Below are positions 1 through 64,000 of a DNA stretch of 64,000 bases, piece after piece. The DNA lies in assembly GCA_039698055.1 (NCBI GenBank), contig JBDKTL010000021.1:66837-130836 (forward strand), in the 5' to 3' direction. The notes under the pieces were generated by a model, which was given only the letters and a program-made list of their open reading frames with translations, ran no database searches and had not been told where the DNA came from. This DNA comes from Methanoregula sp. (GTDB taxonomy: Archaea; Halobacteriota; Methanomicrobia; Methanomicrobiales; Methanospirillaceae). The stretch's first letter is position 1. Each line of letters opens with the position of its first letter. The translations under genes and the position numbers were made by a program.

Positions 1-486
1 CGGCTGGTCTGTGCCCCCGTCTCCCTTCACGCGGTTGTGCTTGGCGAGAGCCTGAGCGGATTTCTCTACAGTGTCGGCATCGCATTCGTACCGTTTATTG
101 CCGGCCTGCTCATCTTTGGGACGCCCATCCTGAATGTTGTCCCGCTCGTTGCCGGGGTCGTCCTCACCGCGTTCTGCTTTGCCACGATGGGTACCCTGTT
201 TGCCGCCTACCCGACCGAAAGTCCCGGCGATATCATGTCCATGCTGAATATGGTCCGGCTCCCGCTCATCTTCATATCGGGGGTCTTTATCCCGGTTGCG
301 TCGATTCCTTCTGCAGGACAGGCCCTGGTATACTTTTCTCCGCTCACGTACGGGAACGATCTCATCCAGTCCGCCTATCACGGCCACACGATCTTCAACC
401 CGCTGGCCGATGTCGCGATGCTGTGCGTCTTCATCCTTGTCTTCCAGTTCCTCGCAAACCGGTTGTACAAGAAATTCAATGAATGA
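1..486 (+). CDS. ABC-2 type transporter permease, 5'-truncated by window edge
   Basis: Frame open from base 1; multiple TM helices; ABC-2 motif PLIFISGVFIP...SPLTY. Confidence 0.85.
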   Translation, partial: RLVCAPVSLHAVVLGESLSGFLYSVGIAFVPFIAGLLIFGTPILNVVPLVAGVVLTAFCFATMGTLFAAYPTESPGDIMSMLNMVRLPLIFISGVFIPVASIPSAGQALVYFSPLTYGNDLIQSAYHGHTIFNPLADVAMLCVFILVFQFLANRLYKKFNE

Positions 487-572
487 AATTTTAGAAATTT
501 TTTTTTTTTGTAATTTCAAAACTCAATCTGTTCACCGTTTTGCACGAAAGAGTGTTCCGGATGTTGTTTATG

Positions 573-625
573 GCGATGGCCGGGGTGGTGCTGGCACGGG
601 TGGTGGGGATGATTACGGGGATGGG
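573..625. repeat. Dispersed G-rich repeat, copy A (internally shortened)
   Basis: gcgatggccggggtggtgctggcacgggtggtg + ggggatgattacggggatggg aligns with 2006-2085. Confidence 0.7.
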
Positions 626-724
626 ATGAAACAGATGAAAGGGGAAAATCCTCAGTATCACTACCATTTCTTTACTCCGGAAGGCAGAGGTATATCGGAA
701 ACCCTAATCAGGAGCAAGGAAACT

Positions 725-1951
725 ATGCACACCCTTATTGAGCAGACACGGCGGGGAAAGATACCCCGGCAGGTGACATCAGTAGCCTCGGCAGAAGGAA
801 TTGATGCCAAACTCCTGTGCGGGAGAGTTGCTGAAGGAAGCGCAGTCATCATGCAGCGCGGCCAACATTTTACGGGCATTGGAAAAGGACTCCGTACCAA
901 AATCAATGCCAACATCGGAACATCGACCAGCAAAGTATGTGGAGAGGATGAGATCGCCAAGGCTCAGATTGCCGAACAATACGGAGCGGATACAATAAGC
1001 GATCTCTCCATGGGCGGGAACATTAACGCAATCAGATCTGCAATCATGGCCAGAACAACGCTTCCGATAACCACCGTACCGGTGTACCAGACGGTTGTGG
1101 AAAACGGCTTAAAAGAGATGACTGCCGAGGACATCATTGCAACACTTGCGAGGCAGGCAGAGCAGGGTATCAGCTCGTGCGTGATCCATTGCGTGAGCCA
1201 TACCATGCTGCAGGAATTCCGCAGGAAGAAACGAATTCTCGGCGTTGTTTCAAAAGGTGGTTCGATTACAAGCGCCTTTATGCTGATAAACCAGTGCGAA
1301 AACCCCTTCATTGAAAACTTTGATAAGGTCCTCTCCATTTGCAAAAAGCACGATATCATACTTTCACTGGGGAATACTGCGCGAAGCGGGTGTATCCATG
1401 ACCCGCGCGATAAAGCACAAATTGAAGAGATACGACAGAATGTCGCACTCGCACATCGCGCCCATGAAAATGGGGTTCAGGTAATTATCGAAGGAACCGG
1501 TGGGCATATCCGGAGCGATCGGATCGCCTCGTATGTCCGGTATCAGAAACGGCAGTCATCTTTTCCTCTGTTTGTTGCCGGGCCTCTGCCGGTTGATATT
1601 GCTGTCGGGTACGATCATATCGCTGGCTGTGCAGGCGCGAGTATCGCAAGTGCGGCAGGAGCTGATTATCTCTGTTATATCACGCCTGCCGAACATCTTG
1701 GGCTTCCTGATCCTGAGTCGGTTAAGGAAGGTCTCATCGCCTTCCGGATTGCTGCGCATATCGGCGACACGGTAAAATACAAAAACGTTGGAGCCGACAA
1801 AAAGGTTGCACTGATGCGGGCGGCACTTGATCGGGAAGGTCAGATATGTTGTGCTCTTGATCCTGCACGGGCACGGGAACTCGCGGATGGCGAAACTGAG
1901 TGTACGATGTGCGGTGAGTTTTGCGCTATTAAGATTATGCGAGAATTTTAA
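725..1951 (+). CDS. thiC: ThiC/BzaAB-family radical SAM protein (phosphomethylpyrimidine synthase-like)
   Basis: IGKGLRTKINANIGTS, DLSMGG, VSKGGS, GYDHI, YITPAEHLGLP, C-terminal CTMCGEFC; ATG 725 after GGAG-like RBS. Confidence 0.85.
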   Translation: MHTLIEQTRRGKIPRQVTSVASAEGIDAKLLCGRVAEGSAVIMQRGQHFTGIGKGLRTKINANIGTSTSKVCGEDEIAKAQIAEQYGADTISDLSMGGNINAIRSAIMARTTLPITTVPVYQTVVENGLKEMTAEDIIATLARQAEQGISSCVIHCVSHTMLQEFRRKKRILGVVSKGGSITSAFMLINQCENPFIENFDKVLSICKKHDIILSLGNTARSGCIHDPRDKAQIEEIRQNVALAHRAHENGVQVIIEGTGGHIRSDRIASYVRYQKRQSSFPLFVAGPLPVDIAVGYDHIAGCAGASIASAAGADYLCYITPAEHLGLPDPESVKEGLIAFRIAAHIGDTVKYKNVGADKKVALMRAALDREGQICCALDPARARELADGETECTMCGEFCAIKIMREF

Positions 1952-2005
1952 GATTATTCTGTTTGACTTTTTGCTGGACGTCCAAAAAACGGGACCTTTT
2001 TCATC

Positions 2006-2085
2006 GCGGTGGCCGGGCTGGTACTGGCGCAGGTTGTGCATCCGGAGATGGCACGGGAGATTGGGGGGATTATTACGGGGATGGG
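2006..2085. repeat. Dispersed G-rich repeat, copy B
   Basis: gcggtggccgggctggtactggcgcaggttgtg...ggggattattacggggatggg; same orientation as 573-625. Confidence 0.7.
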
Positions 2086-2697
2086 GGTGGAGAACCCTAT
2101 CCTCCCATCTTACCCTCGTCAAAGTGTCCTGGGATCATGGGATCCAGACCCTGAGGGAAAATAAGTCCTATACGGGCTCCTTTTTACCTTCCATTATCCG
2201 GGCTAATACCAGAAAAACCTGTAAAACCGTCCTTTCCCCTTCTTGTGGAGAATATGCCAATAAAATGCCCTATTTGCCAAGACACGGCACATTTGTCCGT
2301 CTTATCTGTGTCATTCTCCACCAATAATCATCAATTCTATGAGAAAAGGGCTATGCCGGGGTGGGGGAAACCCTGGTAGCGACACACGATCCGGCAGATC
2401 CCATTCTCCGTCGGAGAGCACCTTCCCGGGCGTTGGTTAAAACGTGGAAAACCTGAAAATTTGTGCGAATTCCGGCACACGTTTTCTGGAATCCCCCGTA
2501 AAATGCTCCGTCTGGCGGAATTCGGCATAGAATGGGCTTAAAAATGTACCCTAATAGACGCGTTTGGAGAGCCGATCCCAACAAAACCGTGCTGAACTAC
2601 CTGAAAATGAAAAGAGGGCCTGTTTTGGGGGTACCGGGATCCCGGGTGGTTCCTGGTGCTGTGGGATGAGAGTAGGATGTTCGTTGCGTCCCTGGAA

Positions 2698-3081
2698 TCA
2701 GAATTGTTCTTCAACCCATTCAACAATCTGCTCTGCCATTTTCAGTGCGCTTTGATATTCCCGATCCTCGATGGGCTCATAGTGGCCTGGATACCGTGTC
2801 GTTACTGCATAATACGAAAGGGCAACAGCTGCTTTCAGGGATTCCGGAACAGAAATATCATGAACTTCCAGTGTCTCAATGAGAACAGATAATGAATGAG
2901 TGGGCGAAGGGATAATTCCCTGAAGGATCATGAATGCTTTGAGGGATTTCTCACCAGCCTGCTGGCAATCAAAGCAGAGATCCTCATAAAAAATTTCCGG
3001 GTTTTCTTTTCCCAGCTTCGCCCGGCTCAGATTGCTTTTGGCCCGCCCCAGCCACTGTTCAGCAAGCTGCCGGTTTTTCAT
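2698..3081 (-). CDS. HEPN domain protein (MNT-HEPN toxin-antitoxin pair)
   Basis: WLGRAKSNL, CFDCQQAGEKSLKA, THSL, TRYP; overlaps the MNT gene. Confidence 0.85.
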   Translation of the reverse strand: MKNRQLAEQWLGRAKSNLSRAKLGKENPEIFYEDLCFDCQQAGEKSLKAFMILQGIIPSPTHSLSVLIETLEVHDISVPESLKAAVALSYYAVTTRYPGHYEPIEDREYQSALKMAEQIVEWVEEQF

Positions 3082-3400
3082 AGATAATCCTGCCCTTCTG
3101 TGCAATGTCGTGATAAATGAGGAACGGGTTATCCCGGAGTTCGTCAAATGTTTCGGGGGTCTCCACAATGACATCGACCGGCACACCAACCCCATACAGG
3201 TCACGGTAGAGTTTCATGGCGAGTTCGCGGCGGTGTTTTACCCCGGTTTTAATGACACAGATATCGTAATCACTTTCTTTTTTCTGTGTTCCTTTTGCCC
3301 GTGAACCAAAGAGGATGATCCGTTCGGGATCGGCTGATTGTCGGATAATCTCCACGATCTTTTGTATTGGCGTTATTTTTTGTCGCGATGATATCTTCAT
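3059..3400 (-). CDS. Minimal nucleotidyltransferase (MNT) antitoxin
   Basis: ILFGSRAKG...SDYDICV (GS-DxD motif), 113 aa, upstream of HEPN. Confidence 0.9.
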   Translation of the reverse strand: MKISSRQKITPIQKIVEIIRQSADPERIILFGSRAKGTQKKESDYDICVIKTGVKHRRELAMKLYRDLYGVGVPVDVIVETPETFDELRDNPFLIYHDIAQKGRIIYEKPAAC

Positions 3401-3712
3401 GCCTTGCTTCCCCCGTTGTTATGCACCGGATTGCTTTGGTACTATTTATCTTTCCGGGTCTTATGGTTGTTTGTCGAGGAAGGTAGATTTTATTGCCTCT
3501 TCGAGCGAAACATCCACGAAAATAAGGATTGAACCAACAAGAACCGGTCCTTGGAAATTTTCCAGCCGGAAAACGATCGGAACAAAAAAATTTCAAACCT
3601 GATTGTGATCCCGACTAAAAAAATTTCAGACAAAAAAATAATCGCAATTATTCCGGAGTAAAAAAAATAAAAAAGTTGTCCCGTACCCTTCCCTGCCGGT
3701 CAGACTTTTTTT

Positions 3713-6124
<2,412 letters not shown>

Positions 6125-6165
6125 TTAGTTTACATTTACCTAACCAAAATGCCAGATAAAAAAAA

Positions 6166-6585
6166 TTACCTGACCTTCCGGAGAATGCCGATAAGGACAT
6201 TGATCTCCTCTTCGTCCAGCGAATGTGCCATCATTTCAACGACCCGCTGCAGGGCCTGCTGTTCGGCACGGGCAATTGTCTGCCCTTTTTCTGTCAGCCG
6301 GATATACTGGATCCGTCTGTCATCCGGACATGGCTGCCGGTATACACAATCCATCCTGACAAATTTATTAATCGTCTCGGTGATGGTCGGTTTCGAGCAT
6401 CTGGTGATCTCCGCGAGCCTGCCAAACGTTACTTCCCCGTTTTCATCAATGGTTTTCAGGTACCGGATCTGCTTGACCGTCATATCCGATAACCCGCATT
6501 CCGAGAAGATCCCGCACGAGCATTCGTTCCTGATTTTGAACAGGTTTTCAAAAATCCGGATCAAATGCTCTTCCTCTTCTGTCAT
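6166..6585 (-). CDS. MarR family transcriptional regulator
   Basis: SKPTITETINKF...DDRRIQYIRLTEKG; directly upstream of lon. Confidence 0.85.
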   Translation of the reverse strand: MTEEEEHLIRIFENLFKIRNECSCGIFSECGLSDMTVKQIRYLKTIDENGEVTFGRLAEITRCSKPTITETINKFVRMDCVYRQPCPDDRRIQYIRLTEKGQTIARAEQQALQRVVEMMAHSLDEEEINVLIGILRKVR

Positions 6586-6815
6586 GGATCGTTCTTTTGT
6601 TAGTTAGGGTTTACCGAATTATAAAGGTTGGTATCCGGTCACAGCACAGTCCCGTCATTTCTGTAAAAAAAATTCCTGCTTCACAATAATCCGCACCCGG
6701 CTCCGGCATACGGACCAGGCAGAGATGCGGTGACGGAACGGACGAGGCGCGAGCTCCAAAACAGTTTCTCATCACAAAAAGTTTACCCGGAATCCGGGTA
6801 GTACTGGTTTGCCGG

Positions 6816-7316
6816 CTACCGGGAGTAGATACCGGAACCGAGCCACCAGTCATCGCCGGCTTTCTCAACGTACCCGAGTTTCTTTTCTATCGTGTTGTTG
6901 TTCACCGGGTTGATGTAATAATATTCCACAAACCCGGACCCGTTTAGGGCAGTATCGCGGAGCTCCCGGATAAAGTAGTTGCCCCGTGCATCCTTTTCGT
7001 TCAACCTGTTCACCCCGATCTTTTCCGGGTTCACCGGGTGGGCAATCGTCGTCCCGTTGAAATCATAGGCATAGATATAGAGTTCTCCCCGGAAAAACGA
7101 GCCGTTCTTATCGGAAAACTCGGCCAGCGCCGCGTCCCTGCCATGGGTCTGGGCATAAAGAACGGCTTCCTTGACAAACGCAACCATCTTGTCCCGTGGT
7201 GCATCCGGGGTGGGGGTCGACGGGATTGTGCCTGGCACCTGCCGGGTGCAGCCGGATGCAAGAAGCATTACCATGAGAACAAGAGCGAGCGCGAAGATGG
7301 TTAATCCCGATTTCAT
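6816..7316 (-). CDS. Stand-alone single Cache domain lipoprotein
   Basis: Signal with LLASGC lipobox; YIYAYDFNGTTIAHP, DARG, KLGYV...WWLGSGIY sCache_2 motifs. Confidence 0.8.
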   Translation of the reverse strand: MKSGLTIFALALVLMVMLLASGCTRQVPGTIPSTPTPDAPRDKMVAFVKEAVLYAQTHGRDAALAEFSDKNGSFFRGELYIYAYDFNGTTIAHPVNPEKIGVNRLNEKDARGNYFIRELRDTALNGSGFVEYYYINPVNNNTIEKKLGYVEKAGDDWWLGSGIYSR

Positions 7317-7694
7317 GTATGAACGTGGAATATGATTCTTAATTAACAGGCATGATTCTGAGCGGTTTTTTCGTGAAGGTACCCTCTGAAAAAATCCCTG
7401 CACAGATCTACCTGCGCTGCGGCGAAGATTTGCGCTGATGAACAGGGTGCCCGCAGAAAATCTTTCCCTCAATTGAGCGCAAGGGCAAACCAGGGCAGCG
7501 CACCGGTGGGTGTCTTGCGGCATGTCCCCGACAGTTTACCCGTTGAAGTTATGGGAGTCGTAGCAGTTCCGGATGAACTCCTGTTTCCGGTGCCCGCTTG
7601 CGTTCACCGGCGGTTTAAGATGCCCGATCGCCGGGGTCTTGAGGGGCGGGAAGAACGGGCAGGTGCGTACAGCGGTGCATGACACAGAAGTGTC

Positions 7695-8774
7695 CTACGG
7701 GCTTTTCTGGCCGTCATCCCCCGATTTTTCCGATGCCTGGTCCGAAAAGAGGTGGCTGACCCCGAGCAGTTCGTTAATCCAGCGAAGATCGTCACTGCAC
7801 TGGAAAACCGCCACCAGCATCAGCGTGATGGGGACGGCAAAGAGCATGCCCGTCATGCCAAGCAGCCACCCCCAGAAAATGACCGATAACAGCACGACAA
7901 TTGCCGGCATCTCAAATTTGCGTGCGGCAAGGTAGGAAAAAACCGGGTTTTCCACAATCAGGTTGAGCACGCAGACAACGGCGATGACGGCAACTGCACC
8001 CCAAATGCCAAACTGGAGCCAGGCAAAAAAGATCGCCGGCACTGCGGCAATGATGAGCCCGATATAAGGAATATACCCAAGAAGAAAGGTGATGATGCCC
8101 CACAATATCGCCGCATGGACACCCATAATGGACAGGATGCCGCCAAAGAGCACGCCGTGGACAAGGTTGGTCTCGGTGCGTACGACAATAAAGTCCATGA
8201 TGTACCGGCTCATGCGGGACATCTGCGCCAGCATCTCCGGCTTGTGGGAAAAAAGCGTTTGCAGCCGGCGTGCCAGTGTCGGGGATTCAATGAGCGCAAA
8301 AAAGGTCAGTACCGCGATAAAGAAAAGCGATATGACGATATCGGTGAGGTTCAACATTGACGACACGATCACCGGGACAATCGTTGTAAGGTTTATCGAC
8401 GACGGAAGGAGTTCACTGCCCTGGATGCCAAACCGTTCCAGGACCCCCGTGAGGTCTGACATGCGCTGGTTGAGATCTGCCTGGAACATCGGGATATCTG
8501 CAACCAGTACCTGCACCGAATATACCGTCATCAGGACCAGCGCAAGGATAATAAGAAACGCAATAATCGTGATGACGGCAACAGCGGCAGGATGGGGGAG
8601 GCCTTTTTTCCTGAGCCAGTCCACCGCGGGGAGGGCAAGAAGGGTAAGGATGAGGGAAAAGAGTATGATGTTGATGATAAACCCGGTCGTTTTCACACCG
8701 GTAATAATGATAAAAATAAGGGCGATGACAAGCAGGGGATAGACGATTCCTGATTGTTTTTCCATACTGTTCAT
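7695..8774 (-). CDS. AI-2E family transporter
   Basis: PAVDWLRKKG, LGYIPYIG, IFWGWLLGMTGMLFAVP. Confidence 0.85.
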   Translation of the reverse strand: MNSMEKQSGIVYPLLVIALIFIIITGVKTTGFIINIILFSLILTLLALPAVDWLRKKGLPHPAAVAVITIIAFLIILALVLMTVYSVQVLVADIPMFQADLNQRMSDLTGVLERFGIQGSELLPSSINLTTIVPVIVSSMLNLTDIVISLFFIAVLTFFALIESPTLARRLQTLFSHKPEMLAQMSRMSRYIMDFIVVRTETNLVHGVLFGGILSIMGVHAAILWGIITFLLGYIPYIGLIIAAVPAIFFAWLQFGIWGAVAVIAVVCVLNLIVENPVFSYLAARKFEMPAIVVLLSVIFWGWLLGMTGMLFAVPITLMLVAVFQCSDDLRWINELLGVSHLFSDQASEKSGDDGQKSP

Positions 8775-8923
8775 GAAACGGTATCGGGTTATAAGAGGAT
8801 AAAAGGTATCGCTTATATCTTTTTGAACAGTTTTTTGTCCGGGCGATTTTCCCCGGATCACAAAAACACTTCTGCAACCGGGTCAAATTTTTTTAATCAC
8901 GTTTCGGTCATAACGAGGGGATG

Positions 8924-9193
8924 CTACGATCTCGGTTCCCTCGTAATCTGCCCGCCACAAGCCCGGACCAAATCTTCAATTTTTTTAAGCAGCGCTTCGT
9001 CATTCAGGGCAAAATCCAGAAGTTCATACCGGTTAACCAGCTGGATTGGCTTTAAGACGACCAGCGGCTTTTTGCCGGCAGTTTCACCGGCATAGTCTGC
9101 CGGAACGACGGTCATCCGGTCGTCGGCCCAGATAGCAACATTGCCATATCCTGCTTCGTCCCAGAGTTTCCTGACAATATCCTGCGTAATCAT
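8924..9193 (-). CDS. Hypothetical protein, 89 aa
   Basis: ATG with GGAAGG RBS; co-oriented with neighbours; globular composition. Confidence 0.65.
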   Translation of the reverse strand: MITQDIVRKLWDEAGYGNVAIWADDRMTVVPADYAGETAGKKPLVVLKPIQLVNRYELLDFALNDEALLKKIEDLVRACGGQITREPRS

Positions 9194-9267
9194 GTCTGTT
9201 CCTTCCTGTCATTCCGGGATTTTAAAAAAACAATCCTTTCTGACGATAATAGTGTTTTTTTACCCGG

Positions 9268-9729
9268 CTATCTTTTCACAACGTTATTTTTTTCCGCTTC
9301 GATATCAAGGATAATCTCAAGTTCCAGCGACCGGGCAAACGCTTCCTGTGCCTCGACGCTCTTCCCGAGTTCGTCAAGGCAGATACCCTTGATATACCAG
9401 CCGGTCACATCGTTTGCATTGAGCGCCAGCGCCCGGGTAACTGCCGCCAGCGCTTCATTAATTTTTTCCAGCTGGTACAGGGCACGCCCTTTTTTTGACC
9501 ATGCGTCTGCGTAGTTTTGATTCAGGGAAAGCGCCCTGTCGCAATCTGCCACCGCTTCGGCATACCGCTCGGTCTCGATATAGGCTGAAGCTCTCAGGCA
9601 CCAGCCTTCCGGGTTCCGGGGATCGAGCTGGAGCGCCTTCTCGTAATGTGCAATCGCCTCACGGTACTTCGTCCGCCGGGCATAGGCATAGCCTTTTTTG
9701 AGAAGCTCCGCAACAGGATTCACGGTCAT
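9268..9729 (-). CDS. Tetratricopeptide repeat protein
   Basis: Repeated 34-aa units (YEKALQLDP, CDRALSLNQ, AWSKKGRAL). Confidence 0.9.
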   Translation of the reverse strand: MTVNPVAELLKKGYAYARRTKYREAIAHYEKALQLDPRNPEGWCLRASAYIETERYAEAVADCDRALSLNQNYADAWSKKGRALYQLEKINEALAAVTRALALNANDVTGWYIKGICLDELGKSVEAQEAFARSLELEIILDIEAEKNNVVKR

Positions 9730-9846
9730 TTACCCTGCCTCCCGCACATGTTCAGCTGCTGGTCGTTCCTGCCGGTGCCGGATGCAGGGGAATATTTTGG
9801 AACCTGCATACCGCACATCACCTGTTTTTTCCGGCAATGGTTTCCA

Positions 9847-10842
9847 TCACTCTGCAATCAGATCACCAAAGATGTCCTTGAGTGCTGCATGTTCATAACT
9901 ATCGATCTTTTCAAGCGCGGCGCGCTGGTGCCGGGGAGTGTCCCAGACAAACCAGTCCTTCATCGTCATAAAACCCAGGAGATCGTTGGTCAGTTTCACA
10001 CCGGTCTCATAGAGTCCGTTATAATAATCAAGCGTAGCCGGGACATTCCAGTCAACCCTGAGATCCTTTTCCATCAGCGCCAGCATCGCGTCCCCGAATA
10101 CCTTTGACTGGTACCAGGCAGTCTGTGTCCAGCGGGTAGTCAGCATCTCTTTTACTTCAAGGTGGCTGAACTTTTTCATCTGCGGAATATTGATCATGGG
10201 AGAGAGGACATCTGCGGGGAGCGTGTGGGCAAGATAGAGATCGCGGGCATAAAAAAGGGACTTGTCAAGGACAAAATACCGCCGGGGAATGATCTCCTCG
10301 TACTCGATCTGCCGGTCCATATCCGCCTTTCCCTCCTTAAGCAGGAGGTACAGCTGGGTCTTGCGCAGCTGGGGTTGCTTGTAATACACCCGGCTGTTGA
10401 TGATCGGGTTCCACGGGAGTTCTGTGATATCCCCATGGAACTGCATATAGATGATAAAGAGCATCTCGAGCAGTTTCTTGACCGGGAGTTTTTTTACTTT
10501 TTTTGCCTCGTCCTTGAGAGCATCAAGATAAATCTGGCGCATACCCCTGCTGACAGATTCCGGCGTAAATGAACAGACACGGTAGTGGGATTTTTTTACA
10601 GCCGCACCCTTGAGCAGCAGGGCGGTACAGTGCTTGACGATGAGAAAATCCTTCAACAGGCCGATATTCTGCGACGGGAGGATGATGATATTTTTTTCGA
10701 CATCATAGGTATAGACATCAACAAGCGTCCCGCCCGGCACCCCTTCGGGATTGCGCACCAGCGAGATCTCCGTATCCAAAAGCGCCTCTACCTGCGAGAT
10801 CATCTTTCTCACCGGTTTACCAAGGGGCATATTGGTTTTCAT
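9847..10842 (-). CDS. Hypothetical protein, 331 aa
   Basis: Long ORF co-oriented with neighbours; no motif recognised. Confidence 0.7.
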   Translation of the reverse strand: MKTNMPLGKPVRKMISQVEALLDTEISLVRNPEGVPGGTLVDVYTYDVEKNIIILPSQNIGLLKDFLIVKHCTALLLKGAAVKKSHYRVCSFTPESVSRGMRQIYLDALKDEAKKVKKLPVKKLLEMLFIIYMQFHGDITELPWNPIINSRVYYKQPQLRKTQLYLLLKEGKADMDRQIEYEEIIPRRYFVLDKSLFYARDLYLAHTLPADVLSPMINIPQMKKFSHLEVKEMLTTRWTQTAWYQSKVFGDAMLALMEKDLRVDWNVPATLDYYNGLYETGVKLTNDLLGFMTMKDWFVWDTPRHQRAALEKIDSYEHAALKDIFGDLIAE

Positions 10843-10945
10843 GGAGAATCACAGGAACCGTTGTAAAGAGAAAGTTACGAAAGTAACCGGGCCACGGGCT
10901 GCACCCGGGTATTTTAAAGAATCGTGCGGGAGAAGAGAAAAAGGT

Positions 10946-11548
10946 TCACCTTTTCTTGCGCGGGCGGACAAACGAATGGAACAGCCCGGTGATCATGTTG
11001 GGCTTTTTGGGGCGGAAGACTCCCTGGTTGACGTACCGGACATCTTCAATGGAGAAGAATGCACCCGGGTTGGTCTGCTCTATATGCTCCATGATGCGGG
11101 GCACATCGACACGGTTAACGAGCGAGAGGATCATCTTCACGTCCCCCCGTGCACCTTCCGCATTCATGCTCGTGGCGCCATAATTCTCCTTCTGCATGAA
11201 CGCGATGATGTCCTCGTTGGATTCTTCCGTCGTCACGATACGCATGATCACCATGCCAATCGAGAGTTTTTCTTCAAGCACGAGGCCGACGTACGTGCCG
11301 GTGGCAAACCCGAACGCAAATGCAAAGAAGTTCGCGATATTGGACAGGTCATTTAAGACCACTTCCATCGCAAGCAGCCAGATCACGATCTCGAAGAACG
11401 CGATGATCGGGGCAAGATATTTGATCCCCTTGGAGATGTAGATGACCCGGATCGTCTCAAGACTTACATCCCCGATACGGGCAAAAAAGATGAGGGCCGG
11501 AAGAATTACCCAGGCATAGATTTCAGGGCTGATGATGAAAAAGGACAT
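10946..11548 (-). CDS. UPF0316 / DUF2179 membrane protein
   Basis: IFFARIGDVSLETIR, FFEIVIWLLA, GFATGTYVG, AFFSIEDVR. Confidence 0.85.
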   Translation of the reverse strand: MSFFIISPEIYAWVILPALIFFARIGDVSLETIRVIYISKGIKYLAPIIAFFEIVIWLLAMEVVLNDLSNIANFFAFAFGFATGTYVGLVLEEKLSIGMVIMRIVTTEESNEDIIAFMQKENYGATSMNAEGARGDVKMILSLVNRVDVPRIMEHIEQTNPGAFFSIEDVRYVNQGVFRPKKPNMITGLFHSFVRPRKKR

Positions 11549-11707
11549 CCTTTTACCTCGTCCGGTACCGGGTTTGTTGTTCTCTCACCGGTGAGATGAA
11601 GAAAAGGTTGCCTCCTGTTCCTATATCAAGATTACCGGAAAACAAACCAATAAAAGGAAGATTTGGAAAGATTTGGGCGATCGCGCGGATGATTTCGCCC
11701 GGCTTTC

Positions 11708-11848
11708 TCACGCGTACTTGGCCGGGTCGGCATCAAATTTCTTCTTGCAGCCGGGAGCGCAGAAGTAGTACTTTTTCCCGTTATAATCGCTCGTGAACTT
11801 TGCCGTTTTTTCATCAACGGTCATCTTGCAGATCGGATCGATTGCCAC
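11708..11848 (-). CDS. YHS/TRASH domain small metal-binding protein (46 aa; absent from ORF track)
   Basis: GTG start after GAGGTG; MAIDPICKMTVDEKTAKFTSDYNGKKYYFCAPGCKKKFDADPAKYA. Confidence 0.9.
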   Translation of the reverse strand: MAIDPICKMTVDEKTAKFTSDYNGKKYYFCAPGCKKKFDADPAKYA

Positions 11849-11861
11849 CTGAACACCTCAG

Positions 11862-14294
11862 TTAGTTCTTTTTCTTTGCCGGAGGTATATATCCTTTGAG
11901 GAGCAGGGAGAGCGTTACAACCGTTACCGAGCTTGCAGCCATCGCCAGCGCCGCAAGCTCCGGCCTGAACGTGAACCCAAAGAACGGGTACAGCAGCCCG
12001 GCACCCACCGGGATCAGCGCCGCGTTATAGGCAAAGGCCCAGAAGATATTCCCCTTGATCCGGCCCATCACTTTTTGGGAGAGTTCGATTGCGGCGACCG
12101 CGTCCAGCAGATCGTCCCTGATAAGCACAATATCCCCGCTCTCGATTGCAACATCGGTACCGCTGCCAATCGCAATCCCGATATCTGCCTGTGCGAGTGC
12201 CGGTGCATCGTTGATCCCGTCGCCCACGAATGCAACCACCTCGCCGGTCTCCTGCAGCGCTTTGACTTCGGCAGCCTTGTCCTGCGGAAGGACTTCGGCG
12301 ATCACCGTACCGATGCCGATACTGCGGGCGATTGCATCGGCAGTGCGCCGGTTATCGCCCGTGATCATCACAACATGGATCTTTTTTGCCACGAGCATGC
12401 GGATGGCTTCTCTCGTGGTGGGCTTGAGTGTATCGGCGATGGCAATAACCCCGGACAGCTGTTTTCCGGCCGCTACAAGGATCGCAGTTTTGCCTTCCTG
12501 CTCAAAACCGGTAACCCGGGATTCGATATCGTCCGGGATGTTGATGCCGTTTTCCAAAAGGAAGGCACGGTTCCCGACCCGCACGGTCTCGCCAAGAACA
12601 ACCGCTGATACTCCTTTACCGCCAAACGTGTCAAACGCATCCGCTACGGGAACGCTGATGCCACGGGTTATTGCGTACCGGACTACTGCCTGTGCGAGCG
12701 GGTGCTGGGAACTTTTTTCAACCGCTGACGTAAATCCAAGGAACGTCTCTTCGGAAATCCCGACCGGCACAACGTCCGTCACTTCCGGTTTTCCCCGGGT
12801 GAGGGTCCCGGTCTTGTCAAAGACAAACGTGCTCACGTTTTCAGCGACCTGGAGCGCCTCGCCGTTTTTAATCAGGATACCCAGTTCCGCTCCCCGCCCG
12901 ACACCGACGGTTACCGCTGTCGGTGTTGCAAGCCCGAGCGCACAGGGGCAGGCAACCACGAGCACCGAGATGAGCGCCGTGAGCGCAAAGAGAAGGGTCG
13001 AGCCCAGCACAAAGAACCAGAGAATAAATGCGGATGCAGCGATCAGGAGAACTACCGGAATAAAGTACGTCACGGCGATATCTGCGATCCGCTGAACCGG
13101 GGGTTTTGACCCCTGCGCATCCTCCACGAGCTGGATGATCTGGGCCAGCACCGTTTCCCTGCCGACTTTCTGCGCCTTCACCGAGAGGACACTGTTGGTA
13201 TTCAGCGTCCCGCCGACAACCCGGCTCCCTTTGGTTTTCAGCGGCGGGACCGGTTCGCCCGTAATCATCGATTCATCGACATAACTCTCACCCGCGACCA
13301 CTTCGCCGTCAACCGGGACTTTGGCGCCGGGTTTCACGACAACGATATCGTCGACAACCACATCCTCGATGGGTATCTCGACTTCCTTTCCCTCCCGGAT
13401 CAGGGTTGCCGTCTTTGCCCGGAGCCCGGCGAGCTTTTTAATCGCGTCAGATGTCCGGCCCTTTGCCCCCGCCTCAAGGTACCGCCCCAGCATCAGAAAC
13501 GCCGCGAGCATGATCGCGGTATCGTAGAACATGAACTCGTGGGTGAGGATAATCCCGAATGTCCCCATCACGCTCGATACGAACGCGACGCCGGTTCCCA
13601 TCGCGTACATCACGTCCATGTTGAGCGAGCGGTTGCGCAGCGCCATCCATGCGGCGCGGAAGATCGGGTATGCGACGTAGGCAAAGACCGGTGTGGCGAT
13701 GACAAACATGACATAGCCCAGCACCTGCATCGATATGCCAAGCGGCACCCACATCGCCACCATGAGCGGGATGCTGACGGCAAACCCAATCGAGAACCGC
13801 AGGAATTTGTCGTGCAGGTCTTTGTCCCGTGCCTTCTTCTCCGCCTCTTCGCTCACTTCCCCGGAAATGCCGAGATACTGGTAGCCCGCATCCTCGATCG
13901 CTTTTTTTATGTCATCGATCCCGGAGATCGACGGGTTGAAGGTAATATAGGCTTTTTCAGTGCCAAGGTTGACAACCGCAGCAACGACACCGGGAAGGGC
14001 CCGCAGTGCCGCCTCGATCGTCTGGACACAGGTGGCACACATCATGCCGCCGACCTTGACCGTCACCTCCCGGTTGATCACGTCATACCCGGCGTCTTTT
14101 ACCGCCTTTTCGAGTTCCACAAGGGTGACTTTTGACGGGTCAAACTCCACGTGGGCGGTGTCCGTGCCAAAGTTCACGGACGCGTTTTTGACATTGTTGA
14201 GTTTTGCAAGCGATTCCTCGATATTGACCGCACAGGTGGCGCAGTGCATCCCTGAAATTTTCAGTTCTGCTTTTTTCTTCTCTGTATCGGGCAT
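11862..14294 (-). CDS. copA: Cu(I)-translocating P1B-type ATPase
   Basis: Two GMxCATC HMA domains, [24 protein letters not shown] and MAASS. Confidence 0.95.
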
Positions 14295-14541
14295 AAGATC
14301 CTCCGGGTATGAATACCTGTCAGTGTCGTATCTCCTGCTGTTCCTTTATATTCCTTGGTAATGAGGAAAGGTAAAATTCCGGTATACAAATGGCTACTGC
14401 ACTAGTACTGGGCGCGGGATGTAACTGACGCGATTGAACGAAGTGCTGATAATGTACCAGGACGTAAAGGACCTGAACTGACGTGCCGTAATGGTGATTT
14501 CTCAATTGTTTTTACCGGAAATACCGGACTAAAAAAAAGAT

Positions 14542-15792
14542 CTATGAAGGCGCGACCTCTTTTCCAAATGCCCAGAACAATTTATGGTGGATCCTGGCAA
14601 ACGCATCCTGTTCCAGCAGGAAAACCATCACCGAGCAGACAAGGATACTGAAAAAGATCACGATATACGTGATGTCCTGGATTGCCTGCCCGTTGGCGAT
14701 GCCTGCCTCAAGAGGGATCGAAGCAAGGACTGCAGCGGCAAGCCCTTTTGGTTCCATGACCGCGATGATGCTTGCGTCCGCCACCGGGATACTCCGTGGG
14801 ATCGTCAGCCAGACAATCACGATCCGGGCAAGGTAGAAGAGGATGGTAAGTGCGGCCCCGTAATAGATAACATCCATATTCCTGAAGTGGATTGAGATGC
14901 CGATATAGATAAAAAAGAATGTCTTCAGGAGGGTGACGAGCTGGGCAAAAAATTCCGTTTCGATCGGTGAAAGTTCAACCTGCGTGATGTTGTTTCCCAG
15001 GAACGGAAGGATCTTCTCTGCTTTGAAATAGTACAGGTTTCCAAGGGTCAGGCCAAGGGCAAGGGCCGCAATCGCTCCGGAGAATCCGAGCAGGCTGACA
15101 AACCCAAACACGATGAAGACAAATGCCGGTGTGATAAAAATGCTCTTGATGGTTACGATTTTGTGGTAGACCGACGACCACCAGATGCCGGCAGCCACAC
15201 CGATAACAATCGCAATAAGGAATGAGGCCATGACATTGCCAATCACGTGGCCGATATTGAACTCCTGGACAGTTACGATGTTAATCAGCGCGAGCAGGGC
15301 GACAATGCAGATCACATCACTGAGCGCGGATTCGAGAGCGAGGATTGCCTTGGTATCATTTTTAATAGAGAGGTAATTGGTAAACGGGATAACCACAGCA
15401 GACGAGGTGCCCCCGAGGATCACCCCCAGCATGCAGGATTCGATCAGGGAAAATCCCGCAAAAAACATCATGACGCCAATACAGATGAGAGTAAGGATAA
15501 TGAAGTTGGCACCGGTGATGGCAGTTGTTCCCGTGATAGATTTTTTTAAGGTTTCAATCGTGATATGCAGGCCGCCTTCAAAGAGGATGATGGCAAGCGT
15601 GACCATGGAAAAGAGCGGGCCGACAACACCGAATGCTGACGGGGAAACAAAATTAAGAAGGGGGCCAATCACAATCCCGATGGAGATGAGGAAGAGCACG
15701 TCGGGGATCTTGGTAAGGGTAAAAATCCGGGAGAGTATGTTTCCAAGAAAGATAAGAAGTCCCAGGAAAAGAACCGTTACCGCTGCATCCAT
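14542..15792 (-). CDS. Cation:proton antiporter (NhaP-like)
   Basis: ILFEGG, GTSSAVV, LESALSD, PKGLAAAVLA; about 12 TM helices. Confidence 0.85.
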   Translation of the reverse strand: MDAAVTVLFLGLLIFLGNILSRIFTLTKIPDVLFLISIGIVIGPLLNFVSPSAFGVVGPLFSMVTLAIILFEGGLHITIETLKKSITGTTAITGANFIILTLICIGVMMFFAGFSLIESCMLGVILGGTSSAVVIPFTNYLSIKNDTKAILALESALSDVICIVALLALINIVTVQEFNIGHVIGNVMASFLIAIVIGVAAGIWWSSVYHKIVTIKSIFITPAFVFIVFGFVSLLGFSGAIAALALGLTLGNLYYFKAEKILPFLGNNITQVELSPIETEFFAQLVTLLKTFFFIYIGISIHFRNMDVIYYGAALTILFYLARIVIVWLTIPRSIPVADASIIAVMEPKGLAAAVLASIPLEAGIANGQAIQDITYIVIFFSILVCSVMVFLLEQDAFARIHHKLFWAFGKEVAPS

Positions 15793-16216
15793 TACTACTT
15801 GGTTGATTTGATGCCAAAATATATGTTTTGAATCCGGGGTAAAAATTAGCGACGTGGGTGCTCTTTTTTGCTGGTTTAAGAGTTAAGACGGGAAGATCTC
15901 AATTAAAAACCTGGGAGTGCACATCGTTGCCCGATGCCTTTTCCAAAATAAAACAAGATAGTTAAATTTCCCGTAGTTTCCTTTAAATGACACGATTTTG
16001 AAAAAAAATCAGTACGTGCGGGTATCCGGATCCAGGGAGATGTTTTTTTTGTCCGGTTTTGTGGGTTGGACGGCGAGGTTACGTTGTTCATGAGAGTTTT
16101 TTTTATAGACATCACCGTTTCATGCGCTCCATTCGCAGGAAACCGGATCATCAGGGAACGATCTTTTTAAAAAAAACCCAAAAGGTTTACTCATCCAAAG
16201 GAGCAGTGTAAAGGTA

Positions 16217-18031
16217 ATGGGCGAAACTCCCGGTTCCTCATCAAAGATTGTCAGGTCCCTCGGGCTCGTGTTCGGGGATATCGGTACAAGCCCCATCTAC
16301 ACCGTCGGCGCCATCCTTCTCTTCCTGCTGCCAACCACAGCCAACATTTTCGGGCTTCTTTCCCTCATCACCTGGACACTGTTTATCGTCATCACAGCCC
16401 AGTACATCTGGCTCGCGATGTCGCTTTCCGACAAAGGTGAAGGGGGAACAATTGTGCTCAGGACCATTCTTGACACGCTCCTGAAACCCGGGGTTGTAGC
16501 TTCAGCAGTATCGGTCCTCACGATTGTCGGGATTGCCCTTTTTATCAGCGATGGCGTCATCACCCCGGCAATCAGTATTCTCTCGGCAGTTGAAGGCATC
16601 CTGCTGATCCCGGGGTTCGAAGAGACAAGCGGGCTCTTAATCCTGCTCGTGGCGGCCCTCATCGCCATCGGCCTCTTTTTCTTCCAGCGCCGGGGAAGCG
16701 GGCGCGTGGCATGGGCATTTGGCCCGGTCATGGTGATATGGTTTGGTGCCCTTGCTATCACCGGCGTGATCTCCATCATCGGCGCCCCGCAGGTGCTCTT
16801 CGCGCTGAGCCCAACCTATGCCCTCCATTTCCTTCTCCAAAACGGCTGGGAATCGCTGATCGTGATGTCGGCAGTTATTCTCTGCGTCACCGGGGGCGAG
16901 GCACTCTATGCCGACATGGGGCATCTGGGCAGGGAACCTATTGTCAAAGGGTGGATCGTCGTCTTCCCTGCCCTGTTGCTCAGCTACCTCGGGCAGGGTG
17001 CTTTCGTCCTCCAGACCGGCAGCACCCACAATGTCCTCTTTTCAATGATCCATCACATCAGCCCACTCCTCTATGTCCCCTTCCTCATCCTGAGCATCGG
17101 TGCAACAGTCATCGCTTCGCAGGCAATGATCTCCGGGATGTTTTCTATCGTGTACCAAGGTATGACCACCCGGATCTTCCCCAAGATGAAGATCGAATAC
17201 ACCTCTCCTGAACTCCGGTCCCAGATCTATATCGATGCGGTCAACTGGATGCTGCTCCTTGCGGTACTGGTGGTCATGTTTGAATTCAGGTCATCGGAAA
17301 ATCTTGCCGCAGCCTACGGTCTTGCCGTCTCGGGCTCGATGATGATCTCTGCTATCATGATGGCACTCATCTTCCTTATGAGGGGGTCCCCGGTCAAGAT
17401 GTGCTGCGCCGGTGCCCTCATCGTGATCGACTTTTTCTTCTTCATCGCGACATTGATGAAGATCCCGCATGGCGCGTACTTCTCGTTTATCCTCGCCGCG
17501 ATTCTCATCATTATTATCGCCACATTTATTCTCGGGCAGGACAAGCTCCACGCGATGCTCAAACCCCTCCCGCTGGACGAGTTCCTCCCACGGTATACGG
17601 AATCTTATACGAATGCGCCCAGGATCCGGGGGACTGCACTCTACTTCATCAGCGATGTCAGGAACCTGTCCCCGTATCTCAACCAGATCTTCTTCCAGAA
17701 CGAGATTATCTACGAGAATAACGTGCTTGTCAGTATACAGATCACCGACAAACCCTTTGGTGTGCACACCGAATTCGATACCAACATCGGCCCCGGCCTG
17801 CAGCTCTTCACCATCACTGCCGGGTATATGGAAGTGATCGATGTGTGTGCATTGCTGCTGGAGCGGGGCATTGACGAGAAGACCATCTTCTACGGGATTG
17901 AAAATATCGTCAGCGACAAATTTTTCTGGAAACTCTACGGTATCATGAAAAAAATATCCCCTCCATTTGTCCAGTTCTACACCCTGCCTCCGGAGAAAAT
18001 GCACGGTGTGGTAACAAGGGTTATTATGTGA
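16217..18031 (+). CDS. kup: KUP/HAK/KT potassium transporter
   Basis: VFGDIGTSPIY, GEGG, DGVITPAISILSAVEG, TGGEALYADMGH, LAAAYG. Confidence 0.95.
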   Translation: MGETPGSSSKIVRSLGLVFGDIGTSPIYTVGAILLFLLPTTANIFGLLSLITWTLFIVITAQYIWLAMSLSDKGEGGTIVLRTILDTLLKPGVVASAVSVLTIVGIALFISDGVITPAISILSAVEGILLIPGFEETSGLLILLVAALIAIGLFFFQRRGSGRVAWAFGPVMVIWFGALAITGVISIIGAPQVLFALSPTYALHFLLQNGWESLIVMSAVILCVTGGEALYADMGHLGREPIVKGWIVVFPALLLSYLGQGAFVLQTGSTHNVLFSMIHHISPLLYVPFLILSIGATVIASQAMISGMFSIVYQGMTTRIFPKMKIEYTSPELRSQIYIDAVNWMLLLAVLVVMFEFRSSENLAAAYGLAVSGSMMISAIMMALIFLMRGSPVKMCCAGALIVIDFFFFIATLMKIPHGAYFSFILAAILIIIIATFILGQDKLHAMLKPLPLDEFLPRYTESYTNAPRIRGTALYFISDVRNLSPYLNQIFFQNEIIYENNVLVSIQITDKPFGVHTEFDTNIGPGLQLFTITAGYMEVIDVCALLLERGIDEKTIFYGIENIVSDKFFWKLYGIMKKISPPFVQFYTLPPEKMHGVVTRVIM

Positions 18032-18114
18032 ACCCGTCCTTGATATCGCTTCATGGCATCCTTTTTTACCGTTGGGCAAAACCCCAGAAACAACCGGTTT
18101 TTCATCCGCCTTTT

Positions 18115-20550
18115 TTATGAATACGGGTGAATTTTCCGGAACAGCCTGACCTTGATCTGGTCGCTTATCAGGAAAGACGCCAGAGCATATCCCCAGACAA
18201 TAAGCGCAAGCGACCACCCGATGGGGGTGATGATAAAAAATCCATAGATCGCGATGAGAGTCGCGCCCACCTGCGTAAGTTCTGCGGTGCCAAAAAGTGC
18301 GAGCGAGGGGAACGGTCGCTCCCAGAAGTGCTGCTGGCCGGTGCGGGCAAGGTAAATTGTCATGTGACCTGCAACAGCAAGTTTGAGGAAGATGAGCGTC
18401 TGGATAACACCGGTATCAAGGTGGAAATATTCTCGTGCGATCCAGAGAAGGATGAAGCTTGAGATTACGCCCAGAATACCAAGGACAGATGCAAGCGTCA
18501 GGATGCGTTTCATCTGCCAGCGCACAGGCGTTCCTGCAACCGGGGCGTTGTCAAATGCGATTGTCATGATGGGGAGGTCGTTGAGGATCGCCAGCATGAC
18601 GATCATGAATGCAGTAACCGGGTAAAAATTCAGCAGCACGATACAGAGGGTCAGGAAGATAAGGACCCTGACAGTTTCGGCGACACGGTATACAGCATAA
18701 TTTTCCATCCGCCGGAATATTTCCCGGCTCCTCTCGATTGCATCGATGATGACCGAGAGCCCGGGTTTTGTCAGGACAATGTCTGCGGCAGATTTTGCTG
18801 CGTCGGTCGCACCGGCGACCGCAATGCCGGTATCTGCCTCCCGGAGTGCCGGGGCATCGTTCACGCCATCCCCGGTCATGCCGACAATATGGTTGCCGGC
18901 CTGCAGGGTCTTTACGATATTGAACTTGTCTTCAGGAAGAACCTGGGCAAATCCATCGGCAGACTCGAGCTGTTTTCGGGTATCGTCTCCACCTCCTGCG
19001 ATCAATGCTGTCCGTGGAACGATGTTCTGGCCAAGGCCAACATTCCGTGAGACCTCTTTGGCAATGGCAATGTGATCCCCCGTCATCATTTTCACGTCCA
19101 CGCCAAGGTTTTTTGCTTTATTTATCGTGGCCGCGGAATCCTTTCGGGGTGGATCGAACAGCCCAATCAGGCCAAGATACTGCCAGGTTCCGGTACTGTC
19201 GGTCCGGGCTACGCCAAGAGCGCGGAACCCTTTCTCCGCAAACCCTGTCACCCAGCCGTCAAGCGCAGAGACCCCCGCAGCAGAACCCCAAACGAGTGCG
19301 GCGATTGCCTGGGGTGCGCCTTTGGCCACTTTTACGGTCACTCCACCGGTATTTCTGGCGTCAGCCTTTGAATACTTCGAGACCGGGTCAAACGGCACAA
19401 AATCGGTGACCTCGTAATCCATGGCACCGGGTTTCCCCGGGCTGGTGGCGGATATTTCCTGTTCGATGATTGCCTTATCGATGGGATCATTGCTCTCTTT
19501 TTTCGAGGCCAGTGCCGCCGCTATGAGAATATCCTGTTCTGAAACGCCGGGAAAAGTTTTGATCTCCCCGATACTGATGGAATTCTGCGTTATTGTCCCG
19601 GTCTTATCGGCACAGAGGATATCCATCCCGGCCAACTCTTCTATGGCAGTGAGCCGGCTGACAATCGCCTCCTTTTTTGCAAGGGCCGTGGCACCGACAA
19701 CAAGGGTCACGGTCATGACTGCGGGAAGCGCTGCGGGAATGGCTGCTACGACAAGGATGAGGGCAAACTGGAGGGTCTCCAGAAGGGATGCGGACCGTAT
19801 GAGTGCCACAACAATAACAACGCTGACCAGCGCTATGGCAAGGATAATGAGATAGTTGCCGATCCGCTCGACAGCCGCCTTAAAATGGCTTCGCGGGGAT
19901 TTTACCTGGACGAGCCGGGCGGTCTTGCCAAAGAAGGTGTTTCCCCCGGTTGTCGTGACCTTTGCATCCATCTCGCCCTGCCGGGCGATGGACCCCGAAT
20001 ATACCGTATCGCCCGGTTTCTTCTCGACCGGAAGGGATTCGCCGGTCAGTGCTGATTCATCAAGAAGGAGGTATTTCCCAAAGCCCAGTACTGCATCTGC
20101 CGGCACGATATCTCCCAGACGGATATGGACGATGTCCCCGGGAACAAGTTCGCGGGAAGGGATCTCCTGCCATTTCCCATCCCGGAGCACGCGGGCATTG
20201 GGCGCGAGCTGCTTTTTTAAGAGTTCGATGGCGTTCTCCGCTTTTCGCTCCTGGAAAAAACCGACAACGGCGTTCACGATGAGCAGAAGGAGGATAATGG
20301 CAAAATCGTCCCAGTGGGAAATAACTGCTGACAGGATTGCAGCAATCTCGATCATCCACGGGATCGGGCCCCAGAAGTAGGAAAGGAATTTGAGCAGCGG
20401 GTGTTTCTTTTCCTTGAGGATATCGTTGAAGCCGAACTGGTTCCGGAGATCCGTCACCTCACCAGTTGTCAGGCCGGTCATGGACTCCTGAGAACCTCCA
20501 GGCGATTTGGCTGCCGTGTCCTGCGGTAGCACATCATCTGACATAGACAA
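18115..20550 (-). CDS. Plasma-membrane proton-efflux P-type ATPase (P3A)
   Basis: FWGPIPWMIE, TGESLP, IPAALPAV, DKTGT, KGAP, TGDGVNDAP, ILND. Confidence 0.92.
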   Translation of the reverse strand: MSMSDDVLPQDTAAKSPGGSQESMTGLTTGEVTDLRNQFGFNDILKEKKHPLLKFLSYFWGPIPWMIEIAAILSAVISHWDDFAIILLLLIVNAVVGFFQERKAENAIELLKKQLAPNARVLRDGKWQEIPSRELVPGDIVHIRLGDIVPADAVLGFGKYLLLDESALTGESLPVEKKPGDTVYSGSIARQGEMDAKVTTTGGNTFFGKTARLVQVKSPRSHFKAAVERIGNYLIILAIALVSVVIVVALIRSASLLETLQFALILVVAAIPAALPAVMTVTLVVGATALAKKEAIVSRLTAIEELAGMDILCADKTGTITQNSISIGEIKTFPGVSEQDILIAAALASKKESNDPIDKAIIEQEISATSPGKPGAMDYEVTDFVPFDPVSKYSKADARNTGGVTVKVAKGAPQAIAALVWGSAAGVSALDGWVTGFAEKGFRALGVARTDSTGTWQYLGLIGLFDPPRKDSAATINKAKNLGVDVKMMTGDHIAIAKEVSRNVGLGQNIVPRTALIAGGGDDTRKQLESADGFAQVLPEDKFNIVKTLQAGNHIVGMTGDGVNDAPALREADTGIAVAGATDAAKSAADIVLTKPGLSVIIDAIERSREIFRRMENYAVYRVAETVRVLIFLTLCIVLLNFYPVTAFMIVMLAILNDLPIMTIAFDNAPVAGTPVRWQMKRILTLASVLGILGVISSFILLWIAREYFHLDTGVIQTLIFLKLAVAGHMTIYLARTGQQHFWERPFPSLALFGTAELTQVGATLIAIYGFFIITPIGWSLALIVWGYALASFLISDQIKVRLFRKIHPYS

Positions 20551-21013
20551 TGATCTCCTGCTCTTATCGGATATAAAAGCGGTTGATAGGCTGGAACGGG
20601 GCCGGTATCAACCGCTACGGGTTTGATTTTAAAATATTTCAGGAATGCAGGGATGTATTTTTCCACTTCTTTTTATTTTGAAATGCCCGACCATTTAATC
20701 ATCTGAATCGGCTATTGAGCAAATTATCGTAACAATCAGTCAGGTTTGGCAGGCCAGGGTTTTGGCCTGGGACATTCATCATAACGACAATGGTTTCATC
20801 CACATCAAAATTGGTTTTCCATTGGTTGGAGATAAAAATACCATCCTCTGTTTTAACAACATAAAAAAAGATTTTTCTCACATCCCAAAATTTGCAACAA
20901 CAACCAAAATTTATTTACCCTCCCACTCCACGAAAGCCTGTTTTAATAGGGAATTTTTTTTTAATCAAACCAAGGAACAGAGAATACAGGATTTTTTGTA
21001 GTAAGGAGTGTTT

Positions 21014-22465
21014 ATGACCGAAAATAATGTGGCAAAAACAAAAAAAATCACGGGAACAAAAAAACCCGTCAGTTTAAAGATACTGGGCGTCTTTGCCCTT
21101 GCGATGATCAACGTCGCCGCAGTGCTGAGCATCAGGAATTTTCCCTCGATGGCTGAGTTCGGGTGGTCGAGCATAGGATGGTATCTTGTCGGGACCATCC
21201 TGTTCCTTATCCCGATCTCCCTCGCCGGTGCCGAGCTTGCCACCGGGTGGCCTGAAGGGGGAGGTGTCTATGCATGGGTCAAGCAGGCGTTCGGGGAAAA
21301 AGGAGGGTTTATCGCAATCTTCTGCGACTGGTCCAACAACCTTGTCTGGTTTCCCACCGTGCTCGCCTTCATCGCCTCGACCCTTGCTTTCGTTATCACG
21401 CCGGATCTCGCGAATAACCCGGTCTACATGCTCAGCGTGATGATGATCGTGTTCTGGGGCACCACCTCAATCGCCTACTTTGGACCCGACGTAACCGCAA
21501 AATTTTCCAATGTTGGCGTGATCCTCGGAAGTATCGTCCCGATCGGCATCATCATCATTTTCGGGACCTGGGGGGTAATTACCGGGGCTGCAACAGCACT
21601 TCCCGCTTTTTCGGCGGGTGCAATAATCCCTGTCATTAACTTTGCAACATTGTCATTTTTTGCAACCATCATTCTCATGTTTGCCGGGATGGAAATGGCC
21701 GGGTTCCATGCGCTTGAGACCAAAAATCCCCAGAAGGACTATCCAAAGGCAATCGCAATCTCGGCACTTATCATTTTTATCTGCTCGGTTCTGGGGACAC
21801 TTGCCATCGCGTTTGTGATCCCGACCGCCAAGCTCGGTCTTGCATCCGGGGTCATGCAGGCTATCCAGTACTTCTTTGTGACGGTAAATCTCCCGTGGCT
21901 CGTTGCGCCGATGGCAGTACTGGTAACGATTGGCGGGGTGATCCTTCTCGCTGCCTGGCTTATCGGCCCGGCAAAAGGTCTCGGTGTTGTGGCACTTGAC
22001 GGGAATATGCCCCCGATGTTCAACCGGCACAACAAGTATGGATCGCCCGTTGGGATTCTTGTCACCCAGGCGCTCATCGGTTCTGCAATCTCGCTCCTGT
22101 ACGTCATTTTGCCCTCGGTCAACCAGGCATACTGGATCATGTCGGCCATGACCGTCGAACTGCTCTGTATCATGTACGTGCTGGTCTTTGCCGCCCTGAT
22201 CAAGCTCCGGTACAGCAAGCCAAATCAGCCACGGCCGTTTAAGATTCCCGGCGGAATGGCAGGGATCTGGATTGTCGGTGGTCTTGGAGGAATCGGCGTT
22301 ATATTCGCATTTATCGTCGGCCTGATCCCCCCGGCGATTTTCCCGAATGCCCCTCTCTATGTCGGATCGGTGCTGCTCGGGACATTCCTGCTTGCGGTAC
22401 CACCGCTTGTCTTTATGAAATTCAAAAAACCGTCATGGGCCATAGCAGAGGACCAGGAAAATTAA
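21014..22465 (+). CDS. APC family amino acid permease, GadC-like
   Basis: MINVAAVLSIRNFP, ELATGWPEGGGVYAWV, FAGME, RPFKIPGG. Confidence 0.85.
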   Translation: MTENNVAKTKKITGTKKPVSLKILGVFALAMINVAAVLSIRNFPSMAEFGWSSIGWYLVGTILFLIPISLAGAELATGWPEGGGVYAWVKQAFGEKGGFIAIFCDWSNNLVWFPTVLAFIASTLAFVITPDLANNPVYMLSVMMIVFWGTTSIAYFGPDVTAKFSNVGVILGSIVPIGIIIIFGTWGVITGAATALPAFSAGAIIPVINFATLSFFATIILMFAGMEMAGFHALETKNPQKDYPKAIAISALIIFICSVLGTLAIAFVIPTAKLGLASGVMQAIQYFFVTVNLPWLVAPMAVLVTIGGVILLAAWLIGPAKGLGVVALDGNMPPMFNRHNKYGSPVGILVTQALIGSAISLLYVILPSVNQAYWIMSAMTVELLCIMYVLVFAALIKLRYSKPNQPRPFKIPGGMAGIWIVGGLGGIGVIFAFIVGLIPPAIFPNAPLYVGSVLLGTFLLAVPPLVFMKFKKPSWAIAEDQEN

Positions 22466-22658
22466 CTAAAAATCGTGGAAAAACAGCCGCCCGGTCCGGG
22501 ACCCGGGCACTGTTTTCTCTCATGTGCTCAAGAATTGCGGTAGACTTTTTTTAGGTCGGAACAACAATTAAAACGCCTCGCAATTGAGCTTTTTTTATCA
22601 GGATATGAAGGATTGGCCGGACAGTAGTGCGGGACTATTTAAAAAAAATCAGATTGCA

Positions 22659-23375
22659 TCAGAGAAGTTTTTTATACCGGTGCCGGTAGAATTCCCCGGC
22701 ATGGTACACCATCACGCTGACTTCTTTTCCCCGGGAAAAATTTTGCATCTGGCATTCATGCGTGGCCGGGTCATGCCGGAGATCGTGCACGGTGAAGTAT
22801 TCATGCAGTGTTTCAAGAAATGAAATCTGCTGGGCGAGGAATGCGTTTTCATATTCCTTGACCTTCTGGGCGAGCGCGGTGCAGTCTTCAGGGGACAGGG
22901 CCTGGTCAGATCGCCCGTGCTTGTTTTTCCGGGCGAACTTCAGCCATGTGGCTTCTCCCGTCACATCGACACTGCGGCGGAGCATGTGGGGATAGATACG
23001 GCATCCGGAAAATCTCCGGTCGTAGATACGGCACCGGCCTTCATCAAGGAACCAGCAGGACCCGCCGGTACGATCGTTCATCCGGAGTGCATACCCGGAA
23101 ACATACAGCATGCCGTTCTGGTCGCAGAACTCAGGGTCCGGCGCGGGTTCGTACGCCGCAGGATCGATCTTTTTTACTTCGTTTACATCATGCTCAAGGA
23201 GAAAGATATGGGGGTTGACTGCCCGTTTACAGCACGCCCCGCAGCAGTCACACCCAAACCCCGTGGCCCGGATCTCCATTGCCAGGTGTTCAAGCGGGTA
23301 GGCAAAGAGGCGGTTTTGCTCCTGCATCATGGCGATGATGCGAAAGGGAATAGGAACATCCTGGGAAGTGGCCAT
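22659..23375 (-). CDS. YkgJ family cysteine cluster protein
   Basis: CDCCGACC, CWFL...CRIY...CRIYP; TGATG overlap with the upstream gene. Confidence 0.8.
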   Translation of the reverse strand: MATSQDVPIPFRIIAMMQEQNRLFAYPLEHLAMEIRATGFGCDCCGACCKRAVNPHIFLLEHDVNEVKKIDPAAYEPAPDPEFCDQNGMLYVSGYALRMNDRTGGSCWFLDEGRCRIYDRRFSGCRIYPHMLRRSVDVTGEATWLKFARKNKHGRSDQALSPEDCTALAQKVKEYENAFLAQQISFLETLHEYFTVHDLRHDPATHECQMQNFSRGKEVSVMVYHAGEFYRHRYKKLL

Positions 23376-24238
23376 CAGGCTCCCCCCCATGGGTGCCCGG
23401 CGGGACAATCATAATCAATACCGGTAATGGTATACTCCTCGCAGGCATGTTTACCATCGGGAAGAACCATGTCGGAAGTAATCTGCAGGGGAACCTGGTA
23501 TCCCCCGATATTTGTATATCCGAAATACCGTTGCCGGAAATGGCCGGATGCCCCGGTTCCCTGTTTCTGGAAATCCTCGGAATCTATCCCGATACTCTCG
23601 ATCTGGCCCCGGCTATCGAACCCAAAGAGCGCCCGGGCACTCAGATCGCCATCGTGAATCGTAGCCTTTGCTGTCGAGTCATCAACCGGTTCCCAGGTAA
23701 TTGAACCCGAAGAGGAAAGTGCGATGGGGAAGAAAGGAATGCTTGCAAGGTAGCGGAAAAGCGAGCCTGTTTTTATCCTGCTGCTGTGGGAATTATTGAG
23801 CGGCAAAACCGAAAACAGGTTGAGTTTTACTGCCGCGTCTCCATGGACATAGTAATCGAAGGCGTCTATCCAGATCATGGGAGCAAAGGCAATTTTTGCA
23901 TGCCAGGTAAATCCCGGCGTTGAACACGCGAAGATTGCCTCGCCTTTGGTTTTCATCCATCGTCCCTTTGCGCCGAACCGTGTTCTTCCCGTATAATGGA
24001 CACGTGCACAACCAGCCGGATGTGAATTCTTGCCAATGGCCCATGTCAGGTAGCGGGAGACCGGTCCGGGAACGGTGAGAGGTGGTGCGGCATTGGGAAA
24101 CCGGGCATAAAAAATGATCAGGTAAAGGTAGTGAATCTGTTCCCGGGCAAAAAGGGAAAAGATCTTGCCCCCGACGATGATAATAAAGAGAGAAATCGAA
24201 ATGAAGATAATTATCCCGGCAAGTGCCTCAGAAAGCAT
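23375..24238 (-). CDS. DUF6544/DUF6920-like membrane-anchored protein
   Basis: N-terminal TM; PGFTW, RYLASIPFFP, WEPVDDSTAKAT, GYQVP. Confidence 0.7.
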   Translation of the reverse strand: MLSEALAGIIIFISISLFIIIVGGKIFSLFAREQIHYLYLIIFYARFPNAAPPLTVPGPVSRYLTWAIGKNSHPAGCARVHYTGRTRFGAKGRWMKTKGEAIFACSTPGFTWHAKIAFAPMIWIDAFDYYVHGDAAVKLNLFSVLPLNNSHSSRIKTGSLFRYLASIPFFPIALSSSGSITWEPVDDSTAKATIHDGDLSARALFGFDSRGQIESIGIDSEDFQKQGTGASGHFRQRYFGYTNIGGYQVPLQITSDMVLPDGKHACEEYTITGIDYDCPAGHPWGGA

Positions 24239-25280
24239 CAGATCCCCCCGGTTTTCGCAGCCGGACATCAACCTGGCGGAACGGGATCTCGATGTTTTCT
24301 TCTGTAAATCTCTGGGCGATGCGGTCATTCATAAAGTCCTTCACGTCCCATGAATTATCGTAATTATTGGTCCAGAGGATGAGCTGCCCGTTGAGGCTCG
24401 ATTCACCGAATTCGAGAAAATACACCGCGGGTACGGGATCGGTCAGGACCCATGGGGTTTTTTCTGCGGCTTCGCGGGCGATCGAGAGCAGAAGTTCCTT
24501 GACCTTTTTCATGTTGGAACCGTAGGCAACCGAGAACGGGATCCTGACTTTCATCCGGACATCCGGCATTGCATAATTGATGATGATGCTTGTGGTGATT
24601 TTAGAATTGGGAACCGTGACAAACAGGTTATCCAGCGTTTTGATACGGGTGCTTCGCGGTCCGATGCTGATAACATCCCCAAAATGTGTGTCGATCTGTA
24701 CCCGGTCGCCGATCCGGAATGGCTTGTCAACGGCAATGATTGCTCCGCTGAAGAAATTGCCAAGAATGTCCTGTGCGGCAAGAGCAAGCGCAATGCCGGC
24801 GATACCTGCGCCTGCAAGGAGAGGAGTAATATCGATCTGAAATTCGGCAAGAATGAGAAGAAGCGCCACAAACCAGATCAGGTATTTTGCAATCGCCTCA
24901 AGGATTGGAATAAGCCGGTCGTCAAGATCGGTTTTTGTCTTTTCTGCGATGCTGTTGGCATACGTATGAATAAGATTATAAGAGAAAACCGAGGTAATCC
25001 AGGCGCCAAGGATAATAAATACCGCATTAATCAGGTGGTCAGTTATCAGCCAGGAAAGGTACGCAGGGACAATATCGTAACGGGTCAGGGCAATGTAGAT
25101 CGAAACAGCAATGATCGCGACGACCAGCGGTGTCCCGACTGCATTGAGGATAATATTATCAAGTTCGGTCTCAGTTTTGTCAGCTTTCTTTTTAAGCCAG
25201 ATAATTATTCCGTGAACCACGCCGGCGAGGATAAACCCGGCAACAATGGTAACAGCGGCGGAGAAGAAGCCGTTTTCCAT
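24228..25280 (-). CDS. mscS: Small-conductance mechanosensitive channel
   Basis: LAGAGIAGIALALAAQDILGNFFSG, DKPFRIGD, VPNS, FGESSL, IEIPF. Confidence 0.92.
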   Translation of the reverse strand: MENGFFSAAVTIVAGFILAGVVHGIIIWLKKKADKTETELDNIILNAVGTPLVVAIIAVSIYIALTRYDIVPAYLSWLITDHLINAVFIILGAWITSVFSYNLIHTYANSIAEKTKTDLDDRLIPILEAIAKYLIWFVALLLILAEFQIDITPLLAGAGIAGIALALAAQDILGNFFSGAIIAVDKPFRIGDRVQIDTHFGDVISIGPRSTRIKTLDNLFVTVPNSKITTSIIINYAMPDVRMKVRIPFSVAYGSNMKKVKELLLSIAREAAEKTPWVLTDPVPAVYFLEFGESSLNGQLILWTNNYDNSWDVKDFMNDRIAQRFTEENIEIPFRQVDVRLRKPGGSDAF

Positions 25281-25339
25281 TACGACACCTCCGCTGTCTG
25301 TACCAGCTCATTAAAGGAAATATTCATGCGTTTTACCTC

Positions 25340-26179
25340 TCACAATTTTTTATACCAGACGTTCATGCTCTCAAGATTCCCGCAGATGTTTGTATTATTG
25401 GCAAGCAGCCCGCCGTACTGGTAGCCGGCAGCGGCAAATAGTGTATTTATGGGACGGGATATCGCCCGGGCGATGGTATATGCCAGCAGGATTCCCTCGC
25501 CCTGCAAACATGTCTCCATCGCCCGGAGGAGATTACTGGCAAGACCATATCCCCGAAACCCCGGCCCGGTGGCAAAATCGGTCATCTCTGCATGGCCTTG
25601 CGCGGTATTGACCTCGCAGGAAGCAACTGCCGCCAACTGACGGCCGGGTGCCCGGACGATGAAATACCGGATCGAACCCCGCATGGTCTCCCGGATATAT
25701 TCCGGATCAAAGACCGGGAACGGGTACGTTTTAAAAACAGCACGGTACAGAGCAGTTATCTCCTCTGCATCCCGGTCCTTTGCAGGTTCCAGGAAATACC
25801 CGTCCGGCAGCACAGCGTGCGATGCCATGCTGGCATTGATTAAAGATGCCGACAGGACATCTGCAAGAATGGTTGAATCATGGATAATGGACCGGTCGGG
25901 TTTGCCATACTTTACCATAAATATTGCAGGCTCTTTACCCCGGAAAAAGAAAGGGACCGTCGCTTCTGGAACATACCCGTTATCGAGAAACTGGTCAACC
26001 GATGATGCCGGTACCTTGACAAAAATTTTGGAATATCCTTCCTGTAAACAGAGGTCATCGGCAAACCGGATAATATCCGGGATGTCGTTTGGGGCAAGTT
26101 TCATCACGTAGACCCGGTTGTTGTGATGGCCGTGCTGGATTACGCTGTTTCCCCGGTGCAGCACACCATCAGTCTGCAT
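25340..26179 (-). CDS. ablB: Beta-lysine N-acetyltransferase
   Basis: [42 protein letters not shown]; overlaps ablA stop. Confidence 0.9.
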
Positions 26180-27629
26180 TATCCTGCCTCCGTTCGATCC
26201 GGTCGTTGTTCTCCGGGGTGAGGGTGGTGGTTGTATCATAATCGGAGAGCAGTTTTGCCACGCCGACAACTTTTGATTCGTCAGCCCGGCTGGTGTTCAG
26301 CTGCAGCTTGCATGCGGCACAGTCACCGTTGCAGAATATCCGTTCATAGTGGGCCGGTTCCTGGTACGTGCAGATGACCCCTTCGTAATTCCGGAGCACG
26401 ACCTTGTGGACAGACCATGTCAGCAGGTAATTGGGAAACACAGGAATTTTCCCGCCACCGCCCGGTGCATCGATCACGTACCGGGGAACGGCAAAACCGC
26501 TGGTATGCCCGATCAGGTTCTCCATGATCTCGATGCCTTTGGATACCGGTGTCCGAAAATGGCTGATGCCTTCGGACAGGTCGCACTGGTAGAGGTAGTA
26601 AGGGCGGATACGGTTCATGACAAGCTGGTGGACGAGTTCTTTCATAATCCGCGGGCAGTCGTTGATCCCGGCCAGCAGTACCGACTGGTTCCCCAGCGGA
26701 ATACCGGCATCGGCAAGTTTAGCAATTGCCGCCCGGGCGGATACGGTCATCTCCTTTGGATGGTTGAACTGCGTATTGACCCATACCGGATGATGCTTTT
26801 TTAAGACGGCGACAAGATCGTCTGTAACCCGAAACGGCAGGACGACCGGTACCCGGCTCCCGATCCGTATAACTTCCACGTGCGGGATGGCACGGATTTC
26901 AGTCAGGATCCAGTCAAGGTAATCGTCGCTGAGCATGAACGGGTCTCCCCCGGAGAGGAGGACATCCCGGACCTGCGGGTTGTTCCGGATATATTCAATG
27001 CCTTCGAGGATTTTTTCCCGGTCCGGTATCGAGTCCACGTCGCCGACTTTGCGTTTCCGGGTGCAGTGCCGGCAGTACATCGCACAGGTATTGCTGACAA
27101 GGAAAAGGACCCGGTCCGGATACCGGTGGGTGATGCAGTCGCACGGGCTGTCTTTATCTTCGGCGAGCGGGTCGGCAAGTTCGTAATTTTCGACAATCAG
27201 TTCCTGCGGCGAGGGGAACGCCTGTTTGAAAATGGGATCGTTCTGGTAATCGTTCACATCGATGAGGGAGAGGTAATACGGGGTTATGCTGAGCGGGAAC
27301 TTGTCGATCGTTTTCTGGATCTGCTCCCGGTTTTCCAGGGAAAAGGTAATTCCAAGTACCTGCTGGAACGTGTCGAGATCCCGGATGGTATGACGGATCT
27401 GCCAGCGCCAGTCCTTCCAGTAATCCGGGGTATTTTCCGGCACCCGGATCTGCCGGATCATGCCGGGGTCCCCGGACTGTTCCGCACCGTAATAATGTCC
27501 CTTCAGGAGAGAGACAATATCCCTGACAGAATTTTTAACCTGCCCGCTCAGGTTTTCAAATGACAGGGCACCATCGCCGGAAATTGAGGACTGCCGGGCT
27601 CCTTTGAGGGTAGCCGGTTTTTTTATCAT
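26169..27629 (-). CDS. ablA: Lysine 2,3-aminomutase
   Basis: [46 protein letters not shown]-terminal Cys cluster. Confidence 0.95.
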
Positions 27630-27643
27630 ATAAATGCACCCCC

Positions 27644-28768
27644 TTAGAACAGCCACATCTTTTTTGGCTCGAAATCGGTCAGGGCATGACGGTAATCGTC
27701 AAACCAGCGGGCATCCGGATTACTGCGGAATACCATGAACTTCCCGATATTTGCAGCATCGGCTGCCTGGTGATACCGCATAAATACGTGTTTTGCGGTC
27801 TTTCCCACGACTTCAATCTTCCCGGTTGCATGCGACATGACAAACCGGGCGCGTTTTGCTACACCCGAACATTTCTGCCAGGCGGTCTGGATCATCTGGT
27901 ACGACTGTTCCACCGGTACCTGGAAGAACCGGTTGCCGGTCGATGGCCGGCACTGGAACACGTAATACGGGGAGATGCCGGAAAATGAGAGGCTCTTAAA
28001 GAGATGAGTGAGCACGTCCGGATCGCTGTTGACACCCTGAAGGATCGGTGTCTGGCTGACGACAGTAACACCGTTTTTCTGCAACTGTTCTGCTGCACGG
28101 ATCGAGACATCCGAGAGTTCCCGGGGATGGTTGAAATGCGCCATCAGGTATACCCGCTTTTCCGGGGTGCTGTATCGCGAGAACATCGAACAGAGATTTG
28201 GATCATCAAGTATCCGGTGCGGGTTGTAGGCGAGCATTTTGCTGCCGATCCGGATCACATTGACATGACTGATCTCGCGAAGTTCCTTTAACGTCTCCTC
28301 GAGTTTGCGGGTTTCAAGGGTCAGCGGGTCGCCGCCGGTCAAGAGAACGTTGGTAATTTCCTTATGTTCGCGGATATACTCAAGCCCGCAGGAAATATCC
28401 TTGACGGTTTCACGCTCCTTGTTCATAAAGAGCCGTTTGCGGAAACAGAAACGGCAGATGCCACCGCAGACATCGGACATCATCAAAAGCGCAGTCTGGT
28501 CGTACTTGTGCTGGAGCCCGGGCTGCCGGGTAAAATCTTTCTCGCGTGACGGGTCAAACGATCCCTGCCCGTCTAATTCACGGAGGTCCGGGATCACGAT
28601 TTTACGGATCGGGTCATCCCGGTCTTTCCAGTCAATGAGAGAAAGGTAATACTCGTTTGCCCGGAAGGGGAATTTCTCACAGACTTTTTCCATGTCATTG
28701 CGTTCACGGGGAGTGAAACCAACGAGATTATCAAGTTCGTCAATAGTACTCAGGTATTTCGTATGCAT
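27644..28768 (-). CDS. KamA family radical SAM aminomutase paralog
   Basis: [41 protein letters not shown]. Confidence 0.88.
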
Positions 28769-29259
28769 CGTCAAACCTCACTTTTTCTTAAGGATTTTCC
28801 CTGATTTTACAAGCAGGGCTCAGTGGCACGCAAAAACTACAGATTACCAGTAAAGGATACAGATTGTATGAGTGGCGCCACTTAAGTAAAACCTATTTTG
28901 ACCCGAGTGTATAAAACCTTTCCGGGAACAGCGAGTGCAAAGCTTTCCGAATGCGAAACAGACAATGCAAAATAGCCCGATTGAGAGCAATTGAAGACAG
29001 ATCAATGGAGTATGGGCAAATGTGCCGCCTGTTATCCATTTTTTCAAGAATTCGTCATCATTTTGGTGTTCTTCGTGATTGTGGCGTTCAGAATACCGGG
29101 GGTGAAGTGCTTTTTATCGTACGGTATTACCGGCTGACCCCGCAGACGGATGACGGCAGTTAATTTCACATGCACTGCCAGAAAAAATAAATTTTTAGCT
29201 GGTTTGTATCCCGGACAGAACCGGAAAAGGTTTTTGTGATGTGAATAAAATTATCTTTG

Positions 29260-30465
29260 ATGGACAGTCTCTTTACCACACCGGAATTCCAGATGAGCCT
29301 GCTCCTTTTTGTTGCTCTCGCCGGTTACCTTATTGCTTCACGGATCAACCAGTCCGCGGTCATCGGGTTAATCCTTGTCGGGATCGTCGTCGGGCCCAGT
29401 TTTCTTGGGTGGATCGGGTATACCGATTTTGTCCGCAGCCTCGCACATCTCGGGGCGGTCGTCCTGCTCTTTGTGATCGGTCTTGAATTTAAAATCAAAG
29501 ATATTCTCTCGATGCGAAACGGCATTATCGCTGCCATCGGTGTGATTGTTCCGTGGATTGGCGGTTACGGTATTTCAGTCCTCTTTGGGTACGACACAGC
29601 TGGTGCGATCTTTATCGGCACCGCACTAACCGCCACGAGCATTGCGATAACGGCAAATGTGCTCAAGGAGATGGGCGAACTCCAGAGCGATGCGGCAAAA
29701 GCGATCATCGGGGCGGCGGTCATTGACGATGTGCTGAGCCTTCTTGCACTTGCAATCACCAGTGATGTCGTCACGGGTTCATTGTCAATTTCCGGGATTG
29801 CTTTTGTTGCCGTAAAAGCAATTGCATTCATCATTATTGCCGGGGCAATCGGACTCCTTGTTGTCAGCAGGTTTCTCGAACACATTGATACCCTGTCATT
29901 CTGTGAAAAATACCCGGAATTTATTTTTATCTTCGCGATGATGATCGCATTTTTGTATGCGATGATTGCCGAAGCGGTGGGACTCTCGGCGATTGTCGGG
30001 GCATTTATCGCGGGTGTATCGGTTGAAGGAGTTGTGCTGACCCAGAGCAGGAGTCTTAAGGAAGGGGCGGAATATCTCCAGATCATTTTTGCTTCGATCT
30101 TTTTTGTTTCCCTTGGTATCATCGCGGACTTGCGGGCGGTTACACCGGATATTCTCCTGTTCATCATTGTGCTGACGGTTGTTGCGATCATCACAAAAGT
30201 GGTGGGGTGCGGGCTGCCTGCACGACTCGCTGGCATGAGCTGGCGTGATTCGCTCATCGTGGGTTTTGGCATGGCACCCAGAGGAGAAGTTGCGATGATT
30301 GTCGCGCTTATCGGGCTTGAAGCCGGTATCATCGGGCAGGGAATTTATGTTGCGCTTGTACTTATGAGCGTCCTTACCACGATCTTCACACCGCTCATCT
30401 ACCGGAACTGGTTTTTCCGCAACAGCGATTGCCAGGTAAATGGCGAACAGGTGCCGGAGGCATGA
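29260..30465 (+). CDS. Cation:proton antiporter (CPA2)
   Basis: LLFVIGLE, TATSIAIT, AAVIDD, PRGEV. Confidence 0.9.
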   Translation: MDSLFTTPEFQMSLLLFVALAGYLIASRINQSAVIGLILVGIVVGPSFLGWIGYTDFVRSLAHLGAVVLLFVIGLEFKIKDILSMRNGIIAAIGVIVPWIGGYGISVLFGYDTAGAIFIGTALTATSIAITANVLKEMGELQSDAAKAIIGAAVIDDVLSLLALAITSDVVTGSLSISGIAFVAVKAIAFIIIAGAIGLLVVSRFLEHIDTLSFCEKYPEFIFIFAMMIAFLYAMIAEAVGLSAIVGAFIAGVSVEGVVLTQSRSLKEGAEYLQIIFASIFFVSLGIIADLRAVTPDILLFIIVLTVVAIITKVVGCGLPARLAGMSWRDSLIVGFGMAPRGEVAMIVALIGLEAGIIGQGIYVALVLMSVLTTIFTPLIYRNWFFRNSDCQVNGEQVPEA

Positions 30466-30596
30466 AGGGGGGAAAAGATCCGGAGACCTGAAATATCCTG
30501 TCGGATTTTTTTTTAAGAGATCCGACAGGGGACTACCGGGCGGGCGTTTTAAAAAAAATAAGAAAATTTCTCACGAAAATATTTTTTTATCGTTGT

Positions 30597-30932
30597 TTAT
30601 TCCCGGATCATTGTCAGCACCATCTTGAACCGCTGGTGTGCAAACACCGCGTGCGGTTTGTTTGCCGGGAGGATGATCATCTCACCGGTTCTGACGGTGA
30701 ACGGTTTTTTGGCAACCTGCACTTCCGCTTCGCCTTCCGTGACGGTGAGGATCGCATCGTAGGGAGCGCTGTGCTCGGAGAGCCCTTCTCCTGCATCAAA
30801 AGAAAAGATGGTGATCGTGCCTGCTTTTTCAAACACGATCATGCGGCTTGCAACGGTCCCGGGCTGGTACGCGATGAGATCGTTTACCGCCAGCACTTTT
30901 TCCTTTAAATCTTCACGGTTGTTTTCCGGCAT
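30597..30932 (-). CDS. Cupin domain protein
   Basis: FSFDAGEGLSEH...EGEA...PANKPHAV. Confidence 0.88.
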   Translation of the reverse strand: MPENNREDLKEKVLAVNDLIAYQPGTVASRMIVFEKAGTITIFSFDAGEGLSEHSAPYDAILTVTEGEAEVQVAKKPFTVRTGEMIILPANKPHAVFAHQRFKMVLTMIRE

Positions 30933-31123
30933 GTCAATCAGTCACACTTGCCCGTGATATGCCTAATTTCTTCCGGTGTGTTGCGATATGGACAAATGTT
31001 ATCGTCCACAACGGCGAGCAAATCGCCTTTGCTATGCAGCATCCTGACGGTAATGTATAAAGATTTTTTCCGGGGAAAAATTCCGGCATTTAATTAATTT
31101 TAATTTTCTTCCCGGCCCCGCAT

Positions 31124-32356
31124 TTACCCCATCCCCAAAAACACCCAGTACACCAGAACCTGCACAACGGTCAGCGGGACACCCACCCGGGCAAACTCAA
31201 AAAAAGTCAGTGTCTGGCCTTGTTTTTCTGCGTTCTGGACAATAATCACGTTGCTTGCAGCCCCAAGTATCGTGAGGTTGCCCGCTATGGTGCTGCCGGC
31301 AGCAAGTGCCATCATCTGCGAGGGTGTTCCTCCCGCCTGCATGATCATCGGCAGGAACAGGGCGACAAAAGGAACATTGGATATGAACTGGCTGACGACA
31401 ACACTTGTCGCAAGAAGTGCCGGAACTGAAGTGACGCTGCCCGACGATACGAGTGCCTGGAAAAATCCTGACTGCCAGACGCTTTCCATCAGGACAAACA
31501 GGGCGGCAAAAAAAACGAGCGTACACCAGTCGATCGTTTTTATCATTTCAACCCGGCGGGGCGAGAACAGGATGATGGGGGCAGTGGCGCATAACGCGAT
31601 GAACGGCAGCGGGATGATAATGACACCGGTCATGAGCGATGCGGCGATATTTGCACCGGCAAGAACGATAATGATAAGGATGGAGCATTGCGCAAGCCGG
31701 GCGAGCGGCTCATCGTGGGGCGCACCGCCGTCCTGCACAAATGTCCGCGACGAAAATTCATCCCGGTAGAAAAAACGGAGGACCAGGTACGCGATGCCAA
31801 GGCATACCAGTGTCGGCACGAACAGGTAGGCGATAAACATCACGAAAGGGGAGGCCATCCCGCTGTTCACAGCGATAATGAGGTTCTGCGGGTTGCCGAT
31901 CGGGCTCATGACGCTGCCGGTGGTGATCGCTATCGCAAGCGTCAGGAGCAGGAGTTTTGGTGAAATCTTTGACCGGGAGGCAATGCCCAGCACAAGCGGG
32001 GTTCCGATGATTGCAAGGGTATCGTTCATCAGCAGCGCCGAGAGTATTCCCATGCCAAAAAGAATGGCAAGAACGAGCTGATCGGTGTTTTTTGTCCGGC
32101 CGAAAACCCGGCTCGCGATCGAGAAGAGCCAGCCGCTTGCGACCAGTGCCTGCCCGACGATAAACATGCCAAATAAAAAAAGCATGACATCAGGATTTAT
32201 CGCGAGCAGGGCGTCCCACGGAGTGATCTGACCGGCGACAATGACAGCAACCGCTCCCCCAAGCATGATCTGCCATATCTTAAGGTTGAACCGCCCGACC
32301 TGCCGCACGGCAATCAGGAGAAAGACAACAGCCAGGATGATGACGGAAAAATACGT
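31124..32356 (-). CDS. ArsB/NhaD/CitMHS-type anion permease; start uncertain (ACG 32356 or GTG 32308)
   Basis: SALLMND, SPIGNPQN, SQFISNVP, GNLTILGAASN. Confidence 0.82.
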   Translation of the reverse strand, partial: TYFSVIILAVVFLLIAVRQVGRFNLKIWQIMLGGAVAVIVAGQITPWDALLAINPDVMLFLFGMFIVGQALVASGWLFSIASRVFGRTKNTDQLVLAILFGMGILSALLMNDTLAIIGTPLVLGIASRSKISPKLLLLTLAIAITTGSVMSPIGNPQNLIIAVNSGMASPFVMFIAYLFVPTLVCLGIAYLVLRFFYRDEFSSRTFVQDGGAPHDEPLARLAQCSILIIIVLAGANIAASLMTGVIIIPLPFIALCATAPIILFSPRRVEMIKTIDWCTLVFFAALFVLMESVWQSGFFQALVSSGSVTSVPALLATSVVVSQFISNVPFVALFLPMIMQAGGTPSQMMALAAGSTIAGNLTILGAASNVIIVQNAEKQGQTLTFFEFARVGVPLTVVQVLVYWVFLGMG

Positions 32357-32509
32357 AGATTATTATGTTGAATGCCGGGTGATGAGTATTGCGATTGACG
32401 AGTACTCCCTGCAAGGAGTTCCTTGCACCCTGCCGACTGGCACCCCCACGGGCAGAATAACGTAAAAAAAATAGAAATTGACAAATACTTCTCAAATAAA
32501 TTCAATGAC

Positions 32510-32995
32510 ATGAACAAAAACGTCTTTTTCGGCTCATGCCTGGTTCTCGCTGCAGTACTCTTCATTGCCGGATGTACCAGTTCTGCACCTCAGGCAGCAG
32601 CCACACCGGTTCCCACGCCCATTGGTACTATGGCAGTGTCCACGACTCCCCTTCCGGCCGCATCAGGAGGGGGCTCCACCGAGCCCGGGCCAACGCAGAC
32701 TGTCCCTCTGGCAACAGCTGTCTCGATCAGTGTAGAGAAAGCCGGTACCTATTCAACGACCATCATCACCCATTTCGATGGCGGCAAGGGTATGGGCCTT
32801 GTCCATAAAATTGATGTCCGCGTCACCCACCCGGATGGCTCGGTGGTAACCGGCACAATGAAAAATCAAAATGGCGAGAGCCTTGAACTCCCGGGAACAA
32901 ACGGTACCGATCGTGTCGAAGTCATCGTCACCATGATGTCCGGTGACGTCTACAAAGTAATCGACCAGTCGATGCCCTTCAAGACCCGGGCATAA
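32510..32995 (+). CDS. Lipoprotein with Pro/Thr-rich linker, unknown function
   Basis: MNKNVFFGSCLVLAAVLFIAGC lipobox, PT-rich spacer, beta-rich C-terminal domain. Confidence 0.75.
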   Translation: MNKNVFFGSCLVLAAVLFIAGCTSSAPQAAATPVPTPIGTMAVSTTPLPAASGGGSTEPGPTQTVPLATAVSISVEKAGTYSTTIITHFDGGKGMGLVHKIDVRVTHPDGSVVTGTMKNQNGESLELPGTNGTDRVEVIVTMMSGDVYKVIDQSMPFKTRA

Positions 32996-33115
32996 CCGGG
33001 ATAAACCCTTTTTTACATAAAAAAACCGGAAACGATTTCCTGGTACAGTATTTACGAATGACCGCCAGACAGGTGAGGAAGTTACTATCGGATACAGGTG
33101 AACAGGGAAATGGCG

Positions 33116-33802
33116 TTATGCCCCTTCCCGTTCCACCATCCAGTGGAGCAGCATTCCCTTCTCAATCCTCCGGGCTTCCGTTAACGTGAGCCGCGTAAAC
33201 TCCGCCTCGTTTATAAAACCTGCACCATCGACGAGCGTCGGTGCGTCTTTGCCCCCGATAATAACATTTCCCACAAACGTGTAAATCTCATCGACCAGCC
33301 CGGCGTTTACCAGCCCGGCAATCAGCGTTCCTCCCCCTTCAACCATACAGCGCGAAATGCCCATGTCCCCAAGCTCGTCAAGAAGCCGGGTAAGATCCAC
33401 TGCATCTTCACCGGCAACAATGACCGTAGCGATCTTTTCGAGCTGATCGATTTTTTTCCGGCTCGCCCGGGATGATACGGCGACGATACGCCTCCCGGAT
33501 CCTTTATTGAGAATCGCTGCTGTCAGCGGTATCCGGGCACGGCTGTCAACGATCACCCGTACCGGATGTTCATCATCTCCCCGCTGTAATCGTCGTTCGC
33601 GGCAGATCTCTTCTTTTACGGTTAAGGAAGGATCATCTGCCAGCACCGTTCCAATGCCGACCATGACTGCATCGCTTGACGCCTTGAGCCGATCGACGCG
33701 GGTGAAATCCTGTGCGCCGGAGATCTTCACCTGCCTGCGCTCACACGTGGAGAGCTTGCCGTCAGCACTCATGGCGACATTGACAATGACATGGGGGCGC
33801 AT
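33116..33802 (-). CDS. arfC: 2,5-diamino-6-(ribosylamino)-4(3H)-pyrimidinone 5'-phosphate reductase
   Basis: AMSADGK, VGIGTVLADDPSL, RVIVDS, VEGGGTL; stand-alone archaeal RibD C-terminal domain. Confidence 0.88.
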   Translation of the reverse strand: MRPHVIVNVAMSADGKLSTCERRQVKISGAQDFTRVDRLKASSDAVMVGIGTVLADDPSLTVKEEICRERRLQRGDDEHPVRVIVDSRARIPLTAAILNKGSGRRIVAVSSRASRKKIDQLEKIATVIVAGEDAVDLTRLLDELGDMGISRCMVEGGGTLIAGLVNAGLVDEIYTFVGNVIIGGKDAPTLVDGAGFINEAEFTRLTLTEARRIEKGMLLHWMVEREGA

Positions 33803-33979
33803 TACCAAAGATTAACCGGCTTCCTTTTTATAGCACACTCCCATGTGAGGAAAACCGTTTGCAGATGCCTGAGATATACTGCCCCGGACAGCACTATTCA
33901 GGAGTCCGGAGAAACAGACGGGATTTGCCGTCGAAAAGAAGCGACAATTATTAAATAACAATACATGCATATGGCGTGA

Positions 33980-35773
33980 TTGGTTATGTTCCGGAACACA
34001 CACCCGCAAAAACATCTGGCATGGAATGGAACTGACATCGTCCGTGCGTGCGTAATCACATCCCTTATTGTTTCCTGCACCCTGATCCTCGTTCTTGCAT
34101 TCTCACGCACGTTCGGGGTTATTGCAACCCAGCTTTTCTATATTCCTCTTCTCTATGCCGTGTATTATTACCCAAAGCGCGGGATCCTTATCGCCGGGGT
34201 CTGCGGGATTATCTATGAAATAGTCGGGTACTTCTTTTATTATCCCAATCCCGATGCCCTTATCGCAACCGTCGGCCAGGCAATCCTCTATATTGTTGTT
34301 GCCGCGATTATTGCCCAGCTGATCGAACAGGTCCGCACGGGTACATCCAAGAGCGGGAATGCGTTTGACACCTCCCGTATAGGCACGATCTGTTTTCGCC
34401 GCAGGGATCTTTCTATCTGCCAGTGCAATAGCACCTGCGCCACCCTCCTCCGGTACATACCTGAAGAACTGACAACGATGACTATCAAGGACATCCTGCC
34501 GGACGCCCATGAAAAGGAACGTTTTTCTGGACTGGTCAAAACGGGCAGCAGCTTTGACAATTTTCCTGCACGTGTCGTCACCAAGGACGGGGAAAACCGG
34601 CAGGTAATCATCTCCGGCAATCCGGTGAGCGAAGAGATCGTGTGCTGCACTGTCATAAGCCGGGACGACGGGGATCTGCCGGATCCGGCCGTTTGGGAAG
34701 CCGTTGTGAAATACCGGCAGCTGACCGATCATTCCCCGACAGGCATTCTTATTGTCGGGCAGGGAATTATCCGGTATGCAAATCCCGCGTTCTTTGAGTT
34801 CTCCGGGTACCTGCCATCGGAAATTACCGGAAAAGAACTCGCCCTGTTGATCGATACCGACGACCCTGCAGCATATACAGCGTTCGCGAAACGATGGGAA
34901 GATCCTGATGCACAGCCGGACAGGCTGGTATGCCGGTTCCGGACGCGTCACGGGGAAACCAGGATGATCGCACTTTATACAGCACCAATTGTTCATTCCG
35001 GCAACCCGGCAACACTCATCACTATTGTGGATCTCTCGGAAAAAGAGCAGCTGGAGGAACGGATCCGGCGGGAAAACGAACGCCGGCGTGGCGTTCTCAT
35101 GACTGTTGCTCATGAACTCCGCACACCGCTTCAGCCGATCATGGGGTACCTTGACCTGCTTATGGAAGATCCAAAGGCGTTTGGCCTCACGGAGGATACA
35201 AAAAAAATCATTGCCCGGTGCATGACGAGCGTTGAGCGGGAACGCCAGATCATCAACCAGATGCTTGATTTGTCTGTTCTTGAAACAGGTAAACTCCGGT
35301 TAAGTTATACCATATTTGCCCTGGCACCACTCGTGCGGAATGTCCTTGAGGTCAGGAATACCGCAAAAGACGAGATTGTCGTCGACATTCCAGAAACCCT
35401 GACCATCACCGCAGACAGGGACCGGTTGTTCACCGTGCTGGACGCCCTTATATCAAACGCGATCAAGTATTCAACATCGCCCCGTAAGATCAGGATCAGT
35501 TATTATTCCGGCAACGAAGATCCCTGTCACTACCTCTCGGTTCAGGATAATGGTGTTGGCATCCCGCACCATGCCATCAATTCGATTTTTGAACCGTTCC
35601 AGCTTGCCGATGCGGCAAAACTCTCCCGGAAATACGATCGTATGGGGTTATCGCTGTCCATCACCAAAAAGATCATCGAACTGCACGGGGGCGATATCAA
35701 GGTACAGAGCCGGGAACTTGAGGGAAGCACGTTTACGATTCACATCCCAAAAACAAAACCTCATGACCGGTAA
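33980..35773 (+). CDS. Membrane PAS-domain sensor histidine kinase
   Basis: N-terminal TMs, two PAS-like domains, AHELRTPL, NAIKY, DNGVGI, GLSLS; no adjacent response regulator. Confidence 0.9.
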   Translation: MVMFRNTHPQKHLAWNGTDIVRACVITSLIVSCTLILVLAFSRTFGVIATQLFYIPLLYAVYYYPKRGILIAGVCGIIYEIVGYFFYYPNPDALIATVGQAILYIVVAAIIAQLIEQVRTGTSKSGNAFDTSRIGTICFRRRDLSICQCNSTCATLLRYIPEELTTMTIKDILPDAHEKERFSGLVKTGSSFDNFPARVVTKDGENRQVIISGNPVSEEIVCCTVISRDDGDLPDPAVWEAVVKYRQLTDHSPTGILIVGQGIIRYANPAFFEFSGYLPSEITGKELALLIDTDDPAAYTAFAKRWEDPDAQPDRLVCRFRTRHGETRMIALYTAPIVHSGNPATLITIVDLSEKEQLEERIRRENERRRGVLMTVAHELRTPLQPIMGYLDLLMEDPKAFGLTEDTKKIIARCMTSVERERQIINQMLDLSVLETGKLRLSYTIFALAPLVRNVLEVRNTAKDEIVVDIPETLTITADRDRLFTVLDALISNAIKYSTSPRKIRISYYSGNEDPCHYLSVQDNGVGIPHHAINSIFEPFQLADAAKLSRKYDRMGLSLSITKKIIELHGGDIKVQSRELEGSTFTIHIPKTKPHDR

Positions 35774-36039
35774 TGGTACGGTCACCAAAAGACAATTACC
35801 ATCCTATTGGACGCAGGGGATCGTTCCACCAGGTACGGTTTCCGTGACATTTTTACGCCAATGGGATGAAATACCATGATTCCTGTTCCTGCATGAGAAG
35901 CGCACCAGGATTTTTTTTTCGGTACGAATCCCTTCATATCCAGCCGTGCAGGTTTCAGGTAATTTTTTTTAAGAGGGGCGATGGTGACGGGAGCCGCAGG
36001 TTCCCTAAAAAAAAGCATGTGCCCAGTGGTTTTAGAAAG

Positions 36040-36246
36040 CTAAATACCGAAGTACCACCCTGCCGCGAGGAGCCCGTGAACGATGACAAGGCCAATGGTT
36101 ATCCCGGCCATCGTCGCGTGCCGGCGAAGGGTGAATCCCGGTTTTCCTTTCGCCATGAACATGCCCATCGATGCCGTGGTAATTAACGAGATGAAGACCA
36201 CAATACCCATCGCACCGACAAGCAGAATCGGAATGTTGAGTGCCAT
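36040..36246 (-). CDS. Small two-TM membrane protein with His residues
   Basis: 68 aa, two hydrophobic helices, RRH and VH motifs. Confidence 0.65.
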   Translation of the reverse strand: MALNIPILLVGAMGIVVFISLITTASMGMFMAKGKPGFTLRRHATMAGITIGLVIVHGLLAAGWYFGI

Positions 36247-36328
36247 GAAGTACCATATTGCAGGGAACTATTTTAACCCTCGTGGGACAGTTCCGAAGAG
36301 ATGCCGTGTCCTGCCATGACAGTCCCCG

Positions 36329-38314
36329 TCATTTCCGGGAAAAAAGAGGGATGATCTCCCCGGCTTTCTGGTCGGTGATAAAGAAAACAAGTATATCGCC
36401 CGCGACCAGCTGCACCGTATTGTCTGCCTGGATAAATTTGGAAGTCCCCCGCCGCAGGCCAAAATCCGTGATGCCATAACGGTTTTTAAGGTCAAGTTCT
36501 GCAAGAGTCTTTCCTTCAGCAACAGAGCCTGACTCAACGTGGAGAGTATGCACATGAGTCGCTTTAAAGAGGTGTTCAACATCCCGCGCCGGGATATGCG
36601 GGTTCTCCTTTTTTTTCGTGAACATCGTATACCCCACATTCTTTGAACGTTCGATAATCCGTGCAATTTCCGGTTCAGGGATCTGGTATCTTTTCAAGGC
36701 ACGGGTGAAAATCTCAAGAGCCGCCTCAAATTCCTCGGAAATTACTTCGTCCGCTCCAAGGTCAAGGAGGTACTGCGTACTCCTGATATGCCGCGTCCGT
36801 GCAAGTATGTAGAGGTCAGGGGCGATCTTCCGCGCCGTGTGTATGATTCGCGGGATTGCCTCTTCTTCGGATACGACAACGACCAGTGTCCGGGCACGCC
36901 GGATACCCGCGTGTTCGAGAACTTCTTCCTGCACGGCGTCGCCGAACATAAAATTGGGCCGGTAGCTGGACCGCTCATTTTTAATGATCTCCGGGTTGAG
37001 CTCGATGACCATGAACGGGATGCCGGCAATGGTCGCTGCCTGCGCAACACTTTTACCGGTGATCCCGTACCCGGCAATAATAATGTGATCGGCGAGTCCT
37101 TTTTCCGGTTCGGGTTCTTCTGCGGACCTGGTTTTCCTGTGGGTGAACCGCTGCGGGACAACCCGGTACAGCAGATCGACGGCATGGGGAGCGGCATTCA
37201 TGGTAAAAGGCGTAAGTGCCATCGTGATGATTGCACCAGCGAGAAATACCTGGTAGACACCGACCGGTATGAGTGCAGAATCAAGGCCGCTTTTTGCCAG
37301 CACAAAGGAGAATTCCCCGATCTGGCAGAGGGAAAAACCGGTAACAACGCAGATCCTTGTGGGCATCCCCAGCATGCGTGCAGCAAACCCCCCGGTCATG
37401 ATCTTGACGATAATGATGATGATGACGATCAGGGTCACGTACTCGTAATTTTTTAACACCGTGCCCGTATTCAGCAGCATCCCGATGGACAAGAAAAAGA
37501 TCGCGGCAAAGACGTCGCGGAACGGGATGATATGGCCCAGCGCGTCGATATTATAATCGGATTCCCCGATAATAAGCCCCCCGATAAACGCGCCGAGAGT
37601 AAATGAGAGCCCGGCTTCGCTGGTCAGCCATGCAATGACAATACAGATCCCGGCGATGGTAAACAGGAAAAGTTCACGGCTCCGCTCCCGCGCGACCCGG
37701 AAGAGAAACGCCGGGATGATCCAGCGTGCCATAACAACGATGACGAGAATAATCAGGGCAATCTTTCCGATCTGGAAGGGAAGCGCCGTACTGTCAAGGC
37801 TGTGGTTCCCGCCAAGCAGCGGCAGGACAAGCATCATGGGAATGATGGCAAGATCCTGGAAGATCAAAATCCCAAGGAGCGTCCTGCCCTGCAGCGTATC
37901 GACCTCTCCTTTCTCCTGCAGGATTTTCATGACGATGGCCGTGCTGGAAAGCGATACGATAAACCCGAAAATAAGGGCTTCATTAAACGGCATCCGGAAA
38001 AGACCGGTGATAAACGTGATAGCGACAATGGTCGTGCACACCTGGATAACGCCGCCGATGATAACCGTCCGCCACGAACGCAGGAGTTTCTGGAACGAGA
38101 ATTCAAGGCCGATGGTAAACAGCAGCAGGATGATCCCGATCTCGCCGATGGTGTCAACGACCGACTGGTCCTGGATGAGGGCAAACCCAAATGGCCCGAC
38201 AAGCATGCCGATTACAAGGAAACTCACGATGCTGGGGAGTTTGAAGCGCTGGCCGATGTAAAGGAGGAGAATAGAGAGCAGAACAACGCATACGCCGGCA
38301 AGTACGATGTCCAT
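36329..38314 (-). CDS. Kef-type CPA2 antiporter with TrkA-N/TrkA-C domains
   Basis: LLFTIGLEFS, SLSST, FQD, QIGEFSFV, IIAGYGITG Rossmann motif. Confidence 0.92.
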   Translation of the reverse strand: MDIVLAGVCVVLLSILLLYIGQRFKLPSIVSFLVIGMLVGPFGFALIQDQSVVDTIGEIGIILLLFTIGLEFSFQKLLRSWRTVIIGGVIQVCTTIVAITFITGLFRMPFNEALIFGFIVSLSSTAIVMKILQEKGEVDTLQGRTLLGILIFQDLAIIPMMLVLPLLGGNHSLDSTALPFQIGKIALIILVIVVMARWIIPAFLFRVARERSRELFLFTIAGICIVIAWLTSEAGLSFTLGAFIGGLIIGESDYNIDALGHIIPFRDVFAAIFFLSIGMLLNTGTVLKNYEYVTLIVIIIIIVKIMTGGFAARMLGMPTRICVVTGFSLCQIGEFSFVLAKSGLDSALIPVGVYQVFLAGAIITMALTPFTMNAAPHAVDLLYRVVPQRFTHRKTRSAEEPEPEKGLADHIIIAGYGITGKSVAQAATIAGIPFMVIELNPEIIKNERSSYRPNFMFGDAVQEEVLEHAGIRRARTLVVVVSEEEAIPRIIHTARKIAPDLYILARTRHIRSTQYLLDLGADEVISEEFEAALEIFTRALKRYQIPEPEIARIIERSKNVGYTMFTKKKENPHIPARDVEHLFKATHVHTLHVESGSVAEGKTLAELDLKNRYGITDFGLRRGTSKFIQADNTVQLVAGDILVFFITDQKAGEIIPLFSRK

Positions 38315-38497
38315 TTAGAACACTCCACGGGAAAACCAGAATCTGGTAGAGAAGGTACTAATGAACGTGATATTATAGGTTCGCGTGCTTCTCCGGACTG
38401 ATGTATGCAGGCGAGGTTATCAAATCAAGTGGCTTTGCATCGACAGGAAGAAACGAAGTGAATAGCAGTTAAAAAATTTTATTTTCAACGCGGGAGA

Positions 38498-38875
38498 TCA
38501 CACTTTCTTGGATGTATCTCCCTTCATCACATATTTCACGAGCATAAACACCACCACCGCAATGATAACGAAATTGATCACGGCGCCGACAAAGTCGCCT
38601 GCCATAAACTTGATCGGCCCGACCGGAAGGACGGCGGTTTGCCAGTCTCCTCCGGGGGCAACAGCACCAACGACCGGCATGATAATATCTTTTACCAGTG
38701 CAGTGACCATCGCCGTTGCGGCCGTCCCGATGACAAATGCGACCGCAAGTCCGATGACCTGGTATTTTTTTAGGAATTCCATGAATTCGTCCTGGAACCC
38801 CATTGCACCTTTGCCAATTTTCATGACGCCGGCTTTGAGTCCTTTTTCTGCATCTTCGGGCTTTTTTATGTCCAT
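38498..38875 (-). CDS. mscL: Large-conductance mechanosensitive channel
   Basis: EFMEFL...VIGLAVAFVIG...LVKDIIMP, GDFVGAVINFVII. Confidence 0.9.
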   Translation of the reverse strand: MDIKKPEDAEKGLKAGVMKIGKGAMGFQDEFMEFLKKYQVIGLAVAFVIGTAATAMVTALVKDIIMPVVGAVAPGGDWQTAVLPVGPIKFMAGDFVGAVINFVIIAVVVFMLVKYVMKGDTSKKV

Positions 38876-39160
38876 GGAACACCTTTTCGCGAGATGCGAA
38901 CATCCCTGCAGTTCGTTGATTGTTTTTTCCTGCTATTATTGTTTGTATTGTCCTTTTTTTTTAACCGGGATTGGTAAATAGCAGCAAAAAAATGCATCAA
39001 ATATTTTATTTAAGGGTTGAGAATCCGCAAATAATCAAAATGGGAGAACTACTGTATATAACCGTTAAAGACCTGCCGGTGATCATATTTTTGTTTCCGG
39101 CCAAAAGGGAAAATGCAGGCAGAGTATACTTGAAATTGGTATGATTCACAAAAACAAAAA

Positions 39161-39234
39161 TGCCCCAGCCCGGATTTGAACCGGGGACAACTAGATCTTC
39201 AGTCTAGCGCTCTCCCAAACTGAGCTACTAGGGC
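39161..39234 (-). tRNA. tRNA-Phe (GAA), CCA not encoded
   Basis: GCCCTAGTAGCTCAGTTTGGGAGAGCGCTAGACTGAAGATCTAGTTGTCCCCGGTTCAAATCCGGGCTGGGGCA; cloverleaf with anticodon loop CTGAAGA. Confidence 0.97.
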
Positions 39235-39341
39235 AGGAATACAAATGTTAGCCCTTGGGATTAATAAATGATCTGTTCTCCGCGTTTGAGGAAGCGGGGG
39301 TGACGGCTCTTTTTTATGTCCCGCGATGTCAGTATTAACCA

Positions 39342-40310
39342 ATGCCGCCTGCGGAGAAAACAGCCGGGAGTGCGTCGGGTCTCGCAAGTGCGATCGCCTC
39401 ACGCACCGCCCATGTTGTCCACCTTACCCACAACGATCTGGATGCCGTTGGAGCGGATGCGATCCACCGGATGAAATACGGCACCGAAGGCGTGTTTACC
39501 ATCTGGAGTTCTGTCGGGAAATTTGACGCGCTGTTTTCAGCAGCCGCTTCCTGCGAGGGAAAGGGGGACCTGCTTTCGATTTCCGATCTCGGCTATCACC
39601 GGGACAACGAAAAGATAGCCGCAAATGCACGGGCAAAGGGGTGGGTGGTGGAATGGCGGGACCACCACCGGTGGCGGGACGAGGAGATCGTCAAGATCGA
39701 AAAGGCCGTGTCGCTGCTTCACATCGATACCACGGTCTGTGCAACCGGTATTGTCGCACGTGACCTCCAGCCGGATAACCCGGTCGCTGCTGAAATCGGC
39801 CGGGTGGTCTGCGACTACGATCTCTGGAAACATGCCGATCCCCGGTCTGCTGTGCTCGGGCAGGTGCTCCAGCGAAAGAAGAACCGTGACCATGTCCGCG
39901 ACTGTCTCATCAACGGGGTGTTCACGGACGATCTGATCGCATCCGAGTATGCGGAAATAAAATCCGAGATGGATACGATGATGCACCGGAGCCTCAGGCA
40001 GGTCACCCTTCTTGGCACCAGGTACCGTATCGCCTTTGCCCCGCTCTACGGGTACCCGAGCGAGACGGCGCATTTCATCCGGGACAACCTGCATACGGAT
40101 ATCGAGGTGATCATCGGCAAGGACGGGAAATTTTCCGTGCGGTCGGTGCCGCATGTCAGCCACCTGATCGCCCGGGAATTTGGCGGCGGGGGCCACCCGA
40201 ATGCAGCGGGGGGCTCGTTTAATTTTACGGTGGTCGAACGCTTTACGTGGTGGCTGTTTAAGAAGAGCCGGCATTTTGCCGGGTTTGTCAAGGTCGCTGA
40301 AAAGCAGTGA
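39342..40310 (+). CDS. DHH family phosphoesterase with DHHA1 domain
   Basis: THNDLD, ISDLG, DHH, DYD, GGGGHPNAAG. Confidence 0.9.
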   Translation: MPPAEKTAGSASGLASAIASRTAHVVHLTHNDLDAVGADAIHRMKYGTEGVFTIWSSVGKFDALFSAAASCEGKGDLLSISDLGYHRDNEKIAANARAKGWVVEWRDHHRWRDEEIVKIEKAVSLLHIDTTVCATGIVARDLQPDNPVAAEIGRVVCDYDLWKHADPRSAVLGQVLQRKKNRDHVRDCLINGVFTDDLIASEYAEIKSEMDTMMHRSLRQVTLLGTRYRIAFAPLYGYPSETAHFIRDNLHTDIEVIIGKDGKFSVRSVPHVSHLIAREFGGGGHPNAAGGSFNFTVVERFTWWLFKKSRHFAGFVKVAEKQ

Positions 40311-40403
40311 CCTTCTGGCATAAAAAAAGTTATGTCTGGTTCTTGTTGTAAGTCCAATCATGAAAGATTTAAGCCGGCACTGACAATCTGAGTGAGACCA
40401 GAT

Positions 40404-40901
40404 ATGAAAAATTTTTATCTTATTATTGCGTGCCTCTGCCTGTGTGCATTCGCCGTTCTCCCTGTGCAGGCGTTTACTGCCAATTCTCTCACGATCACGG
40501 TGGCAGAGAATGGCGACGCACATGCCGATATGCAGTACTCCCTTTCATTCATCGAGCAGGCCGCCGTATTTGCCCATATCGCAGACCCCTCCGCACAGCT
40601 TGAAGGGGCGCTCAGGAACAATTTCGACAAACCGGTTACGGTTATCCACGCGGACAGCTCATCGGCGGACGTGATCATCCTCTCGTTTGCCACGGTTGCA
40701 GCATCCCCGGGCCAGACAACAATGACAACCCCGTCACTCTCGTTTGCACGGGCACAGGACGTTGTAAAACAGTACTGGTTTGCACCGCTCATTTCAGCGG
40801 ACTTCTCCCCCACGGTGACGACCATCATCTTCCCGGACGGGTACCGTGTGACCTACAACGATCTCCTGACAATCCCGTCAACTTCGCACCAGATTGCGTA
40901 A
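40404..40901 (+). CDS. Secreted hypothetical protein
   Basis: Signal peptide ending PVQA; 165 aa. Confidence 0.7.
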   Translation: MKNFYLIIACLCLCAFAVLPVQAFTANSLTITVAENGDAHADMQYSLSFIEQAAVFAHIADPSAQLEGALRNNFDKPVTVIHADSSSADVIILSFATVAASPGQTTMTTPSLSFARAQDVVKQYWFAPLISADFSPTVTTIIFPDGYRVTYNDLLTIPSTSHQIA

Positions 40902-41146
40902 GGATAATTCCCTGTTCCGGGTACCGGATGGTACCGGACAGGACAAAAAATATTTTTTTCTTTTTTTTAGGGATTTCCCGGGCAGGTATTTTTTTCGATC
41001 ATCCACTGCCGGACTGACGGGTAGGTATCAAAAAAACCGGGCAGGCGGATTTGGGTGCCAGACGCAGGCCATCGCGCCGGTCTCATGGGATGGCAGGGGG
41101 AGGGGGGCATCACACATCGCACGAGAAATTGTTCCTGTACGGGTGG

Positions 41147-41632
41147 GGTACCTCCCTTACCATGAGGTACCCCCTTAGGGGGGTAGGTCGCACTGAGGCA
41201 GGTACCCCTGCAGGGGGGTGTCCCTCAGGGCCAGGTACCCCCCGAGACCCATCCCTCCCCTTTTTGCAGGTTCATTGCCTGTGTTTCGCATGGAGTCTCT
41301 GACGATATCTATTGCACACTTTTTGTTTGAGAAATGGGGGTACCCTGCCGGCCCACCCCTCCCTTATCATGAGGTACCCCCCCAAGGGGGTCTGTCGTAC
41401 TAAGGGAGGTACCCCCTCCCGGGGGTACCTCCCGTACTGCCAGGGACCCCCCACTCCCACCACTCATTTTGGGAAACCGCGTCTCTTCCCGGCCCGTTTT
41501 TCACGACGATAGTGCCTTTCAAGGCCGGGTTTTGACAGGGATGTTTGCCAGACCCACCACTCACTGGTCATGAGGTACCCCCCAGGGGGGGTCTGTCGTA
41601 CTGGGGGAGGTACCCCCCCTGGGGGGTACCTC
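41147..41632. repeat. Three ~65-bp palindromic GGTACC-rich units starting at 41161, 41368 and 41569
   Basis: Consensus catgaggtacccc(c)n-agggggg-t..gtcgYact-.Rgg.aggtacccc...gggggt; 11 GGTACC sites counted in 41147-41630. Confidence 0.9.
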
Positions 41633-41734
41633 TTGTGCTAAAAAAAAGCGGACGGGTAATCGTGAACCCGGACTCATGAAAATCTCCCAATCATTTCAAC
41701 ACGTTTAATGTTGAGGAATTATTAATATCAGTCA

Positions 41735-44700
41735 ATGGCAGTGCCCGAAGCGATCCAGAAACTGGTCGAGAAGTACAGCTTTCATCGCGAGGCATACCTT
41801 CGCGGGCAGGAAAAATACAACGAGACCCAGCTGCGGGAGGACTTTACCGACCCGTTCTTCCGCGCCCTTGGCTGGGACGTGAACAACAACAAGGGATTCT
41901 CGGAAGCCTACCGGGAAGTCCTGCACGAAGAGCCGATCCGGATCCGGGGCACAACGCAGTTTTTTGATTATACGTTCCGGATTGGCGGTACACGGAAATT
42001 CATTGTCGAGACCAAGAAGCCATCCGTCCGGATCAAGGATGATGCCGACGCCGCGTTACAGTTGCGCCGCTATGCGTGGAACGCGAAACTTCCGCTCTCC
42101 ATCCTCACGAACTTCGAAGAGTTCGCGGTCTATGACTGTACGATAAAACCGGAGAACAGCGACGCGGCAAACAAGGGGCGGATCGAGTACTTCACGTACA
42201 GCGAACTTCCCGAAAAGTGGGAATATCTCGAATCCATCTTCGCGCAGGAGAGCATTCTTCGCGGATCGTTTGACAAGTACGCGCTCTCGAACAAGGGGAA
42301 GAAAGGGACGGCGGGAGTCGATGACGATATCCTCTCCGAGATCGAGTCATGGCGGTCTGATCTGGCAAAGAACATCGCGATCAGGAATACCGGGCTCTCT
42401 GTCGAGGAACTCAACAGCATCGTGCAGCGCACCATCGACCGACTCCTGTTCCTGCGCATCTGCGAAGACCGGGGAATCGAAGAGTACCCGACACTGCACA
42501 AACTGCTTGAAGGCGAGCACACCTATGCGCGGCTCTGCGATCTCTTCCGGCACGCGGACGAGAAATACAACTCGGGGCTCTTCCACTTCCAGCAGGAGCA
42601 GGACTCGGACGAACTGCCCGACACCCTCTCGCTCTCGGTGACCATTGACGACAAGACACTCAAAGGCGTCATCAAACGGCTCTACTACCCGGAGACGCCG
42701 TACCTCTTCTCGGTTATCCCGCCGGCAATTCTCGGCCACGTGTACGAGCAGTTCCTCGGGAAAGTGATCCGGCTCACGGACGGCCACCAGGCAAAGGTGG
42801 AGTACAAGCCGGAAGTTAAGAAAGCGGGCGGTGTGTTCTATACGCCGCAGTATATCGTGGAATATATCGTGAAGCACACGGTGGGCGAACTGGTGATAGG
42901 CAAGACGCCCCGCGAGGTTGCGAAGATCCGTATCCTTGATCCCGCGTGCGGTTCCGGTTCATTCTTAATCGGTGCGTACCAGTTCCTGCTTGACTGGCAC
43001 CGGGACTGGTACATCGCAAACCTCGTCCCGGTCTTTAAAGAGAAGAACTCGGCGACCGACCCGGCCGTGCTCGCCCTCCTGCCCGAACCTGCACCAAAGA
43101 CAAAGAAAAAATTCGTGCAGGTCGATCTGCCGATCTACAAGGCCGGCACGAACGGCGATGCGACCCGGACCCGGAGCGACTGGCGGCTCACGACTGCGGA
43201 GAAAAAACGCATTCTTCTCAACAACATCTATGGCGTGGACATCGACCAGCAGGCAGTCGAGGTGACAAAACTCTCGTTGCTCTTAAAAGTGCTTGAAGAG
43301 GAGAATGAAGAGAATATCGAGAAGCAACTGAAACTCTTCGCGGAACGGGCATTACCCTCTCTTCATGATAACATCAAGTGCGGGAACTCGCTGATTGGCT
43401 GGGATGTGATGACCCCGGAGATGCCCGCAGAGGAAGTGAAGCGGATCAATCCGTTTGACTGGGACACGGAGTTTGCCGATATCGTGAAGGCAGGCGGGTT
43501 CGATGCGGTGATCGGGAACCCGCCGTATGTGAGACAGGAATCACTTGGACCGGAATTCAAAGAGTACGCAAAGAAACACTACGAGACATATGCGGGAACT
43601 GCGGATCTGTATGTGTATTTCTTTGAGAGAGGGCATAAATTACTTCGTAAGGACGGGACTTTTGGCATCATTTGTTCGAACAAGTTCATGAGGGCAAATT
43701 ACGGGATGAATTTGCGTCATTTCCTTTCGAACAGCATAAAAATTCTCCAAATAATTGATTTCGGAGAATTGCCTGTATTCCAAAATGCAGCGACATTTCC
43801 AGCGATTTTTATTACTCAAAATACCGTGATAAAAGAACAATCATTTGAATATGCTCCGATTAAAACACTGAATTTTAACTCTCTAGATAATGAGATTAGA
43901 AATACCCGATTATTACTAGATTCCAAATCGCTTACGGGATATAATTGGATTTTCCAACAAACTGCCAATCTGGATATAATTTCAAAAATTAAACAAAAAG
44001 GAATTCCGTTTTCACGATATACCCACTCACAAATTTATCGAGGGATCCTAACAGGATATAATAAAGCATTCTTCATCAACCAGTCCATTAAGGATAAACT
44101 TATTTTAGAAGATAAAAATTCAGATGAAATAATTAAACCTTTAGTCGTTGGTGACGATGTAAGAAAATATCATATTGATTATGAAAACCGTTACTTAATT
44201 TTTTGTAGACGTGGCATTGATATTAAACAGTATCCCGCAATTTTGCGATATTTGGAACAATTTAAACAAGAATTAACCCCGAAACCGGCGGGATGGAAAG
44301 GAACCGATTGGAATGGTCGAAAAGCTGGAGTTTATAATTGGTATGAAATTCAGGATGCTATTGAATATCATGCAGAATTTAATAAAGCAAAAATCATGTG
44401 GCCAGAAATTGCAAAGGAAAGTAGGTTCACATTCGATGATCAAAAAATATATGCTAATGCAAAGGTCTTTTTTACTCCAACTAACGATTTGTATCTCCTT
44501 GGATTATTGAATTCAAAATTAATTTGGTCATTTTTGAAAAATATTTGTTCTGTGCTTGGGGATAGTGATAACGGTGGGAGATTAATGCTACAAAAAATAT
44601 ATGTTGAGCAAATCCCCATCCGCACCATCAACTTCTCCGACCCCGCAGACAAAGCCCGGCACGATAGCATGGTCACGCTCGTGACAAAGATGCTTGACCT

Positions 44701-44878
44701 GAACAAGAAGGTGCAGGACGCCCGCCTCGAACAGGAGAAGACGCTGCTGTCCCGGCAGATCGAGGCGACGGATGCGGCGATTGATACGCTGGTGTATGAG
44801 TTGTACGGACTGACACCGGTGGAGATTGCGATTATGGAAGGACAATCGCATTTGAATTTACCAAAGACGAACCAATAA
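41735..44878 (+). CDS. Type IIG restriction-modification enzyme (fused endonuclease, N6-adenine MTase and TRD)
   Basis: N-terminal D..F...VETKK nuclease, GVFYTP, ILDPACGSGSFL, GNPPY, TaqI-C-like TRD, C-terminal coiled coil IDTLVYELYGLT. Confidence 0.93.
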   Translation: MAVPEAIQKLVEKYSFHREAYLRGQEKYNETQLREDFTDPFFRALGWDVNNNKGFSEAYREVLHEEPIRIRGTTQFFDYTFRIGGTRKFIVETKKPSVRIKDDADAALQLRRYAWNAKLPLSILTNFEEFAVYDCTIKPENSDAANKGRIEYFTYSELPEKWEYLESIFAQESILRGSFDKYALSNKGKKGTAGVDDDILSEIESWRSDLAKNIAIRNTGLSVEELNSIVQRTIDRLLFLRICEDRGIEEYPTLHKLLEGEHTYARLCDLFRHADEKYNSGLFHFQQEQDSDELPDTLSLSVTIDDKTLKGVIKRLYYPETPYLFSVIPPAILGHVYEQFLGKVIRLTDGHQAKVEYKPEVKKAGGVFYTPQYIVEYIVKHTVGELVIGKTPREVAKIRILDPACGSGSFLIGAYQFLLDWHRDWYIANLVPVFKEKNSATDPAVLALLPEPAPKTKKKFVQVDLPIYKAGTNGDATRTRSDWRLTTAEKKRILLNNIYGVDIDQQAVEVTKLSLLLKVLEEENEENIEKQLKLFAERALPSLHDNIKCGNSLIGWDVMTPEMPAEEVKRINPFDWDTEFADIVKAGGFDAVIGNPPYVRQESLGPEFKEYAKKHYETYAGTADLYVYFFERGHKLLRKDGTFGIICSNKFMRANYGMNLRHFLSNSIKILQIIDFGELPVFQNAATFPAIFITQNTVIKEQSFEYAPIKTLNFNSLDNEIRNTRLLLDSKSLTGYNWIFQQTANLDIISKIKQKGIPFSRYTHSQIYRGILTGYNKAFFINQSIKDKLILEDKNSDEIIKPLVVGDDVRKYHIDYENRYLIFCRRGIDIKQYPAILRYLEQFKQELTPKPAGWKGTDWNGRKAGVYNWYEIQDAIEYHAEFNKAKIMWPEIAKESRFTFDDQKIYANAKVFFTPTNDLYLLGLLNSKLIWSFLKNICSVLGDSDNGGRLMLQKIYVEQIPIRTINFSDPADKARHDSMVTLVTKMLDLNKKVQDARLEQEKTLLSRQIEATDAAIDTLVYELYGLTPVEIAIMEGQSHLNLPKTNQ
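44626..44842 (+). repeat. R-M 3'-end repeat, copy 1 (inside the intact gene)
   Basis: Encodes INFSDPADKARHD...VYELYGLTPVEIAIMEG; near-identical DNA downstream. Confidence 0.9.
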
Positions 44879-44893
44879 TCTTCCAAAAAAAAA

Positions 44894-45934
44894 TTATTTT
44901 TTGCAAATAAAATGTTGAGACGTCTCACTTAAAACTGTAGCAATAACGTCTAGTGTATGTGATACTTCATTCGGTAAAATCTCAAGTTCGGAACCCGGTT
45001 CCAAGTAATTATGAGCCTTTTCAAGATATTTTTCATCTACAAGTCCAAGATTGTGTGTTAAAACGTGTCTTTTCAAAAATTGTTCTTCGAGGAACAGCCT
45101 ATCCTCTTCGGATATTTTTGAATAAATGTCATATTTCAAATCATCCAAAAAGAGTTTTTGAGCGCCATCGATTCGTTGAAAAGTCACTCGAATTCTCTCT
45201 TCTTTTTTATCTGCATCCTCTTTTGAAAAATTGTTATGAATGCCGTAAAGATAAATCCGTTTTAGAAATCCTTCGAAAATACCAACAACATCCTCTAATG
45301 CGTTTCCGATCATTCTTTGTGCGACGTCTGGCCCATATTTTGACTGTGAGTTCTCACTTTCCTTAATTAAAACATGAGTTATGTCCACATTTCGATTAAG
45401 ATGCAGAATTAAATTGCCTTGACCACAAAATGGACAATGAACGGAAATTCCATAGACTGCATACTGAAAACCGCAATTATCGCAAGTAACTTTGCGTTTC
45501 AATTTTTCTTCGGTGTAGAATCTAACATTGGGAAGGGACCCTGGTTCAAACGATATTTCTAAAGAAGAATTTGTATTTGACTCGGATTTAAAATCTTTTG
45601 CGACGTTTTCTAACATTGTTTGTACTGCAATCGCCATATCGCGATAGATCATTGATTCAATCCATTTGCCCTGTTCCATTGTTGGGAACTTTTGTATGTT
45701 ATCGACATGACCACAATATGGGCAAATGATTTCGACGTCAGACATTCTTTGCCCGGTTTTTAAAAATCCCTTGGGGATGTATCCACCTATCTGAAAATAT
45801 TTCGATCCACATTCGGGGTTTGGACATTCGCGTCCTACCATTCCATCTTCATTGGGTTTTAACGGGATTTCCATTTCAACAAGTGTCCCTGATCCGCTCG
45901 TTTGGTATTTTTTCATGTCATGAAATATTTCCAT
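44894..45934 (-). CDS. Multi-zinc-ribbon protein with C-terminal HEPN-like RxxxxH motif
   Basis: CPNPEC, CPYC, CDNC, CPFC; KRHVLTHNLG; AT-rich. Confidence 0.75.
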   Translation of the reverse strand: MEIFHDMKKYQTSGSGTLVEMEIPLKPNEDGMVGRECPNPECGSKYFQIGGYIPKGFLKTGQRMSDVEIICPYCGHVDNIQKFPTMEQGKWIESMIYRDMAIAVQTMLENVAKDFKSESNTNSSLEISFEPGSLPNVRFYTEEKLKRKVTCDNCGFQYAVYGISVHCPFCGQGNLILHLNRNVDITHVLIKESENSQSKYGPDVAQRMIGNALEDVVGIFEGFLKRIYLYGIHNNFSKEDADKKEERIRVTFQRIDGAQKLFLDDLKYDIYSKISEEDRLFLEEQFLKRHVLTHNLGLVDEKYLEKAHNYLEPGSELEILPNEVSHTLDVIATVLSETSQHFICKK

Positions 45935-45965
45935 AATTCCTCGTAAGATTGTTCGGATGAAAAAA

Positions 45966-46226
45966 TTAGGAAATGGTGTATTCTTTCCATGGAACCGCGT
46001 GGAGAGGAACGTTTGCCATAAATTTTGCAATATCCGGTCGTCCAAAATACGTTGGAATACCATTGGAATCTTGCGCCATTAGAACAACTGGCATTCTTGG
46101 GAATGCCGGTTGAAAATTCCGAATCGCATCTTCGGCCGTTGATCTGTTGTCCACAACATGTTTCTTCACAATAACAATAGCAAATGTGATTCCTTGTTCT
46201 TTGATTACAGAACCCTGAAATTTCAT
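45966..46226 (-). CDS. Small hypothetical protein (86 aa), upstream partner of the Zn-HEPN gene
   Basis: MKFQGSVIKEQGITFAIVIVK...PWKEYTIS, GGAGG RBS. Confidence 0.75.
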   Translation of the reverse strand: MKFQGSVIKEQGITFAIVIVKKHVVDNRSTAEDAIRNFQPAFPRMPVVLMAQDSNGIPTYFGRPDIAKFMANVPLHAVPWKEYTIS

Positions 46227-46334
46227 TTTACCCTCCCTATGCGAGATTATATTTGACATCAATATGATGGAATATATAGCAAACAGTATGGGGTGTGAAA
46301 ATGAATACTGCAGAAAAATCAAAATTTATTTGTC

Positions 46335-46562
46335 GTCAACTTCTCCGTACCGGTTGACAAAGCCCGGCACGACCGCATGGTTTCCCTCGTCACCCAGATA
46401 CTTGACCTGAATAAGAAGGTGCAGGACGCCCGCCTCGAACAGGAGAAGACGCAGTGGTCCCGGCAGATCGTGGCGACGGATGCGGCGATTGATAAACTGG
46501 TGTATGAATTGTACGGGCTAACGGAGGAGGAGATTGTGGTTGTGGAAGAGAGCGGGAAATGA
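46335..46562 (+). repeat. R-M 3'-end repeat, copy 2 (full length)
   Basis: VNFSVPVDKARHDRMVSLVTQILDLNKKVQDARLEQEK...VYELYGLTEEEIVVVEESGK*. Confidence 0.92.
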
Positions 46563-46996
46563 AAATCTACATGGATGTCTGCTGCCTGTGCAGGCCGTTT
46601 GATGACCAGGCCCTGGGGCGCATCCGTCTGGAAGTAACCGCCGTTCAGGAGATCATCCGGCGCTGCGCATCGCGGGAATATACGCTGGTCACGAGCGAAG
46701 CGATAACGGAAGAACTCTCAAAAATTCCCGATATCTGGAAGCGGCTTCGCGTGGAGAAGATCGTATCCGTTGCAAAAGAACAGGTACTCATTGACGAGAA
46801 TATAATCGCCCGTATGCATGAGATCATCGCAATGGGCGGAGATGCGATGGACTCGCTTCATATTGCCTGTGCAGAACGTGCCGGAGCAGTCCTTCTCACC
46901 ACAGATGACGGCATGATAACATTTTTTAAGTTGCATCAGAACATACAGGTACCTATAGAAAACCCGGTTACCTGGTTAAAGGAGGAAAACAGATGA
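46559..46996 (+). CDS. PIN domain (VapC-like) toxin
   Basis: KIYMDVCCLCRPFDDQ...E...DSLHIACAE...LLTTDD. Confidence 0.88.
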   Translation: MKIYMDVCCLCRPFDDQALGRIRLEVTAVQEIIRRCASREYTLVTSEAITEELSKIPDIWKRLRVEKIVSVAKEQVLIDENIIARMHEIIAMGGDAMDSLHIACAERAGAVLLTTDDGMITFFKLHQNIQVPIENPVTWLKEENR

Positions 46997-47202
46997 GCGC
47001 CCGAACATTGCATCAGATCCAGCAGGAAGGACTCGACGTGCTGGTTGAGAAACTTGGCCCCGACGATGCGATCCGGTTCCTCCAGATCTATGAAACAGGC
47101 CGCGGTGACTGGACAAAAGACCGGAAACAAATCCTTGAAAACGATCCGGATAAAATTATCAAAAGCATCATGGCGCGAAGAAAAAAAGTCCCGGCTCCAT
47201 GA
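46993..47202 (+). CDS. Putative antitoxin paired with the PIN toxin
   Basis: 69 aa, GLDVLVEKLGPDDAIRFL...GDWTKDR; ATGA overlap with the toxin. Confidence 0.75.
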   Translation: MSARTLHQIQQEGLDVLVEKLGPDDAIRFLQIYETGRGDWTKDRKQILENDPDKIIKSIMARRKKVPAP

Positions 47203-47255
47203 ATAGTTCTCCTCTTTTTTCCTGGCACATTCAGTTTGCTCCCTGTCCATGCCTC

Positions 47256-47486
47256 ATCCTCAGCTTCGCCGACCCCGCAGACAAAGCCCGGCATGACCTC
47301 ATGGTCTCCCTCGTCACGCAGATGCCTGACCTGAACAAAAAGGTGCAGGACGCCCGTCTCGAACAGGAGAAGACGATGCTCCATCGGCAGGTTGAGGCAA
47401 CGGATGCGGCGATCGATAAACTGGTGTACGAGTTATACGGGCTGACTGAGGAGGAGATTGGGATTGTGGAGGGGACGGAGAAATGA
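47256..47486 (+). repeat. R-M 3'-end repeat, copy 3 (full length)
   Basis: ILSFADPADKARHDLMVSLVTQMPDLNKKVQDARLEQEK...VYELYGLTEEEIGIVEGTEK*. Confidence 0.92.
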
Positions 47487-48061
47487 GAATATTGGAAATT
47501 ATCGATTTGCCTAAAAAAATTCTGTTTATGCTCTTCGCAATTTACGTAATTTCAGGAATAATATCAATAATCCTAACGCGCGGTTCTTTCTATTCAACTG
47601 GAAATTTTTGGAACTGGGGATTTCAAGAACCAATTTTGTTAACATTTCCCTCCGTTTTCATTTGCTTGACAATTATCTTTCTCGTTGGTGTATATGCTTC
47701 CCATCAAAAGACAAAGATCGGGGGTGTTCGATTTTCGGCGAGAAAAACACCTAAATATGGATCGGTTCCAATCGGAGATTTACCGTATGCTGACGTTATT
47801 TGGAAGATAGTTGGCTTAAAAGAATTTCCATGGGATTCACGAGAGACAATAACTCCTGAACAAATCGAAGTCGAAGACACTCCTCGCTGTCCTGAATGTG
47901 GTACTGAACTTACACAATCCCAGACATTTTTTAAAAAGTACTTGTGGACTTGTGTAAACTGCGGGTTCAAATTAAAAAATTCAAATGGTTTTTCCGTCGA
48001 AAAAGAGAGCGCAAGAAAAAAAGCAAAACGTCAATGGGAAATAAAAAATGACCCAACATGA
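47483..48061 (+). CDS. Two-TM protein with C-terminal zinc ribbon
   Basis: Two hydrophobic helices; CPECG...CVNCG; AT-rich. Confidence 0.7.
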   Translation: MRILEIIDLPKKILFMLFAIYVISGIISIILTRGSFYSTGNFWNWGFQEPILLTFPSVFICLTIIFLVGVYASHQKTKIGGVRFSARKTPKYGSVPIGDLPYADVIWKIVGLKEFPWDSRETITPEQIEVEDTPRCPECGTELTQSQTFFKKYLWTCVNCGFKLKNSNGFSVEKESARKKAKRQWEIKNDPT

Positions 48062-48068
48062 AATTGCC

Positions 48069-48125
48069 GATCTGTATGGATTGACTGATGAGGAGATTGC
48101 GATTGTGGAAGGGTGTGCGAAATGA
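48069..48125 (+). repeat. R-M 3'-end repeat, copy 4 (short remnant)
   Basis: Encodes DLYGLTDEEIAIVEGCAK*. Confidence 0.82.
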
Positions 48126-48439
48126 CCGGACATGAAAATAATCTGATAAGAAAAAGCACCGCAGAATTCCTGATATTTACTTCAACCGCCGGTGAAGAGT
48201 CGATCGAAGTCAGGTACGAGGATGCAACGATCTGGCTAAGCCAGAAGATGATGGCTGCGCTCTTTGATGTGAAGATTCCGACAATAAACGTACACTTAAA
48301 AAACATTTATTAGAGCGGTGAACTGACCCGCAAAGCAACTATGAGGAAATTCCTCATAGTTCGTACTGAAGGAAACCGCGACGTTTCACGGAATCTTGAA
48401 TACTATAGTCTTGATGCCTGGTATTGGAAGCCCTCTTAA
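48122..48439 (+). pseudogene. RhuM-family protein fragment
   Basis: EFLIFT...TIWLSQKMMAALF...NVHLKNIY*SGEL...RTEGNRDVSRNLEYYSLDA; internal TAG at 48311, then truncation. Confidence 0.8.
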
Positions 48440-48697
48440 AAAAAACAAATGATACACAACCGCTCCCCCTGTAATACCGGTTTCACTCAAAGCAGCGGGA
48501 GGTCTCCCCCAGCAAGAGCAACAACCAGAAAAAGGAGAAGAACCCTAACTCAGTAGTAAGTCCAGATGCCCGCCGCATGTTCCCTATGGCTTGATGCAGG
48601 ATTCAAAACCAATTACCTGTTCAGGATAAACACTCGGGAGATCATAACGTCGCACGGCGTTAGCAGATTAAAAAACCGCAAGTGAGGAGATAAAAAA

Positions 48698-49834
48698 ATG
48701 CCAGGAAAACCCGAAAAATCCAAAAGTCCGTCACCCGGAGAACCCCTCCTCCCCCTCGTCAAAGAAATCCGGGATCTGGTGCAAAGCGCACGCAGGACTG
48801 CCACACAGAATGTCAACACCCTGCAGGTCGTTACAAATTTCGAGATTGGCCGGCGGATCGTGGAATATGAACAACGGGGAAGCCTTCGGGCGGAATACGG
48901 GGAGCGAATATTCGATGAACTTTCACAACGATTGACACATGAAGTTGGGAAGGGGTTTTCGACGAGAAATTTGAGATACATGCGCGACTTTTATATCGAA
49001 TATCGCGAGACCGTACCCCAAATTCCCCAAACAGTGTCTGGGCAATTGCCGGCCAAAACACCGACTGATACGCCAATTATGCAGACACTGTCTGCAAAAT
49101 TGACACCCAATTTCACCCTCAGCTGGTCGCACTATATCGTCCTCATGAATATCGACAACCGGGATGAGCGCCGGTTTTACGAGATCGAATCCCAACAAAA
49201 CCAGTGGTCGCTTTCCGAGCTCAAACGGCAGTTCAACTCCGGAATCTATGAACGACTCGCGCTCAGCCGGGATAAAAAAGGAGTAAAAGCCCTCGCAGAT
49301 AAAGGACAGATCATCGGAAATCCGCAGGACGTGCTCAAAGATCCCTATGTTCTCGAATTCCTCGGGCTTGATGAGAATACGCACTACTCCGAGAGCGATC
49401 TCGAATCCGCCATCATCGATAAACTGGAAATATTTCTCCTGGAACTCGGCAAAGGATTTCTCTTCGAATCCCGGCAGAAACGGTTCACCTTCGATGCCGA
49501 TCATTTCTATGTGGACCTCGTCTTCTACAACCGCATCCTCCGGTGCTATGTCCTGATCGACCTCAAGATAGGAAAACTCACGCACGAGAACCTCGGCCAG
49601 ATGCAGATGTACGTCAATTATTACAACCGCGAGGTAAAACTCGACGATGAGAACCCGACTATCGGAATGATCCTCTGCAAGACAAAGAGCGACGCTCTCG
49701 TCAAACTCACCCTGCCGGAGAATGCGAACATCTACGCTTCCCAGTATCAACTTTACCTCCCCTCAAAAGAGGAACTGAAGAAGAAACTGATCGAATGGTC
49801 AGAAACTGCTCTCAACACTTCGGAGGCTGGGTAA
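48698..49834 (+). CDS. DUF1016/YhcG PD-(D/E)XK nuclease-domain protein
   Basis: EIGRRIVE, GFSTRNL, LSWSHY, KDPYVLEFL, LLELGKGF, VDLVFY, LIDLK, GQMQMYVNYY. Confidence 0.92.
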   Translation: MPGKPEKSKSPSPGEPLLPLVKEIRDLVQSARRTATQNVNTLQVVTNFEIGRRIVEYEQRGSLRAEYGERIFDELSQRLTHEVGKGFSTRNLRYMRDFYIEYRETVPQIPQTVSGQLPAKTPTDTPIMQTLSAKLTPNFTLSWSHYIVLMNIDNRDERRFYEIESQQNQWSLSELKRQFNSGIYERLALSRDKKGVKALADKGQIIGNPQDVLKDPYVLEFLGLDENTHYSESDLESAIIDKLEIFLLELGKGFLFESRQKRFTFDADHFYVDLVFYNRILRCYVLIDLKIGKLTHENLGQMQMYVNYYNREVKLDDENPTIGMILCKTKSDALVKLTLPENANIYASQYQLYLPSKEELKKKLIEWSETALNTSEAG

Positions 49835-49855
49835 CTCGTGATGAGGTTCAGGTTC

Positions 49856-49955
49856 GAAGCGACGGATGCGGCGATTGATACGCTGGTGTACGAGTTGTAC
49901 GGGCTGACACCGGGAGGAGATTGCGATTGTGGAAGGAAAGAACAAGAAAGATTAA
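49856..49955 (+). repeat. R-M 3'-end repeat, copy 5 (partial, 1-nt insertion)
   Basis: EATDAAIDTLVYELYGLTP/EEIAIVEGKNKKD*. Confidence 0.87.
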
Positions 49956-50036
49956 GCAATGAGAGGTTAAATCCAAAACAATTGATTTTACTTGAAAAAT
50001 TAAAATTATAATTCTTAAAAGGGCGGGAAGTCAGTA

Positions 50037-50951
50037 ATGGGCGAGATCAGGCTGTATAAATCATCTGGTAAATCTGTCACTGAACTTAAAGGTTCTTCAA
50101 TTTCCGTGGAAAAAACATTACAATCCTTTATCGAATCTCATCTAAATGAGATCCTTGGAGTCCGCTTCCTGAAGTCAGAACATTCAACCGGTAAAGTTCA
50201 TGGTGGACGAATTGACACGCTCGGGATTGATAGAAAAGGAAATCCGGTTATCATCGAATATAAAAGATCGATGAATCAGATCATCGTTATTCAGAGTTTA
50301 TCCTATCTTTCCTGGCTTGACGATCATCACGCCGATTTTGAACTGTTAGTCCTAAAAAAATTCGGGAAAGAAGTTGCCGATAAAATCAGATGGGAAAACC
50401 CGCGGTTATTGTGTATCGCAGCGGATTTTTTAAAATTTGATATTCAGTCGTTGCCGAGGATCCACTCCCAGATTGAACTCATCAAATACAAGAATTACCC
50501 TCCGGATATTTTCCTTTTAGAATGGGTAAACGAAACTTCCCCTGATTCATTTCCGTTACCTGCAAATGGCGATGAAGGGAAGAAAGTAATATCCTATAAA
50601 ACCGTTGAGGAATATCTCGCGGCCTGCAATCCCGATGTTCAGAACCGCTATAAATCCCTTAAGGCATTCACCGAAGGATTCGGTAATGATGTTAAGGTTA
50701 AGGTGTTGAAATTTTACATTGCTTTCAAACGAACGAAAAATTTCATGTGTGTAGAATTTGACCCGCTAACGGACGAAATAAGAATTTTCCTTAAAATCGA
50801 TCCAAAATCTATCAAAATCGAAAAAGGCTTTTCCAGGGATGTTAGCAATATCGGACATTATTCTACAGGCAATTTGGAATTGATAATAAAATCCGATAAA
50901 GATCTTGAAAAAGCAAAGCCATTCATAACTAATAGTTATAATAAGATGTGA
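50037..50951 (+). CDS. NucS-like endonuclease fused to DUF5655-like domain
   Basis: EKTLQ, GRIDTLG, VIIEYK, Q...Y; C-terminal YIAFK...RDVSNIGHY..G. Confidence 0.82.
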   Translation: MGEIRLYKSSGKSVTELKGSSISVEKTLQSFIESHLNEILGVRFLKSEHSTGKVHGGRIDTLGIDRKGNPVIIEYKRSMNQIIVIQSLSYLSWLDDHHADFELLVLKKFGKEVADKIRWENPRLLCIAADFLKFDIQSLPRIHSQIELIKYKNYPPDIFLLEWVNETSPDSFPLPANGDEGKKVISYKTVEEYLAACNPDVQNRYKSLKAFTEGFGNDVKVKVLKFYIAFKRTKNFMCVEFDPLTDEIRIFLKIDPKSIKIEKGFSRDVSNIGHYSTGNLELIIKSDKDLEKAKPFITNSYNKM

Positions 50952-50987
50952 TTTGGTCTCGCTTTGAATTTTTAATTAGTCAAGGTT

Positions 50988-51347
50988 TTACCTCGGCAGC
51001 CCCATCGGCGTTATTGCATCCGCCAGCAAATGGAACAGATATCCAAGGAAAAAACAGGATGCTAGATAAAATCCTGAAAACTCTGAAAAGAATGCGACCA
51101 CAAGGGTAATCAGTGCTGTTAAGCCAAACAGGAAAAACATTACAATGAGTGCCCCGACACTATGGAATAATCTCCGATGCCGGAAACTGGTTGCGGGTTC
51201 GATAATATCAGGAATAAGCGATCCAATTACAACCACAATTATTCCCCAAATCCACTGATTATTGATCGAACTGACAATGTGGCCGATAAAATAAGCATAA
51301 ACGAAAAATACAATGATCCCAATCCCTGTATGCTCTCCGGAATTCAT
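50988..51347 (-). CDS. Membrane metal-dependent hydrolase (YdjM-like)
   Basis: EH, GSLIPD, HRRLFHS, HLLADAITPMG. Confidence 0.8.
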   Translation of the reverse strand: MNSGEHTGIGIIVFFVYAYFIGHIVSSINNQWIWGIIVVVIGSLIPDIIEPATSFRHRRLFHSVGALIVMFFLFGLTALITLVVAFFSEFSGFYLASCFFLGYLFHLLADAITPMGLPR

Positions 51348-51424
51348 TTCTGGTTTTCATTAAAATCCGGGCAACATAAGGATTACGGCATGTGTTGTGA
51401 AAGTATCGGTGAATGGATAATTTT

Positions 51425-51961
51425 TTAATAAAACCTGAACCCCTCTCTCTTGAACATCTCCAGATGACTCAAACAAGGAATCCCGAGCTTCGCGCACACA
51501 TCCGGGATCTTCTCGATCTCAGCATCACGGAGGCCCGGGTTCCCGGCCAGTTTGCTCTTTTCTTCAGCAACGACAACAACCGTCCGGGGCTCGAAGTGGC
51601 TCTGCTTTGCCAGTTTCATCGCGAGGCCGATCACAAAGGGATCTGCATGATCCGGCTTCTGGGAACTTGCCTGTGCTGTCCGGATAAATCTGTTGACAAC
51701 AACACCGGTTGTTGCCAGTAATTCCGGACCAATGCTCACAAACATCCCGCTATGATCGTTCACCCAGTCCTTCAGATCGTCATCCTGCCGGTTGATCTCG
51801 CTCTTCACATATTCCGGGGCAACAATCCTGCCATCATGGATGAGCGCTTCGATATCCTTCCAGATGCCCGGAAGCATCTTCTCGGGATAGCGCTTGTGGA
51901 CTTCGATAAGAAAAGAAGTGTCTGCAACATAAAGAAAAAGGGGTTCACCTGATTCAGACAT
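51425..51961 (-). CDS. DUF4411 family PIN-like protein
   Basis: YVADTSFLI, VKSEI, ADPFVIGLA, KIPDVC. Confidence 0.85.
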   Translation of the reverse strand: MSESGEPLFLYVADTSFLIEVHKRYPEKMLPGIWKDIEALIHDGRIVAPEYVKSEINRQDDDLKDWVNDHSGMFVSIGPELLATTGVVVNRFIRTAQASSQKPDHADPFVIGLAMKLAKQSHFEPRTVVVVAEEKSKLAGNPGLRDAEIEKIPDVCAKLGIPCLSHLEMFKREGFRFY

Positions 51962-53161
51962 TTACGCGCCCATCGATTCCTGGAACTTTTCCAGATGACG
52001 GAGCTTGATATCGAGATAATCAAGGGCATCGCTGTTACTGATATGACCTTTCCGGACATTCTCCATGACAAGTGAGACATATCCGGCACCTTTTTCCGCC
52101 ACGCATTTCCGGTCCAGTGAAATACCGCCAAAGCTGCCCTCTTCCTCGTCACCGGCCTGTTCTTTCTTTTTCTTCTCCGCTTCCTGCAATGCGTATTCTG
52201 CACGCAGCTGATCTCTTCCCATAATGTATTGCACAGAGGAAATCTTCTTCAGCGTGAGCAGCCGCATCAGCCCGGCTTCCTTGCTGATCAGGAAGCGCTG
52301 CCGGATCGAACCTGCAGCCCGTAAATAATTCCCGGATTCAAGTGCATGAAGGATCACCGGGTTCTCTTCTATCTCCTTTTGGGGTGCAAGGAGCGCACCG
52401 GCAAAATGGTTGCACCAGCGTTCGACCCCGGAGTACTCTTCAAGATCGTTCTCACCCTGGTTACATACTACCGGCATATTCAGGAGAATATGAGCATATT
52501 CATGGAACAATGTAAAGAGCCGGGCACGATCTGCATCAGAGGAATTCACAACGATTACATATGGTTCACCGTCTGTAAGGGAAAAACCCCGGGCATCATC
52601 AACCGGCATCTTGATCTTTAAGACCGAGATGTTCTGGGACTCAAGCCATTCACGCCAGATATCAAATGCCTTTACCGGGGTTATGCCCGCCAAATCACCA
52701 GATATCCGGATACCGGAACGCTCACGTTCCTGTCGTGCTACTTCTTCGGGATCCTCTTTCAGAGTTCTGATCTTCAGGGAGGCTTTTGAAGGGAGGTTCA
52801 GATTGTCCGTCAACTCATGGTGGATCTCTTGTATCCGTCTCGCTTTGCGGATTGCCAGGAGTAGTTCTTTGGAATAGCTGGTGTCGGAATCCGGATGCCG
52901 CCGGAAATCTTTGGGAAGGTTTGGTTCTTCTGGAGGCTCTGAAAGAAGAAATGCCGCGAGAGGGCGGCGAAACATCTCGGAGAGCTGCTCAACTTTCGTG
53001 AGGGGGATTACCAGTTTCTCTGCCCCGTTGCACCATGACCTGACTACACGTTCTGGCACACCAAGTCTCTTGGAGATATCAGGAGGTGCAAAGCCCGAAC
53101 TAGCACAAAGCCACTGGAATACATCAGGTACAATGACAACATCGGGAGATGAGCGGGACAT
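51962..53161 (-). CDS. HTH + ImmA/IrrE (M78) metallopeptidase
   Basis: N-terminal XRE-like HTH, DFR, RGFSL, FTLFHEYAH, ERWCNHFAGALL. Confidence 0.9.
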   Translation of the reverse strand: MSRSSPDVVIVPDVFQWLCASSGFAPPDISKRLGVPERVVRSWCNGAEKLVIPLTKVEQLSEMFRRPLAAFLLSEPPEEPNLPKDFRRHPDSDTSYSKELLLAIRKARRIQEIHHELTDNLNLPSKASLKIRTLKEDPEEVARQERERSGIRISGDLAGITPVKAFDIWREWLESQNISVLKIKMPVDDARGFSLTDGEPYVIVVNSSDADRARLFTLFHEYAHILLNMPVVCNQGENDLEEYSGVERWCNHFAGALLAPQKEIEENPVILHALESGNYLRAAGSIRQRFLISKEAGLMRLLTLKKISSVQYIMGRDQLRAEYALQEAEKKKKEQAGDEEEGSFGGISLDRKCVAEKGAGYVSLVMENVRKGHISNSDALDYLDIKLRHLEKFQESMGA

Positions 53162-53225
53162 AGAACTATACAAGAGATTTTTTTATAATCTATTAAAAGA
53201 TACCCAGAGTTGACAGCGTGAAAGT

Positions 53226-53266
53226 GATCGCATGATTGCTCTCGTCACTCAGATACTCGATTTGAA
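53226..53266 (+). repeat. R-M 3'-end repeat, copy 6 (short remnant)
   Basis: gatcgcatgattgctctcgtcactcagatactcgatttgaa = DRMIALVTQILDL, compare DRMVSLVTQILDL in copy 2. Confidence 0.75.
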
Positions 53267-53369
53267 AAGTGGTTGAGAGAACGCCCGTGCCCGGCAGGGA
53301 AAGAACACACCGGATATCGTGTACGAAGACCTCTGCTTTGACTGCGAACAGGCAGCAAAAAAAAGCAGC
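53264..53369 (+). pseudogene. HEPN gene remnant
   Basis: EKWLR / ARARQGKNTPDIVYEDLCFDCEQAAKKS matches SRAKLGKENPEIFYEDLCFDCQQAGEKS of the HEPN at 2698-3081. Confidence 0.78.
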
Positions 53370-53371
53370 AC

Positions 53372-54163
53372 TTACTTCGTATAATACGCCGCGTCCACCA
53401 GCGCTTTCCAGTATTCATCGCACCCATCGGTGCAATATCCCCCGGCCATAACCTGATCCGGATCGAGATGCAAAAGTGCGTGCTTAACCGATCCCTCATC
53501 CGGGTCCATCACGATCAACTGGTGGAGTTCGTATTCGTTTGCCAGGTCAAAGACAATTTTCAGCTGCTCTTTTCCCACTGCAATCCGGCGCTGGTACTCC
53601 ATTAACGTTTCAAGACTGTTCCGGTCCGGCTTTTGCTGGAAGAAAAAAACCGTATGTGAAGCAAGCGATGAAACTGCTGCTTCATCCACCCGCTCACTGA
53701 TGAGGACATGCCCTTTAATACCGGCATCCCGCTGCGCCCGCATCAGATCGGCATATACGCAGTTGATCGCATCATACCACTCATCCTTGTCATTATAGTA
53801 GCAGTCCGTCATCCCAAGAGCGCCCGGCGCCGGCATCGCACACCAGACATGCTTTTTCTGTGCCACAAGCCTGCGGGCATCCTCGATGAGCGGTTGTGGA
53901 TCGACGTACAGATCGTCAACCACGCTCATATCCTTCATCCCCTTCACGCAGTCGAGAACCCGGTCCTTCGTGAACATGCCCCCGCCGCACGGCTCCGTGA
54001 TCCCAGCGGCACACTGCGGGGAGAGGGATTGTTCGAGGAGATATGCGTGCAGGTCGGCAGACTTCCCGCGATGGTGTGCCACCCAGTCCGCAAGCGCGGT
54101 AACGTCCGGCACGCCGGGCTCTGCGCCAAACGCCCGGGTTAACAGATTTACCCTCTTTGCCAT
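53372..54163 (-). CDS. Hypothetical protein, possibly distant methionine-synthase-like barrel
   Basis: 263-aa ORF with host-like codon usage, divergent from metG. Confidence 0.65.
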   Translation of the reverse strand: MAKRVNLLTRAFGAEPGVPDVTALADWVAHHRGKSADLHAYLLEQSLSPQCAAGITEPCGGGMFTKDRVLDCVKGMKDMSVVDDLYVDPQPLIEDARRLVAQKKHVWCAMPAPGALGMTDCYYNDKDEWYDAINCVYADLMRAQRDAGIKGHVLISERVDEAAVSSLASHTVFFFQQKPDRNSLETLMEYQRRIAVGKEQLKIVFDLANEYELHQLIVMDPDEGSVKHALLHLDPDQVMAGGYCTDGCDEYWKALVDAAYYTK

Positions 54164-54205
54164 GGTATATGAATTATTACGTATCAGCATCTAAAAAGTA
54201 CCACA

Positions 54206-56194
54206 ATGAATACGCCACCGCTGCTGGTTACCTGCGGGCTCCCGTACACAAACGGTCCCTGCCATCTTGGGCATCTGCGAACGTACGTCCCCGCCGACTG
54301 TTACGTCCGCTACATGCGGCGGACGGGTGAAGAGGTCGTATTTGTCTGCGGCTCGGACAACCACGGCACGCCGATTGTCGTATCTGCCGAAGAGCAGGGC
54401 ATCTCGCCCCGCGAACTCTCCGAGCGGTACCATAAGCATTTCGATGAGACCTTCAAACGCATGGAAGTCATGTTCGACCATTTCGGCATGACCGACGACC
54501 CGGCCAACCACCACAGGACACAGGCCATCGTGCAAAAACTCGAAAATAACGGCCACATCTACAAGCAGGTGGTACACCAGGCATACTGCACGAAATGCAA
54601 ACGGTTCCTCCCGGACCGTTACGTCGAGGGAATCTGTCCCCATTGCGGAAAACCGGCACGTGGCGATGAATGCGACCAGGGGTGCGGCAAACACCTCGAA
54701 CCCGGCGAGATCAAGAACCCGGTCTGCAAGGTCTGTGGTACCCGTGCGGAGTTCCGGGACCAGGAGCATTATTTCTTCCGGCTTTCGGCGTTCAAAGACT
54801 TCCTCCTGCCATACCTTGACACCCTGAAAGGAACCGGCACCGCAAAGAATTACGCAATCGGCTGGATCAGGGAAGATCTTCACGACTGGTGTATCACCCG
54901 CACGCTTGAGTGGGGCGTGAAATTCCCGGGCCGGAGCGATCTGGTCGTCTATGTCTGGGTCGATGCCCCCATCGGCTACATCGCGTTTACCGAGGAATGG
55001 GCAAAAAAATCCGGCAAAGACTGGAAACAGTACTGGTGCGGGGATAACCGGGTCACGCATTTTATCGGCGGCGACATCATCTACCACCACTGTATCTTCT
55101 GGCCGGCGCTCCTCAAAGGGGCAGGATATGGCGTGCCGTACGCAGTCGTCGCAAGCGGGATGGTGAAAGTCGACGACCATAAATTCTCAAAGTCCCGGGG
55201 ATACGTGGTCTGGACAAACGACGATTACCTTGACAAGGGGCTCTCGCCGGAGTATTTGCGGTATTACCTGCTTGCGTACACCAACCACACAAAGGAGCTC
55301 AACTTCTCGTGGAAGGTGTTCCAGGAGCGGATCAACAACGAGGTTGTCAATATATTCGGCAACTTTGTCTACCGCACGCTCTTTTTCGCCCACAAGGAAT
55401 TCGAGGGCGTGCCTGAGGGCAAAGCCGATGCGGCAACGATGGCCGAGATCCAGAAATGCCTTGATGCGGTCGATGCGGCAATGAAGAACTACGAGTTCAA
55501 GATCGCCGTGGACGCAGTCATGAGCCTTGCCGCGTTTGGCAATACCTACATCCAGACCAATGCGCCGTGGAAACTCATCAAGACCGACCGGGCGGCGGCA
55601 ACGCAGGTGATACGGAACTGCGTGCAGGTCGTAAAAGCTCTTGCTCTCCTGATCCAGCCGGTGATGCCCGAGAAGGCGCAGGAGTGCTGGGCGATGTTAG
55701 GCTACTTTGATTTTGTGGCAACCCATCCGGTGTCGGATGCCACCTATGATGTGCCCAATGTCTGTATCAAGCCACCCCACCCGCTCTTTGTAAAGATGGA
55801 AGATGCACAGGTGGCAGAACTGGACGCACTGCTCCAGAAGCGTGTCGCGGAGGCGAACAAAAAGATGGAAAAAACACCCGCCCTTACCATTGAGGATTTT
55901 GGAAAAGTCGAGATGAAGACCGGCAAAGTGCTCGCCGCAGAAGCGATCCCCAAGTCAAGCAAGCTGCTGAAATTGCAGGTCGATATCGGGGGAGAGACAC
56001 GCCAGATCGTGAGCGGCATCGCCCCGTTCTACAAACCTGAAGAACTGGTGGGAAAAGATGTGATCGTGCTGACCAACCTTGCCCCGGCAAAGATCTTCGG
56101 TGTCGAGAGCAACGGGATGATCCTTGCCGCGGGCGATGCGGCATCGCTGCTCACCCCGCTCAAACCCGTAGAACCGGGGACAAAGATCCGGTAA
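54206..56194 (+). CDS. metG: Methionine--tRNA ligase
   Basis: LPYTNGPCHLGH, zinc knuckles, YVWVDAPIGY, KFSKS, C-terminal tRNA-binding OB domain. Confidence 0.98.
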   Translation: MNTPPLLVTCGLPYTNGPCHLGHLRTYVPADCYVRYMRRTGEEVVFVCGSDNHGTPIVVSAEEQGISPRELSERYHKHFDETFKRMEVMFDHFGMTDDPANHHRTQAIVQKLENNGHIYKQVVHQAYCTKCKRFLPDRYVEGICPHCGKPARGDECDQGCGKHLEPGEIKNPVCKVCGTRAEFRDQEHYFFRLSAFKDFLLPYLDTLKGTGTAKNYAIGWIREDLHDWCITRTLEWGVKFPGRSDLVVYVWVDAPIGYIAFTEEWAKKSGKDWKQYWCGDNRVTHFIGGDIIYHHCIFWPALLKGAGYGVPYAVVASGMVKVDDHKFSKSRGYVVWTNDDYLDKGLSPEYLRYYLLAYTNHTKELNFSWKVFQERINNEVVNIFGNFVYRTLFFAHKEFEGVPEGKADAATMAEIQKCLDAVDAAMKNYEFKIAVDAVMSLAAFGNTYIQTNAPWKLIKTDRAAATQVIRNCVQVVKALALLIQPVMPEKAQECWAMLGYFDFVATHPVSDATYDVPNVCIKPPHPLFVKMEDAQVAELDALLQKRVAEANKKMEKTPALTIEDFGKVEMKTGKVLAAEAIPKSSKLLKLQVDIGGETRQIVSGIAPFYKPEELVGKDVIVLTNLAPAKIFGVESNGMILAAGDAASLLTPLKPVEPGTKIR

Positions 56195-56206
56195 CTTTTT
56201 TTTTTA
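56195..56206 (+). terminator. Oligo-T archaeal terminator after metG
   Basis: T-run immediately after the TAA. Confidence 0.55.
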
Positions 56207-56324
56207 GTTTGTTCACGCTCGGGCAGGGTGCTTTTTCAATTGTGGTTTCACCCTGCTGACAGGGATGGACGTGAGAACGGGTACTTCGGCGTGAAAGCCA
56301 GCCTGTGACAGCGGCGGGCGGACG

Positions 56325-57635
56325 CTAAAAACAGTGAAGGCACAAGGATTTTTTTTTAAACGATAGAACAACGCTGATACAAAACAATGCACCGATAACA
56401 CCCATGTATGATAGCGGGGTGGGTTTTGGTGTAGATGGCATTGCCACGGACGATGAGCTATTTGGATAACTGCTCTTTACCGGAATGTTTGGTTCATCGA
56501 TAAGGGTTGCATTGCCCCATTTGTTGAAGAAATATGTAGTATCGGACGTACTTGTCGCAAAATACCTGCCATTCCTTGCAACGGATATATGAAACACTGA
56601 CTTAAGCGTTCCAAAGTGCCAAAGTACATTTCCGGTTTTGTTAAAAATATACACTCCGTCCGCGGCGCCGGCAGCGATATGATTACCATCGTCAGAGATT
56701 CCTACACTAAGGATTCTAGAGTGATGTCCATAGTTCCAGAGGATGGAACCGGTCCTGTTCAATAAAATGACCGCGTTTTGTGATCCGGCAACGACATATT
56801 CTCCATTCCCTGACACCACAGCTTCCCTAATCTCCTGGCTGCTATTGAACTGCCACAGTAATGTCCCAATGCGATCAAATTCATAGATCTGCGAACCGGT
56901 CGCGCTTACGATGACCGTCCCGTCTGAAGATATTCCAACACTTTTAATGCTCTGTCTCGTTGAATAATTCCAGGCAATTGTCCCGTCTTTTTCAAACGCA
57001 TATATTCTGTTAGCTGGAGTCTGAGATCCGGCTACCTGTATTTTTTCCATAATTGTACCTCCGGCTACTGCATACGAACCATCGTCGGCAACAGCCAGAA
57101 CCCATGTTCTCCCCTGGGATTCATTTTGCCCGATAATGGTACCATTCCGGTCAAATGAATACAACCTCGGGCTTCCGGATGTATAGATCGAATTCCCGTC
57201 ATCCGATATAGCAATACGTTCCATTGTATAATCGTCAACATAATTCCAGAGAGCACTCCCGGTCCGGTTAAAAAAGAGAATTTCACCCTTGGCGTAAAAT
57301 GACGTTGCATCAGGATTGAGAAAAACTGCACCGACATAATCCCCGTTACCAGAGATCGTGATTGACCTGATCATTTTTCCGTCCCGCTGGACTGTCCAGA
57401 GGGTTTTTCCGGTCTGGTCATACATCCGGAGAATTCCTGTATCGGAACCTGAAACAACATATTTCCCATCCCCGGAACATTGGACGAGTACATCACGGTT
57501 TTCCCCTGTCTCGTTGGACCAGATGGGGGTAGTGAGCTGGACTGAATCTGAGATCAGACCGTGAACGGGAATAATAAAAACCGCTGATAAAACTAAAAAA
57601 CACATGAGAGGTTTTAACTGGATATTTTCCATCAC
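56325..57635 (-). CDS. Secreted WD40/PQQ-like beta-propeller with C-terminal membrane anchor
   Basis: Signal peptide; repeated ISxDGxY...FDRxGxxLW units; S/T/P linker, TM, basic tail. Confidence 0.85.
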   Translation of the reverse strand: MMENIQLKPLMCFLVLSAVFIIPVHGLISDSVQLTTPIWSNETGENRDVLVQCSGDGKYVVSGSDTGILRMYDQTGKTLWTVQRDGKMIRSITISGNGDYVGAVFLNPDATSFYAKGEILFFNRTGSALWNYVDDYTMERIAISDDGNSIYTSGSPRLYSFDRNGTIIGQNESQGRTWVLAVADDGSYAVAGGTIMEKIQVAGSQTPANRIYAFEKDGTIAWNYSTRQSIKSVGISSDGTVIVSATGSQIYEFDRIGTLLWQFNSSQEIREAVVSGNGEYVVAGSQNAVILLNRTGSILWNYGHHSRILSVGISDDGNHIAAGAADGVYIFNKTGNVLWHFGTLKSVFHISVARNGRYFATSTSDTTYFFNKWGNATLIDEPNIPVKSSYPNSSSSVAMPSTPKPTPLSYMGVIGALFCISVVLSFKKKSLCLHCF

Positions 57636-57729
57636 TTTAACTCACTTCCATCTAATCAACGTGTTCGATTTTATTATTGTTCATACCAGATATTCAACAG
57701 AAATAATTAAAAAATTGAGTGGAAGGATT

Positions 57730-59019
57730 TCATCGCACATAAATAAAATTATTGTATGTGAATCCCGGGCTTACATATTCCCAATAGATAGATCCATAAG
57801 AGGCCGGATCGTAGAATAAGAGATACCGGTTCCCACCGTCAACCATCCAGCCATTGCACGCTCTTGCGTGTGCTGTCGGTTGAACTCTTCCGATTTTTAA
57901 TGGTATGCGGTTATTTTCAATCTCATCCCGAGCCGCATCCCATGTGGCATCTTGGGAGGGACTATATATTGAGTTGTTTTTGCCCAATCCTCCGTCCGCC
58001 ACTGAAGGTCGGTAATACGCTAATTCCTTGTCGATAGTAGTTCCAGAAGGTGTAGGGGGATTCGTCGAATAATCGTAAGCTTGCATCTTATCAGCAATAT
58101 GATACTGACTCCAAGGAGGGCTCATGTACTTTGAAGAGATTATTTGTGCTGTTGCAACTCCACACCAATCGCTATAATATTGAGTGTAATGTGTCAAACC
58201 GGAAATGATTCGCATTCCATCATCAAGTAGTACTTTGGATTGGACGCTACTTGTTTTGGTTTTAGTAACAATATGAGTCAATTGCGAAACATCCATTTCC
58301 GAATAATTCTGCAGGAGTTCCGGGTTTTCTGAGAGCAAATTATTTTTCAATTCTTCATTCACAGCAGTTTGCTGTTCCCAAATCGCTATGTTTTGTTTCT
58401 TAACTTCAACCGGGATTTGATTGTAATACGAGGATACCTGAGTATCCATATTTTTCTCCGATCCATCTCTTGAATCGATAATTATGTCCTTCGACTCACC
58501 TGTCTTGACATTTTTCAAGGAAATCATCGAACCGAGAACAGGAAAGTCAAAACTCACGGTTTTCTCAGAGATTACCTGATACCCGGCATATTTTTCCTTT
58601 ATTGCTTTCTGGGAAAATATCTGCAGTTTTTCAAAAGTATCGGGTTCATTGATAGAACCAATTGCTATAACAGAGCCTCCAAGAACCTTACTTGCAGCTG
58701 CATAAATCTCACCAACCCTATCGCCATCTCTCTCAACTGAAAACAGGTAGAAAAGGCGTTCACCATTAACGTCATAGATTTCTTTAGGTATTGGATTGAT
58801 CTTTGCACCAACCCAATTAGCATCCAGTGCACCAGACTGGATCATGCTCAACATTGTAATCGTGGCCTGCTCTCGTGCAAGCTCTACGGGGATGTAATTT
58901 GATTCGATGAGCTTGTTGTCATTTGACAGACTCTGGAAATTATCTGTCGCACTCACCATCGGTACCATCGCTGCCAGCAGCAATGCGAGCAGGATAACAC
59001 TCCATTTGAAAAGTTTCAT
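57730..59019 (-). CDS. Secreted C39-like (papain-fold) cysteine peptidase with N-terminal propeptide
   Basis: Signal MKLFKWSVILLALLLAAMVPMVSA; Q..SDWCGVA (Cys), AHARA (His), FYDP (Asp). Confidence 0.75.
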   Translation of the reverse strand: MKLFKWSVILLALLLAAMVPMVSATDNFQSLSNDNKLIESNYIPVELAREQATITMLSMIQSGALDANWVGAKINPIPKEIYDVNGERLFYLFSVERDGDRVGEIYAAASKVLGGSVIAIGSINEPDTFEKLQIFSQKAIKEKYAGYQVISEKTVSFDFPVLGSMISLKNVKTGESKDIIIDSRDGSEKNMDTQVSSYYNQIPVEVKKQNIAIWEQQTAVNEELKNNLLSENPELLQNYSEMDVSQLTHIVTKTKTSSVQSKVLLDDGMRIISGLTHYTQYYSDWCGVATAQIISSKYMSPPWSQYHIADKMQAYDYSTNPPTPSGTTIDKELAYYRPSVADGGLGKNNSIYSPSQDATWDAARDEIENNRIPLKIGRVQPTAHARACNGWMVDGGNRYLLFYDPASYGSIYWEYVSPGFTYNNFIYVR

Positions 59020-59227
59020 TTGTTTTTACCTCCATTTTTTTCGATACGCTCCGCTCGCTGGCATAGGAAATCCGCATACGAACAAATATTCACGCCACCG
59101 GGCGTTTTTTCGGGGTCTCACTGGATGTGACTGGGTATAGGTGGGACCCCCCGAATACCACTACGGTACCCACACACCGGATTCAGTGAACTGGTGATAT
59201 ATGATTTCTGTCCATATCCTCGAACTG
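58948..59227 (-). repeat. Promoter + 5' leader + signal-peptide module, copy 1
   Basis: Aligns with 62918-63204 at high identity except a ~35-nt segment. Confidence 0.92.
59196..59227 (-). promoter_or_regulatory. Putative operator GTTC-N8-GGAC followed by BRE/TATA-like AGAAATCATATAT
   Basis: Minus strand cagttcgaggatatggacagaaatcatatatc; motif recurs twice at 63182-63228. Confidence 0.6.
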
Positions 59228-59366
59228 GAATTATCAGCGCGCCGGCCCACGGCAGCAACCACATGCTGTAACCGGCCAGAATCCGGCTCGGAAACTTTTT
59301 ACCTAGACCTGATTGGGAATGTCTCTCCCGGTTATTTCAGATTTCGTGAAAAAAAGGTTTTTGGAA

Positions 59367-60599
59367 TTATTTTTCCTGCCTTCCTTTAATCCAGATAATC
59401 ACGATGCAGCTGACTGCAAAGAAAATAAGCCCCGATGAAACCGGAGCAGATTTTGTCGTTGGTTGATTTGTTGAAGAAGTGTTGGAAGTGAAACTAATAG
59501 TGGTAATTCCGGGAGATGTGGAGTTATCAATAATCGTCGCATTCCCCCACCTGTTGAAGAAATAAACCTTATCTTTCGTTCCAACGGCGAAATAGTCCCC
59601 ATTTTTTGATGCCGCAACATGAACCGCCCCTTGATCGTAGTGCCAAAGCAGGTTTCCGGATTTGTCAAATAAACGAACTTGATCTGAAGAACCTGCAATA
59701 ATATAGTCTCCGTCGTCTGAAATTGCCACGCTATATACGTATCCCGGCTCCTGATTCTGCCAGAGAAGAGAACCAGTCTCGTTAAAAACCCGGAGATAAT
59801 ACTGTGAACCAGTTACAATGTATCTTCCATCTGGTGTAATGGCAACATCCCAGAATGGGGGACTGCTGGGAAAACTCCACCGGAGCGTCCCATTCCGGAA
59901 CACTGAGTAAAGATTGTAATCATCGATCCCGACAATCGAGCTCCCCTCGCTGGAAATTCCGACACCAACACCCTGATTCTTTGTAGAAAAATCCAGAACC
60001 TCAGAACCATTCCGGTCAATAACGAGGATTTTCCCTTTTCGAGTCTGCCAGCCGAGATCGACTGCGGCTGCACCGTACCTGCCATCGTCGGATATGGCAA
60101 CATCCCAGATCGCGCCCGGTTGAAGGACATTTCCAAGAAGATTACCGTTCGGATCGAACATACTAAGATTATCTTCCGATGAAGTTATCATGTAGCCATT
60201 ATCTGAAACAGCGGAACGGATTACGGTTGTAGTAGTATTATAGTTGAAGTGAAGTTTTCCATCGTGATCAAAAACCAAAACACTCCCTCCTGTAGTTCCG
60301 GAAATTGTTTCGCCGTCGCCGGAAATTGAGACCGAACTGAAAGAAGTGCCGGTTGTCGAATATGCCCAGATTATTTTCCCTGTATTGTCGTACAGTTGAA
60401 GATTCCCGGTATCGGACCCGGCAACAATAAATGACGCGTTATCCGAGCAAGCAACAAGAACCTTATCTTGTCCCAACGTTTTTGACCATATCGGAGAAGA
60501 AACATTCGTGGTGTCCAACGCAGACCCACTAATCGGGATGAGACCTGTTAAAATTATTAGAACAATTAATAAAAACTGGAAGTTTTTCTTTAGAGTCAA
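59367..60599 (-). CDS. Secreted WD40/PQQ-like beta-propeller with C-terminal membrane anchor (paralog of 56325-57635)
   Basis: Same repeats; shared GSDTGxL and YFFNxWGNATxID; TTG start. Confidence 0.85.
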   Translation of the reverse strand: MTLKKNFQFLLIVLIILTGLIPISGSALDTTNVSSPIWSKTLGQDKVLVACSDNASFIVAGSDTGNLQLYDNTGKIIWAYSTTGTSFSSVSISGDGETISGTTGGSVLVFDHDGKLHFNYNTTTTVIRSAVSDNGYMITSSEDNLSMFDPNGNLLGNVLQPGAIWDVAISDDGRYGAAAVDLGWQTRKGKILVIDRNGSEVLDFSTKNQGVGVGISSEGSSIVGIDDYNLYSVFRNGTLRWSFPSSPPFWDVAITPDGRYIVTGSQYYLRVFNETGSLLWQNQEPGYVYSVAISDDGDYIIAGSSDQVRLFDKSGNLLWHYDQGAVHVAASKNGDYFAVGTKDKVYFFNRWGNATIIDNSTSPGITTISFTSNTSSTNQPTTKSAPVSSGLIFFAVSCIVIIWIKGRQEK

Positions 60600-60861
60600 A
60601 TCGATCCCTCATTTTGCGTTTTGTAAAATAAAATATTTTTAAATTAATTTACCTTGCGTAGACATAATTATTGTAGGTTCCGGTGTACGTTTCCCTAAAA
60701 AGGATTAAGCTGATTGGGGTCGGGATCATTACTATAATCCATATTTGTATTCCACCAGAAAAAAAATTATTGCTGGATGTATGGTACCAACATCACAAGT
60801 TATCCACGCGGGTTTGAGCTTTTACAACGCTTTGGCATTTGTCCGGGGTGATATCTTACAT

Positions 60862-61995
60862 TCATCCGGAAAGAAGACTTCCCGAAGCGCTGTTCCATCC
60901 GTCAGCACCACCATAAATATTGGTTGAAATACTATCCTGGTATCCCTCCCTTCTCGGGTTAATCGACGATGAGATCATACGTGTTCCCTCAAGATATACA
61001 GTAATTGTTGTCTGCGAAGTGGGGACAGTATCGAATGCTGCATACATTTTTGATCCATAGACCGAACAATTCAACGGCATTTTTCCAATTAAATCCCGTT
61101 GATAATTCTTATCGCTGCACGATGATGGAGTTAGAGAAAATTTTGGCAATAACACCGGCTCATGATCCAGGGGAAATGAAGAATCAATCGAATTGCTTAC
61201 CGGAAAACGCTGGTACAGCCTGACAGGTTCCTCCACAACATCATAATTTTGTTTTTCAATGGTATCTGCAGTAATTTTTATCATCTTCCCGTTTTCAGTA
61301 TCCACGATTGATTGAGTATAGTTCATGAAATAGGGAGGAAAATTCCCATTAAGGTTTTCGATATTTGTGATATTTTGTGAAGGCCCAAGAGGGAAGGGCA
61401 CCATGAAGGTAACATTATACAAGGGAGCATCAGGATTGATTTCAATCAGATAGAGATAACTGTCGGTTTCTTTTTCATAACTGATGAAATTAATAAACAT
61501 GAAGAGTACAAAACAGAGAAAAACGCCGATTATCAATAATTGTATCATGAATGGTTTTTGCGTGAGAAATACAGGTCCTGTTTTTTCATTTCCAAGGATA
61601 GGTTTTTCTTTTCGTGTAAGGAGAGTTGCTCCAAATAAGATTACGGAGAGAATCAGGATAATCCAATAGATTGCAGGGGGGATTAATGCATCATTAAATT
61701 TTTGGGTGTTAAGGTATCCGTCGATAAAAAAAATCATCCCATATATGAGTACGATGATCTCATTTCCTTTCGTTATTTTATAAATACAATTCATCACAGA
61801 GACGGTGATCAGGAGAAAAACTATTGAAAATACCTGAGCCATCGTACCGTCGATTTTTTTTCCAAGGAAAAAAGCCTCAGGATTGAGAAAAAGAATGACA
61901 ATAGAGGACAACACGTTGATGATCAATAATCCTACGAGAAAGTACCGGGAAACTGCGCCGATTATTTCGATTGTATTCAGGGTTGATTTTTGAAT
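60862..61995 (-). CDS. Multi-pass membrane protein with large extracellular C-terminal domain; start uncertain (ATT 61995 or TTG 61926)
   Basis: About five TMs then PLYNVTFMVPFP domain; GGTGA RBS 6 nt before an in-frame ATT. Confidence 0.72.
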   Translation of the reverse strand: MQKSTLNTIEIIGAVSRYFLVGLLIINVLSSIVILFLNPEAFFLGKKIDGTMAQVFSIVFLLITVSVMNCIYKITKGNEIIVLIYGMIFFIDGYLNTQKFNDALIPPAIYWIILILSVILFGATLLTRKEKPILGNEKTGPVFLTQKPFMIQLLIIGVFLCFVLFMFINFISYEKETDSYLYLIEINPDAPLYNVTFMVPFPLGPSQNITNIENLNGNFPPYFMNYTQSIVDTENGKMIKITADTIEKQNYDVVEEPVRLYQRFPVSNSIDSSFPLDHEPVLLPKFSLTPSSCSDKNYQRDLIGKMPLNCSVYGSKMYAAFDTVPTSQTTITVYLEGTRMISSSINPRREGYQDSISTNIYGGADGWNSASGSLLSG

Positions 61996-62049
61996 GGTAT
62001 CTCACCTTCCTTCAAGCCTTCAAAAAAATTGAAAATTTATTTGTTTAAT

Positions 62050-62994
62050 TTATCCTGAAACCGTTGTTGTTGAGGGAGACATAAATGTTTTACCCATATT
62101 CCAGTTTCGATCTGAAGTATCCATTGCATGGTTCCAGACATTACTAACGAAGATCGTTGCTGTACTGGAATAGGGTCGGGTGAGATATCCATGACCCCAT
62201 AACAGACTCGCATATGTCCGGCCCTCGTCTCCGATATCTGAGAAGATTATCTGGTTATTTTGAACGTCAAAACTCTGGACATCATATAAGTGGCCATAGT
62301 TTTGTATTCTCCATAAATCATATGCTGCATCTGAAGCCGGATCCGATCTGTCTTCGTCATACCAGTACAATTCATAATGTACCCGAGTGGGATTTACATA
62401 GATGATGATTTGGTAAAGATTATTCTGGCCGTTTACAACATAGGGTAATAGAGCACCGTCTACCCCGGCTCCACCGGTAATGTCATGAGTTACCTGACTC
62501 CAGTGGCTGAGTGGATAGGGATTATATACCGAAGTAGCGGTGACATAGTTCTGGTATGTCTCACCGTTTTCAGTTACAATTTCCTTTGGAACAGGAGTGA
62601 GTATGATCCCGTCTTTTTCTTGTACTCCAGATTGTGCCTTTGTGGTGTCTCTATAGAGATTGTGAATGTGTTCCCTAACAAGAAGTAATTTAAAATCATC
62701 GATTTGTTCTTCCGGTATCTTTTTTCCAGTCGTGTTTTCCAAGACTGTAACAATTTGAGTTAGTTCCCGATCATATTTCTTTGCGAGTGTCTGGGCAGTT
62801 TCATCGAGAGTTTTGGATTGATCTTTGGTAATGTCTACAAACTCCGGGTTCACGATTGTTTTCGCTTCCTTGTCGATAGGTTGAAAGTACGCTTTGACCA
62901 TATTACTTTGATCGTCTGCACTCACCATCGGTACCATCGCCATCGCTGCCAGCAGCAATGCGAGCAGGATAACGCTCCATTTGAAAAGTTTCAT
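62050..62994 (-). CDS. Secreted protein of unknown function sharing its signal peptide with 57730-59019
   Basis: MKLFKWSVILLALLLAAMAMVPMVSA; mature part shows no visible similarity to the peptidase. Confidence 0.82.
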   Translation of the reverse strand: MKLFKWSVILLALLLAAMAMVPMVSADDQSNMVKAYFQPIDKEAKTIVNPEFVDITKDQSKTLDETAQTLAKKYDRELTQIVTVLENTTGKKIPEEQIDDFKLLLVREHIHNLYRDTTKAQSGVQEKDGIILTPVPKEIVTENGETYQNYVTATSVYNPYPLSHWSQVTHDITGGAGVDGALLPYVVNGQNNLYQIIIYVNPTRVHYELYWYDEDRSDPASDAAYDLWRIQNYGHLYDVQSFDVQNNQIIFSDIGDEGRTYASLLWGHGYLTRPYSSTATIFVSNVWNHAMDTSDRNWNMGKTFMSPSTTTVSG

Positions 62995-63204
62995 TTGTTT
63001 TTACCTCCATTTTTTCGATACGCTCCGCTCGACAAATGAGAAGTCGAAGTATGAACGAGATTGTTCTCACGCCACCGGGCGTTTTTTCGGGGTCTCACTG
63101 GATGTGACTGGGAATAGGTGAGACCCCCGGAATACCGTTGCGGTATTCACACACCGTATTCAGTGAACTGGTGATATATGATTTCTGTCCACATCCTCGA
63201 ACTG
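62918..63204 (-). repeat. Promoter + 5' leader + signal-peptide module, copy 2
   Basis: Aligns with 58948-59227. Confidence 0.92.
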
Positions 63205-63228
63205 CCAGTTCGATAATTGGGACAGAAA
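63182..63228. promoter_or_regulatory. 47-bp palindromic divergent control region
   Basis: tttctgtcc-N6-tcgaactg-c-cagttcga-N6-ggacagaaa, centred on 63205. Confidence 0.75.
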
Positions 63229-63261
63229 AAATAAGCAATGTTTCCCGAAAACCCACTCTTT

Positions 63262-63708
63262 ATGTCCAAAAGACTGGGAATTGTTGCGGTGATGCTTCTA
63301 TTGATTGCATCTGTCGCAGTAGTATCGGCAAGTGAACAGAATCCTGTTGTTAGCAATGGTGGCTATATTGTCGAACCGGTGCAGAATGCCGGTATAAACC
63401 CCATGAGTATCCAATCAATCTATGCCACTATCACTCAGGGTACGACGAACTGGCACACAAAAACTGTGTCTTCCTACATCACTTCTTTGAATGTGGACCT
63501 GAACTGGGGGAATTCTGGCAATTCGCTCCGGTTGAAAATATATTCCCCGGATGGATATACGTTCGGTCCCTATTATGATAGTTTTGATGGCGTTAATGAT
63601 GGACGTATCAACCTGAATATTATCAACAGCAACGGTATTGCCCAAGGTACCTGGTACTATGAGGTATACGGTTACCGCGTAACGGGAACACAAACTTATT
63701 CCATCTGA
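63262..63708 (+). CDS. Secreted pre-peptidase C-terminal (PPC)-like domain protein
   Basis: Signal peptide; ITQGTTNWH, VDLNWG..NSLRLKIYSPDG, YYDSFDGVNDGRI, GTWYYEVYG. Confidence 0.8.
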   Translation: MSKRLGIVAVMLLLIASVAVVSASEQNPVVSNGGYIVEPVQNAGINPMSIQSIYATITQGTTNWHTKTVSSYITSLNVDLNWGNSGNSLRLKIYSPDGYTFGPYYDSFDGVNDGRINLNIINSNGIAQGTWYYEVYGYRVTGTQTYSI

Positions 63709-63726
63709 ATTGCGATGTACGGTTGA

Positions 63727-64000
63727 ATGAAAAATTCATTAATTGCCTTCTTTTTTTTGCTAATATTTTCAACCAATATCGCAGCAGTCCAAGGAGGCTA
63801 TTCCGTTGAACCATATTCACCCCAGAACGGGCCTTCTGATACCCTCGGTGCCGACAGCACAATCTTTTTTTTGGAACTCCCGCTCTGGATCCAGATCACA
63901 TGGAGCATATGTTTTCTCATTGCAATCTTCGGTGCGATCAAATTCAGCCCTCTTGTTTTTGGGAAAGTCAAGACCATCCTCCAAAACAAAAACCGTACTC
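63727..64000 (+). CDS. Probable membrane-anchored winged-helix regulator, N-terminal part (runs off window; absent from ORF track)
   Basis: MKNSLIAFFFLLIFSTNIAAVQGGYSVEPY...ELPLWIQITWSICFLIAIFGAIKFSPLVFGKVKTILQNKNRT; signal, short ectodomain, TM, then L.N.NR; the HTH itself lies outside the window. Confidence 0.6.
   Translation, partial: MKNSLIAFFFLLIFSTNIAAVQGGYSVEPYSPQNGPSDTLGADSTIFFLELPLWIQITWSICFLIAIFGAIKFSPLVFGKVKTILQNKNRT

Follow-up and report, generated by a model that had tools for sequence, protein, structure and literature searches.

The window, that is, the whole stretch of 64,000 nucleotides analysed here, from one contig of a Methanoregula genome, contains an island in which a Type IIG R-M gene is followed by a cassette array punctuated by copies of the 3' end of this gene. 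The features are given with their positions in the window.

40902–53403: whole island, dispersed repeats, R-M gene and cassette array, between core genes
41735–44878, plus strand: Type IIG R-M gene, 1047 aa, with Pfam domains
44612–44854, plus strand: reference tail, the last ~80 codons of the R-M gene, 3' of the TaqI_C domain
44894–46322, minus strand: cargo block 1, 389-aa zinc-ribbon protein and 118-aa ORF; GC 0.37; PADLOC PDC-M14A
46328–46562, plus strand: tail copy 1, near full length (ORF 46377–46562), stop overlapping the PIN start (ATGA)
46559–47202, plus strand: PIN gene (46559–46996, Pfam PIN) and 69-aa partner (46993–47202), 4-nt overlaps
47247–47486, plus strand: tail copy 2, full length (ORF 47199–47486, 95 aa), stop overlapping the start of the next gene
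47483–48061, plus strand: 192-aa protein; N-terminus with hydrophobic segments, C-terminus with CxxC pairs; zinc-ribbon hits weak
48068–48125, plus strand: tail copy 3, last 17 codons only, stop overlapping the start of the RhuM fragment
48113–48417, plus strand: RhuM fragment, 5' part covering ~99 codons, with a single in-frame TAG
48423–49939, plus strand: DUF1016/YhcG block (gene 48698–49834) with attached truncated tail; Pfam; PADLOC PDC-S02
49850–49954, plus strand: tail copy 4, from tail codon 55, with a 1-nt insertion; 95% over 60 nt to its own R-M tail
50037–53173: DUF5655 (plus, PADLOC PDC-S18), YdjM (minus), DUF4411 (minus) and IrrE/M78 (minus, PADLOC RmrA-like)
53223–53270, plus strand: tail copy 5, degenerate, beginning at about tail codon 23 and interrupted by an in-frame stop, fused to the N-terminal HEPN remnant
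53282–53366, plus strand: HEPN gene remnant, residues ~29–56, at the distal edge of the island

The R-M protein matches PADLOC REase_MTase_IIG from end to end (E 6e-219), and Pfam yielded a layout of an HSDR_N-like N-terminus, an Eco57I MTase, a TaqI_C TRD, and a C-terminal tail. In nucleotide comparisons with congener alleles the 5' 1.8 kb of the gene showed 75–82% identity and the conserved tail of ~230 nt 79–84%, and the TRD (about 43630–44600) had no nucleotide match among the alleles compared. A solved homologue of the tail was sought by sequence and none was found, and the tail ORFs had no Pfam match.

This tail recurs five times downstream of the gene, every copy being on the plus strand. 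The two proximal copies are full length with open frames and the three others are truncated or degenerate. A repeat search located the R-M tail (44620–44841) again at 46328–46549 (82%) and 47252–47473 (83%), its 60-nt core at 49854–49913 (95% identity), and a 58-nt 3' piece at 48068–48125 (78% to copy 2). For the copies at 46328, 47252, 49854, and 48068, genome-wide blastn gave E values of 1e-65, 3e-61, 1e-28, and 0.003, respectively, and every strong match of the tail in the genome was an R-M gene end or lay downstream of one. Copies 1, 2, and 4 share exact runs of 40, 25, and 32 nt, respectively, with the R-M tail. In copy 4 a patch is 95% identical to the R-M tail of its own genome and the flank 92% to the relative G001, where the junction of this copy (RF[ED]A...) is also present. 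Copy 5 is weak when taken alone (E 0.35 in genome-wide tblastn, 1.3e-4 in blastx against an orphan tail ORF) and is supported by its context, because the junction from the same IrrE gene to a tail starting at codon 24 recurs in G089 and G006. No TRD precedes any of the copies in the window. The original prediction had thus correctly described five direct repeats of the R-M tail, complete near the gene and truncated or frameshifted further away, which mark the boundaries of the cargo and are not preceded by spare TRDs. The copies are not scattered at random over the genome.

The identities of the cargo genes were tested against Pfam, PADLOC, and NCBIfam, which confirmed PIN, DUF1016/YhcG, DUF5655, YdjM, DUF4411, and IrrE/M78; the DUF5655 protein has a weak NucS-like N-terminus. 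The RhuM fragment was confirmed by 87% identity to a G001 protein which is Pfam Virulence_RhuM (E 1e-110), and the remnant predicted at the distal end is 79% identical, along 28 aa, to a HEPN protein of G019 that Pfam confirmed (E 5e-13). The names first given to PIN, DUF1016, DUF5655, RhuM, IrrE, and DUF4411 could be kept, but not the HEPN assignment of the 389-aa protein, in which the same searches found no HEPN and gave only weak zinc-ribbon hits and PADLOC PDC-M14A. The GC content of the modules ranges from 0.37 to 0.57. An RNA-library contig spans 45540–46204 inside cargo block 1, and another one (47399–47584) joins tail copy 2 to the gene of the 192-aa protein. The block consisting of tail, PIN, partner, and tail is collinear with G001:C109 at 78–79% and is present in G062 too, the DUF1016/YhcG block is 91.7% identical to G001:C109 over 1523 nt, and IrrE is 87.8% identical to G019 over 1319 nt.

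Together, R-M gene and array form an island which is absent at the same site in three relatives. In G001 and G006 the counterpart of window positions 39144–40291 abuts that of 53406–56205 with a gap of about 56 nt, and in G019 that of 40500–40845 lies at 172 nt from 53404. As the genome is a metagenome bin of 49 contigs and Logan contigs end at four of the tails, mis-assembly at the repeats had to be considered as the origin of the array. The tail copies, however, differ by 5–20% from each other, sequencing depth is uniform over the blocks of the locus, contigs span copy 2 as well as the stretch from copy 4 to copy 5, and the same build is shared by dozens of independent genomes, some of which consist of a single contig (e.g., G041:C1). 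An assembly error behind the array is very unlikely.

The same genome contains at least two further tail arrays, at C16 and C26. A scan of 108 Methanoregula genomes yielded 150 listed tail matches and 47 more beyond these; among the 150 listed, 52 lie in frames shorter than 250 aa, and at least about 30 of the 108 genomes have tails in short frames. In three other families of the phylum the array build was found in all five loci fetched, with orphan tails resembling the tail of the local R-M genes in its lineage-specific form and not one universal site. In 14 loci with a full R-M gene, all orphan tails (at least 32) are downstream of this gene and none is upstream.

Cassettes are shuffled as modules between these arrays. 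The tail-PIN-partner-tail block has differing neighbours in the window genome, G001, G062, and G059, and RhuM, SLFN/AlbA_2, IrrE, DUF1016, and MNT-HEPN cassettes are each found in several genomes next to different genes. Both order and chromosomal site of the recurring cassettes (tail-PIN-partner-tail, tail-RhuM-tail, DUF1016, IrrE) vary, so that cargo and its order between the tails differ among relatives as expected from the original prediction. The tail of the IrrE cassette is cut at codon 24 in three genomes and that of the DUF1016 cassette at codon 55 in two. Horizontal exchange is evident from interspecies identities of 79–92% for cassettes as compared to 73–76% for flanking core genes. 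When loci were chosen by a RhuM query without selection on tails, those of the close RhuM subfamily had a tail or tail end at most 71 nt upstream in six of nine cases and a tail at most 160 nt downstream in six of eight.

No tyrosine recombinase is encoded on the contig of the window, all five of the genome being elsewhere, and a scan of about 50 array ORFs found no recombinase, in agreement with the integrase-free array originally described. Tail DNA showed no significant structure (z from -1.1 to +1.5) and no attC-like fold.

The explanation which we favour, with moderate confidence, is an array of displaced 3' ends within a defence island, built and reshuffled by homologous recombination between the tails. 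In this lineage the R-M genes of Type IIG combine a conserved 5' part with a TRD that can be swapped and with the conserved ~230-nt tail, which is the sole stretch common to all R-M alleles 3' of the TRD. A module would hold between one and four genes of the defence or toxin-antitoxin kind with a whole or partial tail, and would be gained, lost, or exchanged by recombination with the tail of the R-M gene, with orphan copies, or with incoming DNA from related arrays. One route could be the Campbell-type insertion of a circle carrying a tail piece and cargo, leaving a full tail, the cargo, and a truncated tail; another could be a pair of crossovers, one in each flanking tail. The signature of a single crossover, with a full tail, cargo, and then a tail truncated at a cassette-specific codon, is present. 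The last tail codons would supply the stop/start overlap (ATGA) coupling translation of the next gene, and cargo moving with a tail end would therefore retain its expression signals. From these patterns we infer homologous recombination as the mechanism and the circular intermediate, which would account for the reshuffling of cargo-tail junctions rather than for their founding. A site-by-site test for an ancestry switch inside the tails from 5' to 3' gave the expected pattern in one of nine trios (p=0.003) and p=0.05 in a second trio with the same query, the remaining seven showing none. The halves of the tails are only weakly linked to their neighbours, which speaks against homologous recombination, and as the tails are mutually only about 75–85% identical they would be a poor substrate for it, short exact runs excepted. 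In RhuM cassettes identity falls directly after the gene, in the spacer preceding the tail, and some breakpoints are therefore located at gene ends and not in tails.

The original interpretation was partly supported by these results. It had called the array integron-like, but it is not an integron because there is no intI, no structured attC-like site, and five cargo genes of the window are on the opposite strand. A general rule that the newest module stands next to the R-M gene had to be abandoned, since in G001 the distal-most copy is intact and the proximal one truncated. The proposed looping-out of modules did not show up in the Logan contigs, where rare variants would be invisible. The wide spread, the island status, and the coding-like evolution of near-full orphan tails had been missed.

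Orphan tails might alternatively be passive debris, i.e., 3' stumps which remained when R-M genes and their partners had inserted serially and the older R-M bodies had been deleted. Stumps retaining part of the TRD in G059:C15 (164-aa frame) and G110:C43 (219 aa), a broken R-M gene in G010, TaqI_C in 5 small homologues among the 120 listed, and the decay of the distal copies in the window would fit this idea. Random deletions across a 3-kb gene would not cluster at the tail start, however, and in 35 of 53 short-frame copies the tail begins no later than its codon 12, mostly with an intact unrelated cargo gene ending 0–110 nt upstream, tail starts having at least 14 different upstream contexts. 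As tandem full R-M genes were absent from the 37 loci mapped and orphan tails are not in neutral decay, debris is an improbable source of the arrays. Integrative elements are known to accrete in tandem at the 3' ends of target genes. The cassettes could be non-autonomous elements of this CIME/ICE manner with a recombinase encoded elsewhere, each inserting into the 3' end of the R-M gene and bringing a replacement end, which would agree with the clustered 5' boundaries of the tails and the five tyrosine recombinases of the genome. None of these five, however, is on the contig of the window or within 55 kb of the C16 array, and the arrays of about 20 genomes yielded no recombinase either. The repeats, of 60–240 nt, diverge with the local R-M variant and have no invariant core, truncation points are many (codons 15–67), and no folded site was found in tail DNA, so that we would give such elements little chance.

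Orphan tails might also be working genes, small helical proteins or translated leaders co-selected with the adjacent cargo. The arrays would then reflect selection for operon modules of tail ORF and effector with the DNA repeats as a by-product, which is compatible with recombination at the tails. Orphan tails after the PIN partner, compared across species at the same junction, have a dN/dS of 0.08–0.14, those after RhuM 0.08–0.28 (misaligned G056 row left out), and those after SLFN 0.24–0.46, as compared to 0.13–0.34 for R-M-attached tails; their dS of 0.4–2.3 is comparable to adjacent cargo. Only one of the 28 near-full short-frame copies listed, which include about five R-M ends or remnants, has a stop inside the tail, and five of six counted stops are the natural stop or beyond. 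Five ORFs over 46377–48061 are chained by four-base stop/start overlaps, an RNA-library contig connects tail copy 2 with the next gene, and for this copy AF2 predicts one long helix (residues 26–80, pLDDT >90). The protein database contains 721 small tail homologues, with TaqI_C in only 5 among the 120 listed. On the other hand, short-frame copies persist although 18 of the 53 begin beyond codon 12 and several have frameshifts or 3' cuts, the helix can be encoded by only two of the five window copies, and RhuM genes of other subfamilies have no adjacent tail in 17 of 19 loci. The low dN/dS could stem from earlier R-M attachment or gene conversion, and tail family and structure searches gave no match indicating a function. 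Selection on working tail genes is therefore a rather doubtful origin of the arrays. The dN/dS of 0.08–0.46 and the intact frames nevertheless suggest that more than an anchor role may preserve near-full orphan tails.

The arrays of orphan toxin/immunity genes 3' of cdiA and rhs genes (PMC4927057, citing Poole 2011 and Koskiniemi 2014) may be regarded as analogous. There, too, displaced 3' ends follow a main gene in the same orientation, retain homology to it, and each have a variable module, and both models described in the part of PMC4927057 used here, one taking the displaced ends as a fossil record and the other as a silent reserve for homologous recombination, would fit the R-M tail array. 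According to the same part, in cdiA/rhs the conserved stretch stands before a variable toxin domain at the C-terminus of one and the same protein, so that recombination alters the main protein, and integrase or transposase genes are often present. In the R-M array the repeat lies at the very 3' end, separate genes of many families make up what varies, the main protein would remain unchanged, and such mobility genes are missing. Insertion with long target duplication (Furuta, Abe, Kobayashi 2010, PMC2853133, where allelic TRD diversity in Type IIG genes is also reported) resembles our case, as far as the material taken from it goes, in R-M-linked gene units, long direct repeats (>30 bp) around them, and the lack of mobility genes. 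The insert there is the R-M system itself and the repeat an arbitrary target duplicated once, whereas here the R-M gene's own end serves as the target and is struck repeatedly, and the inserts are non-R-M defence genes. Integrons share the serial, mostly co-oriented small accessory cassettes behind a fixed platform with a repeated element between, but the R-M array has no IntI, no attI, and no folded attC, its repeat is coding sequence of the platform gene, and several of its cassettes run on the other strand. Effector genes within R-M operons (PrrC, RloC, RhuM, DOC) have been described by Anantharaman et al. 2013 (PMC3710099), with RhuM-like, HEPN, and other toxin-type genes linked to R-M as a proposed second defence layer; in the portion of that paper considered here the cases are Type I operons of bacteria, and neither arrays nor repeats of R-M gene ends are mentioned. 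Like defence islands and hotspots between core genes, the R-M gene and array are missing at the site in three relatives, but they have a second, internal modularity set by a repeat from the island's own gene.

As judged from the sequences, these arrays point to a gathering of defence genes without a dedicated recombinase, in which near-full orphan tails may also act as small proteins or coupling ORFs.

The gene at the head of the array is an Eco57I-like Type IIG restriction-modification (R-M) gene: it codes for a single polypeptide in which an N6-adenine methyltransferase is joined to an N-terminal nuclease and to a target recognition part (TRD). Pfam recognized the Eco57I domain with an E value of 9e-49 and likewise HSDR_N and TaqI_C, and the REase_MTase_IIG model of PADLOC spans the protein end to end (residues 6-1031). 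The final ~80 codons of the gene, which lie past the TaqI_C domain and are called the tail here, recur five times downstream:

41735-44878, forward strand: Type IIG R-M gene, 1047 aa, with HSDR_N-like N-terminus, Eco57I methyltransferase and TaqI_C TRD
46328-46562, forward strand: tail copy 1, 82-85% identity to the R-M tail
47247-47486, forward strand: tail copy 2, 83% identity to the R-M tail
48068-48125, forward strand: tail copy 3, the last 17 codons
49850-49954, forward strand: tail copy 4, starting at codon 55, 95% identity over 60 nt
~53223-53270, forward strand: tail copy 5, degenerate, starting at codon ~23

Copies 1-4 are far above chance genome-wide (E values of 1e-65 to 0.003). Copy 5, which is fused to a HEPN gene remnant, is weak by itself, but its junction recurs in two other genomes (G089 and G006). 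The positions that the original prediction had given for the tail copies hold, as do most of its names for the cargo genes; for its designation of a 389-aa protein as HEPN no support was found.

Between alleles of the R-M gene the 5' 1.8 kb and the tail are conserved and the TRD is not common to them, so that the tail is the sole homology available downstream of the TRD. Solved structures (CamA, BseCI, PglX) resemble the protein in the MTase-TRD region only, and the search of solved structures gave no counterpart for the tail. DNA contigs from the source metagenome follow the conserved 5' part of the gene to 43499-43539 and then diverge into unlike sequence, at the exact place where the alleles of congeners lose similarity. 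Further TRD alleles, or the paralogue on contig C16 of the same genome, probably coexist in the source community.

Five ORFs in 46377-48061, in the order tail ORF, PIN, 69-aa partner, tail ORF and membrane zinc-ribbon protein, are chained by 4-nt overlaps (ATGA), and the stop of copy 3 overlaps the start of a RhuM fragment. The last codons of the tail thus provide stop/start coupling for whichever gene follows. In other arrays the cargo (RhuM, PIN, SLFN-like and other genes) begins 3-13 nt past the tail end. Coverage was read from Logan contigs, which drop rare variants, of two DNA and two RNA runs, the RNA runs belonging to the study that also yielded the likely source. Among the joints listed for these contigs none links one tail to another, a result with no bearing on excision. 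RNA-library contigs match several cargo genes at 100% identity; one of these contigs spans copy 2 and the next gene, with DNA carry-over being possible; the R-M gene is thinly covered by them. One DNA contig of run X1 matches from the start of the PIN partner at 46994 onwards and is preceded by 255 unlike letters, and the partner-tail block therefore has a second upstream context in the same sample.

R-M gene and array together form an insertion of ~12.5 kb (40.9-53.4 kb), since its flanks adjoin each other in three congeners: the gene at 39342-40310 is the immediate neighbour of the 272-aa gene at 53372-54190 in G001 and G006, and in G019 homologues of 40392-40901 and of the 272-aa gene adjoin each other. 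The GC content across this island is uneven: the R-M gene has 0.57 in its conserved 5' part and 0.39-0.46 in its TRD, and two cargo blocks have 0.37. Two further features lie near or inside its left end:

39160-39235, reverse strand: tRNA-Phe (GAA), 1.7 kb outside the island
41133-41645: three ~200-nt copies of a G+C-rich element packed with GGTACCCC/GGGGGTACC palindromes, immediately ahead of the R-M gene

As the tRNA scan of the window found no tRNA at the island border, and tRNA-Phe is separated from it by 1.7 kb and two core genes, a tRNA-targeted island was rejected. The palindrome-rich element could be MITE-like or mark a border of the island. Related GGTACCCC repeats occur on eight contigs and are not specific for arrays; one copy of the element (C26:31976-32526) adjoins two orphan tails, i.e. 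tail copies detached from any R-M gene, and another (C38:25317-25794) has a gene for a tyrosine recombinase (C38:23895-24389) at a distance of ~1 kb.

Tail repeats are not confined to this locus. In the same genome a further complete R-M gene lies on contig C16, 1.5 kb upstream of an orphan tail, two orphan tails lie at the end of contig C26, and a remnant is found on C48. The C16 paralogue (C16:77562-82413, positions 5560-10411 of the extracted locus L002) is a second Type IIG protein of 1046 aa, 57% identical; after it come first DUF6978 and DUF1828/1829 genes and then the orphan tail; the same three-gene block (protein clusters F21-F23) occurs in the G019 array. A scan of the genus, which is Methanoregula to judge by the names of near-identical proteins, yielded a tail match in 100 of 108 genomes, and among the 150 matches listed (there were 47 further ones) 52 lie in frames shorter than 250 aa, in ~30 genomes. 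In 32 mapped loci 67 tail matches were found, 14 in ORFs of more than 600 aa and 53 in short frames, ~5 of the latter actually being R-M ends, contig-edge cuts or R-M stumps. Tail orientation is uniform within each of these loci, and in the 14 loci holding a full R-M gene the orphans are always downstream of it, as in contig C109 of G001 with its R-M gene and five orphan tails. At the corresponding chromosomal site in G056 (C89; L030 6977-8471), recognized by the common flanks F38 and F39-F43, RhuM and one tail occur with no R-M gene, so that an array can persist, or be seeded, in absence of its R-M gene. One orphan tail of G019 (L018 13345-13629) contains a 21-codon in-frame insertion mid-helix.

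Across the phylum 81 of 401 sampled genomes had a tail match. All five loci taken from three other families consist of an R-M gene with downstream tails, six of them in G323, and the tail variant of the orphans there is the one found in the R-M genes of the respective lineage. In G323 (contig C12, L046 9539-10557) the R-M gene is directly followed by three 105-nt tail fragments comprising codons 48-82 at ~455 nt spacing, a short-period tandem inside an array. Protein databases contain 721 small homologues (52-167 aa) of the tail ORF; among the 120 listed, TaqI_C was found in five, and the entries that have a name are labelled hypothetical.

The cargo of the arrays belongs to defence or toxin-antitoxin types according to Pfam and PADLOC annotation of the array ORFs. 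These are PIN, HicAB, MNT-HEPN, MazE-PIN, DUF4258 with an MqsA-like partner, RhuM, SLFN/AlbA_2, NERD, GmrSD-HNH, an E2-E1-JAB fusion, DUF1016, DUF5655, DUF6978 with DUF1828/1829, IrrE with DUF4411, Bro-N and DUF5677. The same cassettes, i.e. cargo with a tail or tail piece, stand in different orders. The series tail-PIN-partner-tail comes after the 389-aa block in the window, after a HicAB cassette in G001 and after a RhuM cassette in G062; DUF1016 with a tail cut at codon 55 comes after the RhuM fragment in the window and after a NERD gene in G001; and behind IrrE the tail is cut at codon 24 in the window, G089 and G006. A search of the genus by a RhuM query, with flanks inspected and no selection on tails, found a tail or tail end within 71 nt upstream of the close RhuM subfamily in six of nine loci (seven if a 14-aa fragment in G019, fused to the preceding gene, is included) and a tail within 160 nt downstream in six of eight; in distant subfamilies the count of adjoining tails was 2/19. 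A conserved cassette of three genes in the arrays of two genomes (L018 8975-13262 in G019; L022 5044-9265 in G063) codes for an E2-E1(ThiF)-JAB fusion of 816 aa, a protein of 236-256 aa and RhuM, and the middle protein in G019 has a 14-aa tail-like end the stop of which overlaps the RhuM start.

Horizontal exchange of cassettes is seen in the identities between congeners, which differ along the locus. The core genes beside the island are 73-76% identical at the nucleotide level to G001, G019 and G006. For the DUF1016 block the identity to G001 reaches 91.7%, for IrrE that to G019 is 87.8%, and the RhuM piece has 87-88%; R-M 5' parts are 80-82% and tails 75-84% identical. The arrays having these cassettes in common occupy other chromosomal sites, the G019 array being 140 kb away from the metG region.

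Among the 53 short-frame copies 35 begin within the first 12 tail codons, and immediately upstream of most of these (0-110 nt) an intact unrelated gene ends, the upstream contexts numbering at least 14. Such a pile-up of start points would not result if older R-M genes had been deleted at random. We propose that homologous recombination between tails adds, removes and swaps cassettes. A circle consisting of a tail piece and cargo would insert by a single crossover into a resident tail, the predicted product being a full tail, the cargo, and then a tail truncated at the closure point of the circle; the IrrE and DUF1016 cassettes resemble such a product. The R-M tail has exact runs of 40, 25 and 32 nt in common with copies 1, 2 and 4. 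In copy 4 a patch of 60 nt contains three differences to the R-M tail of its own genome versus ~10 to the G001 counterpart, and the DUF1016 gene flanking it is 92% like G001; by this pattern of identities the patch hints at a trace of exchange between tails. An ancestry-switch site-pattern test inside tails was positive in one to two of nine trios. Identities of the 5' and 3' tail halves were 0.74/0.80 for copies with the same upstream neighbour, 0.70/0.79 with the same downstream neighbour and 0.71/0.74 for other pairs, small differences with the last class mixing two R-M families. In RhuM cassettes identity falls in the spacer immediately after the gene, and some breakpoints thus lie outside the tails.

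Several known systems had to be compared. Integrons have an adjacent intI tyrosine recombinase and attC sites, imperfect palindromes which fold as single-stranded DNA, whereas no tyrosine recombinase (PF00589) was found on contig C21 or in the scanned ORFs of the arrays. DNA folding of six tail segments yielded z values of -1.1 to +1.5 versus shuffles, and inverted repeats of 30 nt or more are absent from the tails. Homologous recombination is favoured because the arrays scanned yielded no recombinase and tail DNA folds no better than shuffles. Integron cassettes are promoterless and in the same orientation behind Pc; many cargo genes here are co-oriented and translationally coupled, but five in the window are on the opposite strand. 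Since neither an integrase nor a folded site was found, the description as integron-like has to be dropped. The view that the locus is not a TRD shufflon is borne out: a shufflon or phase-variable R-M system was rejected as no TaqI_C precedes the orphans, all repeats are direct and no recombinase is linked. Accretion of the CIME/ICE type requires an integrase, in cis or in trans, and a short invariant att core. No integrase was found in cis and no invariant core in tail DNA across lineages; a recombinase acting in trans may be involved, an explanation that we regard as unlikely.

Closer likeness is seen to the orphan arrays of CDI/Rhs loci, in which co-oriented pieces homologous to the conserved part of a main gene come after it, every piece with its own variable module. 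The tail model rests on the same reasoning, displacement, as put forward in the accessible part of PMC4927057 for the orphan arrays of cdiA-CT and rhs-CT. There the variable module consists of a C-terminal domain belonging to the main protein and an immunity gene, whereas here separate genes of unrelated families are found and the repeat is the very end of the R-M ORF. 'Insertion with long target duplication', as described in the accessible part of PMC2853133, is related too; its direct repeats of more than 30 bp, present as one copy at the empty site of a relative, flank an inserted unit with R and M genes, whereas here repeats flank every unit and the units are PIN, RhuM, DUF1016, IrrE and others. 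A filled/empty pair was not found for any single cassette; an empty site was found for the whole island. The array is classed as a variant of 3'-end displacement arrays combined with defence-island modularity. On balance we lean towards a tail-anchored, apparently recombinase-free cassette array in which the tails would recombine, which supports the original prediction in part; its further proposal that the newest cassettes stand next to the R-M gene fits the window and does not fit G001. The literature searched (supplements and subscription journals aside) held no description of arrays of R-M 3'-end repeats, and the accessible part of the archaeal R-M survey PMC10609329 mentions none.

The orphan tails themselves keep a coding signal. 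An internal stop was found in one of ~23 near-full orphans, and orphans with the same orphan junction across species gave dN/dS values of 0.08-0.46 at dS of 0.4-2.3, a range close to that of R-M-attached tails (0.13-0.34) and of the neighbouring cargo; four G056 pairs (indel misalignment) and the PIN, partner and DUF1016 cargo groups (distant members mixed) were excluded. Judged from these substitution patterns, near-full orphan tails are not decaying and appear to be under purifying selection. Possible explanations are cycling between attached and orphan states and renewal by conversion; alternatively the orphan ORFs could be translated and important, as coupling leaders or small helical proteins. 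AF2 gave a single long confident helix for the tail ORF, and a complex prediction for two copies of the 95-aa tail ORF, with a score of 0.00, weighs neither way. A bolder idea, which we consider improbable, is that orphan tails are translated one-helix micro-proteins copying the C-terminal helix of the R-M protein, a common handle restraining effectors or tying them to the R-M state, with the DNA repeat doubling as recombination site. The effectors would be PIN, RhuM, the SLFN-like protein, the membrane zinc-ribbon protein and MNT-HEPN, and each tail with its effector would, if this were true, be a portable 'R-M guard' module pluggable into any related R-M gene.

To our knowledge it is an open question how defence islands gather and reshuffle genes, and most known gathering routes require an integrase, a transposase or a phage. 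Here the conserved end of a host gene apparently serves as a docking point that is used again and again, and in dozens of methanogen genomes the same cassettes recur, differently ordered. If true, defence repertoires could in this simple way be assembled and traded with no recombinase, and the 'displaced 3' end' logic known from CDI/Rhs toxin loci would apply to restriction systems, and to archaea, as well. Given the selection on orphan tails, a further question is whether a fragment of an R-M enzyme has turned into a small regulatory or adaptor protein, and the genes between the tail copies are candidate archaeal defence genes, a group of which few are known.
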